Part shown: one piece after another, positions 1-64,000 of the stretch
Layout of the letters: each line of letters opens with the position of its first letter
Position numbering within the stretch: the stretch's first letter is position 1
Source: Rhizophagus irregularis
Lineage: Eukaryota
Length of the DNA: 64,000 nt
Direction of reading: 5' to 3'
Assembly (NCBI RefSeq): GCF_026210795.1
Contig: NC_089430.1
Span: 3,782,001-3,846,000 of the forward strand
The notes under the pieces: generated by a model
Seen by the model: the letters and a program-made list of their open reading frames with translations, nothing else
Told to the model about the DNA's origin: nothing
Database searches by the model: none
Made by a program: the position numbers and the translations under genes

Positions 1-2511
1 CGCTTTTCAATTGGGAAGGCAACAAATTGACATCCCCGAGATTGAAGATGAAGATCTTAAGGAGATATTGAGTAATTCACACCTATCTAAACACTTCATT
101 GCTCTTGCAAAAGAGTTAGATGTTCTCGAACCAAAGACACCAGAAGATATTTATAAGAGCCATCTAGAAAATATTCGTTAGTAGCCTGTTTTACTTGTTA
201 TTTTATATTTTAATATTAAAATAACATTTATTTCATATAATTAAAGGACCAGGATTTACGAGCGGAAGTGTTGATTCAGCACGACAAAATTTAGCATCCA
301 CTTTTGTAAATGCTTTTGTTAATGCTGGATTTGCTAAAGATAAATTAATCTCAATAGAGGATGGTACAACGTGGATTTATAAAAATAAAGACCATGGTAA
401 GGAATTATTTATATATTATTAGCATAATAAAATTTATATATACTTATATAAAATTATTTAAATTATTTTAATTTGTAGGAATGTTGAGCGCAGCTGCTTC
501 TATCGGTATGATTATGTTATGGGATGTTGATCTCGGATTGTCGCATGTTGATAAATATTTATACTCTAGTGAAGATCATATTCAAGTAAGTTCTTACATT
601 AATAAACACCGAAAGAAAGTAACGTTTAATGTCAATAATTGATCTACAGATGTTTTCATTTTCGTTTAGGCCGGTGCTCTTCTTGCCATCGGGCTTATAA
701 ATACTGGAGTTCGTAATGAGAATGATCCAGCTTTTGCTTTACTTTCAGAACACATTGAAAAACCAAAAGCAATGATGCGAATTAGCGCTATAGTTGGGTA
801 AGATAAATATGCAAAATACGATTTTTTTATTATTGTGTAAGGAAAGTCTTATTGATTATTGCGATTTTACCTGTTAGACTTGGTATGGCGTATTCTGGGT
901 CCCACAGAGAAGATGTTCAAGAATTATTATCTCCGTTCATTAGTGATACTACATTAAATATGGAAATTGCTTCACTTGCAGCTCTATCGTTGGGGTTGGT
1001 ATTTGTAGGATCTTGCCATGGAGATATTACAAGTACAATATTACAAACAATGATGGAACGTGACGAATCTCAATTAAAAGAAACTTGGGGAAGGTTTATG
1101 GGTCTCGGATTAGCTTTATTATATCTTGGTAAGCTTTGTTTTTTTTGTTATTATTTTATAATATCGTCCATTTTAAATGGAGAGAAAACATCAACTTACA
1201 AGTAATTTTAAAATAAATAGGAAAGCAAGATGCTGCTGAAGCAACTCTTGAAACTTTGAAAGCTATTGAGCACCCTATTGGTAAACAGGTCAGAATATTG
1301 GTAGAAATTTGTTCTTATGCAGGTAAATTAATTAACAAAACTTTGAATGGCTTAATTAGATAAATACTAATCCATATATATATATTATTAAGGAACTGGA
1401 AATGTACTTAAAATCCAGGATATGTTACACGCGTGCAATGACCATTTAGATAAAGAGAAAGAGGATGATTTGCATCAGGCTTTTGCTGTATTAGGTGTAG
1501 CTCTGATAGCTATAGGTGAAGATATTGGTGCTGAAATGGCATTAAGGACATTCAATCATTTGGTAAGATTTTTTTTTTTTTTAAGTATTTACTTAATATA
1601 TATATCTTTCATTAGAATAATTCAAGAATATTATATTTTTAAATAATTTCACTTATCACACAGATGCATTATGGTGAACCAGTGATTCGTCGTGCAGTTC
1701 CTCTTGCATTAGGATTGCTGTGTGCCTCTAATCCACTTCTTAATGTCCTTGAAACGTTAAGTAAATATTCTCATGATAATGATGCGGATGTTGCTATTAA
1801 TGCTATTTTTGCTATGGGCCTTGTTGGTGCAGGAACAAATAATGCACGATTGGCACAAATGTTGAGACAACTTGCATCATATTATCATAAAGAACCAAAT
1901 TGCTTATTTATGGTTCGAATTTCACAGGTATAAATTTTATTGTTACTTATTTTGCCAGTATATTAATATTCTATTGACGAGTTATATATTCTAGGGGTTA
2001 TTACATATGGGTAAAGGGACAATATCAATTAATCCATATCATTCTGATCGTCAATTAATGTCGCCTGTTGCTATAGCCGGCCTTTTAGCAACCTTAGTTG
2101 CTTTTACTGACACTAAGACATTTATACTGGGTAGAAACCATTGGTTCTTATATTACTTGGTTACAGCGATGTATCCAAGATTCTTGATTACTCTTGATGA
2201 AGATTTGAATAGTTTGCCAGTTACTGTTCGTGTAGGACAAGCTGTTGATGTAGTAGGACAAGCAGGAAGACCAAAGACTATTACTGGGTTTCAAACACAT
2301 TCAACACCTGTATTGCTGGCACATTCAGAACGTGCTGAATTGGCTACAGAAGAATGTATCCTTTTTTGTAAAAAATGTTTTTATTATAATTAATAATGTA
2401 TTACTTTAACCTTTTTTTTTTAACGAAATAGATATATCATTATCTCACGTTCTTGAAGGATTTGTCTTGTTACGTAAGAATCCTGACTTTATGGAAGAAG
2501 ATAAAGAATAA
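1..2511 (+). CDS. RPN1: 26S proteasome regulatory subunit Rpn1/PSMD2, multi-exon, 5' part outside window
   Basis: Exon peptides [36 protein letters not shown] and [31 protein letters not shown] are Rpn1 hallmarks. GT-AG introns; last exon ends ...[15 protein letters not shown] at 2509-2511. Confidence 0.96.
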
Positions 2512-3472
2512 TAATGATTTAGCACTACGAAATATTTTATTATGTTATTAATGATATAATGTCATTGATAATTTATATTTGGTAATTGAATGATTTATAA
2601 ATATTTATGAGATTAGAGAAGTGAATTGTAAAGATGACCAATTATATAATTGTGAAAAACTCTTTGTCTAGTTATGAAATAGATAAAATTGTTTATTGAA
2701 ATTAATTTTATATATCAACTTATTTTTGTTAGAAATGAAATTTTTTTACAGAAAAAACTGTAAATAATTATTAGTTAACATGCATGATCGTGAATTTTAT
2801 ATTATTTAGATTAAAATTCCTATCTTTATCATCTGAAAACATCATAGCGGCTATTTATCTTTTCATCTTCGGAAAATCATACCTACAGTTCTCGAAAAAA
2901 GTAATCGGAATTACAAAATGTGTAAAAATAGAAACCCAGTGATTAGACTTTCTTCAAATTTTGTAAGATTGTTGTCAAATATGTTATACATTATATATAT
3001 TAAATTTCAGCCCTCTATTGTCTTTTGATCGATTTTTTTTAATTTGAAAAAAAAGCGATCAAAATTTAAGCTGTAAATATAAATAATTTTTAATTAAAAT
3101 TGAATAATCATAAATTTAAGTTTATTCTATGTTAGTTTTATTAAAAAAAATTGGTTGCCGAGAAAAATCAAATTCTTCAAATTCTTTAGTTAAAAGAATT
3201 AAAATTCATATATAAAATGCAAAAATTATAAAAATTATAAAAGATTTTTATAAATATATTTAATATTAGATTTATAATTTTCAATATAACAATATATACA
3301 AAAAATTCATCAAATCTAATGCACTTAAAAATTTTATTTATTATGAATATGTCAATGTCCGAGTAACAATATTGAAATTTAAAACGAATTTCTGACCCTA
3401 ATTTATCATGTGCTTAAATAAAATTGGTCATCCATGTAGATCATTAAACTTTAATCGCGTGTCTACCCAAGA

Positions 3473-5602
3473 ATGTCAGAAATAAATGGATCAGTTCAAA
3501 AGTCGCGTAAACGTTTTATTGGGAAAGCAGCTGCAAAGAAAAAGCAGGAAGAAGCTCAACAAGTGGCAAATGTTGAGGATAGCAAATCTATTATTGCTAT
3601 AGGTACTATAAGAATATATATTTTTTCTTATGTTCTATCCTTATTATTAATATAAACGTTTATTTTGGTATCTAGAGGATTCGCCAGTAAAACTTAAATC
3701 TTCGAGTCGAATAGTAAATCAAATTCCTTTTGAAATATTAAATGATTCTTTATTAAATAAAGCGATTGAACAGGTTAAAACTTAATCGCTTCGTGTCTGA
3801 AATTTTTATAATGTGTTTATAATTAAATGTTTTGGAACAAATCATTTTAGCTTCCATCAAATTATAATTTTGAAATCCACAAAACAGTATGGCATATTAA
3901 ACGTTCTGAGGCTACCAAAGGTTTGATAAATTAAAATTCTTATTATTGGAGTATTAGTTATTAATCTTATAATTTTTATTACATTTATGGGATTAGTTGC
4001 ATTACAATTTCCGGAAGGCCTTTTGATGTTTGCATGCATTATTGCAGACATATTAGAAAGTTTTTGTAATATTGAAATAATTATAATGGGAGACGTAACA
4101 TATGGAGCTTGTTGTATAGATGATTATACTGCTAAAGCTTTAGAATGTGATTTTATGGTACATTATGGACATAGTTGTTTAGGTTAATAATTTTTATCTA
4201 AGTGATGAAGTTCTTTTTTATAAATTTAGCTAATTAAGATGTTAAAATTATCAGTTCCCGTAAACATTACAACCATAAAGACACTATATGTCTTTGTAGA
4301 TATTAGTATTGATACGGATCATTTCATAAATACCATAAAACTAAATTTTGAGAATGGTAAAAAATTGACCATTGTTGGCACTATTCAATTTGTTGCCGCT
4401 ATTCAGGTAAATAAATTTTATAATAGAAAGGTATAAGAGAATAATAATAATTAATTTTTCAAAAAAATTTAAAATAAGGCAGCAAAAAAACCTTTGGAAA
4501 ATGATTATTCTTTATTTGTACCACAAGCAAAACCTTTATCACCTGGAGAAATATTGGGTTGTACATCACCAAAATTAGGCGAACAAGATGCTATAATGTA
4601 AGTAATCATCCAATAAACTTGTATAATATACTTATCTAATTGACCTTCTCTTTGGGATAATTGCTTTTAGTTATCTTGGTGACGGCAGATTCCATTTAGA
4701 ATCCATAATGATTGCTAACCCAGATATACCCGCGTTTCGGTAATGATCCTATCAAAAATATATATCGTGATCGTACTGTAATGAAATAACATTGTGAACA
4801 GTCAGAAAATGTCAATTTATCATCCAGCTCGATTATAATATGATAGTGACTTTTAACTTACTTGTACTTAATCTACTTTAGCTATGATCCGTATTCCAAG
4901 AAATTTACACGAGAACGTTATGATCACGCGGAAATGCATTCCTTAAGAAAACACGCAATTGATTTGGCCAAAAAAGCCAAAAAATTTGGGCTAATCCTAG
5001 GAACTTTGGGCAGGCAAGGAAGTCCAAAAGTATTAGAGGTATTTATAGAATGTAACTAAGATATGTTATTAAAGATGAAATTTTTTTATATTTTCATGAT
5101 TGGGAAATTACAGTACCTTGAAGAGAAAATGAAATCTCGTGGCCTAGATTATATTTGCATATTGCTATCTGAGATATTTCCTGATAAATTGGAACAATTT
5201 CAAGATATTGATGCGTAAGCTTTTTAAATTTTTTAAAATACCTTATTCCTCAATACCCGAAAATTAAGTACTCCTGGCCAGAATTGTAAAGATTTGGTCT
5301 AAAATATCTTTGTTGTGGCGTGCGAAGAGGAAATGCTTAATTTGGAGAAATACAGTATTTAATATTTCTCAATAATTTTGATTTCTTTATTCTACACAAT
5401 TTATAGATGGATTCAAATTGCATGTCCACGCTTGTCGATAGATTGGGGTTATGCGTTTCCAAAGCCATTATTAACGCCATATGAAGCATCAGTTGTATTA
5501 GATGCAATTGATTGGCAATCCGTCTATCCAATGGATTTTTATGCTAATGATAGTTTAGGACCCTGGACGCCTAATCATGGGAAAGGGAAAATTAAACGAT
5601 AA
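3473..5602 (+). CDS. DPH1: Diphthamide biosynthesis protein Dph1, multi-exon
   Basis: [76 protein letters not shown] and YPMDFYA motifs across exons. Confidence 0.95.
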
Positions 5603-5687
5603 CAACTGGAAAATATAACATTTTCATATATATATATTTATTTACTGATGATATACGTTTTTTTTTATTAAATAATAAATATTTTGT

Positions 5688-7841
5688 TCACCAGAAATTA
5701 AACCCTAACCCCAATTGTAGACCCTTTTTTAACTTATCAGTATTTGTTGCTATTAATGGCAAACAGAAATTTACTTCCAATCTTAGAATGCTACTTCTGT
5801 ACACAACTCCCACGCCTGCTGATACACTAGGCATTTTTGCAAGATTATTGAGGCTAACAGCAAGTCGTTGAGCTAAAATGGCCGACGATAATTGAATCCT
5901 CATATTTACAATGAAAGAAAGCATGAAATAAATTATAAAATACTTACATGGATTTATTTGCATCAAACTTCCTCCGTTTACGAAAAAATGTCCTTTTACT
6001 GGATGTCTGCTCAACTTAGGCAATGGAGTGAAAAGACTTACGCCTGCCGCAACGTAAGCATCACCTCCAAGTGAATCCTCTAAATTCCATGATAAAAATT
6101 ATAACAGTAATAGAATCAAGTAAAAAACTCGAGTTATAAAATTTTTACGTACTTTTATCTTCCCTTGGACCCATTCCATTCAGTTTAAATCCTCTCACTG
6201 ATTGCGCACCACCAAGGAAAAATCTATCGCTAATTTTTGATTGCTGAGTTTTAAATGGGAATAATAATCCATTCCTTAGTGACGCGCTAAAGATCTATTA
6301 ACACAATTTTGAAAATTAATTAATTCAATAATTTAAAATAATATAAAAATTAAACATATCAATGAACTTACAAAACCTTTACCGAGAGGAAAGTTAATTT
6401 GGCTCTCAAATTCATTCTTAACAAAGAAAACGTCTCCATTAAATCCTGCGAGTTCCTATATAATTTTTAGTTATATTTTAGTTTCATATATTTTGCGAAT
6501 AAATGAACAAAATATTTTATAAAACCTGAAATAATTTAATGTAATAACCGCGCGAAGGCAACATTATATCGTCACGCATATCCCGCACTAAAGTATGTGC
6601 CACAGACGATTTTAAAGAATGTCCTGCCGATTCCCGTATACTACATTCATAAATATATTTGATTAACAATATTAAGAGAAAATGTATAAGGAAATTTCTT
6701 TAAAACATGATTTGCCTTAATGTTGCATCTTTAGCAATATTGCAAATTTGCCTCCATGACGTTCCATAAGTTAATTCGTGAAATCCTAATTTAGAAAGAA
6801 CCTATTAACAAAAAAAAAATTATTTAAAATTATTTAAATTTAATCCCAGAATGATGTTTCTTATGGTAACGTACTCTCCATCTTAATGCAATTCCATGTA
6901 ATATTTCATCATGGGAACTAAAGCTTTGATTATTTTTTGTTAGTCTATATGCCGAAATGTCAACCTTGGAATCTGGATTCCCATTAATTGGTTTTGCTAA
7001 ACAAAACTAGAGAATATGTAAATTTTTATAATTGAATTATATTAATCCTGACAAAAGTACATACCTCAAATACGTATGAAGTCTGTGTTCCAGCTGACAT
7101 ATAGGTTTCCAATGTTTCTGCGCCACCAAAAACATTTCGAATATTTAAGGAAATATTCTAATGAAATCAAAATAAACAATAAATTATATAATGCATTTGT
7201 TCTTCTTACGTCAATACTTAAGGATAACATACCGCGCTTCCCGCGTCATTGCCAATTTCAGTCCCGGTCTTTATCCAAAATCTACTTTTTTCTTCTGTAG
7301 ATAGGATGACATCGATAGCTCCAGGCTGTGCAAGTGGGTCACTACTTTTATCAAGAAATACATCGATATGCTTAAAAATGTCAAGACGATTTAATTTGTC
7401 TGCAGCTAAGTGAACTTCATCGATGATCGAACCCAATGTGCGAGCTTGTAACGCAGAGTAAACCACCGACTCAAATAGAGATTGACGCGTCTTTTGTGTA
7501 CCATGAATTCGAAAAGAATGAACGTAAAATGGACAGTCTTTTGTATCAAAAACCTAAAAAAATAAATTGATATAAAAAAATGAGATGATGAATGTATAGA
7601 GCGTATATAAGCATATTATGCGCCCGGAATGATACCAAATTATTCAATTTTATTGCTGCTTCTTCATACTCCTTATATTTCTTAGCCTTAGCTTCAAGAT
7701 TGGTATTCATGAATTCTTCGGCTTTTTCATCACTTTCGTGAGCCCTGAGCGGAAACTGCAAATAAATGTAATTTGTAAAAATATTAATTTAATCAAAAAT
7801 CTTCAAAATTTTTTATAAGCTTTCACCTCATCATTATCCAT
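5688..7841 (-). CDS. SAM50: Mitochondrial SAM complex beta-barrel subunit Sam50 (Omp85 family), multi-exon
   Basis: POTRA-like N-terminal region, RNVFGGAET, GHSLKSS, DRFFLGGAISERGF, RLEVNFCLPL and C-terminal beta-signal LQLGLGFNFW. The ATG at 7841 opens a probable 15-nt first exon. Confidence 0.92.
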
Positions 7842-7930
7842 TTTAACAAGAAGATAACTACTGATGCAAAATTATTATATCTACAAAAAATTTCTGTTGA
7901 AACATGTGACTGTTATGTAGTATTCCTGTA

Positions 7931-10900
7931 GAGCATCCTTATCCTGGACCTCGAATTTGATTGGGCAAAAATTGTTATATTTTTGTAGAATTTTATATAC
8001 AAAATACAGACAGAATAAAATTAAATTTTCAACTAAAAAATGCATAATTTTTTATAATGTATTTATTTCGTGCAAGAATTACATTTTACTATTAAAAAAT
8101 TTTTTATTGACAGATTATTTACATCAAAATAATTACTATACAATTGCAGTTTCTGCATAGTGCATAAAACAAAATTCCGCGCGATCAGTTTCTAATATTT
8201 TATCTAAAAACAAACAAATATGTAACGATAAATTGAGAAAATTTTTATAATCATAAAGATAAATAATAATAAATAAATGTTATTTTTATACCTTTATTCT
8301 GTAATATTTTCAAATAATCAAGCAACTTTTTTGGTAAAGGATTAGGCAAAGATTGATTGCAAAAAAGACAAAATAATTCATTATCTAGTAATGTATAGTT
8401 AATCTTTAATACCTTTTTGATATTTAAATTTGAAAAATAATAAATAGTGATAAGACTATACCTTTTTTTTGCTTAAACCATTGTCTATTTCCACTATTTC
8501 CATATCCATTAATTCCGTCACTGATATTTGTGGTAAATTCTGAAATACCCTATGCATTGAACTAGATGCGTTAATATTATCATTTTTTTTATCATCATAT
8601 TTGGGAATATTTTCTTTTTCTTGTAATGACAATCCACTGCTATTATTGGATCTTGTTTTCCGTTTTTTATTTGATAAGTCATTCATTACTTTACTTTTTT
8701 TTCTAATTTAACGTAGTAAAACTAGTATTAATAATATAATCACATTAATAAAAATTAATTTAAAAAAAACAATTACAAATACCTCTTTTTTTTGAATTAT
8801 TAGTAGCAGTCTGGGGATTTCTAATTAAATTTTTTGTTGTACTTTTACAAGTTTTTTGATTATTTGCACTTTTTATTCTATTTTGTAATAACGTATTGTT
8901 TGTAGTATAAAATTCCTGTGCCATTTCCGGGTACTTTTTTACCAATCCTTTTATTTCATGAAAGACTTTTGATAACAAATATTCATAATCTTCAACACGT
9001 TCAATAATTTTGTCATTTGGAGATTGAATATTATTACAAAATAAATGAAAATTTTGCGTTAAAACAAGATTACTTGGATCTTTTCTCTATTGATTATGAA
9101 ATAATGATTCTGGAAGATTATTTAAATTAAGTTGTGTTGCTACACAAAAAATATGTCGGCAGATAATTCCTGAGAAGGTAGTGTATTTACAAGAACATAC
9201 AAAATGATTTGTTTCACCATTATGTACCACTTTTCTTCCAGGTTTGGTTTCATGATTAAAACGGTAAATTTGATAAGTTTGCATCGTTTCAGTTCTATTT
9301 TTTTTAAAAAAAATCATGCATTTTATAGTATTAGTACATTGTTACAATAAAAAAAGATATTTATAATATATAACATACCTTGAATCTAATAGTTCAATAC
9401 ATAAATAACTCGTAGATTGTAATAACTGTTCTTGCGTTAATTTTAATGCATAATTCGTTAATATTTCTGAGGCCTGATATTCAAGTGGACTTAATGTTTT
9501 AAAAGTGACATTTTCATGAATTTGCTTGTATTTAGCTAATTGTAAATCATTTTCACGCTGCTCTAATGCTGATTCAAATGCTTTTAAAAAATCCAATAAT
9601 GAATGGGAAGCATCCATATAACCTTTCATTAAATTATTCATAGATTCACCACGCTGTGTACTTGTCATATCTGCTAAAAATGTATCTCTTATAAAGCAAG
9701 GCGCCCATTTCTCTTTTATTTTATCCATTCTTTCTAAATGTGATTTTGAATCTGGAAAATTTTCTTTAAGTTGCTGCCACTTAATTATAAAATTATCAAC
9801 TTCATATTCTCTTATGCAATCGTAAAATGATTTAGTGAACTCCCGCCATTTTGTTCCTAGAACATTAGCAATATTTTTGATGACATTTTTCCAAAGATGC
9901 CATATACATAAAACATGTTTAGTATTTTGTCCAAATGTGATCTCTATCGCCTGAGAAATTGCTTTGTCTTCGTCAGTAAGCATCACTTTAGGTGAATAAT
10001 TATTAACAAACTTAAGAAAAGTATTAAATACCCATACAAAACTATCTATTGTTTCTCGACACATTAAAGTTCCAGCAAAGCATAAACTTTGACCAAAATT
10101 ATTTATTCCAGTAAAAATCCCAAATGGCATATTAAACCTATTAACTTTATATGTGTTATCAAAAACAATAACATCTAAAAATCTGCTATAATATTGCTTT
10201 TGATCAGGATACATCCAAATTACTTGAAGTAATTCATTTGTATCAACATCAACTCTAACTTCGTATTCAAATCCATCAATTTCTCTTTTAAGTTGTTTTA
10301 AGATATTTATAAATTCTTCTGCTTCAAAAAAGCGTTGTTCTTGTTTACCATTTAACTGATATATGAAATTATAAATATCATTATAGATCCATGTTTCTAA
10401 GTCTTTATATTCTTGCTTAAGAATTGAACGAATAGTTGGTACATTACAGCCTGCTTGATGATAAACTATAATTCGATCTTTAATTTCTTGAGGAATTATT
10501 CTTTCACTACTAAGAAACATTTTGTGTTCAGGAGCAACCATTTCATGATTATGTTCCAAATTCATGGCTAAAATGTGCCAAAGTCCACTATTATTATCAA
10601 GTGAAGCTCTGATAAAAAATGGACAATTACATCTTTGAGATTTACGATCTCTTGAGTTGACTTTATCCTCTTTACTTTCAGAAACACCTGCGCGTGAACA
10701 TAAGATTGTTCTTCTTATAATATTTTTTTCTTTATCACGACCTACTTTACTCAACCGTACAATATGACGCGTAATTTTGAACTCTTGCTACAAATTCTTC
10801 ATGATTTTTAAATATATCCGAAATTTTTAATTCAGAAGATTGTTGTGGTTCAGGTTCGGAAGTATTCATAGTTACTAAAAAAAATATTAAAGAACGAGTT

Positions 10901-11154
10901 CACACAATTAATTTTTACTCTTTATATTTATATTTTCATATGTTTAAATAGTTGTAGTTATAATACTTACAATATTTTTATAAGTAAAAGATGTGTGGTA
11001 AAAAACTTTTAATATGTATTATTGTGTGTATATAAACTCGTGTGGCTAAGTAAAAAAAAATTGTTTTTATTGATTTTATTGATTGAAATTAGCCAATCAA
11101 ATTTGACTGGCCCAGGATAAGCATTTGGACCGGTGGATCAGGTTAAGGATGGCC
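7931..11154 (-). mobile_element. Mutator-like (MULE) DNA transposon, full length
   Basis: Perfect 9-bp TSD ATTCCTGTA at 7922-7930 and 11155-11163. Imperfect TIR GAGCATCCTTATCCTG vs GGCCATCCTTAACCTG (reverse complement of right end). Encodes a MULE transposase. Confidence 0.93.
8456..10869 (-). pseudogene. FAR1/MULE/SWIM transposase, disabled
   Basis: FAR1-like CxRxG...RCNCPF...HNH, FDNTYKVNRFNMPF, LTDEDKAI, CIWH, STQRGESMN, and SWIM CSCKYTTFSGIICRH. Frameshift near 10765 and a TAG at 9087-9089 where Trp is expected. 3' end approximate. Confidence 0.85.
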
Positions 11155-11918
11155 ATTCCTGTATCACTATCATTTCCACGTGTTATTTGGCTTTCGCAGA
11201 AATCAGATGATCTGCTGCGTTGAATGTAGGCAATGTATATAAAATATTTTAATGACTTTAAAATTAGAATTACAAATGTGATGCCATGTTTACATAAGAT
11301 TTAACACAGTCATGACTTTGAACTGAATCGGTTCAGATTCAAACCTTGATTAGATTCACTCCAAAGTCCGCAACTTCGGTTTGACTTGTACTAGTCAGTA
11401 AATATCATAATTTATATAAAAATGCGATAAAAAATTGCAAACTATGTGGAAAATCATTATATCAAGAAAAGGATTTGTACAATTAGTTTGCAAAATTAAT
11501 GAACAAAGTAAACATAAATAATGCAAGCCAGAATTTTATTATTTTTAGACATTATTGTAAATTCTGGCTTAAGCAAAAAACAGCTGATCTCTTTAATGAT
11601 CTCATATATTAGACATATTACATACGCTCTCTTTTTCGGATAAAATTATTAAAATTAGTATCAAACTTGATAATATACATTATATTTGTTACCTGCATGT
11701 TATGATCTTTTTATAAAACGATCAAAACGATCGGTGAAAAATATACAACATATTTCTTATAATAAAATTGTAAAATTTAAACTTAGCCGATACTTTTTAA
11801 AAATCTATTTTTCTGCGGAATTTAAAACATTGCTATCGCTTTCATTAAAGCCAACGCTCATATTAATGCAACATTACAATTAACAAAGTGAAATAAAATA
11901 TTAAATGTATGTATTATA

Positions 11919-14900
11919 CTATGTTGTTAATTTTCGTCCCGAACGTCGTATCTATAAAAAAACCTAATTAGAGTAAGTTATAAAAAAAATGTAAATAATA
12001 AAAATAGATACCTTTGGCTCAATATCCATTTCATCATATTCTGAACCTTCGTGACCTTGCTCACTTTGATTTACGTTGGAAGATTCAGAATCTTTCATTT
12101 CTATATCGCTTGCTTCAGAAACATCATTAGATTTCTCTGAATCATCATCACTGCTAGTTGATATAACTGCCATTGATTTTATATTAGACTTAGCAGCCCT
12201 TGGAACTGACCTACATAAATAAGAATAAAGAAATTGATCTAATTGAATCTTGTACGTATTAATAATGATAAATAAGTATTTACTTTCGAGTGGAGATAGA
12301 CGGAGTTCCCCGAGTATCTGCATTAATTTTACGTTTCTTTTTAGGAGCTTGACTTGAGGTCTTTCGCCCTTTTCTAATTGTTTTCGGCTATAAAGTATAA
12401 TTTAAAAGTTTATTCATATTCTCGATATAGTAATGAAATAGTTTAAACTCAAATGACCTTATCGCTTTTACTGTGTGTGGAAGCATGTCTCTTCTCTAAT
12501 ATTTTTAAAAACTCACTGGGAATATAACTTTTTTTCATAATCTATAATATGTTCATTAGTTTAGTAAAATAGTTCTCGTAAAAGTAAATTTACTATTAGA
12601 TATGCACAAACCTCCGATATAACCTCAGGGTTCGGTAGGTTTTTAAATAAGTCCTCGGGAAGTTTGACATGTCCAGGAAATGTAGGCAAGCTCCAAGAAC
12701 AAGACTTACACTTAATACGGATAAGGTATTCAGTCAAATCACTCAAAGCGTATAAATTCTAAATGAATCATGATTTAAGAATTATAAGTATCTACGTTAT
12801 ATATTATTACATATTGATGCCTTATTATTCAATACGTTGTGTATATGTATAACCTCGCTTTGATCCAAAGTCTGCGCATCGCGAACTTGTTTCAATCTAC
12901 CAGTTATATATAACAAGAAAGATACGTTCTCGGCATTTGCAATAGTATCTAAGAAGAAGTCTATATACCTGTAAAAATATATAATTTAATCATTCATTTA
13001 TATTAAATTAAACTACATTAACTACATTGAAATTAGAAACAAATAATAATAACTCACGCAACAAATTCATTGAGAATATCTGGTTCACGGGAAAAATCAG
13101 GGTGATGAGAAAGGAGATGAATAAGCCGAACCAAAGACATTTCGAAATGCATTGATTTGTCACCTATATTAGATTAATGTAATAAAAGCTTTGTATATAA
13201 TATAATAAGAGGAATTTAAGGAAAAAAAATGGAGTACTTACGAATTGCCTTTGATGCAAGAGAGTGTCTTATCAGGAAAACTTTGACCTAATACGGCAAA
13301 ATTGTAATATATCCATCGAGTATATGTTATTTGATTTGGATAATTCGGGAGCAACTATTATTTTAAATACTAATATATTACCATTTCGCGAATTGTTTCA
13401 TCCGGGTCATGCGCAATTAAAAAAAATATGGATAAAAATCGCGCGTTAAGATGATATCCACCACAATATTTTATCAGCCGTGAAGCGAACGCAAAACGAA
13501 CATGATAACATGGATCCTAATTAATTATATGAAAAATATTACTAATACTGTATATATCAAAATACTCAAAGGATAATCTAAAAATTGAGAAAGATACTTG
13601 TATCATTAATGCTAGCTCTTGTAATTCTGCGGCAGAAATCATTGAATCATAAATCTTCTTCCTTGCAAGTTTCAATACAGAGTGTACAGCAACTAACCGT
13701 AAACGACTCTGAAATGATGGTCTTATAGAATTAAGAAAATAGCCAATCAAATTGATTATTACCATGAAACATCTTAAACAAATGCTAAGAATCAAACAAG
13801 CCAAATGGTTAATTACCTTGTAGATTTATCAGAAATGAGCTCACCGCCTCCTCTTATTAATGTCCAAAGCAACTTAAAAACAGGCTTTGCTAAATCTTGA
13901 GCACTCTCTGTTTCTGCTATAGCAAGCAAACGGTTCACGAGAACTTTTAAACCCAATACCTATTACAATAATATTGTTTATAAAATCGCGACGATTTTAA
14001 AACGAAATGCTTAAATAGTCAACGAAATATGGATGTTTCAACATAAGCAAATAGATTGTTACATCTAAATACCTTTGCTTTACATTCGTCATCAAGCTCG
14101 TCATCGTCAACCCATTCGGCTTTATCTCCAGGAGTTGCCTATTTAATTTAACAACATATCATTTATTTTATAAATTATAAAGCAAGGATTTCATAAACTT
14201 AATACAAACCTTATTACGATTTTTCATAATTAGTTCTTTGACTATGAAATTCGTAATTGTATCACTTTGTTGCTCATATGTCGTGGGCATATAAAGTGCA
14301 CATTGGCTGAGCACAGAAAGATACGATAAAATATTTGGCGAAGTTACCATAAGATTGGGGATAATTTTCTGAGAATTACGGAAATAAATAATGAAAAAAC
14401 ATAATTGGTGAATATAATAACAAATAAATAATAGTAAAGCATTTGTCAAAAAGAATCTTGTATCTACTTTGAATAAATCACTACATAATTGTTGTTTCTG
14501 TCGAATATGAGTCAGAATTATGGCCGCAAATTTAGCCTGACGTGGAGACCCGTTTAGTGCAAATTGCATATAACGTTGTATAGTTTCACTGCACAAAGTG
14601 AATTTTGTCAGTTGCAAATATCATAATACTTTGATAAAAATGGATAAAAATCAAATGAGAATTAATAACCTATCCTGATATGCTTCATCAGGAAATGCTT
14701 TGGCCAGTTTAGAAAGTGCCTCTAGGCTATCTTCAACTAGAACGAGATGTAATAAAAATTAGTAAAACATTGTATATAATGTTATAAATAAAATTTACCT
14801 ATCATCGAGCTTTCATCTTCTTCCTTAAGAAGAGTAGTTAGCTTTTCAAAATGTGATCGAAATATAGCGGGAAATCGGGAAGATATATCCTATTGATTGA

Positions 14901-17900
14901 AATAAGTTATGTTTTTGTGTTATTCTTCTTCAACAAAAATAATCTAATATAAGTCATTTTCAAATTACCGTAAACAATTCATGAGCTATGATCGAGTGCT
15001 CATTTTGCTGCTCTCCATCAACGGATTTAATTTTGTTCATAAGCAAAGGAACCAAGTCCCTATTAATGGTTGTTAAACTAACACGTCGTATCAAGATCGA
15101 AAATGTTTCAAGTGATGATGCGGCTATTTGTTCAATGTGTTTAATCGCATCTTTCTAATAAAATAAATGATTATTATGAATTTAACTAGTTAGAAATTCA
15201 AAATTTTTTTTTTTTTAAAAGAATAAACATATTTACGGCAGATTTTCGGACAGTTTTATAATCTGATTGTGGATTCATACAATCTCTGATTAACTTATAT
15301 ACACGAGTATCCCGAAGTTTTGCAAATGCTGACAAATGATTTTTCGATTTTTCTGAATCAGGGAGTTTGCCTATTATTATTTAAATGTAAGATTTTTTTG
15401 AACAAACTTAAAATATATGTATGTAATATTTATTATGAAAATTAATGTTCCAATTATACATGTTCGAGAAATATAATTAGGAAACTGACCTGAAATACGT
15501 TCAATGACTTGATTCAAAATATTCGACAGTTTTTCGCTATCTTCATTATTGGAGTCATCCTTAATAAATTATAAATAATCAATATTTAAAAATGATAAAA
15601 ATTAAATTTAACAACAATTATTATATAAAAATAAATTATACATTGTATTTTTCGCAAAGCTTCAGAAATGTCTCCATGTCATTAATTGCTCTGAATATTA
15701 TACAAAATCAGTTAAATTAACCCAAGAAAGAAACTCATATAAATATATACAAAAAACATACTCTCTTTGCCTCTGGAACAAAGAGAAGAATCCTTTCTTA
15801 GCTTTTGGGTCAAGTGACCCAAAGACAACAATGATTCGATCCATACGCGCCGAATCTCCATTGTTGGATGTTAATATCTCCTCGTACATTGCCTTTTCAA
15901 CACAAACACTAAAAGAGTTAAAGAAATGCTTAGTTAGTTATATAATAAGGAAAATAAAAAAAAAACAAATAAAAAATTTATTTACTTAATTTCGTTATCT
16001 TTTATATAAAGAATATTTAGTATTTCTGAGGGAATCCACCCAAACTTTTCAATCGCGTTCGCATCATGATCTACACTATTAAAATATAAAATTTCGGTTA
16101 TGTTTTCACTGAAAGTATATTATTAAAAAACACTGCATACATTTCAATGTAAGCCATATTATATAATCGCGCTAAAGCTTTAATTGCCTCCTGTCTAACT
16201 CCGTGCTACACAAAATTTTGATTAAAATGTATTATATATTTATAAACACGACAAAAGAAACATTATATTTACTTTACGATCACGGCATCGTTTGGCTAGT
16301 TCAATAAATAATTCTTTTCCCACAAGTTTGGAAGCACACTCATATTCTAATTGCCCAAAAACTTTACATACAGCAACTCTAACTTTATCGTCAGGATCTG
16401 ATATTTTGGAGATTATTGCCTCTAATATGATGACAAATATGCTAAAGATTAAACTGACCGCTAAGTTAAGCAAAAGTATAGAAGATCATTATATTTCATA
16501 CCATTTATCTGTTTGGCCAGTTCGTGATGATTAATATAAAGAGGCAAACAATATTCTGTCCAAGCACATCGGACATCCGGTATTTTATCGTTTCGTCTTT
16601 ATGTCGAATAAATTTTATATTTGACCAGGATTGAGATTAAATATTAATATAAATAACAGACAAGAACTAGAGAATCCAACCTAAGTAGCCACATCTTCCA
16701 AACATTGTCATAACGACTTGCTAAAGTGGAATTTTTCTCGGAAAACATTTCTCCAAGAACTTGTGTGGCAAGCAGACGTAAAGGAGTATCGTCCAACTAA
16801 AATACACGTTATTAGGATCCATACATGCAAATTGAAACTTTAAATTATTTAAAATACAAACTTTCAATTCCTCTTCTAATTGGGGTATAACGTTTAACAA
16901 TAAGCCCGGTGCTGTCCTATTTAACTCTTTAATAAGATCATGGGCTGTTTTGAAATCATTCAGTTCTTCTGCAGATGTCCCATTTTTACCGGCTGCAACA
17001 ATAACATCTGTAAAATACTGTACGTAACAATTCATTATTACTAAATTGATATGGAAAGTATAGGAAAATAACATAAAAATTACCTACTTGACAAACATAT
17101 CGTTGTAATTTGTCTGTTGCATGCCTGCAAACCTCGCTAGCTAATTTATAAGCTGCTGGATTTTCATCCTAGATAAACTCACAAAAGTATCAATTAAAAT
17201 ATAAAATAACTGAAATAATAAAGATACAAATAAATAAATACTTTTCGTTTTTTTAAAAATTGTGCAAGTATTATATCGATCACATCTTGAGGCAGTCCAT
17301 TACTTTCATTAATTAATTGTTCAAGAATGTCTATCATATGTGATTGAACAATATTCGACATATCTGACCTACATTAGATATATATTAAGATGAAAAAAAA
17401 TGTATGAAGATATTAACTGATGCAAAAAAAAACTAATCAACTGACCTAATGATATCAAAAAAATCTCTGAATAATTCAGTCAAAAGTTCTTCATAGTTTT
17501 GAAGATCTAATATCAATAATACTATTTTAACTCTTGCTAAATTTTCAAGCAAATGAAAATATAAATCAAAATAAGGTCCATCTTTATTGGCAATATTTTG
17601 CAATTGACGAACAAAAAATACAAAAATGTCCTACGATAGAAAACAAGAAATCAAAAATATAGAATTAAATAAATTTGATATAAATAAAACGCGAAAAATA
17701 ATTACTGCACTTAGCTAAGATTATTTTTTTCCTTACTTTGAGTTCATGGACCGTATATGGTGCATCTGGTGCGTAAAGTCTTAGCAGATCCGATATACAA
17801 CAAGCTACATAAGCCCTTACTCCCCAATCCTTATGGCCTATTAAATTTGCATTAATTAAGTCGCGAGTCACGCCTTTTAAAGAATCTAAGTCAACCTGAT

Positions 17901-18116
17901 CTTGATCCATAACGGAAACTTCTCCAAATAAATTCTAAACAAAATTTTAATATAAAACCAATTTTTACGAAATGTAAAACTCGCTAAGCAAAAATTGCTA
18001 GATACCTTTAGTCTCTTTAATAGTTCTGCAGTGGAAAATGGTTTCTGTGACGAGACGAGTTTTTGTTTGAACTGGAGTCTGGCTGGGCGCGAAGTCGTTC
18101 CCTTACCTGTAGCCAT
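11919..18116 (-). CDS. PDS5: Sister chromatid cohesion protein Pds5 (HEAT repeats), many exons
   Basis: ELLKRLK, VRAYVACCISDLLRLYAPDAPYT, LLLNVIPQLEEEL, DPDDKVRVAVC, PRQAKFAA, RLRLVAVHSVLKLA, LIHLLSHHPDF and an acidic tail. Stop inferred at 11919-11921. Confidence 0.93.
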
Positions 18117-18438
18117 TTCGATAATTATTTTCTAGAAATAAATATTTTACTTTGTTACTTCAACTATGAGTTGTTACGCGAACAAACACGTATTGCTCCA
18201 ATGTTGAGTCGTGCTGTTAGCTACTTGAATTGTTCGATGGGAATAGTTGATCAAATCAATGGACCAACAGGCAACAGTTTTTGGTGGTTCACGTTCCTAA
18301 TCAGGGTTACACCAACCAATTATACATGTGACTGATCATCTGCGTTCGATCACGTGATTTTGAAAATTTCATCATCCACATCACGTCTCTGTTATCCAAT
18401 ATAATGATGATCTAGATTATAAAAAATTTCTCTCGACG
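18117..18438. promoter_or_regulatory. Probable bidirectional promoter between PDS5 and MRPS8, with an E-box
   Basis: Divergent ATGs about 320 bp apart. Palindromic ATCACGTGAT around 18349-18358 (bHLH/Cbf1-type site, inference). Confidence 0.45.
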
Positions 18439-18900
18439 ATGGTGGTAGTTCATGAAATTTGTGCACGCGTTCAAAATGGCTTTAGAGCCCGTTTACAAAG
18501 TATTGCTGTTCCAGATACAAAAATGAACCTTGCGATTTCCATGATCCTTTATCGGCAGGGTTTTATTTCTTCTGTACAACGTGGTAATCACCTTGAACCA
18601 GATAAAAATGTTGTCAAAACTCAACCACACAATATTGCAAGTCGAAGGTTATGGCTTGACCTTAAATATCGAGACAATAAACCAGTTTTACAAAATATGT
18701 CTTGCGTTAGCAAGAGTTCAAAAAGAGTATATATGAACGTTGAAGAGCTTAAAAATCTGACCACTGGAAAGAGGGCTAAATTTATTCCACCTTTAAAGCT
18801 CGGTGAAATTGCTATCATTGGGACATCTCGTGGTGTCTTGGAAATTAAAGAAGCTATTGAGCAAAATCATGGTGGAGAAGTACTTTGTAGGGTTATCTAA
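18439..18900 (+). CDS. MRPS8: Mitochondrial ribosomal protein S8 (uS8m), intronless
   Basis: HEICARVQNGFRAR, LYRQGFISSV, RRLWLDLKYRDNKPVL, VSKSSKRVY, TSRGVLEI and GGEVLCRV match uS8. Confidence 0.93.
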   Translation: MVVVHEICARVQNGFRARLQSIAVPDTKMNLAISMILYRQGFISSVQRGNHLEPDKNVVKTQPHNIASRRLWLDLKYRDNKPVLQNMSCVSKSSKRVYMNVEELKNLTTGKRAKFIPPLKLGEIAIIGTSRGVLEIKEAIEQNHGGEVLCRVI

Positions 18901-19234
18901 TTTATCTTTAAGAATCATCAAAAATTCATCGTCAACATAAATCGTAAATTTAAGAGTGCTGTAAACAAAAGGAGAGCATTATAAATTATAAAACTATTAA
19001 TTAATTTAATTCGATTATCTTTTACCAGGATTCCAATATTATTTAATATATTCATTATATTGCCAATAAATTTCATTATGGGAATATTAGAAGTAATATA
19101 ACAACATAACAAAAACCTAATAGACAAATAATTTTTGATTTTATTAAGGAGCTATTGAGTTGCAATAACCTTCAGTAAAGAAACATCATCAAATGTCGCA
19201 TCATTCTCTAGAGGAAATCATAAAAGAAACAAAT

Positions 19235-19633
19235 TATTGGTTTAATTCTAAATTCCCTGTTACGATTGATGTTACGCTTTCATGTAACTTCCCTTGTAGA
19301 AGCAGCAGTAACTTAATAGGCCCATCTTCTGTAATCTGGTTTGGACTTAGAATACGGAGGCAATTTGAAAGTACTTGCTAGTTATTACTTATATAACTAA
19401 TGATTAAATCATAAAATTATCAGCTATTCCTATATTAATAATAATAGTAATTTACTTACTGTTAAAAAATAGTTTTGGAATTCTATTACCAACTTTTCAA
19501 AGGTAATTCCTTTTGAATTTAAACGAAAATCGGACTCACAGAAATCTGTGCATAATTTCGAAATTTTGGTTAAATGGCTGGGAAGATTAAACAAAGTTAT
19601 TTGGCAGTTATGGAACTCAGTTATTAATTTCAT
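19235..19633 (-). CDS. Possible small two-exon hypothetical protein (~105 aa)
   Basis: ORF 19633 has a GTAAGT donor near 19459 and a TAG acceptor near 19378 that continues in frame (QVLSNCLRILSPNQ...LELNQ*). No recognisable domain. Confidence 0.3.
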
Positions 19634-19934
19634 AAATTAAAAAGTTGCTTTTTAATAGAATTTGATTGTACCATAATTTTTAATGCTATGGATAAGATTA
19701 ATCTTTGAATTCAAAAAATAATTAAACATCATCTCGCTTATGACCTTAGAATAAATATTTTTGGATTTCATAGTCTTATTGCAAATCTTAATAATAAATT
19801 CTTAAATTTATAAATCAGAATTCTTGCTTATTTACAATGAATACGGAAATTTAAATCAATAATTTTTTTAAATTTGCAATGTCTAAGTACTTTATTAAAA
19901 TTGAATATTAGCTTATTACCCTTATTATATATAA

Positions 19935-22900
19935 TTATCTGGTTGCAGATCTTAAGTTCCATTTTTTAGTAGGAATCGTAGGAACAGAAGGAGCCTCCCC
20001 ACTACCAGAATGCTCTGCTGGGCTTTCGCTTGTGGAGCTAGATGGATGGTCGCATTCCGCACATCGCCAAACATATCCTCCTGTGGGCATTGTACGTCTA
20101 GGAGGAACCATGCAAGCCAAATGGTACCATTTGCTGCAGTATCCGCAGCGTACCATTCGGTTAACTTTGTCTCTTCCTTTGAGCAACATTGACTCTCTTG
20201 CACGTTGTGGAGTAATGTAAGTCGCCGAAGGTTGATCATTGGCCGGTGGTATTACGAGTCTACAGATTGTACAAGTTGGCTGAGGTATAGGTGCTCGAAA
20301 CTGTGCGGCTTCTTCCTCCGTGAGCTTGGCTTTTGGTTTACGTCCAGCTTTCTTCTTTATTCCGCCAACTCGTTTTCTTTTAGGTTTTGTCGCTGTGCTT
20401 TGTTCAGACATTAGTTCTTCAGAATTTGCAGTATCTTGAACTGGTTCATCGTTCGTACTTTCATCTTGTGCATTAACCGTCTCAACGTTTTGAGTATCAT
20501 TCTCTTTTGATAATTCGGAAGATGTTTCTGCAACTGCGCTGTCATCTTGAGCAGTAGCAGTTGTATTTGTATTAGGATAAGGACTCGGACCAGTGAAACT
20601 AAGGAAATTTACGCTTCCTGTTTGATAAGGGGAAGCGACTCCCTCAGTTGTGTTGGTACATACTTTTCCATTATCATAGAATGTTGTTGTTACTGCAGCT
20701 TTATCAGGAATTTGAGATTTATTCTGCGAAGGCTCTGTCGTTGACTCATTTTTGACTTCATTATTATTATTTTTTTGTACACTAAACGAAGTAGTTTTCG
20801 GAGATTCAACCATTTCAGCTGCTGAAAGAAGTACACCTAATCCACCTAAATTAGAAGCATTAATAGCTGGTACTGAACCAGTGTTTGTCAAATTCGTAAA
20901 TGTGGTACTAGTTCTATTTTCGTTAACGTTTGAATAAGAATTTGTAAACATAGTTGGATTATTTTGGTTTATTTGTGCATAGGAACTTGCCACAAAAGTA
21001 CTTGTACCACCTTGATTAGTCACTGAACCAAAAGTTCTTGTATAAGTGGTAGCATTTCCTTGGTTAAGGGTAGTATAAGGATACCTAGTACTCCCTTGAC
21101 TGGCAGCATTATAAGAGCCTTGGAAAGTGCTTGCTCCACTCTCACTCAACGGAGCTCTAAATGGCGTTTGATTGGAACTTGATTCTGCCAAAAAGTAGCT
21201 TCTCTGGAATGAAGTCGTAATAGGGGCAGTAATACTGCTATATCCAATATTTGTGTTTGGTACATTATTGTTTGAAGGGGTTGATGTTTGGTACAAATTT
21301 CCATTACCATTACCATTGAAGTAACTTTGATTTGTGGTACTTGCGTTGACCGTATAATGAAGAAAAGAATCATAAACAGTTGAAGTACTTGAAGGAGTGT
21401 CTTCAATAGGGTTGAGTAAGGTGCTGATACCAATAACTCCTCCGCTTCTTATATTAGAAGAATCTTCATCATTATTTTCGGCTTTGTTGACTTTGCCTTG
21501 AGAACTTTGATCAAACGTCGCAGTATTAACGTCTGAAACATCGCCATGTGTTGAAGTAGTAGTTGCAACGTCTTTAGGCGTATATTCTCCATCTTCTGTA
21601 TCATTATTTTCGGGGATATTCGTCGCATCATTCTTTGGTTTGCTGAGAACCACCGGAAAAGTGGACCCTTCACTTTTCTCTTCAACATTAAGAACGTTAG
21701 TGATTTCGCTTGTCTTTGGTGCGATAGGGCGAAGTTTTGCCTTAGTATGAACTTTAGATTCACTTGTATTTTTAGTTTTATTCTTAGTGCTTGTTCTTTT
21801 AGAAGATTTCTTAGATGAGGTTGTGTTCGCATCATTAGTTTTAGAAACATCATCAGCGGTTTCGTTGGATTTTGTGCTCCTTTTGACTTTCTTGGTTGAT
21901 CTTTTTGCTCTCGCAGATGTTGAGGACGGACTATCATCTTGAATTGTCTCTGACACTTCAACTTGGTTAGTATCCGAACTTGCTGGAGCTTGCTCATTTA
22001 CTTTCTTTCCTTTATTAACAGATTTTCTCGATTTCTTATATTTTCTCTTTGATGGAGTAGACTGCACGACTTCATCGGCTGGTATCGATGCTGATACTTG
22101 ATCATTATTATTAGAAACAACTGCCTGCGTCTGTTCATCTACATTAGAAGTACTCTCAGATTGAACAGATTGAACATATTCAACTCGCTTTCTTTTATTT
22201 CTTTTAACATTCTTCTTTGATGATATAGACTCGGCTTCAGTCGTATTGGTTGACGTGGTAGAGAGATTTTCCTGGACTCGTTTTCTCTTTGATGAACCAG
22301 CTTGAACCTCATTTGTAATATCTGGTAATTGATCTTGGGAAGGTAGTTCAGCACGCTTCCTCTTTGGTGTTTCTGATTCAATTGCATTTTCTGTTATTTG
22401 CTGTGATTCTAGACCAACAATTCTCAGACGTGGAACTTTTCTTAGTTGTTGTGATTTAATAGAATTTTCATTCGATAGATCACTCTTTTGTGAGTCCCCT
22501 TCATCTTCGACAGACTTTTCTTTTCCTTTAATGCTTGCTGCCCGAGATCTCGTTGTCCTCTTGGGCGTCTGTTGTCCGTCATAATCTTCACCTTCTGGGA
22601 TTTCTTCTTGATTTAAAACGATCTTTTCCTTTCCTTTACTTGGTGTCTTTGGCCTGCCCCTGCTCTTTACACCATTTCGCCGCCCTCCCCGTCGAGCTTT
22701 TTCTTTTTCTTCCTTGGCTGCTTTTGCTAATGCGCTAACAACACTCTTGAGATTTAAAGACCTCATTTCATTGGTGTTAAGCTGTTTCACTTTTATGGAT
22801 TTTGCGATCCTTTTTATTTCTTTAGACCACACGATATTGTTCTTGATTGCCATTGATTCCATTAAAGTTTCGATTTTCGTGTAATTTGAACTTTCATCAT

Positions 22901-24691
22901 GAGTCTCGACCTGAATATTCCGCATGTGTGGGACTAGTGATAAAATGGCCTCATTGAATTTTTCTAAATAATTTCTTAAAATAGTATTTTCACCTCTTGC
23001 ATTAGGGATTTTAGCCTTAAAATCTCTAACATTTTTCTCTGCTTTTTCCTTTGCATCGATAAGACCATTATGTTTGGACGCTTGTTGCACGATTCGTCGC
23101 CGTGCATCCGTAATTCGTACCTCACGTTGGGCAGTGTATCCTGCGTACGCATCCTCGAATATTTCCCGAAGATTTTGACCGGGAAATCCACCTTGAAGTT
23201 GGGTATTACGTTCATCAGAACGTTTTAAACACTCATCAGCAAGAAAATCGTCTCGCATTCGAATCCACTTTTCGATTTTGTTTTGCCGAGGATGATCATT
23301 TGGTCCATGTTGCTTGCAGTACTATTTATAAGAAAATCATGTGTATATATAATTATCATATAGATGATTAACGAAACATAAATGATTAAAAACAAATGAT
23401 TAAAACTTGCGATAAAATAAGGGTCCGAGATATTTTCCTCGTCAACATACTCGGTGAGACCGTAGGCTACCGCGCACGTTGCATGAACCCAATTTTTACA
23501 TTGTCCGGCATCACAGTGTATTGCAGCGCCTTCTTCACTGTTGCAAACGTGACATTTCTAAACGAAAGAGAAAAAATACCAAATATATAATAAGTGTTGA
23601 TAAAATTAAAAACAATATATGTATTTTAAAAATAATACTTACTTTGCCCCAATTCTTAGGGTCAACATTCACAACCTGAATATCTCTCAAGTCTGCAGCC
23701 GAGCCGATATGCATGCCCGGCATCCAGAAAGCGCACAAAATATGAACCCAAACCATTGGCTCACCAGCCTCATCAGAGGCCCTTATTTTTCGAAAAGCTC
23801 CATTTTTATTAGGGCACAAAACGCAACGCTATTAGGTACAGGCAAATGTTAGTTTGATTTATAAAACAATCTATATCTTTGTAATTACTTACTACTGCAT
23901 CTGATGGTAGTGCAAGACAACGATCACAGTACCATGGGTCTTCCTTCTTCGGCAGTGTTGTGATCCCATAACATTCTGATATAAATTAAATGAAATTTTC
24001 ATTATACACAAATCATCATATCTGCGCCACGTTTTTCCGTTATAAACCAAAAGAAAAGTACATACCCTGATGAACAACGACATCACACTCCTTACCGTCG
24101 CAATAGACAAGGACATTATCTTTTGTTGCATCTTCATCTAGACATACGCAACAAAGGCCTGGATCCGACCTTTTCTATCAATGACCAAAAAAAGGAAAAG
24201 ATATTACGTTAATAATTTTTTTTTTGGGAACAGAAACTATAATTCCATCAAAAAAAAATCTCTCCTCTCTCGACAAAAAAAATAAAAAAAATAAAATAAA
24301 AAAATCAACCAGTATTGAAACCCTATTAGAAAAATATATATATAATTGGTCAGAAAATTTCAATAATATTTAAATATTCAAATACCCATTTTCGTAGCCA
24401 TCTAGCTCTTGGTGATTGGTCAGTTTCATTTTCTTCTGAAGAACTTTGTTCTCCTTCTTGACCAGCAACTACTTCTTCTCGGTCACCGTTCACGTTTTCT
24501 TCACCTGTATTGTTAAGTGGTGTTGGCGTATTTTCATGATAGCTTGAGTCACTATCATTTTGTTCACTCACAACAGTATTTTGTGAGCTTCCATTGATCT
24601 CATGCTCGCTCGATGAAGGACCCATTCCATATTCAAAATCAGGGTCGTGAGCAGCTCTTCTGGTAGTTCTTCGTCCTCGCTGAGATGCCAT
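19935..24691 (-). CDS. PHD-zinc knuckle-PHD (PZP; AF10/Jade/BRPF-like) chromatin protein with long disordered middle and C-terminal PHD finger
   Basis: Spliced exons give CCVCLDE...LVYCDGKECDVVVHQECYG...WYCDRC, CVLCPNKNGAFR...WVHILCAFW, C..C...WVHATCA. The terminal exon ends in CTIC...CGYCSKWYHLACMVPP...WRCAEC. Confidence 0.85.
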
Positions 24692-26172
24692 GTACGCTTA
24701 TTTGGTTTTATTGAATTGTAAATATAGCTGTTGAATATAACAAGTGAAGGCTTTAAAAAAGATTTTATAGAAAAATTTTTTTTTTTTTTTTCGTGAAATT
24801 ATGAAAAAAAGAGAGTAAGTTTTTTTTTGTATTTGCAAAAAAAAACGATGTTTAAATATCAAACTCGGACTTACCGGTTTTTCTCGGAAGGTCTAACGGC
24901 TTGTTTGACACTTTCCTGATTTAGTTGTATTGTAAAAATCAGGTTTTTAACGAATCGGATTTCAGCTTTATTTAAGACCAAGGGGTAAGGGGCTTTTTCG
25001 CCGGGTATAATTTTAATACTAATTATGCTGTCGATCATGATTATCAGATTAAAGTTTATAACGAGATGCTAATAAGTCTTTAGAATTTTATTATTATTTA
25101 CTACAAAAGTTTATGTATCAAATTACTCATTAAAGTGATTAGACTACTTATAACAAACTATTTCACCATCAAAATAATAAATAGACCTTTTGAAAATATG
25201 AAATGGTGCAGGAAATCTATTTGACAAAAAAGTTTTGAAAAAAAAAGGTTTTATAAAATTATAAAATATTTATATATTAATAGATTTACTTTTTTTTTTT
25301 TAAAAAAAAAATGATTTGCTACCCATCAATTAATACCCAGAAAAATATGAAGAATAGATAAACTCTCAATTTTGTTAAAAAAAATCAAGTAAACCTCTTC
25401 ATTACTAGGAATATCAAATCAAAAATAGTAAACGTATTTTTGGTAATCAATGCATTGTTAATGTGACGATCAATTCAAAAATTATTTAAATTATGTATAT
25501 TTAAATCTTTGATTATTGAGGATTTGTGCTATCGCAACTTACTAAGGGTGAATCCTATGCGAAATCTTTAATAACCAATAACATTGTATTCTAATCAAAA
25601 ATTATGAAAAATTAGAAACATAAAACAATTCCAATAACTTCCAATACTAAAGCAATCATGATTAATGAAATGAAACGAGAAGATTTTAACTGACAGTAAA
25701 CTTTTTATTTTCAATAATAGATATAATGGACAATGGTTATTAATTATGATCTTAATATTTGAAATTTAGGATCGTAAGATTTAATATTTTTATTTTTTGG
25801 CGAAAACAATGTAACGATAGCCTACGTCTCGACGATCATTATTCGGAATTTTCGATGCTTTTAACCTGTATAAAGTGTGGCCACGTGATTCAAACAAGCA
25901 CTAAAGTACAATTGTTAATCAAATTTAGTAAGACATCTTTTTCTTTTGAGCATTGTTAAAAATAATGTAAATCTGATCTTCTTAAGTTTGTTTTGTGGGG
26001 CTTGCATGTTGAATACTTGTTTTGTAAATTGAAGTTTGGATTTGATGAACCAAGTTGTAAAAATATATATATTGATATTGTAGATCATGTACAAAACGGT
26101 TATTTAGAGAATTATAAACGTGATTACGTTTGACTATCAAAGTCAATATATTCCAATTCTTATCATTTAATT

Positions 26173-27144
26173 TTACTTTTTCTCAAATTCTGCCCTATCT
26201 AAGCCATCAAGATATACTCTTAAAACATCGTCAGCAGTAGGTTTCAATGATTGAGTATTTTCCATTGGAAGAATATGTTGTTGAGGGTAATATCCCGTGA
26301 TTATATGAGCGAGACCCCAAGTTTTATATTTTCCTTTACCACTAAATAATCCCCAATAAGTTGTATAAAAGACGGCTAAAAGAACAATAAACATTATAAA
26401 TACCGAAAAGGCAGGAAAGCACCTATGTTCACGAGTTACTTCCATATTAAATGAAGCAGGTTTAAAATGAACAAATCCCGATGCGGTTGTAGAGGTAGAT
26501 TCATCTAGTTCAAGTTTATAATCCAAATAAAATTTCTCTGTGTTATTGAGAAAAATATGTTTTCGCCAGTAAAAGGAAAAAACTCTTTCTCTCATAGCAT
26601 CCATTTGCACTAAACGATATGGATTCAAAATTTGTGGTGTTGTTTTTGTGGATAATTCAGTATCAAGTCCAGCAGAAGAAGATAAATCATATGGATTCCA
26701 CAACATGAATGCAACTTTGAGCGAATTTGCAGTAGATACATTTTGTAACGAATATTTTACAAATAAAGGTGAATTATTAGGTGCCCAGTCTTTTGGTTGT
26801 CTTTTGGGTGTGGAGAAAAGCATCGGTTGTGTGGTTTGAAAAACATTACAACCTGTAAACCATGAATTGTAAGTCTCATCGTTGGAAACATTAGCAATTC
26901 TTACTAAATTAGCGCAATTCGCTAATGTTTCCCCGTAGACATTACAATCAAATTTAAAATTAATATTATTGCTACATAGTGAAAATGCTGGTGGAACGAG
27001 TTCTTTAACGTTTTCATTTGTAGTTGTTGTATGTATAAGCTTTGATCGATTAACATCTATTACTATATTAAATATTAAAATGACAAGTAGCAATATTGCA
27101 AAAATAATTTTTAAAACTATGGAAATTAATTTACGGAGATCCAT
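26173..27144 (-). CDS. Hypothetical two-transmembrane protein with Cys-containing loop (323 aa), intronless
   Basis: Clean ORF with an N-terminal hydrophobic helix, a ~210-aa loop with 4 Cys and several NxS/T sites, and a second hydrophobic helix near residue 245-268. Confidence 0.75.
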   Translation of the reverse strand: MDLRKLISIVLKIIFAILLLVILIFNIVIDVNRSKLIHTTTTNENVKELVPPAFSLCSNNINFKFDCNVYGETLANCANLVRIANVSNDETYNSWFTGCNVFQTTQPMLFSTPKRQPKDWAPNNSPLFVKYSLQNVSTANSLKVAFMLWNPYDLSSSAGLDTELSTKTTPQILNPYRLVQMDAMRERVFSFYWRKHIFLNNTEKFYLDYKLELDESTSTTASGFVHFKPASFNMEVTREHRCFPAFSVFIMFIVLLAVFYTTYWGLFSGKGKYKTWGLAHIITGYYPQQHILPMENTQSLKPTADDVLRVYLDGLDRAEFEKK

Positions 27145-27759
27145 TTTTTTTTTTTATGAATTTCTGAGAAACCAGCTCTCAATATTAATAATCAAGACAA
27201 AAATTTGTTTGGGACCTTTTAATCCAAGTAATCCATAAAAGCAAAATCGCCCTCTTTTTATATCAAACAAATTTCCTCAACGCCGCAAATATACACACAA
27301 TAAATTCCTTTGTTTTAGGTACATAACAAAGAATTCCAACGTTTTACTCTTTTTTTCCAACAAGGAATTACAAACAAAAATAATTGTTCCCTTTATGGTC
27401 ATCAAGTTAGATATGCATAATTATACTCTCCGACCTCGACCGGACTGCTATCGAATTTTTACTGCGCTGAGATGTGATCGATCTTTTATTTAGATCATAA
27501 GAAAATAAACTATTTATCTGAAAGTGAGCAAGGAATTGCCTTGAATATCATTCGTTTTACCAAGCATGAATGTTTCAGAAATTTGTGGCGATAGCTAAAT
27601 CTTAAATGCTCTGTCACCTGATGGATCAAGAAAGGTACTTATATATCTGTAAGTGATAGGCAGCAAGTACAATGATGACTTATGCTATAACTGTTACTAA
27701 AAAATTAGAGCTCTTATATTTTTTATTCCACTTTCTTTCACCTCCTATTAGTTTGAACT

Positions 27760-30562
27760 ATGAATTCCTTGAAACATAATCAAGCTGTTGATGAATTAAA
27801 TTCTTCTGATCCAGCTGTTCGTGTAAAGGCCCTTCGCTTTATAAAGAATAACATCATTGGAAATAAAACGAAGAAAGATCTGTATATTCAACTCAACGTA
27901 ATTCCTAAGTAAGTTATTCTGATCTTGATCTTTGATTTCACACAATTTATTAAAGTAGCTTTTTCGCTTAATAGGCTTGTAAAGTTCTTGAAGTCAAAGG
28001 ACACTGTGGATTCTCAAGTACAAATTCAAGCTGCGATTGTGTTGGGCAGTTTCGCATATGGTTCGAGATTTATTTTTTTAGATTTCTACTCTTAGTAAAA
28101 TCAATACTAAAATTTATATTTACAGGAGGCGAGGAAAATGTAACCGAAATAGCAAAACATGATGCAATCAAGCCTTTACTAGAATGCATCTCTTTACAAA
28201 ATGATCCCCGTCTTATAGAGGCTGCCGCTAGGGCATTGAAAGCAATTTATAAATGTCCCACCGCTGATAAGAACGATATCTTCGCTGACCATCATTTACG
28301 TGACCTTATTACACTTCTTAATCCCGATAGTCTCCATCCTAAAACCGATCGCGAAAGGATTGCTTCAGTACATACAGCTGAATTGGCTGCTACTATTATT
28401 GCTCGTTGTTGTGATACTAATGAACAACAAATTCAAATAGCTAGTGCTGGTGCTTTCCCAGCTTTGGTTAAGTTGCTTACTTGTGGATTTTCTAAAGCAC
28501 AAGAAGCTGCACTAGATGCTTTGGCATATCTCTGCCGGGAAAACCCTGAATTTGGAAAAGCAATCGTTGAAACTAAATGTAGAGTATAATTAAAGTAGTG
28601 AAGTTTATCGTTTACATAATTAATTGATTTATTTATTTTTAGCTGAAACAAGTGATAGCCCAGTTAAGATCATGTTAAATTTGATCCAGGACAAATCATC
28701 AACAATGCGTTTAATTGCTGCCAAATGGTATGCCCGATTTTTTTTTCCTATGCTTTTATTATCGTCACCACAATGTTATGTGGAACTTTAATAATTATTT
28801 TAAATGGTATTTTTTTTCTATAGTTTAACCCACCTGAGTCGTGCAAATGCTATTGGCGAGTATTCTAACGACATCACTTTAATTGTATTACCTACATTAG
28901 TAAAATTGCTTGATGAAAAAGGTCCTGTTCGTGAAGAAGCCCCTCACGTCTTAGCTTATTTGATTCGCGATAATGAAGAGTTACAAAAGGCTGCGTGTGA
29001 CTCGGATGCGGTTCCAAAATTAGCAGATTTTGTAACTCATGTCGTGGACCAAGAAAGTTCATATTATGACCCCGTAGGTGATGGTGATAAATTAAAAGAG
29101 GTTGGTATATATAATTAATAAATTAATACATCATGAATTGTAATGATTAAAAAACACTTATTTCCCATAGAATGCGTTAATGGCTCTCGCTGCTATTAGT
29201 TCACTGACGGATGATGGACGAAAGTTAGTTGTGGAAGCCAAGATTATTCCACATATCGTTGCTGCCATGTCACATCGTTCTTATGGAATTCGTGCTGCAG
29301 CATGTCAATGTACTCGGAGCTTATCAAGGTCGATTAACATATTACGGACCAGCCTTGTAGATGCAGGAGTTGCAACACCTTTATTTAAAGTAAGACTTCA
29401 AGAGAACCTTCTATGAGCAAATTTTCGTAATATTGTTCAGCTGACAATTTTCGACAAAACGAAGCTTTTATCTGACGAATCAACGGACGTACAAGCGACA
29501 GCTTGCGCAACACTTTGTAATTTAGTCTTAGATTTCTCTCCTATGAAAAAAGTGAGTATCATCTATTTGATATAATTTATTTAAGCAATTTCAAATTAAA
29601 GATGCCGGTTAGTAACTTTATAATTAAATTCTTTTCCAGACGATTATGGAACTAGGTGGAATAGAAAAGTTAGTAGAGTTAGTGCGTTCACCAGATAATA
29701 CACTGAGACTTAATGCAATATGGGCATTGAAGAATTTAGTTTATCAAGCAGAATCAGATGTTAAAGAAGCGGTAATGAAAGTTTTAACATACCAAACTAT
29801 GGAGAAGTAAGTATAATAAATCTGTCTCAATTATTATTATACATTAAATTCATAAATTTTATAATGTTATTTAGTTTAATTTCCGATCAAGAAATTGTCG
29901 AAGTACAAGAGCAAGCATTAAATTTATTAAGAAATCTTGCATGCACAAAACCGATTGTAAGTTTGTTACGATGTTGTTCATTAATTACAACTTAAGATAT
30001 TACTGATCATTTGATTATTTAGGACATTGAAGAGGTCTTCAAAGGTTTAAGCGAAAATAAATTAATGAATATTATAGAAAATAAACTATGTTGGTGGAAT
30101 GAAAATGAGGAAATTATTAAACAGGTAATGTAATGACATGTTGATTTTATGGTTCCACGTTTTAATCTTTTATATTTTAGGTACTGTATGTGATAAATAA
30201 TATTGCATCGGGTTATGAACGACATAAAACAGCTATTATGAATCGACCCACAATATTAACACGTATATTAAACTACATGGGCCACGATAATCCGGAAATT
30301 CGTGTGATTGCAGTGTGGGTTCTCATAAATTTATTGTGGACAGAAGATAAATCTGCTAGTAAGTATTTAATATTTTGAAATAATATTAGTAGGTTAGATT
30401 CAATATTTATAATTCCTTATTTTTTATCAAGGTTCACAAGTTCGAGTTCAAAAATTACGTGATCTAGGATTTGAAGATAAAGTAAAAAATATGACAAATG
30501 ATGAAAATTTAGATGTTCGCGAACGAGTGAAAACTGTACTAAATCAATTTTCACAAGTGTAA
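27760..30562 (+). CDS. ARMC8: Armadillo repeat protein ARMC8/Gid5(Vid28)-like, multi-exon
   Basis: KALRFIKNNIIGNKTKKDLY, IRAAACQCTRSLSRSINILRTSLVDAGV, ATLCNLVLDFSPMK, RLNAIWALKNL, QEQALNLLRNL and LDVRERVKT. Confidence 0.88.
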
Positions 30563-31324
30563 TTAAAATAATAAGTATTCAATAGCTTACGCATTGAATA
30601 TACATTTGAAACTTTATAATATTACTTTTAATTTATTTATTAAAGCTAAATATAACAGGTAATTAAGTATAAGCTTATTATGTTATAAGGAAAACTTAAG
30701 AATAACACAGTAGCTTGTATGTATATTCATTCCATTTCAATTTACTTCTTAGCTTGTATTATTAGTATCATGCATTATTTAGCCATAATCCTATTAGTTT
30801 TTTGAACATTCTTGAAATTTGAATTATTAATTTTATTTCATAAAATTTAGCATTTATTGTTTTTTTGAAAGACAAAAATTTTTAGGTATAGAATAAGTAA
30901 AGTAATTTGAAATTTTGAATATCAGAATTCAATAAACGATAATACTACTGGTTTACCAATGAATTAGAAATTGAACTTAACATCATAGTACTTTCTGAAT
31001 GTAGTAAGTAGAAGTTTGTTTTATATTTTTTTTTGGTTAAAGTTATAAAAGTTAGTAAATTTCATGATGAGAAGTGCAAAATTAATGATTTTAATATAAT
31101 TGATTTATCAGTAAAATAGAATATTACATTTGCTTCTGTTCTTTACATCTGTACATTAGGTGGGTTTATTGGAAATATACTTAATTAAATGATATATTAT
31201 ATCAACTTTTTAGTTTTTACATTAGTAAAGCATATTGAATAAATTTAAAATAAAAAAAAATATTTATTTGAATATATATACAGTATTGTAACAAAACCAA
31301 AACTATTTTTTAAAATAAAAGATA

Positions 31325-31395
31325 CAGTCACACCCCTCCATAAGTGCATGCATCTGGGGCCCAGCCATACACATGCAGTTAGGGAGGGTGTGCAC
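31325..31395. mobile_element. Orphan Tc1/mariner-type terminus
   Basis: TA followed by CAGTCACACCCCTCCATAAG with an internal inverted GGAGGGTGTG. No matching second end found. Confidence 0.35.
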
Positions 31396-31599
31396 TTAAA
31401 GAACAGCCAATAGAAAGATCAATAGTAGTTAAATTGTATTTTTCATGATAAAAAATTTTTTTAAAATCAAGAATTGCCAAATTTTTATGCAATTAATATC
31501 CAATTATATTTATTTTGTATATTTCATAAAAAAAGTTTATTTTCTTTAAATTCTTAAGGGAGGGAGGAATTATCCCCCCGGTTAAGATTAGCAATACTC

Positions 31600-31710
31600 T
31601 TTATAAAATATATCTTGCTTATGTTTGAAGCGTCTATTTCAAAGAAATAAGTTTTTTATAAAATATATCTTGCTTGTATTTAGAGCGTCTATTTCAAAGA
31701 AATAAGTTTT
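31600..31710. repeat. Two-copy ~55-bp tandem duplication
   Basis: TTTATAAAATATATCTTGCTT...GCGTCTATTTCAAAGAAATAAGTTTT occurs twice. Confidence 0.7.
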
Positions 31711-32070
31711 GAAATTTATTATTTTCTGAATTTCTATAAGTATTAATTATAACAAAGTTTTTTTTATTATTATATTTTATATAACTGACTGGTAGAAGAA
31801 GACTTTTATAGTTATAGTAGATATTTGCTTACTGTGAAAAAAAAACTCTTACAATTATTCTTTAAACTGTTTTACAGTCAAATTTATCTGCAATTTTGTT
31901 TTTTAATTAAAAACACTTTTAAATACCTTAAAATATTTTATTACATAAACCAATATTTTTGTAATAAATTCTATAATATTTTCTAAGTAAAAATTGAAAA
32001 AAAATTCAATTTGATTATTTGATTAATAGTTTTTTAAAAATAAATGATTGACAAATTATAACAAATAGTA

Positions 32071-34329
32071 CCGTATATCGCGGGCCACAGTACCCCGGGT
32101 ATCTTGCAAATTTTGGGCATTTGGACCTGTACCCGGGGGTATATTACATGAGTGTGGCCGGCATCATACACAGAGGAGGGGTACAGAATTTTTAAAATAC
32201 CCGGGGTACTTATTGCCATATATAATATCTGAGTATTATGGATAATCGCTATGATGTAATCTCTCGTTAAGAATTTCTAAATATATCCTATTTCTCATAT
32301 CTTGATACTTTTTCAAGATATTTTACACAAAATTACTTATCTAAATACCCCTATTCATACATAAAAATGTCTTTGTTTGATTTACGTGTCTTTATTTTAC
32401 GCATTTTTTTTTTCTTTCTGCTAAAAGTAAAATGGTAGTTATTGGCAACAAGAAAAATAAAAAAACACGCAATCGTTTACCACAAAAGAAACAAAGACAA
32501 TGGAATGTAAGGGAAAAATTAATGATAGTGCATTATTATGAAAATAATAATAGAAATATACGTGGAACTGCCAAAAGATTTGATATTCAGCCCAAACAAC
32601 TGCGTGATTGGAAAAATAAAAAAGGAACTTTGTTAACGACTGCTCCTCATGTGGCTAAACTTCATCCGGGTAAACCTGCCAGATATCTGAAATTAGAAGA
32701 TGATTTATTTGCATGGATAAGTGAAAAAAAAGCCAATGGAAATGCCGTTACTCGAAAATTAATTACCAATAAAGCCATTTCCTTATCCAAAAGTCCAGAA
32801 TTATTAGCAAATAATCCGGGTATTGCTGGGTTCAAATTTTCTAATAAGTGGCTTGAAGGATTTCTGGAAGATATGACCTTAGTGAGCGTCGTAGAACAAC
32901 AGTAGCACAGCAACTGCCATCAGATTTAATTGAAAAGCAAAATATTTTTTTGAGTTATATTATGTACCTAAGAATTCATAATAAATATGAACTAAAATAT
33001 ATAGGCAATATGGATGAAACGCCCATGTGGTTTGATTTGCCGAGTAATACAACTATAAACCAAAAAGGAGCAAAAACGGTAAGTATTCGTACAACTGGTC
33101 AGCGAACGATCATCATTTACAGTTATACTTGCATGTATCTGACGGTACGAAACTTCCTGCAGTTTGCATTTTCAAACTGAAAAATATTCCGAAAGAAAAT
33201 TTTCCACACGGTATTTACATAAGAGCTAATGAAAAAGGGTGGGTTAACGAACAGGAAATGTTGTGGTGGGTTGAGAACGTTTTGGACTTCAAGGAACCGT
33301 TTTGGAAATCCACGTTCTATATTAGTATTAGATTCTTTTCGTGGGCGCTATAGTAAATTCTGTCGAAAAATCGATTTGTGGAAAAAAATACAAACATTGC
33401 CGTAATTCCTGGCGGTTGTACATCCAAATTGCAACCATTAGACGTTGCAATTAATAAGAGTTTTAAATCTAAGGTAATTATTTGATCTTTTTACTTCAAT
33501 TTTATTCTTATTAGTTACTAATATTAGTGAAATTATAGGTTAAAAATCGGTATAATAATTGGATGATATCAAATATTCATACTTTTACTCCAGCGGGAAA
33601 GATTAAAAGACCTTCTTATTCAACAGTCGCAACATGGGTTAAAGAGTCGTAGGATGAAGTTGATGAAAATCTTATTCAAAGATCCTTTAAAAGTTGTGGA
33701 GTTTCGACAAATATTGATGGTTCGGAAGATGATTGTATTTTTGATCATGATAGTTTATTGAATAGAGATAACGAAGTGTTAGAAAATTTTGATAACTCAA
33801 CCGATGAAAATTATGAAGAAGAATATCCCGAAGAAACTAACTACGAGAATAAATGGGATGTTAAAGTTGTTGTTGAAGTTGGTCGGGAAGAAGATAATGA
33901 CAAAAGTGAAAGTGAGAAAGAGGAAGATGATGGTAATTATGATTACCAAGATTCTGATGATCATGGAGAAATGCGTCATAGATTAAGCGAATTAAAAAAA
34001 GTATATAAGGTAAATTTTTTTATATTATTTTATTCCATTTTATCAAATAAAATTGCTAATTATTAAACTTGCATATAATTAGAAATAAAGAATCGATTAA
34101 GGAGTATATTACTATAAATATATTTGTATTACAATAATGAATAACTAATAAATAATACTCCGTTTTAATAAATAAAGTTGTATCCGGGATTTATACCCCA
34201 GGTATTTTACAAATTCTAAGATTTTAAATTGAAGATTTCTATGTAAAGTATCCGGGTACTTTAAAATTCCGATAAATTTTTTTAAAGGGGTACTGTGCAT
34301 AGGAGGGTACTGTGGCCCACGATATACGG
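32071..34329 (+). mobile_element. pogo-family (Tc1/mariner) DNA transposon, full length
   Basis: 24-bp TIR CCGTATATCGCGGGCCACAGTACC with one mismatch at the right end. TA on both sides (32069-70, 34330-31). Confidence 0.93.
32432..34100 (+). pseudogene. pogo transposase (Brinker-like DBD, CENP-B HTH, DDE_1), disabled
   Basis: TAKRFDIQPKQLRDW, FKFSNKWL, NMDETPMWFD, LVLDSF and IPGGCTSKLQPLDVAINKSFK. Several frameshifts, a TAG near 33649, and an intron near 33474-33538. Confidence 0.88.
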
Positions 34330-34390
34330 TAGTTAAATTTTTTAAATTAAAATATCTTTTTATCTATTGATCCTAGAAATATAAAATGAC

Positions 34391-34620
34391 TACCATTTGA
34401 TGCGTCTTAATGAGAAGAATCTGATAGAAATAAAATTGTCCTTCTACAAATATTATGTGACAGGATAACTTATAAAATCTAAAATTTTATAAATTAATAT
34501 AACTTTTTATTTATCAATTTTAGAGTTATTATTTTATTACCATTAAATGCACCTTAATAAGAGAAATCTAACAAATATAATTTCATCTTTCTATGATCAC
34601 TAGATCTCAAGATATTTTAA
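34391..34620. repeat. Degenerate copies of the ~148-bp palindrome-containing repeat
   Basis: TACCATTTGATGCGTCTTAATGAGAAGAATC (34391) and TACCATTAAATGCACCTTAATAAGAGAAATC (34538) resemble the repeats at 47563/47710 with the same spacing. Confidence 0.55.
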
Positions 34621-36718
34621 AAATTCAAAAATTTTTAAAATTAATTTTAGCTCTTACAGTTTAAGGGATAATAAATATTTGTTTACTATTTACTTTATAA
34701 TTTACTTGCCTATTGTACTTGTGCTTATCTCTAACTATACTTTTAATTATATTTATTTATACAATACTAATTTTATATGAATTTTAGGAATATTAGAAAT
34801 ATTTTATTAATATTAATATATTTTGAAAAAAAAATTGAATTACACAAAAAACTGCATAAAATTGAAATTTGTTATTAACTAATTTTCTAATATATTTAAT
34901 TAAATTTATCTTTATATTAACTGTATTTTTTTTTATAATAATAGGAAAAAACTTTTAAATCAATAATACATAACACCATAAAAGTTGTTAATACTACCAT
35001 TAAAAATGCTTATTTTACTATTAAAATATATTAGTATTTAGTAGAAATATCAGATTAGCAGAAAATTTTTTTATATTATAATATTACAATATAAATTATT
35101 AATATAATATAATTTTAAAGTCTACTATAGTAAATATAATGTAAAATCCAAAGTTAGTTAAAGTTAATTAAAGTTAATATAAATGATTAAATTAGCAATT
35201 TTTAAACTATAATTCTGGCCAAATTTTTTTAATTTTGAGTTCTGACTAAATTCATAATATTCAACTAAAAATTGAAAATTTTAGACTATATGTAATATTG
35301 TATTTACATAATATAACATCATTTTTAATAATTATAAGTATATTTACCTAGTTCCTAAAAATACATTTATAAACTTTAAAAAAAATAAAAATTTCATTTT
35401 ATTTAGTTCAATCTGACTGAAGAAAGTTACCTATTATAAGCCTATTTTAATATAATGAATTTATAAAATATTAAGAAACTTTTCCAACTTTTTTTTTTGC
35501 TTATTTTTTTTGAAATATTTTATATCTTTTATTTTAATGTTATTAAGATATGAAAAAAATTTTTTTACTTATTTATTTTTATTTATTTACAATATATGTA
35601 TTTGTAATTTAATTATATATGTTAGTGATGTTACCTAAATTATTTTAAGCTGCCATAATTATAAGTAAAATTCCAAATTCAATTATAGCATCCCAAATTA
35701 TTTTGGCACTTTACATAATAAATTACATATAAACTGAATGAATTATGGCATTCCAAATTATAATTATAGCATTCCAAAATAATTTAAATAGCATATAAAT
35801 TTAACAGCTAACACAACTAATATGAATTTTTTTACAAATAAATAGTTTTTATTTTATTTTTATGTTAAATAAATTAAAATCTAAAAAATATTAAATTTCT
35901 TTAATAAATTGTAAGTATTATTAGTATTATTATCATAATATTAAAATTTAACATTAAAATTTAATTTAAATAAACAAAAAAACTATTATATTTAACTAAG
36001 TTTTTAAATAAAAAATAATTTATAACATTAAGATAAATCTAATGATATTATTTTAATAAATAAAAAAAGATTTATTAGCATTTTAATTAAAAAATTTTAA
36101 CCAAATTCAATAAATAACAAAAATTTGCCTTAATAATCATCTTTTTAAACTTAATAAAAGTTGTTTATTTTATTAAATTATACCTAAAAATAAAATATCT
36201 AATTAAAAAAAAACTTTTATTAGAAGTTTTATAGGAATAAAAAATATTTTTTTTTATTATAAAAAGTAATTTTTGCATTTTACACAAAAACTATTTAATT
36301 AACTGCCTTTTTTAATTTAAAAACTTCTTTTTTTTGTAAAATTACATATATTTTTGCTATTTAAATTGTATTTTATACCTATTTTTAAGTTCAATTAAAA
36401 GGAAAACTGTATTTTTAAGATGAATTTTCTTGTATATGCAAAAGAAAAAAATATTACTAAAGTGAAAATGATAATGGAAATTTATAATACATATAATAAA
36501 CTATCAATTTACTTAATTTGTGTAAGTATTATTGTATAAAAATTTCTTTTTTTAATTATAAAATAAAATATTTGATGATAGTTCTACAAAATTATTTTAA
36601 TTAATGATCATTAATTTATATAACATTTTCAATGTTTGTTAAACTGATATGAATATTATTGTAATAATAAAATTAATAAAAGAATGAAACCAAAATGACA
36701 AATTGTTTACTTTTATAT

Positions 36719-36872
36719 GGGAGGCGGTCAGTAGAAAAGGGGGAAATTTAAAATTTTAAGATTTTTGGTTATTAAGCTAATTTTGTTCCCATGACCATGA
36801 TTGGCAAAGTAAACTGATAAAAAAAATTTTGACCAAAATTTGGATTTCCCCCTTTTCTACTGATCACCTCCC
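36719..36872. mobile_element. MITE, 154 bp
   Basis: ~29-bp TIR GGGAGGCGGTCAGTAGAAAAGGGGGAAAT (2 mismatches), flanked by ATAT on both sides. Confidence 0.8.
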
Positions 36873-36929
36873 ATATATATTTTATAAACAAACTTAAAAA
36901 AATGTATAATAACATTAGAATTTCTGATG

Positions 36930-37145
36930 GTCTTTTACTTTTATTCTGTTTTTTTTTTCTTTTTTATTTTATTTACTTTTTATTTTCATTATATTTTCCT
37001 TTTTTTCTTTTTATTTTTTCCCTTTCTTTTTGTTTTCTTTTTTTTTGTTTTTTTTTTCATTTCCCTTTTTTTTATTTTTTCTTTCTTTTTCATTTTATTT
37101 TATTTTTTCCATTTTTCTTTCTTTTTTACCTTCTTTCCTTTTTTA
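36930..37145. repeat. T-rich low-complexity tract
   Basis: Mostly T runs with scattered C/A. Produces spurious poly-Phe ORFs. Confidence 0.8.
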
Positions 37146-38344
37146 AACAAATATGGATACATAAATTTAGTAGAAAACCAAAGATTTTTCTTGATAAGTT
37201 TTTTTTAATTTTATTAATTTTAATAAATAATATTTCATCTTTTCATTTTTAGTCAGATCTAAAATATGAAGATACAGAAAATTTTCTTTTTTTTGCAATT
37301 TTTATAATATATTTTTTTTAACAAAATTGGTCTTAAAGTTTTGTTCGTTTTTTTTTTAAAAGTTTAGAAAGTAAAGATTTCTGTTAAAATTTAAAACTCA
37401 AAATTTTTTTAAATTATTTGAAGTATTGATTTCAATAAAAACATATTTTTTTAATGAATTACTAATATTTCATTTTCTTTTTTAAAATTTAAACAGCTAA
37501 AAAATATGTAAAATTTTGGTAAGAATTAATCTTTTTGATTTTTTTTTTATATCTTTTTTTAATATAATGATATTAATGTTTTATTTTTCCTTTTGTTTTA
37601 TACAGTTAATACTAAATTTCTTTAAGAATTTGATAGGTAGATTTTTTTTTGAACTATCTATTTTAATAAAATGTTTAATATTTGATCTTTAATTTAAAAA
37701 AATTTTTAAACTTTTTAAAAAAAATAGTATTTGACTATTTGATTTTTTTTTTGCTTTTTTTTGTAGAAATTTTGACTTTAACTTAGATATGATAAAATTA
37801 AATGAAATTTTGATTTTCTAAATATTTAAATGTTTTTATTACCATTTTTTTTTATTATTAAATTTTAGCTCATATTTTATATTTTAAAATTTTAAAACTT
37901 TCTCTCTTTTTAGATACATTATTATTTTAAACATTTATTACAAATTTTAAAGTATTTTACTTCAAAACTTTTTTTTAAAATTTTTTTTTTTTAATGTCTT
38001 TTTAAGAAATATATTAATATTTCCTATTTATCTTTTTTAGAACTTTAGATATTTGACTTATAAGTTAAAAGCAGTAATTATTTTTGAATACTCAAAACTT
38101 AAATTTTTTTTATTTAACTATATAGATTTATATTAGACAATATACAATGTGTATGTAATGAAAATAATTGTGGTTGATATATTTCATTAATTTCCTTATT
38201 AGCCAGTAATTTAAATTAAACAAAAATTTTTTTATTTTAAAGAATAAATCTAAATTTATAATATATGAAAATTTTTCTCAATTTAAATCACTGGTTGACG
38301 AGAAATTTAATATTGAACTATATTTATTAATGATCTACATTTAA

Positions 38345-38583
38345 GGTTGCTTGCCAAAACTTAGGGGTTTAAACAAGATGGCGTTTCGCCGAAAAGTGAA
38401 ATTCTACCAAAACTATATTAAAGTTATATTAAAAAACTGGCAAAACTTTGGTAAAAGGCGAAACTGCTGAAACTTATTATAAATGCCAAAACTGCTAAAA
38501 TTCTGCCGAAACTATAATAAATCTATAGTAAAATTTTGATGAAACTAATCGTAGGATTTTGAAGAGTTTGAACACAAACAACC
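38345..38583. mobile_element. Possible degenerate MITE
   Basis: GGTTGCTTG vs GGTTGTTTG inverted ends in TAA/TTA context, with internal GCCGAAA/GCCAAAA repeats. Confidence 0.35.
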
Positions 38584-38759
38584 TTATTTACATTACGTTT
38601 TGACAATCTTTAAAATTAAATCTCTCTAAATTTAGCAAGCCAAATAATTTCAAATTTTTATATCTTATATAAAAATATCTAATTTATAACATATTAAAAT
38701 TTTATCCAATTTGAATAACTAATTGTTGAAATATTTTTAAATTTAATTAAACTTCTGGT

Positions 38760-38984
38760 AGGATTCCGCTTACTTATAATAAAAGTCACTATAGAAAATT
38801 GGCCCTTTACTAATAGTTTTTATCTTGTTTTTTTCTTAAATTCTATTGGTTAATTAGCTAAAAAAGAAAAAAATCATAATAATATAACATAAAATTTCCT
38901 TTTATAGTAGGATTTGCAAAGAATTTTATATATGATTTTTACCTTAGGTTTGGGGGTGACCTATCTTATAAGTAAGTGGGTCCT
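38760..38984. mobile_element. MITE, ~225 bp
   Basis: Inverted ends AGGATTCCGCTTACTTATAA / TTATAAGTAAGTGGGTCCT. Flanks CTTCTGGT and CTTCTGGC (7/8 match, candidate 8-bp TSD). Confidence 0.6.
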
Positions 38985-39214
38985 CTTCTGGCCAATTAAA
39001 ATTTAACAATTTTTTATATATACAGTCAACTCCCTCTATAGTCACTATCACACCTATCCTCAAAAATCTTATATTAAAAAGAACCGTTTATAATCACAGT
39101 TATATAAAGAATATATTAAATAACTTGGCATCTAATAATCGTACAAAGATGTATCATAGCTTGTTAGAATCGTCTCACTGAGACGAATCGAATGGCGGTA
39201 GTTTTATCCTTTCC

Positions 39215-40187
39215 TTTCGCTATTGTTTACGGCCGTACCACCCATTGCCTCTTATGAGACTAATCTCGGTCCCGCGTCCTATCATCTTCAATAGGCAACC
39301 ATTAAACCGCACTTAATTCCTCAGGTAACAGCACCATGTAAGACATCCCCCATCGAGCCATTTTAGGCCGATCTGAAGCTGGTGACACGCCGCCTACTCA
39401 TCCTTAATCCATTGTACGATACTGGTACTCAATTTATTTTACGACCTTAGAGAGCACCTACTTTCATGGTGACTTTTGACAGGTAACGTCAACCATCTGA
39501 TGTAGGCCTAACCACTGGCATTTTAGGTACGGAGGTCGGCATCAATTACTGGCAGCCCGCGTCTAGCGCCGATAGTACATTGTTTGCCCACAAGTGGTAT
39601 ACTTATGTAGTGACCACTCGGACAGGAAGTAGCGAGGCTTCGTTCGGATGGCACCCCCTTATGGTGGGTATCGACCAGGAATCGCCAACGGGCCGAAGTG
39701 GAGGGGAATGACAACCCCCATGTATGCCTACCTGTGCGACGTGCACGAAGCACCTTGATTGGCTAAGGCCACAACAGAAGGTCTAACTACCACTAAGACA
39801 TTGCACCCTCAGCTTTACCATCTGTGACGACCATCTAGCCATTACTGACCCCAAGTGGTATCGTGCTGACCACCCAGACAGGAAGCCCCCCAAGGTATAG
39901 TAGCGACCTCCGCGACAGGACTGCGCACATGCCACGGGCCTCATAGCGAACGTTAGAAGGACACCACGACCCTTAGCTTGAAATGTGCGGCCTGACCGTA
40001 CACACTAATTCACCATGATGCAGTCCCAACTACACTAATCCCTGTACCTTCACGCTATTGGTTGTAGCGTCCGCAGTAAAATTCTTTTTTATTTCCGCTG
40101 GTCATAGGAATCGAACCTGCGACCTCCACCATACTCAGGCTTAATGAGGTCTCAGCGACTAACCACCGAGATAGGGCGACCAACCCT
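39215..40187 (-). mobile_element. tRNA-headed SINE-like unit 1 (divergent middle segment)
   Basis: Minus-strand head with GGTTCGATTCC B-box. Flanked by target motif copies at 39200-39214 and 40188-40202. Confidence 0.8.
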
Positions 40188-40202
40188 AGTTTTATCTTTT
40201 CC

Positions 40203-41067
40203 GCGTATTGTTTACGGCCAGACCACCCATTGCCTCTTATGAGACTAATCTCGGGCCTGCGTTCTATCATCATCAATAGGCAACCATTAAACCGAAAGAT
40301 TAATTCCTCAGGTAACAGCACCACGTAGAAGACATCCCCCATCGAGCCATTTTAGGCTGATCTGAAGCTAGTACACGCCGCCTACTCATCCTTAATCCAT
40401 TGTACGATACTGGTACTCAATTTATTTTATGACCTTTAGAGAAGACCTACTTTCATGGAGGACTTTCGACAGGTAACATCAACCATCTAGCACTTACATA
40501 CCACCATTTTATGTTAGCATTTGCGGTCTCACTCAAAGCGCCACTACAGCCCGCGATTACCTAGCACCGATAGTACAGTTGTTTACCCCAAGTGGTATAC
40601 TTACGTAGTGACCACTGACAGGGGAAGTAGCAGGCTTCTGTCCAGGATCACCCCTTATGGTGGTATCAACCACCAGGATCACCAACCAGGACCCAAGAAG
40701 TGGGGAATCGAACCCCATAACCATGCTACCTGTTCTGTGCACGAACACCTTGGTTGGCCTAAGACCTAACAGAAGGTCTAACTACCACTAAGACATTGCA
40801 CTCTCAGCTTTACCATCTAGGACGACCATCTAGCCATTACTGACCCCAAGTGGTATCGTGGAGTGACCACCCAGACAGGAAGTCCTCCCCAAGGTATAGT
40901 AGTGACCTCAAGGACAGGACTGCGCACATGCTAATGGCCTCATAGGAACGTTAGAAGGACACCATGACCCTTAGTTGAAATGTGCGGCCTAACCGTACAC
41001 ACTAATTCACCATGATGCAGTCCAACTACACTAATCCCTGTACCTTCACGCTATTGGTTGTAGCGTC
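40203..41067 (-). mobile_element. SINE-like unit 2, 5'-truncated (lacks tRNA head)
   Basis: Homologous to the other units but ends at GGTTGTAGCGTC, directly joined to the target motif at 41068-41083. Confidence 0.8.
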
Positions 41068-41083
41068 AGTTTTATCCTTTTCC

Positions 41084-42050
41084 TTTGCTATTGTTTACGG
41101 CCAGACTACCCATTGCCTCTTATGAGACTAATCTCGGGTCTGTGTCCTATCATCTTCAATAGGCAACCATTAAACCGAGACTTAATTCCTCAGGTAACAG
41201 CACCATGTGTAAGACATCTCCCATCGAGCCATTTTAGGCTGATCTGAAGCTAGTACACACCGCCTACTCATCCTTAATCCATTGCATGATACTGGTACTC
41301 AATTTATTTTACGACCTTTAGAGAGCACCTACTTTCATGGAGGACTTTCGACAGGTAACATCAACCATCTAAGCACCCTTCCATACCACTATTTTAGGTA
41401 CGAGGTCTCACTCAAAGCGCCACTACAGCCCGCGATTACCTAGCACCGATAGTACAGTTGTTTACCCCAGGTAGTATGGCTTATGTAGTGACCACTGACA
41501 GGAAGTAGTAGGCTTCGTCCAGGATCACCCCATGTGGGTATCAACCACCAGGATCACCAACCAGGATCCCAGAAGTGGGGAATCGAACCCCATAACCATG
41601 CTACCTGTTCTGTGCACGAACACCTTGGTTGGCCTAAAACCTAACAGAAGGTCTAACTACTACTAAGACATTGCACCCTCAGCTTTACCATCTAGGACGA
41701 CCATCTAGCCATTACTGACCCCAAGCGGTATCGTGCGACCACCTGCATATGCTCCCCCCAGCGCATAGAAACACCTCAGCGGACAGGACTGCGCACATGC
41801 CAATGGCCTCATAGTGGAACGTTAAAAGGACACCATGACACTTAGCTTGAAATGTGCGGCCTAACCGTACACACTAATTCACCATGACAGTCCAACTACA
41901 CTAATCCCCGTACCTTCACGCTATTGGTTGTAGCATTCGCAGTAAAATTCTTTTTTATTTTCGTGGTCGGGAATCGAACCTGCGACCTCACCATACTCAG
42001 GCTTACAATGAGCTTTCAGTAACTAAACACCGAGATAGGCGACCAACCCT
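41084..42050 (-). mobile_element. SINE-like unit 3
   Basis: Full-length copy followed by the target motif at 42051-42066. Confidence 0.8.
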
Positions 42051-42066
42051 AGTTTTATCCTTTTCC

Positions 42067-43032
42067 TTTGCTAATGTTTACGGCCAGACCACCCATTGCC
42101 TCTTAATAATTAATCTCAGGTCTTCATATTCTATCATCTTCAACGCAACCATTATACCGCACTTAATTCCTCAGTAACAGCACCACTATAGAAGACATCC
42201 CCCATCGGGCCATTATAGGCTGATCTGAAGCTAAGACACGCCGCCTACTCATCCTATACCCATTGCATGATACTATACTCAATTTATTTAACGACCTTTA
42301 GAGAGCATCTACTTTCATGGAGGACTTTCGACAGGTAACATCAACCATCTAAGTACCCTTCCATACCACCATTTTAGGTACTAAGTCTCATTCAAAGCGC
42401 CACTACAGCCCGCGATTACCTAGCACCGATAGTACAGTTGTTTACCCCAAGGGTATACTGTACGACCACTCGTACATGGTAAGTAGCTTCTCGTCCAGGT
42501 ATCACCCCTTATGGCGGTATCAACCACCAGGGATCACCAACCTAGATCGTTAAGTGGGGTCGAACCCCATAACTACGCTACCTGTTCTGCGCACGAACAC
42601 CTTGGTTGGTCTCGCACCTAACAGAAGGTCAAACTACCACTATGACATTGCACCCTCAGCTTTACCATCTAGGACGACCATCTAGCCATTACTGACCACA
42701 AGTGGTATCGTGGAGTGACCACCTGAACAGGAAGTCCCCCCCAAGGTATAGTAGTGACCTCAAGGACAGGACTGCGCACATACCAATGGCCTCGTAGGGA
42801 ACGTTAGAAGGACACGCACCCTTAGTTGAAATGTGCGGCCTAACCGTACACACTAATTCACCATGATGCAGTCCAACTACACTAATCCCTGTACTTTCAC
42901 GCTATTGGTTGTAGCGTCCGCAGTAAAATTCTTTTTATTTCCGTGGTCATGGGAATCGAACCTGTGACCTCACCATACTCAGGCTTAATGAGGGTCTCAG
43001 TGACTAACCACCGAGATAGGGTGACCAACCCT
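42067..43032 (-). mobile_element. SINE-like unit 4
   Basis: Full-length copy followed by the target motif at 43033-43048. Confidence 0.8.
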
Positions 43033-43048
43033 AGTTTTATCCTTTTCC

Positions 43049-43552
43049 CCTGTACAAACAGTCTTATGACTTTATCTTTTATTTATACTTTGAACTTCGA
43101 AAATATAATCGAACAATATTACAAAAATAAGAAAATAAACTAATAAAAAATAAAAAGAGTAGCTTCACGATTCATACAAGTAAAGAAATCTAAACTAAAA
43201 TAAAATTAAAGCAAAGAAAAACTGAACTATTACAGAATCGCATACCCCAACTTTACCCAAAGGCCAGTGCTGAGTCAACTATCCAACATCCAAAAATCCA
43301 GTCCGTTACCAGAAAGAAATCCTAAGAGGTTGAACTGTTAAGCGGCGCAGAAAATCCAAGTGCGAGATCCAAGATCCACCCCGAATTATAGAAGAGAATA
43401 TCCAAGAAATCCAGGAATCCTGAGAGACTGACGCCAAAGAAGAGTTGTGTTGTTGTGAAGAAGTAGAATTAGGAGAAGCATTTGTAGATGGGCCACGTAA
43501 TTTGGAAGCAGCCGAGATACCCTGCGACTCTTCCCAAGCATGGAAAAGAACA
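43049..43552 (-). mobile_element. LINE 3'-terminal fragment (~500 bp)
   Basis: Near-identical to 53130-53630 (3' UTR plus ORF2 C-terminus ...SWISHLDF). Confidence 0.88.
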
Positions 43553-43821
43553 CACTAGCAAGCTAGTCGAATTAATCTTTAACCGAAGTTTTATGTGTAA
43601 ATTCTGGCTGACATAAAATGTTGTAAAATTTTGTAATTCAATAGAGTAAATTCATCAATCGCTAAAGCGCTGTATATAAATTTCTGATACAGAATGATAA
43701 AATTTGTATTCATAAAGAAAGAGGAAAGGAAATAGGAAAGCTTAAAATAAGCATGAAAAAAATGAAGTGTAAAAGGAGAATAATAAAAGGAAGGTAATTA
43801 ATTAATAAGAAACCAGCGCAA

Positions 43822-46145
43822 TTAGCGCATTAAAAAAACAGGATGAACAAAATCAGCGGGTAATTCCCACGATGTTCGGAAATCAGAAGGAGCAGGGTAA
43901 GGATGTGAATCAAACCAAGGTGCACAAACATCCAATAACATTAAGATATCACAAGGTTTAACACGACCTAGTTTGAAAGAAAACCGTGTTTCACTATTCC
44001 AAAGATGTGAAAATGTCGAAGAGGAAGCCGATTTGGTGATAACAGATTGAATGGCATCTCGAAGATACTTCTTTGATACCGAGGAAGTATTGTGCTTGGA
44101 AATTAATAACCAAAGGAAATTGTAGAAGAGGTACATAAATGAAGCACTATTCGAGAGTATCCTTCAGGACTATATCAATAATGGAACGACTAAAGCCAAG
44201 AGTTTTGAAATCTTGATAATCAATAGCAGGGCAGTTCGGACCAACAAAAGGACCAGAGGTGGGTTTGTCAGTGATAAAATGACTTGCAACTACAGAAGAG
44301 GGATTCAAAACCACTTTTTGGATAGAACCTGTAAACTTAGAAGACACGAACGCAACAGAAGATTGATGTGAACGTTCTTTTAAACAGAAGGAAACGTCAG
44401 GACGTGAGGATACAAGATTACGTATATTCTGGACAATTGAGTAATCAGTAGTAGACATAGTCAAATTATAGGAGGTAGGAGGAATGACTATAGCAGGATC
44501 CTTAGTGGCCATCCACATAGAAGAGTCAAGAAGATCGGGGTGAACAACATGTCGTGAAAATTTGCTCCGGTCTGATAAAAGGTCTTTACGCGTACTTCGA
44601 CGAGCAAGTTGTTTCTTCGTAGGGTGGGAGATAGATTTGTGAGCAGAATATGAGATAAGAGTTCGGGCAGAGAGTGAACCACTGTCGTCTCAAGAACATG
44701 ATGGAAAGCATAGGATTTGCGGTAGGAAACTCCTAGACGTCGGGAAGTAACGTCTTTATAAAAACCATCAGCGTGTCTTTTAGACACACGATTACAAGGT
44801 AAAGCGAAAGGAGGACAAGGAGGAGGGGAAGGAGTGTGAACAAGTTTTTTGTCATGAATATGACAAGCATGCGAAATGAGACATAACATAGGCAGCACGA
44901 GTCTTGCAAAACGGGCAACCAAAATAAAGGCCAAGGTAAAAACAAGATTGTTGGTATCGAAATTGAATAAAGGTACGAGAAGACGTCTATTATTACGATG
45001 AGAAGATGACCAACGGGCAAGAGAGGTAACCCGTTGTGTTAATAAAAGCTGGCGTAACCTATTAAAATATTTACGTCGAGCATGGGAGGGAATACGGTTT
45101 TGTCGGTAAAAGAAAAAGGTTAAAAATTTTGATAAAATAAATTTCAAATTAGGAGAAGGGCGGTCAGATGTAAATTGAAATGGATCCATAGTTGAAAGGA
45201 GAGGAGAATTGGTATGAACTGAATAACAATTATCCGAATCAGGAGTGGGGTCCAAAAGAAAGTAACAGTTGCCTCGGCGAATAGAATATAAACGGTTAGA
45301 GCTAACATTTCGAGCAGGACGTATCCGTCCATCCAAGATGGTACGTATTGTGAAAGTGTAAGATGAACACTGTACATTATCATGAAGAAGATGGGCTGAA
45401 GTAGAAGTTGCCGGTAAAGGTTCCGCAGGTGTACAATTCAAAGAAAGGACTGGAGAAGGGACGTTAATGTCATAATCAGCAGTATCTTCTGAAACTGAAA
45501 TTCGGGGAGTAATAAGAGAGGAGTCTAGGAATGTATTTTGAAAGGGACTTATAGGTTCAGAAGGACGTGATAAAGGTGGAACCAATAAACGTATTGTAGA
45601 AGGAGATAAAACCAGACGCGTAAAAGACAATTTAGTCTTAATTTTCTGTGCGCGCTTAAAAGATGCAGGGGAAATCATAGAGGATACGCGTTTACAAAGA
45701 AATTTATGAGTACGCCGTGAAGGGCGTAAACAATTGGTGCGTCGTGTAGAAGGGGTACGATAAATCTAAGATGAGATTAGGATCAGCCTCGTGTTTAGAA
45801 GCCCAAATAGCTAATGGAAGAGGAGGTAGATTATCAATCAATGGATCATCATGTGATTGATGATCGTCAACGAGGGGATAGCGAAATCCTTTTCGAATCC
45901 GCAGTAGACGAAAGAGTAGCAAATGCAAGTGTAAAAGGCGTTTTTGTTCAGAAAGAGATCATCTACATGAGCGCCAAAAGCGAGTAAGCACGTGACTTGG
46001 CGAAGAGTTATCAGGAAGAGAGTTGTAACGAGCAAAAAGAGTTTCTTGTTTAAGGGCGCACTTAGCGCGAAGGTCCTCAACTTCGCGAAGTTTGGAAAGA
46101 ACTTCATCCCAACTCAAGGTTGAGAAGTCGTGAGAAGAGGCCATA
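43822..46145 (-). pseudogene. Degenerate long ORF of unknown function (~770 codons with stops and frameshifts) joined to the LINE 3' end
   Basis: Consecutive minus-strand ORF pieces from MASSHDFSTLSWDEVL to ...ELPADFVHPVFLMR*. No introns evident; includes a CPFC...CHIH cluster. Confidence 0.6.
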
Positions 46146-46292
46146 GGCCAGAATAAGAATAGAAAAGATAAAAATAAAAGAAAAAGTAATAAAAAACTTT
46201 GGAAAAAAAATTTTTTATTTTTATGTAAATAATGTCGTGAGGGCAACGGGAGAGAGTTCAGTTTTTAGTTTTTCCTAGTTTTATCCTTTTCC

Positions 46293-47263
46293 TTTGCAAG
46301 TGTTTACGGCCAGACCACCCATTGCCTCTTATGAGACTAATCTCTGTGTCCTATCATCTTCAATGGGCAACCATTAAACCGAGTACTTAATTCCTCAGGT
46401 AACAGCACCACATAGAAGACATCCCCCATCGGGCCATTTTAGGCTGATCTGGAGCTAGGTACACGCCGCCTACTCATCCTATACCCATTGCATGATACTG
46501 ATACTCAATTTATTTTACGACCTTTAGAGAGCATCTACTTTCATGGAGGACTTTCGACAGGTAACATCAACCATCTAGTACCCTTCCATACCACCATTTT
46601 AGGTACTAAGTCTCACTCAAAGGCCACTACAGCCCGCGATTACCCAGCACCGATAGTACAGTTGTTTACCCCAAGTGGTATACTTTGTAGTGACCACTCA
46701 GACAGGAAGTAGCAGGCATCTGTCCAGGATCACCCCTTATGGTGGGTATCAACCACCAGGGATCACCAACCAGGACCCAAGCGAGAAATCGAACCCTATA
46801 GCCATGCTACCTGTTCTGTGCACGAACACTTTGGTTGGTCTAAGACCTAACAGAAGGTCAAACTACCACTAAGACATTGCACCCTCAGCTTTACCATCTA
46901 GGACGACCATCTAGCCATTACTGACCCCAAGTGGTATCGTGGAGTGACCACCCAGACAGGAAGTCCCCCCGCGGTATAGTAGTAACCTCAGGACAGGACT
47001 GCGCACATGCCAATGGCCTCCATAGGGAACGTTAGAAGGACACCATGACCCTTAGTTGAAATGTGCGGCCTAACCGTACACACTAATTCACCATGATGCA
47101 GTCCAACTACACTAATCCCCTGTACCTTCACGCTATTGGTTGTAGCGTCGCAGTAAAATTCTTTTTATTTCCGTGGTCATGGGAATCGAACCTGCGACCT
47201 CACCATACTCAGGCTTAATGAGGGTCTCAGTGACTAACCACCGAGATAGGGTGACCAACCCTT
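46293..47263 (-). mobile_element. SINE-like unit 5
   Basis: Full-length copy between target motifs at 46277-46292 and 47264-47279. Confidence 0.8.
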
Positions 47264-47410
47264 AGTTTTATCCTTTTCCGATCACTGGCTGACGAGTTAT
47301 TCAACAAAATGTTAAACATCGGCATTATAATATTTCTTGATTTACGTTTACTGCGCCATTTAACATTTTGCTAGATTTCTCAGTACCTAGTGATTGTAAA
47401 AAGACGATTT

Positions 47411-47790
47411 ATAGCTCGTTGGAATCGCCTCATCGAGACGAATCGAATGGTGGTAAGCTCATCTCTCTATGATCAATATATTGACGGAGTTATTACTTAA
47501 AAACTATTTAATATTTTTTAATTTCGGAAATTGATCTAGTGATTGGATTTCAATGTATCTTATACCATTAGATTTGTCTCATCAAGACGAATCGAATGGT
47601 AGTAAGATCGTTTTTCTAGGATCAATATTGGCAGAGTTATTATACAAAAACCATTAATATTTTTTTAATTTCGGAAATTAATCTAGTGATTGGATTTCGA
47701 CGTATTTTATACCATTAGAACCGTCTCATCAAGACGAATCGAATGGCGGTAAGATCATCTTTCTACGATTAACATTGGCAAAGTTACGAT
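47411..47790. repeat. Three ~148-bp internal repeats with long palindromes (host copy 1)
   Basis: TACCATTAGA(T/A)...GTCTCATCAAGACGAATCGAATGG at ~47563 and ~47710, with a variant at ~47420. Confidence 0.8.
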
Positions 47791-48214
47791 ACAATAAAGT
47801 TTTAAGTATAATTCTGGCTAAAATTATGTTAATTTTTGGCCGGAATTATGACATACAAATATAAGAAATTTTTTATATAGTCACATCTCTTTATAATCAC
47901 CAAATATGGACTGTCCCAAATGTGTGACTATAAAGAGAGTTGACTGTATATATGAATTATTTTGTAAAATTTAAATAGCAATTTATAATATTTTTTTTAT
48001 TTATTTAACTTTATAATTAATAGAATTTCATATCAATTTAATTTTATTTAATTATATTATATAATAAGGGGAGTTACATATATTACGTAATATTCATTTT
48101 AATATAAACTTACTCCCCTCTCCCCTTTGTCAGATTTAATAACCAATCAAATTATAATATTTATAAATTATATATTTTATTAAGTGTAACGTAAAATTTT
48201 GGTTACCCTCCTCC

Positions 48215-51200
48215 TATACATGCGGGTGAATTAGGATTAGGTGATGCCAAAATATTACGGCAGTGTAATGTATTACACCACAAAATGTCAAAATGAGTTA
48301 CACTACCGTAATGCCAAATTGGCGAATTGACGAAATGAATTACACTGTCGTAATGCCGAATTGATGAATTGACGAAATAAATTGCACTGCCATAATGCCG
48401 AATTGACGAAATGACAAATTGCCAAATTGCCAAATTGATAAAATAAATTATACCGTATTACCGTTGAATTGCACTTTATTAAAATCATTAACTACTTTTA
48501 ATTATTTACTTCAAATAATTTTTATCAAATTATAAATCTTTATCGCATAAGTTTATAATATATAAAAGCAGTACAAAAAAATTTATTATATATAAAACTA
48601 CTACTCAGAAAAAAACTATTACAAATTACCTATTTTAAAGAAAAACAAAAAAAAATACTACTGTAATTACTGCGTTTCATTTTCTTTAGTGCTATTAACT
48701 TTAGCAAGAATATCATCTACATTAAATTTCATTTCACCATGATCAATTTTTTCAGGTTCCATTTCTTCCTCAGACCTCAGTATGATTTAATTTAATCAAA
48801 TTACCTACTATTAAATCTGAATCATCTTCGGTTAATTGATCATTATTTCCTTCTTCATCTTCTGGAACCAAATTTTCAAAAGGATCATTATCATTTTCTA
48901 TTTCATTAATAAACATATCTGAATCTGAAGTAAGTGAATTAGTATAACTTTGCATTATTTCACTAAAAGCGTCATCAGATAGATTTTTGCCAACATAATT
49001 AAGTTCTTGTTGTGCATTCAAAATATAAAATGAATGCAATCTTGCCATATTGGATACTTTTTCCACTTTAAGTCTAATAAATATAAAAAAGAATTTAATA
49101 AAAAAATATAAATTTTAATAAAATAAATATTCTATGAATATACCTGCTTCGTCTTTTTTGGGTAAACCAATTTAATACTGAGAAAACACGCTCACAGCTT
49201 GCACTATGAGGAACAATAGAAAGAATATATAAAGCCAATTCTTGCAAATAATGATTTGATTGTTTACATCCTAACCACCATGATTGGGGAGTTTGAAGTT
49301 CGTCAATATAAGGAAAATTATAAGGAGACTTAAAATCATCATAATTATTCATTTGAACAGCAAGTGTAAATGCTGATTTTAATCCTCCGCCCATTTTTGA
49401 CCATAAGGCAAAAGCTTTCCTTTGGATTAGTAATTGATAGGTTTTAGGTATAAATCCTTTTCCGCGAAATTTTGGATGCAAAAAATATGCTAGTAAATAT
49501 AATTCATGATCAAACTGCTTCCATCTATTATTATAAAATTGAATGCATTTTTGCCGAAACTCTTTTAATTCTTCAGTACTTTCAGTAGATAAAGCCTTGA
49601 TAGCAGTAGCCATTTGAATGAGAGCCAAAAAAACATCAGCCATAGTTGCATTTTTACCTTCAATACTCTTCACAGCATTTTTTGCAGGTTCTAAAATAGT
49701 TGTAAGACTTTCAACATTCAACCAAAAATTTCGATTATTTACTAAATTTTGTAAAGTTTGATTCATTGCTTTAGAATCAGCAATTAACATCTAGAAATAT
49801 AATAATAAAATATTTAATAATTTGACATTAACTTAGAAATTAACTACAATTTCACTTACATTTTTGAAAATAGTTTCTAAACGTAATACTGATGTACAGC
49901 AATCCCAAGCAGTACTCCATCTTGTTTTAACCGAACTTTTTAATCTACCTCCAACAATTAACTCTTTTTTGATTTTTTCACGAAGAGTAGCTCCAGATTG
50001 ATGTGACTCAGCAAAATAAGTAACAAATTTCTGACAGTTAATAAGTATATTATTTGAAAATGGATTTTTTTTCATAATATCAGTACAAATTAATTGCACG
50101 TGATGAGCGATACAACGGACTGGCAAAATTTTAGGATATTCTTCAGATATTAATCTCTTAGCTAATTGCATAGCACTAGCATTATCCGACACTACTGAAG
50201 AAAAACGCTGTGGGCCTATATCTTTAAGGACTTTCTTTATTTCTTCTGCTGTAAAAAGACCAGTGTGAGAGTTTTTTGAACAGTCTTTAACTTTAATTAC
50301 ATATTCTTTTCGTTCAGGAGTAATTATAACAAAAGAAAAATAAGAATGATGGTTGCTACTTGTCCATCCGTCTAACACTTAATATTGAAATAAAAATAAT
50401 ATTAATATTTATTGGAGATATAATAAATAAAAAAAAATTATTTACCAAGTGAAAGATTTTCTTGTTTTTTAAGTATTTCTTCAACATCAACGGTAATTCT
50501 TGCCACTTCATTACTAAGCCAAGTATCACTTAATGTTTTCCTGTCTGGCAATTGATAACTAACGCATAAATTCATTACAAGATCAATAAAGAATGGACTT
50601 TCTACAGTAGAAAAAAGGACGCCACAGCATACAAAAAATCTAGTCAATGCTCTATTACAAAGATATTGTTGTCCAGGATCTATTGCTGATTTTTGTAATT
50701 TAGATGTGATTTTTGGTTGAATTCCAGTTGCAATTTCTTCATTAAGTTTTCGCTTCCTTGTAGTAATTCGACCAGAAGATTGCTCATTATTTTGTGCAAG
50801 AATTCTGAGATATTGTTCTTTAACTGAAGCTTCAACTTTTTCACATTATAATGCTAAATGTGCCATCATATCTGGAACTCTTCCTCTGTTCCAAGCATCG
50901 CCACAATATACACAAGTACTAGGTGAGTGGCCAAATTTTCTAGCTTCCTCTTCAATAAAATAATTCCATATATCATTTTTTTTCTTGCCAGGCTTCTTGA
51001 ATTCTTCAGTTTCCGGAAGATCTGATAATTCTACAAAATTTAGATCTTGAAAAGATCTTGTTTCATCAAGAGAATCTGTTTCATTAGCCATAATTTCTCT
51101 TTAATTAACTTTTGTAATAGAAAATTTGAAAAAAAATAGCATGCGAAAACTTTTTCCGATAAATATTGATCAACCTGATTACATTTTAGCCAATCATTAA

Positions 51201-52546
51201 CTGGCGTCAAACACGTTAATCATACAAATTTTTAGGATAACGATATTAGAATTAAAAAATTTCACCTAGAAATTCCAAAGATTAAAAAGTAATAATGAAA
51301 AATTTTAGGTTTAATAAAGTTTATGATTCTAGTTTACACTTTTTAAAAATGAATAAATAATAAAATTAAAAAATTACATGAATTTCATTCTTATGATGCG
51401 AGAATATTTTATTTCTTAATCACTGGCAAAATAATTAAGTTTCGCAAATAATCATAATTTCTAGTTAATCCAGTTTTATTATTCTTACTTATACAGTCTT
51501 AAATTTTCGGTTTGATAATTCATTTGAATTTTATCGATAGAAACCAAAACTGAACTGGTATATCAATAAGACACTTGGTCACGTCCCTTTCTAAAATTTT
51601 TTTTTTTAAAAAAAAGTATATATATAAATGATATTTCCAAAAATAAAAAAAAAATAAAGGAACCCTCTTTTGAAACATACCATAAGAAATATAGCTCAAT
51701 TGCTTAAGGTGCACTCCAAGGAAAAGTAGTTCATTTTACTGCTAACAATGATTCTGAAGAAAATTGAAGAAACATTCTCTTAAATCACCCTGTATTATCT
51801 AACCATCAGTCAACTGTCCAAGAAAGCAATATCTGAAAATAATAAAAAGAAAAAATGTTAGAAATATTTCCAAATAAAAATAATAATAAAAAAGCTTCGA
51901 ATAACCATAATAAAGAAGTAACGTACAGTATCTGTAAGTAAATTACGCACTATATTCCACTATGCCAGCAATTTAATACTTACCGGTTAAATTGCATAAA
52001 AATAGAAGAATAAGTTCCATTTAAATGACAAAACTAGTTCTCTAGTAAAAAGAGTTTCGTCTATAAATTATTAAAAATCCTATCAGAAAAGAAGTTTTTG
52101 GTAAAGTCACGCAGTTTTTCTGAAGGAAAAAAAACACACTTAAATCCCTTTAAATTATACAAAATCAAAACCTACTTTTATATGGAAATTATACATTAAT
52201 TATATTGGCAATGATCTTGCTAAAAATCGAACAGATTTAAAAAATAAACACCTTTAACCCCTAAATTTTACAAAAAAAAATTGTCTACCTTTATATGGAA
52301 GTTGTGTATCAGCTGTGTCACTAAAATAATTCAGTTAACTTTTGACAATTATGATTTATGACCAATCAGCATTACGCCAATTCACCAAATTGGTGCAATT
52401 CGGCATTACGTCAATTCACTAAATCAGCACAAATCGGCATTACGGCAATTCAGCATGTGCTATTTTAGATCGGGTCTGGTGTAATATATTTCGGCATTAT
52501 ATAGTGTATTGCCAAATTACCATGGGTTAATTCACCACCATGTATA
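48215..52546 (-). mobile_element. hAT-superfamily DNA transposon, full length
   Basis: TIR TATACATGCGGGTGAATTA vs TATACATGGTGGTGAATTA. Subterminal GTAATGCCGAATTG repeats at left, inverted copies at right. Encodes a hAT transposase. Confidence 0.85.
48667..51091 (-). pseudogene. hAT transposase (BED zinc finger, RNase H-like core, dimerisation domain), three introns, premature stops
   Basis: DIWNYF...CVYC...MAHL, LDGWTS, SDNASAM, RCIAHHVQL, TRWSTA, AYFLHPKFRG and PHSASCERVFS. Stops at 50846 and 48770. Confidence 0.88.
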
Positions 52547-53129
52547 CCCTCCCCCCCTTTGATAATTACATAATATCTGTAAGCTTCCTAATTGAAACAT
52601 AGAATTTTTTATAATCATAATTATTTTTATTATACACTGTATTAATTAATTTAACTATATAAATTTATATTAGAAAATACATTATTAGTTAATTAATAAT
52701 ATAATTTGTAATTAGATAGTATAATAAAACAATGCAATAAATTTTTATATTAAAAAAAAATTTTAATTAACATTTTGTTTTGATTGTTTTATGTATTTTC
52801 TAATAAAATATTAGTGTTTTTCAATTAAAAATACAGTCAACTCCCTCTATAGTCACTCCCGTTATAGTCACATTCTACTATATAGTCACACCAGTTGAAT
52901 GTTCAAAACACTTTATTATTAAAAACTATCCTATATAGTCACAATCTATCTATAGTCACTATCACACCTATCCTCAAAAATCTTATATTAAAAAGAACCG
53001 TTTATAATCACAGTTATTTAAAGAATATATTAAATAACTTGGCATCTAATAATCGTACAAAGATGTATCATAGCTTGTTAGAATCGTCTCACTGAGATTA
53101 ATCGAATGGTGGTAGTTTTATCCTTTTGC

Positions 53130-55523
53130 TGTGCAAACAGTCTTATGACTTTATCTTTTATTTATACTTTGGATTTCGAAAAGTAATCGAACAATATTAC
53201 AAAAATAAGAAAATAAACGAATAAAAAATAAAAAGAGTAGCTTCACGACTCATACAAGTAAAGAAATCTAAACTAAAATAAAATTAAAGCAAAGAAAAAC
53301 TGAACTATTACAGAATCGCATACCCCAACTTTACCCGAAGGCCAGTGTGAGTCAACTATCCAACATCCAAAAATCCAGTCCGTTACCAGAAAGAGATCCT
53401 AAGAGGTTGAACTGTTAAGCGGCGCAGAAAATCCAAGTGCGAGATCCAAGATCCACCCCGAATTATAGAAGAGGATATCCAAGAAATCCAGGAATCCTGA
53501 GAAACTGACGCCAAAGAAGAGTTGTGTTGCTGTGGAGAAGTAGTATTAGGGAAAGAATTTGTAGATGGGCCACGTAGTTTGGAAGCAGCCGAGATACCCT
53601 GCGACTCCTCCCAAGCATGGAAAAGAACATTCCGATACAGCCAAATTTCACCATATAATTCGACTTGGAAGTCATTAAGAAGGGGAGAAATAATCTTGTA
53701 TATAACAGAGAGAGGAAAGTATTGATTCAAAAATGCCGTTAAATGCGCAGGCAACAATCCTCGAGTAAGCCAAAGACAGGATGAAGAAGGAGCTTCATAG
53801 TTCCAGCAATCCAAAGCAAAGAATGCAGTATGAAAGGAATTATCCAAAGATTTCAAGGATAAGAAAGAAGATAAACAAGAATCTCTAAATTTAATGACTT
53901 CAGACCGGTGTGTTAAACAGGGATTTAAATCTGGTAAAATATAAGGACAAGTCCAAAGATGATTCAAATCTTCAGGAGCAGAATTACACTGCGGACAGAG
54001 CCAGTCAGGAGAATATAAGTAAGGTTTACGTTGTTGAAGAGTAGTTAAGGTAGGCAACATATCCAAAAGAAGTTTAATGCGGAAGATCCAAAATTCAGGA
54101 CGACCATTCCTATGTGAAACAAAACCTTTAATTTGTGAAAGGCAAAAATATATACCAGCCCAATCAAAAAGTGAAGGAGAACCAAGAGCAGTAAAACGCG
54201 CTAGTGAACAGAAAGATAAGAGAGCACGAGCATCTGCAATAGAGCGGAGAAAATGTCGAATATTCACGTCAATAGGCAGGGAGTTAAAGGTCAACAAGCA
54301 TGGAGCATAACAAAATGTCGAAAGTAAAGTAGTGGGTTGTAAAGACGAATGAGCGTCTTTTGCCAAAGAATCCGCTTGTATATTGTAAATATCATCGCCA
54401 TGAGCAGGGACTTTAATCAATTCGACATTAAGATTACGGTCCATGATAAGTTGTCGAATAAAAAGCCAAAGAAGATGATTAGGTTTTCGGAGCAACCTCG
54501 GTGAGAAAGGAGCATCAACAAACCGTGTCCATAGTGAAATTAACTGACTACAATCAGTATGAACAGAGATTGACGAATTACGGGAAAGGGCATTCAGTCC
54601 TAACAGGACAGCAGAAATTTCAGAACGCAAAGCGGAAGGAAAGTAAGAAGGGAGATGCATGGAAGAAGATTCCAGAACAAGTCCAACATCATCAAGAGCG
54701 ATCCAAGCAGAAGTCATGGAAGAAGGCGAAGAATCATTGGCATGATGGAACGAACCATCTGTGTACAAAGATTGCACCGAAAGTGGTAAAATAGTGTCTT
54801 CAATTCTATCGATACTATCCTTAAAAAGAGGAGAAAGAGCGAGAGACGCGTTCGAAAAATGAACAAGAGCCAAGGAGGTTGCATAACTCCATGAAGTAGA
54901 TAGAGTAATGGGAAGATAAGCCGCGAAAACTTTGGCATTTCTGGTAGGATAGCCCACAGTATCCGATAGGGTTACATTAAAAAAGCATTTCTCGCTATTA
55001 CAGCGTTGTCTGATGGCAGATTTCATGGATAAGGCGGGAATGTTAAGAGCACAACCGGGACAAGGGTTATAGGATCGTTCATCAGCCGAGGTAGATACAG
55101 GAAGCCAATGAGACATAATAGCCGAGTTTTGTTTCTTATAAGTGATACACACACGACCAACAGATAAAGTTTGAGTAGCAGAGTCAAGAGTAATAACCCA
55201 TTGAGGATAAAAAGAATAATCTTTAACAGTATGATCTAATAAACAAGGAGAAGCTAAAGTAAAAGAAGAATTAATAAAATATGAAGATAAAAGTAAAGTA
55301 GAAGAAGAAGAAGAGAGAAAATTATTATTGATAAAAGTAAACCAATTAGGGATCCGTCCTTTACGACCAACGATGCCAAGATAACGAAGGTCAGGCCAAT
55401 TCATAAGATAACGTCCACAAGGAGAAACCAACTGAGCAAGCACAAATATATTCAGGTTTTTCCAAAGTTTCCAACTCGATTGAAAAATGGAATGAGGTAG
55501 AATAGATCGGAGTGGCAGAGCAG
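53130..55523 (-). mobile_element. 5'-truncated non-LTR retrotransposon with 16-bp TSD
   Basis: AGTTTTATCCTTTTGC at 53114-53129 and 55524-55539. Encodes RNase H and a C-terminal zinc finger. Confidence 0.92.
53383..55443 (-). CDS. LINE ORF2 C-terminal part: RNase H plus CCHC zinc finger (RT lost by truncation)
   Basis: LYTDGS, SALRSEISAVLLGL, VHTDCSQLI, KVPAHGDDIYNIQADSLAK and CPQCNSAPEDLNHLWTC. Confidence 0.88.
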   Translation of the reverse strand: MLAQLVSPCGRYLMNWPDLRYLGIVGRKGRIPNWFTFINNNFLSSSSSTLLLSSYFINSSFTLASPCLLDHTVKDYSFYPQWVITLDSATQTLSVGRVCITYKKQNSAIMSHWLPVSTSADERSYNPCPGCALNIPALSMKSAIRQRCNSEKCFFNVTLSDTVGYPTRNAKVFAAYLPITLSTSWSYATSLALVHFSNASLALSPLFKDSIDRIEDTILPLSVQSLYTDGSFHHANDSSPSSMTSAWIALDDVGLVLESSSMHLPSYFPSALRSEISAVLLGLNALSRNSSISVHTDCSQLISLWTRFVDAPFSPRLLRKPNHLLWLFIRQLIMDRNLNVELIKVPAHGDDIYNIQADSLAKDAHSSLQPTTLLSTFCYAPCLLTFNSLPIDVNIRHFLRSIADARALLSFCSLARFTALGSPSLFDWAGIYFCLSQIKGFVSHRNGRPEFWIFRIKLLLDMLPTLTTLQQRKPYLYSPDWLCPQCNSAPEDLNHLWTCPYILPDLNPCLTHRSEVIKFRDSCLSSFLSLKSLDNSFHTAFFALDCWNYEAPSSSCLWLTRGLLPAHLTAFLNQYFPLSVIYKIISPLLNDFQVELYGEIWLYRNVLFHAWEESQGISAASKLRGPSTNSFPNTTSPQQHNSSLASVSQDSWISWISSSIIRGGSWISHLDFLRRLTVQPLRISFW

Positions 55524-55671
55524 AGTTTTATCCTTTTGCGATCACTGGCTGATGAGTTATTAAACAAAATGTTAAGCATCGGCATTATTATATTTCTTGA
55601 TTTACGTTTACTGCGCCATTTAACATTTTGCTAAATTTCTCGGTACCTATGGATTGTAAAAAGACGATTAA

Positions 55672-56050
55672 TAGCTCGTTGGAATCGCCTCATCAAGACG
55701 AATCGAATGGTGGTAAGCTCATCTCTCTGTGATCAATATTGACGGAGTTACTACTTAAAAACCATTTAATATTTTTTAATTTCGGAAATTGATCTAGTGA
55801 TTGGATTTCGATGTATTTTATACCATTAGATTCGTCGCATTAAGACGAATCGAATGGTAGTAAGATTGTCTCTCTAGGATCAATATTGGCAGAGTTATTA
55901 CACAAAAACCATTAATATTTTTTTAATTTCGGAAATTAATCTAGTGATTGGATTTTGATGTATTTTATACCATTAGAACCGTCTCATCAAGACGAATCGA
56001 ATGGCGGTAAGATCATCTCTCTACGATTAATATTGGCGGAGCTACGATAC
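55672..56050. repeat. Three ~148-bp palindrome-containing repeats (host copy 2)
   Basis: TACCATTAGATTCGTC-GCATTAA-GACGAATCGAATGGTA at ~55821, with related copies at ~55680 and ~55968. Confidence 0.8.
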
Positions 56051-56307
56051 AATAAAGTTTTGAGTATAATTTTGGCTAAAATTATATTAATTTTTGGCCG
56101 GAATTATGATATACTAATATAAGAAATTTTTTATATAGTCACATCTCTTTATAATCACCAAATATGAGGATCATCGCAACTCTTTCCTGAATTTTTGAAA
56201 ATACTAATAAAAATTTATTTTTGAAATTTTCGTTCGAAAATTTCTAAGTGCTCGTTCAAAATACTAATATCTTCCCAGTTGCTTTCCTCTTTACTGAGCT
56301 TTAAACT

Positions 56308-58422
56308 ATGACTACACCTCCAGCTCCTTCTGTTATTAACCCAGATATTCCACCGCCATCGCGTCCTGTTGTTTCTACTCCCTCTGGAGACCGACCTTTA
56401 TCTCCCACTAGTACCGCTGGCGCACCTAATAAACGTACGCGTACTGTCTCTGATGACGCGATGAATGTTGATATAACTTCGCCCTCAGCTCCTGCTCCCA
56501 CCCATACTTCTACCGTTCCTTCTGGTCTTCCTGTCAACAAAGTCCAAGTGCTTACCTCTCTTCATAATACTACTACTCCTGTTGAAACAGTTGACGCTTC
56601 TATCCATGCCCCCTCTAACACCGATGGTAAAGGCAAAGCTGTTGCCTTTGATATCCCAGAACGCCAACCATCCCCCGATGGTAATACCGCCGCTATCAAA
56701 TCTGCACCATCTCGTTATCATGCTGCGGCTTATTTACGCGATGTGCCTGACGCGTTCAAAGCCAAATTCACCACCAATCGCTCCATGTGTGATGAAGTGG
56801 ATTGTTCACTCTTCCGATATTCCTCCTATGGCGCTCGCGCACGCTGCGATGAATCAGGTGATAACAAAAAGATCCTTGTCTTCTTCTATAATCAGCATGA
56901 TTTTACCGATTGTGTCAGCTCCCCACGTGCAGATCTTCTCGATTTAGTCTTCACTCATTATTCCCCTGCAGATGTTAAACTCAGCGACGAAGCGAAGTCT
57001 TTGTTTGTCACTGACATCCCACTTTTCCTAAACGAGACACAAGTCCGCCAGGCATTTTCCCGATATGGTACTGTGATCAAGTGTAAACTCACCCCTAAAA
57101 AACATTACTATAATGGTCATATCCAATTTTCCTCTGCGGATGCAATTACCCAATTTAACGATATCTGAATGATCATTTGCCTAGGTAATTCCTTACGTGT
57201 CTGTTCGGCATCTTTCTCGAAATCCCAACGTGATAGCCAAAGAGAACATGTCACCATTCTTGCCGGGATTCCAAAAAATATAAAAGAAGCTGACCTTTTA
57301 GAAATTGCTACTCAAGTCAACGCTAAAGCCCTTAATGTCCCCCTTTCTATTAATTCTTATAAGCCCAAACCTTATGTGTATTTAAACTTCTCTTCGTTTG
57401 ATACCCTTGAGGCGGCGAAATAGTTATCTGTGGCTTTCCGCGGCAAAGGTTTAACATGGCACCCTCCTAATGAAGCTCACACTTTATGTCATGTCTGTGG
57501 ACGTTCAGGTTGCTCCCCTTCTGTATGTAACCCTCGTCCCGCACACAAAGTGGATGATCGCCTTAACAAACTATATTCACGCTTTAATGCTGGTCCTCAA
57601 CGTGGTCATCAGGATTCGCACCCATCACATGATACATCCAATTCCCGCTCAAGATCGAGATCCACCTCTAGATCCCGTAATAATTCGTCCTCATCCAGAA
57701 CCAACAACACTAATAATAATCTTAACACTTCTCGTCCCAATGTTCCTAACTGTAGCAACCAGTTCAATAACAATAATACCGATTCTAGGAACAATGCAAA
57801 TTCTTCTGGTTCTACCCAATCTCCGCACACTCTTCATCCTAACAATACTACATCTACTTCTCTGAATAACAACCTTAATTGTACGCTTCCTCAACACATC
57901 ATTGATGAGTTAAAGGCGCAGATCAAAAAGATAGCTATCACCCTCAATACTCTAGAGGAAACTGTCTCTTGGATGAATGATACTATCACAGCCCATGAGT
58001 ATAGGCTATCTGAACTTGAATCAATGATGAATTATGACAACCCTGGTGACTCTGATTTGTATCCGCCTCGTGATGATCATGAAAATCAAAATCATTCTTA
58101 TGATAATGGATGGGATGATGCTCCAACCCAAGACACAAATTCTGGATTCAATCTTCCTCCCCATACTTCCCCTTCTCTTATGGACACTTCTCCTGATGCA
58201 TCCTTTTCAGCTCTGGACCCTAACTCCATCTTATCACGAAGACATGTCCCCTTACCTAACTCCCGACCTACTATTATTACCCCCGATGCTAATACTTCCC
58301 GTCTGCAATTGGAAATTTCTAATGTTACTAATACGCAAAAGAATCTTTCTGCCCAACTTGGTTCGATTATGGAAAAATTGGACTCCTTCTCTCCCTCAAA
58401 ACCCTCCCCTTCCAATGATTGA
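56308..58422 (+). pseudogene. LINE ORF1 (RRM domains plus Cys/His knuckle-like motif), two in-frame stops
   Basis: LFVTDIPLFLNETQVRQAFSRYGTVIKC (RRM), second RRM-like region YVYLNFSS, CHVCGRSGC. Stops at 57166 and 57421 in one frame. Confidence 0.8.
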
Positions 58423-59413
58423 ACACCATTTTATATTGGGTGTTTCACAGGGATTTCACCCCCCTGATAGTGCGATACCTAATAATATCAATAATCCTAA
58501 CAATTCTTCTTTTTCTTCTTCCCCTCTTATTAATTTTGGACAAATCAATGTTAATGGTTTGTGCTCCCCTGTTCGTCAGCTGCATTTGTTAAATTATTTT
58601 CTCCATTCTTCTTTTGGCGTTTTATCTTTAAACGATACTCGTCTTACTTCTTCTAGTGCTAAATTTATTTATCAAAATGAACATTCCCAGTATAATTTTA
58701 AGTCCTATTGGGCTCCTTCCCCTTCTAATTCACGTCCTTATGATGGTGTTAGTCTTTTGCTTCGCCATCCCTTACATAAACATGTTCAGAAAATTGATCC
58801 TTGGAAAGGTCGTCTTTTAAAATTGGATCTTTTTTTCCATCAAACAAAAATTTCTATCATTTCCGTTTATATTCCTCCTTATCATTCTATTCATTACAAA
58901 GAACGTGATGCTATTTTTGCACAACTCAATTTATGGCTTGATAAAGCCCGTTCTAATAACTATCACGTTGTCATTCTTGGTGACTTTAATGCAGATGAAT
59001 TTTCACATTCACATCTTCCTCAACATCATTTAAAAATTTTGCGATCACTTTCTTTTTGATATTTTACGGATCATCAATCCCATATTTCTTCAATTTCAGG
59101 TCCTAGTCCTACCTTTTATTACCAAAATGGTTCTTCAAGACTTGATTATATTTGGTCATCCCCTGGATTTCCTGCTCCCGGTCTTTTCTCTCATGTTGAA
59201 TCTTGTCCTAAGCTAAATGATAATCAATTTACTGATCACCGTGTACTCTTTACGGCCTTTGACTTTAGCTCATGTTTCGCTACTTTATCCAAAGCTAGAT
59301 TAAAACAGAAAAGCGAACAACGCACCATTTTTCTTTATAAGAATTTAAAAGAAGATACTTGAGACACCTTTTCTAATGAAGTTAATTCACGTCTCGAGTT
59401 ATATTTGGCCACA
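58415..59413 (+). pseudogene. LINE ORF2 N-terminus: APE-type endonuclease
   Basis: INVNGL, LNDT, DGV, SVYIPP, ILGDFN, SRLDYIW and FTDH. The ATG overlaps the ORF1 stop; stops at 59057 and ~59360. Confidence 0.88.
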
Positions 59414-61507
59414 CACCCTATAAAAAATATGTATACAGTTTTTATACTGTATATACGTATTTTTGATACAGTTTGCATTTTTACATACGGCATATCAGTA
59501 TAATGTATACTGTTCGCAAAATGTGCTTAGTAAAAAATACAATAAAGTATACGGTAAACATACTGTGTGATACGGTATATTAAATTCATACGTCTATAAC
59601 GTATATCATTTCTACTGTATATCAGTATTTTGTATACGGTTCACAAAAATATTGTAAATAAAGAATACGGTATACGTATTATTCTACAGTATATTAAAAT
59701 TCATACGTTTATAACGTATTTTCTACAGATATACACAGGTCAAATAAATAAACATCAGATTTTTGCCCTTTTTAATATGGCTGTCTGATTTTTTTGGCAA
59801 TTTTAATATAATATTTCCGATTTTAATAAATATTTCTGATTTTAATATAATATTTCTGATTTTTAACATGAAATTGCCGATTTTTGGTTATTTGTAATAG
59901 GATTTTTCGATTTTAATATATAACATGTGATTATGTATTACGGTTTAATATTTATTTATTAACTTAGATTTTTTTTTTATTTCAGTTATAATTATTTTTT
60001 TGCCTTTTTTTCTTAAATATAAATACATTTAAATTAAATAACTCATAATTTAAAATATAAACAAATATTATATTTTTTTACATATATTTCAAAGTATAGT
60101 TTGAGCATTTTGGCTGAAGTAAATCTTATTCTTTTAATTAAAAGTAGTTTAGTAAGTTTAAAACTGTTAAGATCATAAAAGTACAGTTAATATTTTTGGA
60201 ATTATTTACATTTTTTATATTATATAGTAGTATTAAATTACAAATTTTTTTACCTTTAGAGCGTATTTTGAGATCTTTAGCCAAAGTAAATCAACTTCTT
60301 ATATTAATTGTAAGTTGTTCGGCAGGTTAAAATCTACTTGGATATTAATTTTCACGAAGGTACAGTTAATACTTGATGAGTTATTTACAATTTTCACAAC
60401 AGTACTCATTCACGACTTTTATTTTTTTCATTTTGTCACTTCAGAGCGTATTTTGAGATCTTTAGCCAAAGTAAATCAACTTCTTATATTAATTGTAAGT
60501 TGTTCGGCAAGTTAAAATCTACTTGGATATTAATTTTCACGAAGGTACAGTTAATACTTGATGAGTTATTTACAATTTTCACAACAGTACTCATTCACGA
60601 CTTTTATTTTTTTCATTTTGTCACTTCAGAGCGTATTTTGAGCACTTTATCTAAAGTAAACCAACTTCTTATATTAATTGAAAGTTGTTTAGCATGTCAA
60701 AATCTACTTGAATATTAATTTTCACGAAGGTACAGTTAATACTTGATGAGTTATTCACGATTTTCACAATGGTACTCATTTACGAATTTTATTTTTTTCC
60801 GTTTTGTCACTTCAGAGCATATTTTGAGCACTTTAGTCAACGTAAATTGACTTCTTTTATTAATTGAAAGTTGTTTAGCATGTCAAAATCTACTTGAATA
60901 TTAATTTTCACGAAGGTACAGTTAATACTTGATGAGTTATTCACGATTTTCACAATGGTACTCATTTACGAATTTTATTTTTTTCCGTTTTGTCATATTT
61001 TGAGCACTTTAGTCAAAGTAAATTGACTTCTTTTATTAATTGAAAGTTGTTTAGCATGTCAAAATCTACTTGGATATTAATTTTTACAAAGGTACAGTTA
61101 ATACTTGATGAGTTATTCACGATTTTCACAACAGTACTCATTTACGAATTTTATTTTTTCCATTTTGTTACTTCAGAGCGTATTTTAAGCACTTTAGCCA
61201 AAGTAAATCGACTTCTTTTATTAATTAAAAATTGTTCAGCAGCTTAGAATCTACTTGAATATTTATTTTAATGAAGGCACAGTTAATATTTGTGGAGTTA
61301 TTAATTTTTTATAATTGTGCGTATTACATTAAATTACAAGTAAATTTATATTCTTAATGTATTTTGTTTAAAATTTAATTATTTAAGATTAGTTTTTTAT
61401 TTAATATTGCTTAATAAAATATTTTTTAAATTTTAATTCAATATTACAATATAATTTTTTATAAAAATATATATTTCATAATGTATATACAATTTTTTTG
61501 TATAGTG
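59414..61507. mobile_element. Possible CAC-terminated non-autonomous DNA element
   Basis: Begins CACCCTATAAAAAATATGTATACAG. Weak inverted match ending ...GTATAGTG at 61507. Dense TATAC(G/A/T)GT subterminal repeats at 59430-59720. No TSD seen. Confidence 0.35.
60095..61310. repeat. ~185-bp tandem repeat, about 6.5 copies
   Basis: AGAGCGTATTTTGAG... unit starts at about 60258, 60443, 60628, 60814, 60995 and 61175. Confidence 0.92.
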
Positions 61508-61689
61508 AAAAAACTGAAAAATGTGGTTAAGAATTGGTAATACGGCTGTAAAAAGTCACAGATCGGACAAATATAGCTAAAATCAGCCAATTTTTATTTA
61601 TTTGACGTGTGATAGAGTAAGTTTTTCTACACTTTAAAGCATCAAACAATACTAGTATCTGCTAATATGTACTACCCTAAAACTCACTG

Positions 61690-62965
61690 ATGTAAAATCA
61701 CAATTATTAAAAAATTCACAAGAATTTTTGTTAATACTGTTTAATTTTTAAGTTCAAAGTCCGATTGATAATACTAAATTCAAAACTCAATTATAAATCA
61801 TTTTTATAAATTATAATTTAAAAATTAAGCAGTATTAAGGAAAATTCTCATGAATTTTTCTTAATACTACTTAATTCTAATTTAACTAATTTAGTATTAA
61901 GGTTTTAATTTAAAAATTAATCAGTATCAAGGAAAATTCTTGCGAATTTTTCTTAATACTGCTTAATTCTAATTTAACTAATTTAGTATTAAGGTTTTAA
62001 TTTAAAAATTAAGCAGTATCAAGGAAAATTCTTGCGAATTTTTCTTAATACTGCTTAATTCTAATTTGACTAATTTAGTATTAAGGCTTTAATTTAAAAA
62101 TTAAGCAGTACGGTGCAGAACCTCTATAATAGGAACTTAAAAAAATTTAAATAAAATTTGATTCTATGATTGAATTTTAATTTTATAAAAAGAATTAAAC
62201 TCTATTTGTTAAAAGGAATTTATTTAAAAAATAAAAAAAAAGTCTCAATTTTTTAGATTATGTAAGCATCATGTGATACATATATTAGCCAATCAGAAAT
62301 TAGGATTTTATTAATTATATGATATAAAAATTTATATAATATATTTGTTTATTGTATTTCATTATAAACTGATGATTGATGAATCAGGTACATAATAATG
62401 AGATTTATATTTTATTATATGCATTTTTTGATTAAATTAAAGTAAAATTACTTAATTTTTGAATTCTTTTGTTTATAAATTTATCATCTGAACTGTCTTT
62501 TAAATATCATTATTTATAACATTAAATTAACCTATACTTAAATAATTTTGTTTATTAATTTTTTTTTTTGCAATATTAGAACTTTTTTTTCTTTTTAGCA
62601 TATTGAAAAAAAAATCTGAAGTAAAATAATAATTAATATTACATTAAATGTGGTTAAAAAAGATCTGTAATGCAAAAATTAGACTAGTCTCAATTTTAAC
62701 TAAATTTTGTCAGTATATTTAAATTACAGATTTTTAAACAGCTAAAACTTAGCCAAAATTTAATTTAGAAAAAAAATAACTGATAATTTTTAAAGCTAAT
62801 GATCATATCTATAAAAATTATCGGTTAAATTTTTTACTTTAATATAAAAAATTTTTTTTTTAGAAATTTATAATCAATCAATTGTTACTATACATAAGTA
62901 GTTGAGTATAGAGGTTCTGCACTATATCAAGGAAAATTCTTGCGAATTTTTCTTAATACTGCTTA
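61690..62965. repeat. ~90-bp hairpin-containing tandem repeat interrupted by a MITE
   Basis: AATTAAGCAGTATCAAGGAAAATTC-TTGC-GAATTTTTCTTAATACTGCTTAATT repeated. Resumes at 62925 after the insertion. Confidence 0.85.
62111..62924. mobile_element. Non-autonomous Tc1/mariner-type element, 814 bp
   Basis: TIR core GTGCAGAACCTCTATA at both ends. TA duplicated (62109-10, 62925-26); removing it restores AAGCAGTATCAAGG of the 90-bp repeat. Confidence 0.88.
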
Positions 62966-64000
62966 TATCTGCCAATTCGTGAAATTAGCCAAACATAAAG
63001 ATTTGCACATTTTAACAAGAATTATGTTTCACAAGCTTAAATTGTATGTGTTACATAATCAGATGATCTAAATCTATCAAAAAATAAAAAAAAATTTTTT
63101 AACGTTTATTCAAAAATAACAATGGCAACTACTTTCTTTTTCAATCACTTTTCAATCACTTTTCAATCAGATTTTTGTTAGGTGACTTAGAAAAGTTTAT
63201 AGGCATATATAGCAGGTTTTTTTTAATCAGTAAGTAAGAAAACAAATATTAATAATTTTTATTAATTAGAAAAATCTTTTTTCATTTATTTTTAACCTTA
63301 TTCCCTTCTTTTTTTTAGTAAAAATATATACAAAATAAAAATGTGAGTTATGATTTAGAGTTTTTGAGATGGTTTTTTTTGTTTTTTACTATACTAATTT
63401 TATTCTACTTGTTAATTACTTTTTAAAATTGATTTTATTAATTTATTCAATTTAAAACAGAAATGGCAAATAAAAACTTGTTAAGTAAAGTAAAAAGAGC
63501 CCAATAATACCTGTAAAGATCATCTTTTGGTAAGAATTATAATTTTAAAAATTTTTGTGTCAGAGTTTTATTCAATTAACAAAATCGTTAATATCTCGGC
63601 GTACATGTATGTTAAACACATATATTTATATTCATATGAAAGCCCAGAATCTACTCTACCTGAACGAAAAAAGATTATTCAAATCGAATTACTAGATGTG
63701 AAGATATTAACGATCAAAGTCAAAGGTTAAAAATAAATATATTGAACGTAATTATTCAGCAACTTGTGATCCAATTCATGTGATATTTGGTTTATGGATA
63801 GCTCTTGATTACCTCTTTCTAATGAATATAAATTCATTCGTCTAGCACACATACACGTTAAGTTATTCAATATTTTGTCATGACAATTATATTTAAATTT
63901 TTTAATTTTAATGATATTATTAAAAAAATCAAAAAATAATATAATCAAATCAATTTTATTTATATCAGCGGTGTGAATCTATCATTTTCATGTAAATTGT

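Follow-up and report, generated by a model that had tools for sequence, protein, structure and literature searches.

A LINE, a SINE and a protein-coding passenger were all found at one 16-bp site of a multicopy MITE in a 64,000-nucleotide stretch of the Rhizophagus irregularis genome (NC_089430.1, positions 3,782,001 to 3,846,000; hereafter the window), and it is quite probable that the LINE endonuclease nicks this site and that the two passengers borrow its enzyme. The host origin of the site, the constant target site duplication (TSD), the recurrence of the insertions in other samples and the shared use of the site are the established parts of this reading.

The host element and its 16-bp site

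Two copies of the host element were found on the forward strand of the window. Copy 1 (39023–47946) carries six inserts and is bounded by terminal inverted repeats (TIRs) at 39023–39045 and 47924–47946 with TA at its flanks. Copy 2 (52834–56166) has kept the left TIR and has lost the right TIR where a LINE copy, L3, begins, as judged from the TIR search and from loose contig ends. The preliminary description had recognized both copies, but their limits had to be amended to those given here. The TIRs are 23 bp long and match at 21 of 23 positions. The element is ~960 bp when empty and intact, has no ORF and is built with four subrepeats of ~147 bp. The two copies are 98% identical in the left half and 94% identical in the right half, and copy 1 lacks ~100 bp just behind the left TIR. 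Contigs of two public sequencing runs (X2 and X15) have loose ends at 56166, past which the normal right end of the host continues. TIRs, TA flanks, the lack of an ORF and a high copy number are all features of Tc1/mariner-like MITEs, and by the rule for this family the TIRs and TA flanks presumably place the host among them. With these features the host is, as had been proposed, a non-autonomous DNA transposon, a fungal element of the R. irregularis type. No autonomous partner with the host's TIRs was found within the window; a pogo-like element at ~32.0–34.3 kb was considered for this role and rejected because its TIRs differ.

Both host copies are interrupted at the same position (site A), and the motif copies lie exactly where they had been described. 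Nine copies start in the window, all on the forward strand. Seven bracket the inserts of host copy 1 (39200–39214, 40188–40202, 41068–41083, 42051–42066, 43033–43048, 46277–46292 and 47264–47279), the last of which is joined to the right half of the host, and two form the TSD of the LINE copy L2 in host copy 2 (53114–53129 at its 3′ junction and 55524–55539 at its 5′ junction). The copy at 39200 is one T short and the copy at 40188 one C short; these one-base gaps are possibly assembly errors. A motif search of the window at ≤2 mismatches recovered eight of the nine copies, with 0.28 expected by shuffling. The copy at 40188 was placed by junction alignment, which was also applied to those at 39200 and 47264. 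A further match with two mismatches at 26569 is unrelated.

All seven site-A inserts of the window lie on the minus strand. The earlier account of six inserts between seven motif copies in one orientation in copy 1, and of a single 5′-truncated RNase H LINE within a 16-bp TSD in copy 2, was borne out. The duplication is 16 bp long: the 3′ ends of the three element types differ and all depart from the host after base 16 of the motif, with the SINE copy S2 matching the host for one base beyond it, and the other edge is fixed by S2 and L2, both truncated at the 5′ end. The motif ends in CC in host copy 1 and in GC in host copy 2, and the statement that it follows each host's allele was correct. 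Site A is the 16-bp spacer of one of the four host subrepeats (subrepeat 0), and the other three subrepeats carry different 16-bp spacers in the same slot. Because it shares its position and length with these spacers, the 16-mer is native host DNA. All seven site-A inserts used subrepeat 0, and none was found in the three sibling subrepeats. That the 16-mer is derived from the target and is not part of the inserts, as originally claimed, is thus supported by the spacer homology, and also by the empty sites in all four public runs described below.

Elements inserted in the host

Five inserts of host copy 1 are SINE copies of ~970 nt on the minus strand, delimited by junction alignment. S1 (39216–40187), S3 (41084–42050), S4 (42067–43032) and S5 (46293–47263) are full length, and S2 (40204–41067), with the motif at both sides, is 5′-truncated and lacks the tRNA-like head. 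The six inserts previously reported for this copy are therefore all present, but their make-up is four full-length SINEs, one 5′-truncated SINE and one coding element of 3.2 kb. The SINE copies are non-coding (no ORF ≥100 aa in any), dispersed and TSD-flanked, in keeping with a SINE. Within the array they are 83–93% identical and look mosaic in sliding windows, and their divergence from S1 to S5 (11.5, 3.6, 6.0, 7.6 and 3.0% substitutions against the other four copies) is not monotonic. A-box-like and B-box motifs were found in the head of S5 (about 47175–47260), and a perfect B box lies at nt 72–73 in all four full copies. On the strength of these boxes the head appears to be tRNA-derived. 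Rfam models for tRNA-Sec scored 24.5 and 15.2 bits, under the gathering score, at which Rfam gave no match to the SINE, and the ARAGORN tRNA search of the SINE returned none. No insert of the window has a poly(A) tail. In addition, the sense strand of every SINE copy lacks five consecutive T, which first occur 136 nt downstream, within the host. A search of metagenome contigs with the SINE 3′ pattern gave no match.

The LINE in host copy 2, L2 (53130–55523, minus strand), is a 5′-truncated member of what we call family A, identified from its ORF and by protein comparison. Its open frame of 714 codons encodes RNase H and a C-x2-C-x8-H-x3-C knuckle and is 96–97% identical to Rhizophagus irregularis proteins, the name borne by all 37 matches. 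Full-length relatives have 1774–1795 aa with APE, RT, RNase H and a C-terminal knuckle, and one relative (P0003, 96% identical to the L2 protein) has the domains Exo_endo_phos, RVT_1 and RNase_H. By its sequence, family A is a R. irregularis-type APE-RT-RNase H LINE, and its ORF2 has both the APE endonuclease and the non-LTR RT that define APE-type LINEs. The target-primed reverse transcription (TPRT) signature, i.e., 5′ truncation together with a TSD, is present in L2 and S2 of the window, and further truncation joints were found in contigs. A protein of 673 aa (P0054), which clusters with family A and is 41% identical to the RRM ORF1 of the sister family described below, is probably the family-A ORF1.

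An AlphaFold model of the EN-RT region (pLDDT 74.8) had human L1 ORF2p (E 3e-32) and L1-EN as its best structural matches. The endonucleases of TRAS1 and R1Bm were absent among the best 50 structure matches listed, and L1 was the only full APE-type ORF2 among the matches. The EN alone gave three weak phmmer matches in the PDB, and no retroelement was among them. The EN hairpin is predicted from the HMM alignment to be two residues shorter than that of L1 and is nearly the same in the two LINE families, so it gives no explanation for which site is chosen. Among the best 120 RT matches listed, all named ones are from Rhizophagus. A pattern search of viral contigs with the LINE 3′ UTR gave no match, and alignment of the LINE C-terminus to metagenome contigs gave 166 pattern matches with none confirmed.

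The tails of the SINE and the LINE showed no match when aligned, so the 3′ tail is not shared. Common to both is a 9-nt hairpin with a four-base loop, which forms in both LINE tails and in the best fold of three of the five SINE tails and hints at a LINE-SINE partnership. The common target is the stronger argument for such a partnership, which we infer from these features.

The remaining insert of host copy 1 (43049–46276, minus strand) is a non-autonomous coding element of 3.2 kb, recognized by alignment to the LINE and by ORF comparison. The preliminary description had reckoned with a LINE and a SINE alone, and this protein-coding passenger is a third user of site A. It consists of a 132-bp 5′ UTR, a frameshifted copy of a 779-aa ORF (46144–43825), a 270-bp spacer and the 3′ end of a family-A LINE (43049–43552); only these last 504 bp are shared with the LINE (96%). 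The possibility that the insert is a truncated or internally deleted family-A LINE was rejected, since its ORF shows no relationship to the RRM ORF1s. The joining of this ORF to a LINE tail recurs in the gene models P0044, P0172 and P0269 (ORF plus LINE C-terminus), and four full-length versions of the ORF in one assembly are 98–99% identical. HAL1 (half-L1) elements are likewise non-autonomous protein-coding elements with a LINE-like 3′ end. The passenger resembles them in this 3′ end, but its DUF8211-like ORF is unrelated to the RRM-type ORF1. Residues ~260–535 fold confidently in the predicted model and are common to more than 100 diverged proteins. Two of the ten relatives looked up carry the DUF8211 label, and the six named ones are from Rhizophagus or Glomus. 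No Pfam family was common to 72 members, no sequence match was found in the PDB, and the model had no Foldseek match at E ≤ 0.001 in the PDB or BFVD. The VIA matches listed cover the N-terminal coiled coil only, not the folded domain (about aa 260–535). Atlas matches of 0.76–0.78 (OrsD) are leads only. In the model, the coiled coil and basic folded domain might conceivably suit a nucleic-acid-binding, ORF1-like role.

The host contains a second 16-bp target (site B) near its right end, which is unrelated in sequence to site A and is used in the opposite orientation. It is empty in copy 1 (47893–47908, forward strand), and in copy 2 (56151–56166, forward strand) it lies directly before the 5′ end of L3 (56167–59425, forward strand). 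L3 is a degenerate copy that has lost its 3′ part, is 79–89% identical to P0015, and has an RRM ORF1 from 56308 and an APE domain. It belongs to a sister family (family B), whose RT is ~77% identical to that of family A and forms a separate branch in an RT tree of 106 proteins, built without named clade anchors; the N-terminal EN regions of the two families are 66% identical. The 3′ end of P0020, a possibly spliced gene model from an assembly, reads as translated family-B 3′ UTR, site B, SINE head and an in-frame SINE stop; six of its residues match site B (four identical) and eight match the first SINE codons (seven identical). Furthermore, in one contig of run X3, 11 bases resembling a SINE 3′ end are joined to site B. 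Based on these three observations (the start of L3, P0020 and the X3 contig), family B probably has site B as its own target and the SINE probably uses both sites. The single 16-bp site originally proposed is accordingly too narrow an account, as site B is also used by the sister LINE family and apparently by the SINE. LINE 3′ flanks other than site A appeared in two of the 24 loose-end rows listed of 1200 (position 53133; 1 and 3 contigs). In translation these flanks give the junction of P0020, and their sequence is similar to that of another site-B core located toward the left end of the host. They read like a family-B junction and could stem from either family. The site-B core occurs seven times in the window, four of them inside hosts.

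Recurrence of the insertions and their interpretation

The junctions were followed in Logan contigs of four of the 24 runs found, which represent four studies and three organism labels; one of these runs may be the source of the window. Empty host elements, as had been anticipated, exist: site A was found empty in all four runs, with loose ends at 55524 whose consensus reads host-left (16, 19, 6 and 10 contigs). In runs X4 and X15, there were also joints that skip the entire LINE, leaving an empty host. Among the rows listed (15 of 105 joints and 12 of 47 gaps), LINE sequence was joined to the motif from 53363, 53516, 53519, 53542, 53693 and 54470; as 53516 and 53519 perhaps represent one locus, these amount to five or six further 5′-truncation points. 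Three of the joints were seen in three of the four runs, and three run on into another LINE 3′ end. The contig joints represent truncated insertions that occurred independently, and tandem arrays, all at one base; insertion thus recurs at the same site in other samples.

For the SINE, we used a 240-base stretch over the 3′ junction of S5, chosen because its upstream flank is low-copy, which recovered 106–1068 contigs per run. Among the 24 rows of loose ends listed of 124, eight (65 contigs) lay at the outer edge of the motif (46274–46278) and none at the SINE's own end. Four of the eight carried host-left sequence (11, 19, 7 and 11 contigs, 48 in all; agreement 0.62–0.92), two carried a SINE head, and the other two were mixed (agreement 0.44 and 0.65). 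Summed contig depth dropped 7–13-fold at the outer edge of the motif and 1.5–1.9-fold at the SINE end in all four runs, the latter step not exceeding the one that follows within the SINE. Since depth is not a copy number and the rows listed are 24 of 124, these data show a strong preference and give no percentage. They would point to an on-target share of the SINE well above 20%, in terms of contigs rather than loci. In the available text of Kojima (2015, PMC4494074), an element counts as target-specific when >20% of its flanks are of one type.

We propose that ORF2p would nick the forward strand at the 16-mer's right edge, priming reverse transcription on the RNA 3′ end by TPRT, and that a nick of the other strand 16 bp away would produce the TSD. 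The right-hand TSD would retain the host context and stay a target, so that arrays would extend rightward. The array is polar in that S1 at its left is the most diverged copy and S5 at its right the least, with the middle copies out of order. The coding element would be recognized through the LINE's own tail and the SINE through the small 3′ hairpin it has in common with the LINE. Site B, unrelated in sequence and close to the right TIR, may have been taken by the sister LINE family, which inserts in the opposite orientation, and may also serve the SINE. A multicopy MITE would offer a low-cost, renewable landing site; both its role as a "safe harbour" and the specificity of the endonuclease for site A are what we infer from the insertion pattern.

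The specificity could also reside in the RNA. A tail-less transcript that reads through the TSD into the host could pair with the nicked target, in which case an endonuclease of modest specificity would suffice; this is compatible with nicking by the LINE enzyme. As the EN hairpin leaves the choice of site unexplained, priming by read-through RNA is a live rival or co-factor, which we consider somewhat unlikely. The lack of poly(A) tails on all inserts and the position of the first five-T run inside the host speak for it, as does the finding that families A and B, with their similar endonucleases and hairpins, have unrelated targets. Moreover, according to the available text of PMC4494074, target-specific integration can be strengthened when an element is transcribed together with its target. 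However, the constant 16-bp duplication requires two fixed nicks, host-left sequence was carried along at none of the seven window junctions, and EN swaps set the site for TRAS1 and SART1 in the accessible part of PMC1919474. Looser targeting, in which the endonuclease favours a short T-rich motif that an abundant MITE offers many times while many copies lie elsewhere, is quite unlikely. The contig tables do cover only 24 of 1200 (LINE) and 24 of 124 (SINE) loose-end rows, the site-B core also occurs outside hosts, and the available text of PMC4494074 gives on-target shares of only 23% and 13% for the crocodilian SINEU-1 and SINEU-2. Against these stand the lack of SINE-end loose ends among the rows listed, the depth cliff at the outer edge of the motif and the confinement of all seven window inserts to one subrepeat.

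We regard it as very unlikely that a small number of chance insertions spread along with the transposing MITE and that arrays arose from unequal crossing-over between filled hosts. Host copy 1 still carries its two TIRs and could be mobilized whole, the mosaic look of the SINE copies would fit such exchange, and many junction contigs could come from few insertions. Such a process may inflate counts, but it cannot produce many private 5′ junctions: no fewer than six different LINE 5′ ends (counting the window's), the third element and a truncated SINE all meet the host at precisely one base, each through a junction of its own, and SINE copies within the array are just 83–93% identical. Finally, the 16-mer brackets every insert, as an intrinsic terminal repeat of the inserts would. 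The probability of this is negligible, as empty hosts carry a single copy, the 16-mer is the positional, equally long counterpart of the spacers in the other subrepeats, and it follows the host allele and borders 5′-truncated copies.

Relation to known transposon-targeting systems

The closest parallel is found in crocodilians, where Tx1-Mar LINEs and SINEU-1/2/3 target Mariner-N4_AMi, with SINEU-3 on target in 313 of 347 cases (Kojima 2015, PMC4494074). As far as the available text of that paper goes, the two systems share an APE-type LINE and a SINE inside an abundant non-autonomous Mariner-type element, an expected TSD of 16 nt, tandem copies sandwiching the TSD, two unrelated sites that different LINE families occupy in opposite orientations, and a LINE-SINE partnership inferred from the shared target. 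The system described here differs in its fungal host, the RNase H on its LINE, its coding passenger and a target that is one of four host subrepeats; its SINE is ~970 nt long with a tRNA-like head, whereas SINEU heads derive from U1/U2 (PMC4494074). In the same text Tx1-Mar is confined to animal hosts, and the nearest proteins of our LINE are from R. irregularis (96–97%). The extended EN beta-hairpin of Tx1L, 11 residues in the accessible part of PMC1950540, was not found in the fungal LINE, whose hairpin is two residues shorter than that of L1, as in R1Bm.

The preliminary description had likened the system to Xenopus Tx1L/Tx1D. The likeness of an APE-type LINE at a specific sequence in a non-autonomous DNA transposon stands (PMC1950540, PMC1919474, PMC4494074, as far as their available text goes), as does a fungal analogue with a SINE; the novelty was overstated, since the crocodilian LINE/SINE pair had been published (PMC4494074). 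Tx1D is called a piggyBac family, in contrast to the TA-flanked, Tc1/mariner-like fungal host, and the available parts of these three papers mention no SINE for Tx1L/Tx1D, unlike the fungal system.

The sequence-specific fungal non-LTR retrotransposons met with in the literature covered are MoTeR1, FoTeR and Cnl1, which have a restriction-like endonuclease and telomere targets, whereas the LINE here is APE-type and lies inside a transposon; FoTeR has no detectable TSD, in contrast to the 16-bp TSD here (PMC12857005, available text). Mg-SINE/MgL and SINE2-1_BG/Tad1-24_BG are likewise cases of a tRNA-headed fungal SINE dependent on a LINE, but there the 3′ tail is shared with the LINE, whereas only a small hairpin is common here, and the available text mentions no target specificity for them (PMC3747384). 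Most target-specific families belong to early-branched RLE elements, Tx1 or R1 (Kojima and Jurka, PMC4640811, in its accessible part). Transposon surveys of AMF list SINE, MITE and L1-Tx1 labels (PMC11075540, PMC11952901), and nesting or target specificity is not mentioned in the available text of either, including the supplement table of the former. No fungal APE-type target-specific case was found in the literature covered, with most subscription journals and Repbase Reports outside the search.

The strategy is known in animals; the fungal host, the RNase H LINE, the tRNA-headed SINE, the coding passenger and the second site of a sister family appear to be new. We tentatively regard as possible a broader scenario in which transposon-targeting arose independently in fungi, within an RNase H-LINE lineage outside Tx1/R1, two sister families (EN 66% identical) split one MITE into two unrelated 16-bp sites, a shared SINE uses both, a LINE-tailed element spreads a folded protein, and specificity is achieved partly via read-through RNA rather than by the EN hairpin. 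An APE-type system with a 16-bp TSD in a mycorrhizal fungus would carry transposon-targeting into another kingdom, perhaps also another clade, in close convergence with the crocodilian system. As a natural pair with different targets, the sister enzymes would be suited to studying how specificity arises in APE endonucleases, a point described as unclear in the cited literature. Some of the multicopy "hypothetical genes" in R. irregularis (those of the GLOIN_2v1682945 type) would be retro-mobilized cargo. Intact ORF2 relatives of the fungal LINE suggest a young system, and filled versus empty sites could act as strain markers.

5′ ends and internal build of the inserts

The 5′ ends that appear to be full length begin with AGG, as seen in the SINE (47263), in the coding passenger, a 3.2-kb insert carrying a 779-aa ORF (46276), and in the sister LINE L3 of family B (56167). 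At the 5′ end of SINE copy S5, one additional A is present relative to this AGG start. Within the SINE, copies S2, S3, and S4 contain a second B-box-like motif at sense-strand nucleotides ~460-470, and the element has an internal duplication of 43 bp. Together, these two features suggest that the SINE is dimeric or composite.

Related LINE families

In the Rhizophagus LINE family of P0003, a full-length relative of LINE copy L2 (relatives of window positions 53386-55527), an aspartate aligns to the metal-binding glutamate of the L1 APE domain. P0009, P0019, and P0172 represent a third sister LINE family (54% in the C-terminal half), the tail of which is likewise attached to the 779-aa ORF, in a different gene model.

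A possible third landing spot in the host

The 8-bp core of site B, the second 16-bp target near the right end of the host MITE, was found again close to the left end of the host (39090 and 53004). Since contigs join a LINE 3′ end to sequence resembling this left-end core, the data suggest a third landing spot in the host, close to its left end.

Other mobile elements in the window

A degenerate pogo/Tc5-type transposon (~32000-34330), with CENP-B_N and HTH_Tnp_Tc5 domains and TIRs of its own, is followed by a host-subrepeat remnant from a related MITE (34365-34436). Between host copies 1 and 2 lies a hAT element (~48200-52560) with DUF659 and Dimer_Tnp_hAT domains and subterminal repeats. An ORF for a MULE transposase, which includes a FAR1 domain, occupies 9342-10787 and stays open for 481 codons. 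Near the right end of the window, a tandem array of a 185-bp repeat (60068-61308) and 92-bp palindromic repeats (61700-62110) are probably further non-autonomous elements.

Follow-up and report, generated by a model that had tools for sequence, protein, structure and literature searches.

How did a head-to-tail run of retroelements, each parted from the next by the same short motif, come to occupy a single site in the genome of Rhizophagus irregularis? The run was analysed in a window of 64,000 nucleotides (assembly GCF_026210795.1, contig NC_089430.1, positions 3,782,001 to 3,846,000); all coordinates below are those of this window.

Array layout and the host MITE

The array (39199..47279) contains seven copies of a 16-17 bp motif and, between them, six inserts that lie head to tail on the minus strand: five SINE-like units and one insert of 3.2 kb. 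Motif copy 1 (39199..39214), continuous with the left arm of the host element, is one T short, and copy 2 (40187..40202) is one C short; in each case the missing base falls in a homopolymer run. Copies 4 (42050..42066), 5 (43032..43048), 6 (46276..46292) and 7 (47263..47279) are perfect 17-mers, and copy 7 is continuous with the right host arm and appears to keep the original nick context. A preliminary description made from the letters alone had given the same order of motifs and units, with the 3.2-kb insert (43049-46275) in the same register, and this order was recovered; the insert sits between the perfect copies 5 and 6. That description had also let unit 2 abut an intact motif, but copy 3 (41068..41083), which borders this unit on its truncated 5′ side, has 16 of the 17 bases, its outer base being absent. 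A CRISPR array was rejected, as it had been before: the would-be spacers between the motifs are homologous retroelements of about 1 kb, and none of the 13 ORFs scanned belongs to a cas family.

The array lies within a non-coding MITE of about 860 bp without its inserts, whose inverted ends, each with TA on its outer side, are at 39023 and 47946. Given these TA-flanked ends, we take the MITE to belong to the Tc1/mariner superfamily. Neither the host MITE nor the partner LINE described below figured in the preliminary description. The left arm of this host copy, copy A (39023..39198), begins with the terminal inverted repeat at the TA flank and matches a second copy, copy B, at 95% (52932-53126). 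The right arm (47280..47946), which ends with the right terminal inverted repeat, carries internal repeats of about 147 bp, motif-less paralogues of the target region. Copy B has a left arm at 52834..53112 and a right arm at 55540..56166, the latter cut at 56167 by a LINE of an unrelated family. The two host copies differ at 38 of 781 positions (4.9%).

The 16-mer core of the motif has seven matches in the window, where shuffled sequence predicts 0.01; five are in the array and two in host copy B. The motif region can be aligned to the 147-bp repeats of the MITE itself. The motif also borders a single insertion, a LINE in host copy B, where it takes a copy-B variant form on either side (53113-53129 and 55524-55539). 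It ends in GC on both sides of this LINE and in CC in the array, indicating that it is templated by the local host. The motif comes from the host and represents a target-site duplication within a mariner-type MITE. Three types of element (SINE-like, 3.2-kb insert and LINE) share one register and one orientation. The inserts of the array keep their 3′ ends intact and vary in 5′ truncation, and a 16-bp duplication is retained both by unit 2 and by the copy-B LINE, the two 5′-truncated elements.

The inserted elements

The five related units measure 864-971 nt, full length being about 970 nt, and all are on the minus strand. Unit 1 (39215..40186) is full length and the most divergent, its differences being clustered in the middle third. 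Unit 2 (40203..41067) lacks about 105 nt, from its 5′ end only, as had been described, and has no tRNA-like head. Units 3 (41084..42049) and 4 (42067..43031) follow, and unit 5 (46293..47262), beyond the 3.2-kb insert, is the nearest to the majority of the five. No ORF of at least 100 codons was found in the units. Their head is tRNA-like: a B-box-like T arm aligns, and Rfam tRNA-Sec matched at 24.5 bits (E 0.26), below the 47-bit cut-off. ARAGORN called no tRNA genes. An snRNA head was absent from the Rfam scan of 38900-48000, whose single match at E ≤5 was to the tRNA clan. A conserved RNA structure was not supported, with a covariation term of +10.2 kcal/mol and two-sided changes in 7 of 283 pairs; the folding z of unit 5 was -2.0 (20 shuffles). 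The family is multicopy, with 2,521-7,134 contig pieces per run aligning to host plus unit 1. Its GC content is 47-51% against 31% in the host, and this GC-richer sequence may decay faster than that of the host.

The LINE in copy B (53130-55523, minus strand) is 5′-truncated and retains the C-terminal 712 codons of ORF2, which include an RNase H. Its partner ORF2, P0043, shows 96% identity to it, belongs to a 143-member cluster and has three domains above the Pfam cut-off, PF03372 (APE), PF00078 (RT) and PF00075 (RNase H). The databases of the species contain an intact ORF2 family that combines endonuclease, reverse transcriptase and RNase H, and an RRM-type ORF1, P0078, falls in the same cluster as the LINE ORF2. 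The nearest solved structures for the LINE are human L1 ORF2 and R2. Pattern scans of metagenome contigs, prokaryote genomes and viral contigs returned no loci. Both 3′ ends of this LINE family in the window (2/2) are at the motif site. The LINE at 56167-59420 belongs to another family (66% endonuclease identity) and therefore provides no test of site specificity. The SINE and LINE tails, compared by eye, have in common only a hairpin-like stretch of 8 nt, so that trans-mobilisation of the SINE is argued from the shared site.

The 3.2-kb insert ends in a tail of the same LINE (43049..43552, minus strand), which comprises the last 82-84 or so codons of ORF2, found by tblastn to P0043, and the 3′ UTR; it is 3.6% different from the end of the copy-B LINE. 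Upstream on the same strand lie a spacer (43553..43821), a passenger ORF (43822..46144) and a T-rich leader (46145..46275). The spacer also occurs behind other copies of the passenger ORF; the gene models P0009 and P0094 extend into it, and the end of P0025 resembles a stretch of it by eye. The passenger ORF carries three frame changes here and spans about 775 codons in intact relatives. It has a conserved C-x2-C...C-x2-H motif. No Pfam match was obtained for it or for any of 40 close relatives, and the 55 of 143 distant relatives that were scanned gave one weak, unrelated match. ESM Atlas matches at 0.76-0.77 serve as leads only. The preliminary description had treated the insert as a one-off chimera; however, the pairing of the zinc-finger-like ORF with a LINE tail recurs in two database gene models, so this is a recurring element type. 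The possibility that the passenger is the ORF1 of the LINE was rejected: it matched none of 37 long LINE models, no longer fused form was found, and the LINE cluster has the RRM-type ORF1.

Independent insertion or local copying

The preliminary description had proposed serial target-primed insertion with duplication of the site. We consider it likely that the five SINE-like units and the LINE-tailed gene carrier were inserted one after another by a site-preferring LINE, with the site duplicated each time. The host-derived motif and the independent hit on a second host copy speak for the proposal, as do units too divergent for local duplication and carrying alleles common among other copies of the family. 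In such a process, the LINE endonuclease would nick the plus strand at the motif's T-rich end; reverse transcription of the minus-strand RNA would be primed by the 3′ end so released, and another nick, 16-17 nt from the first, would give rise to the target-site duplication. The SINE and the gene carrier would borrow the ORF2 of this LINE in trans. More speculatively, a read-through RNA ending in the motif might base-pair to the strand that has been nicked, which would make targeting more precise. The rightmost motif, with the original nick context, would be the likeliest next target, and growth would therefore be rightward. The further claim that the locus is an ordered record was not established: the age gradient along the array was non-significant (rho -0.6, p 0.28, n=5), and re-use is conceivable for each of the seven motifs.

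The main competitor is local growth, in which unequal exchange or gene conversion multiplied a first insertion or dimer, much as has been proposed for the Drosophila R1 array, and in which separate arrival is confined to the 3.2-kb element and possibly one or two SINEs. The units do differ from one another, as first reported: all ten pairs are 6.7-17.2% different, compared with 4.9% between host copies A and B. Neighbouring units differ by 8-15%, and the excess over the host copies was significant for all four neighbouring pairs (Fisher, substitutions p 2e-12 to 0.009, indels p ≤0.001); for the non-adjacent units 2 and 5 the excess of substitutions was not (p 0.11). It is also between these two non-neighbours that the longest identical tract, 94 nt, is found, and the 5′ truncation of unit 2 is repeated in no other unit. 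On the other hand, units 4 and 5 group together at 94/97 support, and the informative sites are in conflict, 9 of 35 joining units 4 and 5 and another 9 of 35 joining units 1 and 4, which suggests mosaic units.

Alleles were followed in contigs of public runs, whose alignment covered 38700-40205 only. The haplotype at 39405-39408 that separates units 4-5 from units 1-3 made up 47-84% of summed contig depth in all four independent runs, and the allele at 39305 private to unit 4 made up 46-56%. Because such splitting alleles are common in 4/4 runs, the differences among units exist in the wider family outside the locus. By contrast, the alleles at 39415/39417 common to units 1 and 2 reached at most 1% of depth in three of the four runs (62-68% in X4), and the allele at 39293 common to units 1-3 reached 4-12%. 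These rare alleles fit some local copying or conversion. Unit divergence and the alleles common in the family favour independent insertion, and the rare alleles of units 1 and 2 do not; on sequence comparison, serial target-primed insertion is preferred over local duplication, and wholesale local expansion is considered unlikely.

Slightly less probable still is that several units came as one block, a polymerase III read-through transcript of head-to-tail copies elsewhere (3′ transduction), so that events were fewer than units. In its favour, no run of five T occurs on the element strand from the unit 4 head to the host at 39080, and X12 covers the head-motif-tail joint at about fourfold the depth of single pieces. 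However, the motifs would still need serial insertion at the donor locus, and the truncated unit 2 lies mid-run, unlike the product of one reverse-transcription event. Among the sequences at hand, no identical multi-unit block was encountered elsewhere.

The array is spanned by no read or contig; the best public runs contain only 38-46% of its words, and RNA runs 6-7%, which does not amount to evidence of expression. In short-read contigs, head-motif-tail joints were present in X1 (depth 160) and X12 (depth 1123), and X2 contigs showed another 5′-truncated unit adjoining the motif. In the central part of unit 1, three bins of 51 bp had depths of 0-81 in all four runs (85% likeness), and consensus errors may be present there and inflate the divergence of unit 1. 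An artefact of long-read consensus building in a high-copy repeat, as the source of the array or of much of its unit divergence, would accord with this coverage, with the clustering of differences and with the homopolymer variation of motifs 1 and 2, but is very improbable: compared with their second copies, the LINE tail and host arms of the array show only 0.1-0.4 indels per 100 nt, the LINE ORF in copy B is open for 714 codons, the tandem joints and several indels recur in short-read contigs, and collapse would not put a different 3.2-kb element in register.

Known systems and implications for Rhizophagus

Tandem copies of the Trypanosoma elements ingi and RIME are separated by 12-bp duplications, and the Xenopus DNA transposon Tx1D has internal repeats. 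Ingi and RIME are a LINE and its SINE that share an insertion site in a multicopy sequence, at the RHS hot spot (PMC7563717); there a gene family serves as host, and neither element is related to those described here. Tx1D is non-autonomous and is targeted by the LINE Tx1L (PMC4494074); that host is of piggyBac type, the LINE belongs to the animal Tx1 clade, and no SINE array is mentioned in the passage on it. Closer is the crocodilian pair SINEU-3/Tx1-Mar, which prefers a site in Mariner-N4_AMi with a 16-bp duplication; tandem SINEs there sandwich the duplication, an arrangement ascribed to sequential insertion, and truncated copies are taken as independent events (Kojima 2015, PMC4494074). 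The likeness lies in a SINE and a LINE sharing a site in a Mariner-type DNA transposon and in tandem units around the duplication. The Rhizophagus array differs in being fungal, in its tRNA-like rather than snRNA head and unit of about 970 nt, in its RNase H-bearing LINE, in six inserts in one run and in its protein-coding passenger. Tandem transposons formed by double insertion likewise place elements head to tail with the target duplication between them, and distinct 5′ truncations mark independent insertions (McGurk and Barbash, bioRxiv 10.1101/158386). The Drosophila R1 array in rDNA, which shares this layout with the Rhizophagus array, is ascribed in that work to a dimer expanded by unequal exchange; the Rhizophagus units, in contrast, are divergent and mixed and lie inside a MITE. 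The array-building mechanism is thus already known and published for animals (PMC4494074; bioRxiv 10.1101/158386). A fungal case and a gene-carrying passenger were not found in the literature searched.

We offer only tentatively, as something we doubt more than we believe, the wider idea that in Rhizophagus a sequence-specific LINE returns, always with the same polarity, to the site it has itself duplicated, making MITE copies genome-wide into dated, ordered logs of retrotransposition, and that a non-autonomous element bearing a lineage-specific zinc-finger-like gene travels on the same machinery and takes tails of different LINE families at nearly one breakpoint. If serial insertion is true, fungi would join the lineages in which LINEs and SINEs favour a target within another transposon, a safe haven described mainly in animals so far. 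One multicopy family of "hypothetical proteins" of Rhizophagus is also accounted for as cargo of a LINE-tailed element. A concrete candidate endonuclease and a 17-bp target are supplied for assay, and the length and order of such arrays could mark strains or nuclei and clock retroelement activity in arbuscular mycorrhizal fungi.

The array and its host element

The array (39199-47279) is a real feature, and its layout was borne out as the preliminary description had given it: seven copies of a 16-17-bp motif alternated with six inserts, five of them homologous units and the other 3.2 kb long. The 16-mer core of the motif occurred 7 times in the window, versus 0.01 expected by chance. All five SINE-like units (39215-40186, 40203-41067, 41084-42049, 42067-43031 and 46293-47262, numbered 1-5) lay on the minus strand and, except for the truncated unit 2, began with a tRNA-like head that Rfam matched weakly (24.5 bits); neither an ORF of 100 codons nor a poly(A) tail was found in them. 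Unit 2 was indeed truncated, its 5′ end being short by about 105 nt, but the motif it adjoins, described as intact, retained 16 of 17 bases. Each unit contained an internal module twice, about 255 nt apart (46686-46710 and 46940-46964; also 46668-46681 and 46924-46937). Towards the middle of each unit there was also a second B-box-like hairpin, and the SINE-like unit may therefore be composite.

The array interrupted a host element that is itself about 860 bp long. The inverted ends of this element lay at 39023 and 47946, each with TA on its outer side, which we take as a Tc1/mariner superfamily signature, hence reading the host as a Tc1/mariner-type MITE. A second host copy (copy B, 52834-56166) was broken at the same site by a 5′-truncated LINE with an RNase H domain; were sites random, a second insertion would match the first in both base and strand roughly once in 1,700 for an element of 860 bp. 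Both motifs around the copy-B LINE ended in GC, versus CC in the array motifs. Joined computationally, the host flanks formed one unit of the host's internal repeat (about 147 bp), and the three paralogous repeat units of each host copy were without the motif and empty of inserts. These results indicate that the motif is duplicated local host sequence and no part of the inserted elements.

The surrounding DNA was AT-rich, with fungal genes and transposons, and the nearest named relatives of proteins coded in or beside the array came from Rhizophagus irregularis. DNA transposon remnants were present at 9342-10787 (MULE/FAR1), 32381-34066 (Tc5/pogo-type DNA-binding domain) and 48770-50845 (hAT). 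A tandem repeat of about 170-180 bp, then palindromic repeats of about 92 bp, occupied 60068-61308 and 61705-62110.

Serial insertion and local duplication

All tests were based on the window, four public short-read runs (X1, X2, X4 and X12) and protein collections. Given similar rates, duplicates younger than the split of the host copies should differ less than the host copies do. Of 781 sites compared, 38 (4.9%) differed between host copies A (39023-47946) and B, which were also separated by 1 indel, and the ten unit pairs differed by 6.7-17.2% with 14-32 indels. All four neighbouring pairs exceeded the host divergence (p 2e-12 to 0.009); units 2 and 5, the least diverged pair, did so in transversions and indels only. 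Alleles were scored at the 28 sites within unit 1, of 40 variant sites listed (54 more besides). In each of the four runs, a haplotype at 39405-39408 dividing units 4-5 from units 1-3 accounted for 47-84% of the summed depth, and the 39305 allele, found among the five units only in unit 4, made up 46-56% across the runs, where summed contig depth does not equal copy number. Both allele classes are clearly common outside the array locus. Moreover, among contigs compared with 38700-40205, head-motif-tail joints were present in short-read contigs of X1 (depth 160) and X12 (depth 1123), and an X2 contig showed another 5′-truncated unit adjoining a motif. In some contigs a small element with inverted ends (38759-38979), high copy in all four runs, was joined into a SINE copy at 39498.

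The unit divergence, the dividing alleles common elsewhere and the joints support serial target-primed insertion, and the core mechanism proposed earlier, serial insertion into a duplicated site, is in our judgement probably right. Some gene conversion or mosaic ancestry among the units is possible: alleles common to units 1-2 did not exceed 1% of the depth in three of the runs, which counts against a purely serial model, and informative sites among the units were in conflict. In X4, however, these alleles reached 62-68% of depth. A general assembly artefact is unlikely, given how few indels the LINE tail and the host arms contained. Among the public runs no record spanned the whole array, the best containing 38-46% of its words. 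Almost no depth covered the middle of unit 1 in the four runs, so the sequence there either is unique to the strain or contains errors.

Serial insertion had also been expected to leave an ordered record. Each unit's divergence from the majority of the others was, left to right, 12.1, 3.7, 6.3, 8.1 and 3.1%; an age gradient was unsupported (rho -0.6, p 0.28, n=5), as was the ordered record. The altered motifs were the three leftmost (two homopolymer-length changes and one truncation junction). Under the proposed mechanism, the rightmost motif would still have the nick context of the original site and be the best candidate for the next insertion.

The gene-carrying insert and its partner LINE

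The 3.2-kb insert between units 4 and 5 (43049-46275) comprised a leader, a roughly 775-codon ORF, a 270-nt spacer and a LINE tail. The ORF, which carried three frame changes in the array copy, had 40 close relatives, every named one from Rhizophagus, 240 wider representatives at E up to 0.001, and no Pfam match; some distant relatives presumably resemble DUF8211 proteins. A C-x2-C...C-x2-H motif was conserved in 94-99% of 78 aligned proteins, from which we would guess that the protein binds nucleic acid or zinc.

The last 504 bases (3′) of the insert were the tail of the copy-B LINE family, differing by 3.6% from the LINE in copy B, and within the window both 3′ ends of this family (2/2) lay at the motif. 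The copy-B LINE ORF was 96% identical to the database protein P0043 (1,774 residues; APE endonuclease, reverse transcriptase and RNase H), whose cluster of 143 sequences included an RRM-type ORF1. The LINE at 56167-59420 was of another family and occupied another site. Lying on the plus strand, it cut into host copy B at its right end and was itself interrupted near 59420; it carried an RRM-type ORF1 and an APE endonuclease 66% identical to that of P0043.

Of the 40 close relatives, one (P0028, from R. diaphanus) had a C-terminal LINE ORF2 tail (26.3 bits versus at most 6.4 in 1,000 shuffles; by plain BLASTP, E 0.10 only). In P0112, one of 143 further relatives, the terminal 80 residues matched another LINE family at 97.5% identity, this tail beginning near the same breakpoint. 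Since the gene models P0009 and P0094 moreover extended into the spacer, the insert is most likely a recurring gene-carrying non-autonomous element with a borrowed LINE tail. The ORF was thus seen fused, with the breakpoint almost unchanged, to tails from two LINE families or more, and such fusions suggest a gene-carrying non-autonomous retroelement family. Their count, 2/183, is a floor and not a frequency, because gene models rarely take in the LINE tail.

Proposed mechanism and known systems

The likeliest course begins with a plus-strand nick, made by the LINE endonuclease at the motif's T-rich end. Reverse transcription would be primed at this nick on a minus-strand RNA template, and a second nick 16-17 nt off would duplicate the site and leave it usable again. 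The SINE and the gene carrier may use the LINE enzyme in trans, as the shared site and, for the carrier, also the shared tail suggest. No T5 terminator was found from the head of unit 4 to the host at 39080, so a read-through RNA could, speculatively, have the motif at its end and anneal there to the nicked strand. For R1Bm, accurate priming requires downstream target sequence, according to PMC7265360.

SINEU-3 and Tx1-Mar prefer a Mariner family with a 16-bp duplication, which tandem SINEU-3 copies sandwich through sequential insertion (Kojima 2015, PMC4494074), and double insertion and an R1 array were described by McGurk and Barbash (bioRxiv 10.1101/158386). The fungal system works like SINEU-3/Tx1-Mar and double-insertion tandems. 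Unlike SINEU, the fungal units had no snRNA head in Rfam, which rules them out as SINEU. A transposon study of R. irregularis listed new SINE and LINE families; in its main text, 'target site', 'nested' and 'MITE' occurred 0 times, and its supplements or library may cover these families. In the literature listings searched, which take in few subscription papers, neither target-specific retroelements nor arrays of this kind were the subject of any paper on these fungi. The tandem-building mechanism itself is already known; the apparent novelty lies in its occurrence in a fungus, in six mixed inserts standing in one run and in a passenger that carries a gene.

Follow-up and report, generated by a model that had tools for sequence, protein, structure and literature searches.

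Introduction

In crocodilians, the retroposon SINEU-3 and the LINE Tx1-Mar occupy the non-autonomous DNA transposon Mariner-N4_AMi with a 16-bp duplication and in tandem copies, and 313 of 347 copies are flanked by the host element according to the available parts of the description (PMC4494074). The same source cites the insertion of Tx1 of Xenopus laevis into the non-autonomous piggyBac element Tx1D. SINEs themselves are usually short. SINEBase, as far as its accessible text goes, comprises 175 families of 75-662 nt, defines SINEs as shorter than 700 bp and applies a working rule of less than 1 kb (PMC3531059). Long SINE-like elements have been described in fungi, namely Egh24 of Blumeria with 884 bp (PMC10648671) as well as Eg-R1 with 657 bp, mgsr1 with 800 bp and MgSINE with 472 bp (PMC10648671, PMC5063351), all taken here from partial texts. 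For Rhizophagus irregularis, a curated transposable element library contains a SINE order classified with TEclass, for which the accessible part of the publication gives no SINE sequence, length, head or target (PMC11075540).

Here, a 64-kb stretch of R. irregularis DNA (the window) was analysed, in which an initial annotation had described an unusually long, tRNA-headed SINE-like RNA as a Pol III read-through product. Copies, boundaries and insertion sites of this element, its promoter-like and structural features, its neighbours and its traces in sequencing runs and protein databases were analysed and compared with the described systems.

Copies and boundaries of the SINE-like element

Five copies of the element, 89.2-94.7% alike in pairwise comparison, were found in the window:

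46293..47262, minus strand, SINE-like copy 1, 970 nt, full length
42067..43031, minus strand, SINE-like copy 2, 965 nt
41084..42049, minus strand, SINE-like copy 3, 966 nt
40204..41066, minus strand, SINE-like copy 4, 863 nt, 5'-truncated, without the head
39216..40186, minus strand, SINE-like copy 5, 971 nt, most diverged

The unit runs from 47262 to 46293 on the minus strand and has a length of 970 nt. The ends given in the initial annotation (46293..47263) were right to within 1-2 bases, base 47263 being part of a flanking motif, and every motif named there was found at its place on the minus strand; the other four copies, the flanking duplications and the host MITE described below had gone unmentioned. 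The four full-length copies span 965-971 nt.

The GC content of copy 1 is 0.48, compared with 0.28 upstream, 0.38 downstream and 0.31 in the whole window, so the body is GC-richer than its flanks, as had been noted. The absence of a conserved ORF was likewise borne out: no ATG-initiated ORF of at least 40 aa was detected on the sense strand of copy 1, no ORF is common to all five copies, and no ATG-initiated ORF exceeds 55 aa. Like a SINE, the element is non-autonomous and has no coding capacity. A poly(A) or simple-repeat tail was not found on it.

Mean identity to the other copies is highest for copy 1 (93.8%), which lies next to the long arm of the MITE, and lowest for copy 5 (91.2%). This gradient is loosely consistent with newer copies having entered at the motif that lies furthest 5'; the copies in between do not follow the order. 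The neighbouring copies 2 and 3 are 90.8% identical and the non-neighbouring copies 1 and 2 are 94.7% identical. Database matches to the element are spread over many contigs, and copies are often stacked. In sequencing run X7 the summed contig depth over the element was about 600-3,550 versus 8.6 for the 5' part of element A (see below), a depth that is not to be equated with copy number.

A duplicated target site inside a host MITE

Every copy is bounded by the same motif of 15-17 bp, and nine of the ten motif matches in the window lie exactly at element junctions, with 0.77 matches expected. The following motifs were assigned:

47263..47279, minus strand, target motif (duplication) 5' of copy 1
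46276..46292, minus strand, target motif at the junction of copy 1 and element A
43032..43048, minus strand, target motif at the junction of element A and copy 2
42050..42066, minus strand, target motif at the junction of copies 2 and 3
41067..41083, minus strand, target motif at the junction of copies 3 and 4
40187..40203, minus strand, target motif at the junction of copies 4 and 5, with 3 mismatches
39199..39215, minus strand, target motif 3' of copy 5
53113-53129 and 55523-55539, motifs flanking a LINE in MITE B

The motif is a duplicated target site inside a MITE, of which two loci (A and B, the latter at 52834-56166) are present in the window:

39023..39198, short arm of host MITE A, with terminal inverted repeat at 39023-39045 and TA outside
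47280..47946, long arm of host MITE A, with ~147-bp internal repeats, terminal inverted repeat at 47924-47946 and TA outside
52834..53112, short arm of MITE B, the second MITE copy
55540..56166, long arm of MITE B, cut at 56166 by another LINE

Read along the minus strand, locus A consists of a MITE arm, the motif, copy 1, the motif, element A, the motif, copies 2-5 arranged head to tail and each followed by the motif, and the other MITE arm. The host MITE has 23-bp terminal inverted repeats, is bordered by TA on both outer sides and, without insertions, has a length of about 860 bp. On either side of the motif, MITE A and MITE B are 94-95% alike. TA flanks point to the Tc1/mariner superfamily, and the host MITE may accordingly be of Tc1/mariner type, a label that rests on these flanks, with no transposase linked to it.

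The second base of the motif follows the locus, as it is G in seven of seven cases at locus A and C in two of two at locus B. The last bases of the SINE-like element are similar to the first bases of the motif, which blurs the edge of the duplication, hence given as 15-17 bp, and the motif after the 3' end may in part be the element's own tail. The insertion site falls in a diverged unit of the ~147-bp repeat of the MITE. In these internal repeats (47430-47800 and 55680-56050), a 14-nt word agrees with a 9-nt B-box pattern at eight of nine positions and would be a conceivable place for TFIIIC to bind and guide insertion.

Additional repeats were observed around the MITE copies. A 72-bp piece at 34365-34436 is 81% like the MITE internal repeat and has the opposite orientation, and pieces of a hAT-like transposase (DUF659 and a weak match to the hAT dimerisation domain) are located between the MITE copies at 48770-50845 on the minus strand.

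Insertions at the same site beyond the window

Among the joints listed for sequencing run X1, at least six link internal positions of the SINE-like element (46531, 46533, 47149 twice, 47181 and 47221) to positions 47263-47265 of the MITE, and at least three link the 5' end of element A to the MITE site; each of these joints is a single contig with 20-29 letters on the shorter side. The consensus of loose ends at place 47455 of the same run reads flank, one motif, flank, corresponding to an empty site, and was built from 14 contigs with a median loose length of 13, only some of which are long enough. In run X7, which carries a different organism label, six contigs leave the 3' end of the element into the MITE flank.

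Moreover, 24 database proteins (P0031 and P0125-P0147), 23 of them named R. irregularis, begin with or contain the translated 3' part of the element. Fourteen read through to its 3' end, and in all 14 the translated motif comes next. It is followed by the MITE flank in two proteins, by a SINE-like copy with head or truncated in four, by a truncated LINE in three, by element A in three, and by an unassigned stretch and by a stop in one each. The other ten, which exit the element earlier, probably at predicted splice sites, were dropped from this count. As the protein sample is biased to open frames and comes mostly from one strain, and the query included the translated motif, the counts indicate a strong preference for the site and not a measured rate. 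The 24 entries are likely annotation artefacts, that is, spurious translations of the repeat; seven of them carry a variant stretch that may be the mark of a subfamily. Duplication, 5' truncation and a fixed 3' end, the marks of target-primed insertion that belong to a SINE, are thus all present.

LINEs and element A at the target site

The site is also occupied by other elements, listed here together with a second LINE and with a short hairpin near the 3' ends:

53130..55522, minus strand, 5'-truncated LINE with RNase H domain, at the same site of MITE B between two motifs, candidate partner family
43049..46275, minus strand, element A, a multi-copy repeat of ~3.2 kb whose broken ORF belongs to no Pfam family and whose terminal part corresponds to the final ~500 bp of the RNase H LINE, likewise inserted at this site
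56167-59420, plus strand, second LINE with RRM-like ORF1 and endonuclease, directly after a 16-nt stretch of MITE B and in opposite orientation
46327..46334, minus strand, 8-nt hairpin top close to the SINE-like 3' end, found again near the LINE 3' end at 43062-43069 and 53141-53148

The LINE in MITE B is 98% identical over 107 aa to P0081, which contains an APE-type endonuclease and a reverse transcriptase domain. All 84 homologues found for the neighbouring LINE protein carry the name Rhizophagus irregularis, with identities of up to 89-98%. Extended homology between the 3' ends of the SINE-like element and the LINEs was not found by BLAST, and the element therefore has neither of the 3' ends expected of a SINE, a simple-repeat tail or an end shared with a LINE. 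The 8-nt hairpin top occurs in four of five SINE-like copies (absent from copy 2) and at both LINE ends, with ten matches in the window versus 4.6 expected, and is only suggestive of a tie between SINE-like element and LINE.

Element A occupies the same MITE site at other loci as well. It has 40 homologues, which are named R. irregularis or R. diaphanus or are unnamed, and in one of them (P0085) a C2H2-like Cys/His pattern was read by eye. A protein atlas search for element A gave a best score of 0.77, below lead level. Element A may be derived from a LINE, as a non-autonomous form that has captured an ORF.

The 16-nt stretch in front of the second LINE is a second target site in the same MITE. 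In twenty poly(A) reads this stretch is joined to the 3' end of a LINE (place 47893), and the second LINE is related to the first with 68% identity in the endonuclease. Because related LINEs use this second site, the partner family of the SINE-like element is named as a candidate only. Past the truncated LINE, a ~185-bp tandem array (60067-61308) and a 92-bp array of palindromic units (61811-62110) were observed.

tRNA-like head and putative Pol III signals

The following features were located in or related to the head:

47173..47260, minus strand, tRNA-like head of copy 1, span of a weak Rfam tRNA-Sec match with 15.2 bits
47238..47248, minus strand, A-box-like word with 2 mismatches to the consensus, alone not significant
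47182..47192, minus strand, B box/T-loop, exact match to the 11-nt pattern
46785..46800, minus strand, site of a second B box/T-arm hairpin, decayed in copy 1 and intact in copies 2-4 (42566, 41589 and 40714)

The 11-nt B-box consensus pattern occurs seven times in 64 kb, all seven inside the copies and on the minus strand, with at most 0.002 occurrences expected per copy. It is present exactly at position 71-72 of all four full-length copies. The A box, relative to its consensus, has two mismatches in three of the four full-length copies and more in copy 3.

The tRNA head proposed in the initial annotation finds weak support in the exact B box at the 5' end of all four full-length copies, set against a poor fold (folding z -1.3) and the Rfam scores. 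When heads were scanned singly, the best tRNA-clan matches, which the proposed Infernal/Rfam search did return, reached 15.2 bits in copy 1, 13.1 in copy 2 and 24.5 in copy 5 (E 0.0033 in a hand-chosen 116-base window), below the cut-off of 47. ARAGORN reported no tRNA over the whole window, and Rfam yielded neither a functional tRNA gene or other family above its cut-off nor a significant match outside the head; U1 or U2 snRNA matches were absent from the heads at E up to 10. A 7-nt head loop with AAG in the anticodon position offers a lead, and only that, to Leu. Comparison of the head with phage DNA gave only matches of 19-33 bases at E 0.3-3 over the T-arm region, and an assignment of the tRNA isotype from them was rejected, as among the 15 listed three lie on tRNAs of three different kinds.

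The sense strand of the element is free of T5 runs, as had been stated, and this has no weight as an argument for read-through, since 66-80% of 500 dinucleotide shuffles per copy are also free of them. T4 occurs at about position 105 in all four full-length copies. Downstream of copy 1 the first T5 is reached after 83 nt, and downstream of copy 5 after 136 nt, there in the MITE; from copy 2 to copy 5 there is none. Budding yeast Pol III terminates weakly at T4 and efficiently at T6 (PMC9278858, accessible part).

Duplications and predicted folding of the body

The body contains internal duplications and a predicted long-range helix:

46924..46964, minus strand, internal ~43-nt duplication, unit 1 (86%, E 5e-8)
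46668..46710, minus strand, internal ~43-nt duplication, unit 2
47060..47084, minus strand, predicted 25-bp long-range helix, 5' strand
46299..46323, minus strand, predicted long-range helix, 3' strand, near the 3' end of the element

A weaker internal duplication of 130 nt (63%, E 1e-4) was also found. The predicted helix pairs element positions 179-203 with 940-964. In copies 1 and 2 it scores better than all 100 shuffles, and in copy 4 better than 94 of 100; in copies 3 and 5, whose best score is attained by 35 and 23 of 100 shuffles, it is not significant. Across the copies 20-23 of the 25 pairs hold, no pair is changed on both sides, and the helix is broken at extra positions. The whole-length folding z is about -3 in copies 1 and 2 and -1.3, -0.6 and 0.05 in copies 3-5, respectively. 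When the five copies were folded jointly, covariation contributed an unfavourable term (+10.2), and local folding windows were mostly not significant. A selected structure of the body is, on these predictions, possible. The suggestion of the initial annotation that the extra sequence may have a function found no support, the body having internal duplications and lacking covariation. The length of the element likely derives from captured and duplicated pieces, including the second T-arm/B box, and not from a host function.

Two identities of the body were tried and given up. A-box-like words number 6-8 per copy versus about 2 in dinucleotide shuffles (p 0.000-0.018, the copies not being independent). 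The excess shrinks with 4-mer shuffles (p 0.01-0.09), and profile searches for a head-like module in the body returned nothing above the reversed-sequence control except the 43-nt duplication, so that an origin from decayed tRNAs was not upheld; a five-piece alignment of the body was uninformative. Likewise, an RNase P/MRP or ribozyme identity has no Rfam support. A metagenome scan with a 17-nt word gave 68 loci, and the matches were treated as chance because only one reached 24 aligned bases, at E 2.7.

Traces of transcription

Part of the element is present in 20 of 24 listed sequencing runs, six of which are RNA runs from six studies that contain 43-49% of its words; for five of these (X16-X20) the evidence is word sharing only, reads having been mapped for four of the 24 runs. 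RNA run X15 contains an 843-nt contig over 46438-47252 at a depth of 51, with a depth of 0 on the MITE arm; in runs X1 and X7 the MITE arm is deeper than the SINE-like element. This single contig, which carries no strand, start or end, fits a discrete transcript. In poly(A) raw data the element is scarce: only 225 of 11 million records could be placed anywhere on the stretch, in both directions, and 77% of them run on into other sequence. Among the up-regulated transposable elements of R. irregularis in Table S4 of PMC11075540, of which a part was available, SINE is the most frequent class and MITE the second or third.

Proposed mechanism and alternative explanations

Taken together, the element is a ~970-nt non-coding repeat at one duplicated MITE site and probably a tRNA-headed SINE-like retroposon, with probable transcription by Pol III and probable insertion through the endonuclease and reverse transcriptase of a site-preferring LINE. 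Its classification as a SINE-like retroposon in the initial annotation gains from evidence not cited there, namely target-site duplications, 5' truncations and many loci. It is called SINE-like and not a SINE because two features used in SINEBase are lacking, a length below 700 bp and a simple tail or LINE-derived end; its 965-971 nt do lie below the working limit of 1 kb.

According to the proposed mechanism, Pol III would start at the head, pass the T4 at about position 105 and run through the T5-free element to a T run in flanking DNA, for example the MITE T run 136 nt past copy 5; such read-through transcription is plausible. A LINE protein would nick the MITE site and prime on the 3' end of the RNA, an end similar to the beginning of the target; target-primed reverse transcription would then copy the RNA. 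Every insertion would duplicate the site and so renew it, and later insertions would therefore stack head to tail.

Four other explanations were considered. The element could be a site-specific non-autonomous retroposon transcribed by Pol II that reads through from the MITE or adjacent LINEs, its tRNA likeness being a relic. Sub-threshold tRNA scores, a weak A box and poly(A) reads that mostly continue into other sequence suit this explanation, as does the flank-driven transcription proposed for SINEU (PMC4494074, accessible part). However, an exact B box has been kept at the 5' end of every full-length copy, and the X15 contig ends some 10 nt short of the predicted 5' end, the MITE being free of contigs, although contigs cannot show starts and gaps in coverage prove little. 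Pol II read-through is therefore regarded as rather unlikely. Tandem amplification of one old insertion by unequal crossing over or satellite formation, spread by MITE transposition with no repeated targeting, is very unlikely as the origin of the cluster: the 5'-truncated copy 4 begins cleanly at the motif, several truncation points join the same MITE position, that position has been taken by element A and by LINEs with different truncation points, and neighbouring copies are no more alike than non-neighbours (90.8% vs 94.7%). The head-to-tail order of copies 2-5, the ability of MITE copies to carry cargo and the existence of SINE-derived satellites (PMC10702118, accessible part) speak for amplification, and MITE hitch-hiking may add to the copy number.

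The helix that beats all shuffles in copies 1 and 2, the whole-length z of about -3 there, the RNA contig depth of 51 and the six RNA runs with 43-49% of the words would also agree with a gene for a functional, structured RNA of the RNase P/MRP, SRP or telomerase kind that has a tRNA-like leader and whose retrocopies fill the MITE. Such a gene is highly improbable in view of the missing Rfam match outside the head, the loss of helix significance in copies 3 and 5, the absence of two-sided pair changes, the breaks at extra positions, the weak folding of copies 3-5 and the unfavourable covariation term. A tRNA-bearing TRIM or solo LTR of the Helenus type can almost be dismissed. Helenus LTRs with tRNA-like sequence do occur in fungi, with tandem arrays in one family (PMC10886601, accessible part), but the duplications here measure 15-17 bp and not 4-5 bp, 5' truncations are combined with fixed 3' ends, no internal region lies between copies and the unit contains no long terminal repeats. 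The combination of two LTRs, a primer site, a polypurine tract and a 4-5 bp duplication that identifies a TRIM was not found.

An extension of the preferred reading, insertion of a Pol III-transcribed SINE-like retroposon by LINE enzymes, is speculative and on balance doubtful. It would assume a three-tier community in which the MITE serves as landing pad, Pol III terminator and stack carrier, the site-specific LINE provides the enzyme, and the longest tRNA-headed SINE on record yields an abundant ~1 kb RNA, whose body, closed by the 25-bp helix, would have been selected as a structure for loading the LINE protein or for protecting the RNA against host RNAi.

Significance and comparison with known systems

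If confirmed, the arrangement would extend the sharing of one site in a DNA transposon by a LINE and a SINE, seen in frogs and crocodilians, to fungi, and would stretch the size range of SINEs to ~1 kb, in a model mycorrhizal symbiont whose repeats are largely unclassified. The stacks are ordered insertion records that can be compared between strains, and for targeted insertion, a site-preferring LINE that moves a passenger of 1 kb offers a candidate tool. A practical consequence concerns annotation, as this repeat has likely given rise to at least 24 spurious protein entries in databases. In a search of mainly open-access literature, neither this family nor any fungal SINE targeted to a MITE was found to be described, and the accessible parts of PMC11952901 and PMC8647823 contain nothing on the family. 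An earlier consensus without a name is quite possible, and the family may already be part of the curated R. irregularis library.

With SINE2 elements the fungal element has in common a tRNA-like head with B box, a non-coding body, target-site duplications, 5' truncation and a length below 1 kb; it differs by its 970 nt, above the 75-662 nt range, by the lack of a simple-repeat tail and by clustering in one host element. The unusual length emphasised in the initial annotation is real relative to the SINEBase range and less exceptional relative to the 884 bp of Egh24. Like Egh24, Eg-R1, mgsr1 and MgSINE, which reach up to ~900 bp, the element is fungal, non-coding and multi-copy, whereas the accessible descriptions of those four, by which and not by sequences they are set apart here, report no target specificity. 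Insertion at one MITE site is a more notable property than length. Tx1 resembles the present system in that it has specialised in landing on a DNA transposon, but is an animal LINE for which no long tRNA-headed passenger is described in the text available.

By analogy of arrangement, the closest known system is SINEU-3/Tx1-Mar in Mariner-N4_AMi. In both cases a non-autonomous Mariner-type transposon (the label of the MITE resting here on its TA flanks) contains one target used by a non-autonomous retroposon as well as by a LINE, tandem copies sandwich the duplication, and 5'-truncated copies indicate independent insertion. In contrast to SINEU, with its head from U1/U2 snRNA, its poly(A) tail and, in SINEU-3, a far shorter length, the fungal element has a tRNA-like head, 970 nt and no poly(A), and is accompanied by a LINE with RNase H. 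The element of R. irregularis is a real, site-specific SINE-like family of ~1 kb in a fungus and a fungal parallel of the crocodilian arrangement.

Follow-up and report, generated by a model that had tools for sequence, protein, structure and literature searches.

A LINE and a SINE at a common target site of a DNA transposon in Rhizophagus irregularis, with a small predicted hairpin near both 3' ends

The window analysed in this study is a stretch of 64,000 nucleotides from Rhizophagus irregularis (contig NC_089430.1, positions 3,782,001 to 3,846,000 of the forward strand; coordinates below are those of the window). It consists of low-GC fungal DNA and carries a MULE transposase (9342-10787), a Tc5/CENP-B DNA-binding domain (32381-32905), hAT-like remnants (49095-50845) and a PHD-finger ORF (19935-23321). 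A TA-flanked, non-autonomous host DNA transposon of about 0.9 kb is present in two copies (39023-47946 and 52834-56166), and one and the same site is interrupted in both. At locus A, one end of the host transposon is a TA-flanked terminal repeat at 39023-39198, and the other part (47280-47946) ends in an inverted terminal repeat and TA. At locus B, the end with the TA-flanked terminal repeat CAGTCAACT lies at 52834-53112. The other part (55540-56166) contains three internal repeats of about 147 bp and, at 56152-56166, a second target for insertion (target 2).

Locus B holds a 5'-truncated LINE of what we call lineage 1 (53130-55522, minus strand). It is enclosed by a right TSD at 53113-53129 (GCAAAAGGATAAAACTA) and a left TSD of 16 bp at 55524-55539, both on the minus strand. 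The 714-codon ORF is the C-terminal part of ORF2 and includes an RNase H domain and a zinc-knuckle-like motif (CPQC...H...C), and it is followed by a 3' UTR of about 250 nt without poly(A). A database protein of the same family (P0081), which is 98% identical to the ORF in the window over 107 aa, has both APE and RT domains, and the LINE is assigned to the APE type. Matches in the PDB to human L1 ORF2 (E 1e-20) and R2 (E 2e-18) do not discriminate between clades. The ORF has 84 homologues, every one of which bears the name Rhizophagus irregularis.

The same host element also received a LINE of a second lineage at the other site and in the opposite orientation (56167-59420, plus strand, at target 2). 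This copy encodes an RRM-like ORF1 and an APE domain, and its 3' part is missing. It breaks off past the endonuclease region at 59420, and host copy B lacks its far end. Beyond it, the window contains a tandem array with a period of about 170-180 bp (60067-61308) and a palindromic, internally repeated block (61705-62110).

Locus A (39199-47279) is an array of six units in one orientation with a single TSD between neighbours, in the order SINE 5, element A, and SINEs 4, 3, 2 and 1. The right TSD of the array occupies 39199-39215 (minus strand), and further copies start at 40187, 41067, 42050, 43032, 46276 and 47263. The five SINE units, all on the minus strand, lie at 39216-40186 (unit 1), 40203-41066 (unit 2, in which about 115 nt are missing from the 5' end), 41084-42049 (unit 3), 42067-43031 (unit 4) and 46293-47262 (unit 5). 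The SINE is a non-coding, multi-copy and TSD-flanked element of which 5'-truncated copies are present, and with about 970 nt it is longer than SINEs usually are. Its tRNA-like head contains an exact B box (40107-40117 in unit 1); the match of the head to the Rfam tRNA clan is weak (E 0.61), and ARAGORN finds no tRNA. The spacing from the A-box-like motif to the B box (40095-40186, minus strand) is long, as in intron-containing or long-arm tRNA. A second B-box-like motif is present in the middle of units 2 and 3 (40704 and 41579) and is degenerate elsewhere; given this motif, the SINE may be composite.

The sixth unit of the array is the non-autonomous element A (43049-46275, minus strand). Its segment at 43049-43552 is 95.6% identical to the 3'-terminal ~505 nt of the LINE. 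The remaining 2.7 kb (43553-46275, minus strand) carries an ORF of about 770 codons (46144-43825) that belongs to no known family and has no Pfam match. We rejected the view that element A is an internally deleted LINE because no LINE protein matches 43553-46275. The ORF has 39 homologues, most of them named R. irregularis or R. diaphanus, and a search for its family in the Atlas gave leads that all scored below 0.8. The ORF occurs in multiple copies in R. irregularis and R. diaphanus. In three gene models, the 5' end of element A follows SINE tails. Element A is possibly a coding non-autonomous family, and its joint with the LINE tail may be a trait of the family or the product of a single template switch.

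The LINE, element A and the SINE are inserted at an identical site of the host transposon with TSDs of 16-17 bp, and all nine junctions in the window carry this site. Outside the window, three kinds of sequence served as evidence: contigs assembled from public runs, five loci in metagenomes, and gene models in databases. The contigs include empty sites, SINE heads beside LINE ends and SINE ends beside the host flank. When metagenomes were searched with a target-site pattern, five matches were obtained, all of them without insertion. One match (L004) is an empty copy of the same host element, in which the site occurs once and which is ~94-98% identical to the flanks in the window; the other four belong to another family. 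The same pattern had no match in viral contigs. Protein-seeded scans of prokaryote genomes, viral contigs and metagenomes returned no relatives, and 31 prokaryote matches of a hairpin-plus-site pattern were set aside as chance hits with no similarity to the window.

Some further observations concern the surroundings of the target. The four loci of the other repeat family (L001, L002, L003 and L005) have different ends and carry the same GGATAAAACTACCACCATTCG within long imperfect inverted repeats, so that the target sequence is common to two repeat families. In the host element, the target adjoins a 45-nt imperfect inverted repeat (L004:716-849; window 47263-47410), and on the opposite side of the target there is a palindrome (39164-39192). 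DNA structure around the target may help in the choice of the site.

A preliminary description of this DNA had claimed that the LINE and the SINE share a 3' stem-loop and that neither has a poly(A) tail. Its account of the sequence was largely reproduced. The LINE ends in the hairpin AGTC-ATAA-GACT (53150-53139, minus strand), which has a 4 bp stem and an AUAA loop and is followed by GTTTGCACA and then by the TSD. An identical hairpin at 43071-43060, followed by GTTTGTACA, ends element A. This copy had been taken for a second LINE end; the hairpin is there as described, and the LINE identity was not upheld, since the motif terminates a non-autonomous element of 3.2 kb whose ORF is unrelated. 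The SINE hairpin, GTCTC-ATAA-GAGGC, has a 5 bp stem with one G-U pair. It was found in the four of the five SINE units for which it had been reported, where GCCTCTTATGAGAC starts at 39247, 40232, 41115 and 46324 (39247-39260, 40232-40245, 41115-41128 and 46324-46337 in units 1, 2, 3 and 5), and it is disrupted in unit 4 (~42099-42111), also as reported. The core TCATAAGA is common to the LINE, element A and these four SINEs. As the preliminary description had stated, the outer pairs are unlike in the LINE and the SINE and still pair (G-C versus C-G and A-U versus U-G). The distance from the loop to the 3' end is 13 nt in the LINE and 36 nt in SINE 5, the latter within the 35-40 nt that had been given for the SINE. 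No poly(A) was found at any junction in the window, each of which has at most three A ahead of the TSD.

The predicted fold of the hairpin depends on its context. In folds of 60 nt, the core pairs had a probability of 0.75-1.00 in six of the seven ends. In longer contexts the values ranged from 0.00 to 1.00; at 100 nt they were 0.09 for SINE 5, 0.00 for element A and 0.50 for the LINE. The tails showed no extra stability compared with shuffled sequences (z -1.7 to -0.1; SINE unit 4, +1.6). Covariation in the stem had been suggested as a check of the hairpin and was looked for in the five SINE tails, but none was found: RNAalifold arrived at a different fold, for which the covariation term was 0.04. 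In a possible lower stem of the SINE, no more than one change looks compensatory; it is in unit 1, was read by eye and was not counted. In the LINE 3' UTR, the variants listed from contigs cluster at 53165-53189, and none of the 40 listed, out of 95, falls in 53129-53164. A second small hairpin with a variable loop lies at 53175-53191 (minus strand), within this most variable stretch of the 3' UTR.

The SINE tail is near-invariant wherever it was sampled, in contigs as well as in gene models, and the family is too uniform for covariation. We collected 28 database gene models in which the reading frame runs through the SINE tail. Of these, 26 end in site-encoded residues and two diverge earlier, a proportion to be read with the fact that the query itself contained site-encoded residues and may favour such matches. 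Fifteen of the 28 run on into another SINE head. Three of the 11 matches of one search were unrelated repeat proteins and were removed before counting. The residues encoded by the hairpin are unchanged in 25 gene models and altered in three, and the flanking positions are equally constant. In the contigs of runs X3 and X4, no listed variant at or above 1% lies in the SINE hairpin, and two lie in 46292-46341; one RNA run gave only five and one short contigs. As far as these sequences go, the SINE tail is uniformly and not selectively constant. The gene models also mean that at least 28 'hypothetical proteins' in the database are read-throughs of SINE tails.

We assessed by shuffling how often such a match would arise by chance. 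The core TCATAAGA occurs 10 times in the window where 4.6 are expected; six of these occurrences are element ends, and none of the remaining four has a stem beyond 2 bp. A hairpin counted as shared when its loop and two closing pairs were the same in both elements and the stem had at least 4 bp in each. With 20,000 dinucleotide shuffles each, a shared hairpin in the last 60, 100 or 200 nt had P = 0.0004, 0.004 or 0.013, and for an 8-mer common to the last 60 or 100 nt of both elements P was 0.04 or 0.12; these are post hoc P values, since the test was picked after the motif had been seen. When the elements are compared over their full length, the expectation is 0.7 shared hairpins and one was seen (among 163 SINE and 284 LINE hairpins), and this sole one is the hairpin near both 3' ends. 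Only the position of the hairpin is therefore unusual. The best local alignment between the LINE and SINE tails was the 8-mer itself (P 0.08-0.19), alignments past the 8-mer were not significant (P 0.08-0.8), and blastn found nothing significant. Taken as a hairpin, the match exceeds chance and would fit a role in recognition.

The 3' end of the second lineage bears on what this role might be. Three database relatives of the second LINE (P0044, P0065 and P0079) are 40-46% identical to the C-terminal half of lineage 1, and in P0044 and P0046 the reading frame continues into a 3' UTR similar to the lineage-1 one. In run X13, a diverged contig (53133-53358) has substitutions at 53328 and 53316 that match the C-terminal read-through of P0044 and P0046. 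No substitution is listed for this contig in 53133-53164, which is not significant (P 0.09-0.27 for the last 32 nt). In a further contig of this run, the hairpin end is directly connected with target 2 and with the second LINE's 5' end. From these two contigs of one run, lineage 2 appears to end in the same hairpin.

Good support for the pairing of the LINE and the SINE comes from their common target site and TSD and not from the hairpin. The hairpin had originally been proposed as the cis signal that links the pair. The pairing stands, by way of the target and the TSD, but the hairpin is unlikely to be the link: with lineage 2 apparently bearing the same hairpin at a different target, the hairpin alone cannot tie the SINE to the lineage-1 LINE. 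It is likely a clade-wide recognition element rather than the determinant of pairing. We favour a model in which a sequence-specific APE LINE mobilises the SINE in trans at one site and the hairpin serves as a general recognition element, and give the model as a whole a probability of about 0.5. In this model, the SINE would likely be moved in trans by the lineage-1 LINE, the endonuclease of which would set the site and nick the pyrimidine-rich bottom strand. ORF2 would bind the hairpin as a general handle. The choice of the site would probably be aided by read-through RNA, which would extend into the TSD and pair with the nicked strand. T runs within the SINE do not exceed four, and a T5 is first encountered in the host flank; read-through into the TSD is thus plausible. 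Each target-primed insertion would regenerate the site, by which the array could grow.

The alternative that survives best is that the hairpin is coincidental or inert, that the SINE is moved by relaxed recognition and that targeting comes from the endonuclease and read-through only. A shared 8-mer at the P values given above and the expectation of 0.7 shared hairpins per element pair agree with this view, as do the lack of tail homology, the lack of covariation and the context-dependent fold; in addition, RNA resembling the target may anneal with it, as described for R1Bm in PMC7265360. However, the single shared hairpin is located at both 3' ends (P 0.0004-0.004), the differing outer pairs are kept as pairs, and the terminal region is apparently kept in lineage 2. 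We regard an inert hairpin as possible but rather unlikely.

A bolder form of the favoured model is that an 8-nt tetraloop hairpin, acquired without a LINE-derived tail, would suffice to license trans-mobilisation by the whole LINE group, while read-through of the passenger's own RNA into the duplicated site would pick the target. This form is doubtful. If it were true, recognition would be governed by one RNA code and targeting by another, separable from it, and the locus would represent a minimal system for site-specific insertion that occurs naturally in an arbuscular mycorrhizal fungus.

In its strict version, the original proposal makes the hairpin a specific cis signal that binds the SINE to the lineage-1 LINE, as in UnaL2/UnaSINE1. 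The identical loop and two closing pairs and the lack of poly(A) are in line with it, and PMC4176376 reports that, in stringent LINEs, it is specifically the loop that ORF2 recognises. On the other hand, lineage 2 appears with the same loop at another site, SINE ends occur only at site 1 and none at site 2 among the loose ends and gene models listed, and the shared tail of about 60 bp that PMC1636434 gives for the eel pair is absent here. These points make the strict version improbable. Least probable of all, and hardly credible, is that the extreme 3' end at the TSD (TTGCAAA in SINE 5, TTGCACA in the LINE), and not the hairpin, is what is recognised or serves in priming: the termini match when the ends are aligned flush (anchored P 0.007-0.02 for SINE 5 versus the LINE) and the SINE-5-type end is common in gene models, but SINE 3 and element A gave no significant match (P 0.08-0.19) and the last 8 nt differ among the five SINEs of the window.

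We found no description of this LINE-SINE pair in the literature, and curated repeat libraries may contain the families. SINE and LINE families of these fungi are named in the available portions of PMC11075540 and PMC11952901, though not in such detail, and the former reports that Rhizophagus repeats are mostly unclassified. The word 'SINE' is absent from the main text of PMC8647823, and the supplement text of PMC11075540 contains none of the motifs. The fungal pairs Mg-SINE/MgL and SINE2-1_BG/Tad1, which are listed with a LINE-related tail (PMC3747384), resemble the present case in that a fungal SINE with a tRNA-derived or, here, tRNA-like head has a partner LINE, but the SINE described here has no LINE-related tail. 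As in R1Bm and SART1, where target-like RNA ends may pair with the target (PMC4494074, PMC7265360), read-through RNA might pair with the target here.

UnaL2/UnaSINE1 and ZfL2 have a homologous tail of about 60 bp, a GGAUA loop, terminal UGUAA repeats and proof from assays (PMC1636434, PMC4176376). Like these, the pair in R. irregularis has a 3' stem-loop common to the LINE and the SINE, here as a predicted fold, and lacks poly(A). Unlike UnaL2/UnaSINE1, it shares only 8 nt, at differing distances from the end, and has a fixed target. Terminal repeats of the UnaL2 type, which serve template slippage, were not found at the junctions in the window. Of the features by which stringent pairs are recognised, the same loop was present in both partners, and tail homology over tens of bases was not. 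Judged in this way, the feature and the pair are real, and the hairpin resembles the stringent type but fails the test of a shared tail. If the hairpin works, it would be an unusually small recognition element; if it does not, the target-sharing system still stands.

The closest parallel is found in crocodilians, where SINEU and Tx1-Mar both target the non-autonomous transposon Mariner-N4_AMi with a 16-bp TSD, SINEs in tandem sandwich a TSD, and the pairing was argued from the common target (Kojima 2015, PMC4494074). In both systems, a SINE and an APE LINE are inserted in a non-autonomous DNA transposon with tandem SINEs around the TSD, and different LINE families occupy two target regions, each in the orientation opposite to the other, with one SINE confined to one of these regions. 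Tx1 of Xenopus in Tx1D is likewise a sequence-specific APE LINE inside another transposon (PMC4494074). The present system differs from the crocodilian one in that it occurs in a fungus, its SINE is ~970 nt long with a tRNA-like and not a U1/U2 head, its ORF2 includes RNase H, and it has an ORF-bearing non-autonomous passenger. The results presented here provide a concrete LINE-SINE pair in Rhizophagus and show that the nested, site-specific layout of the crocodilian elements is also found in a fungus.
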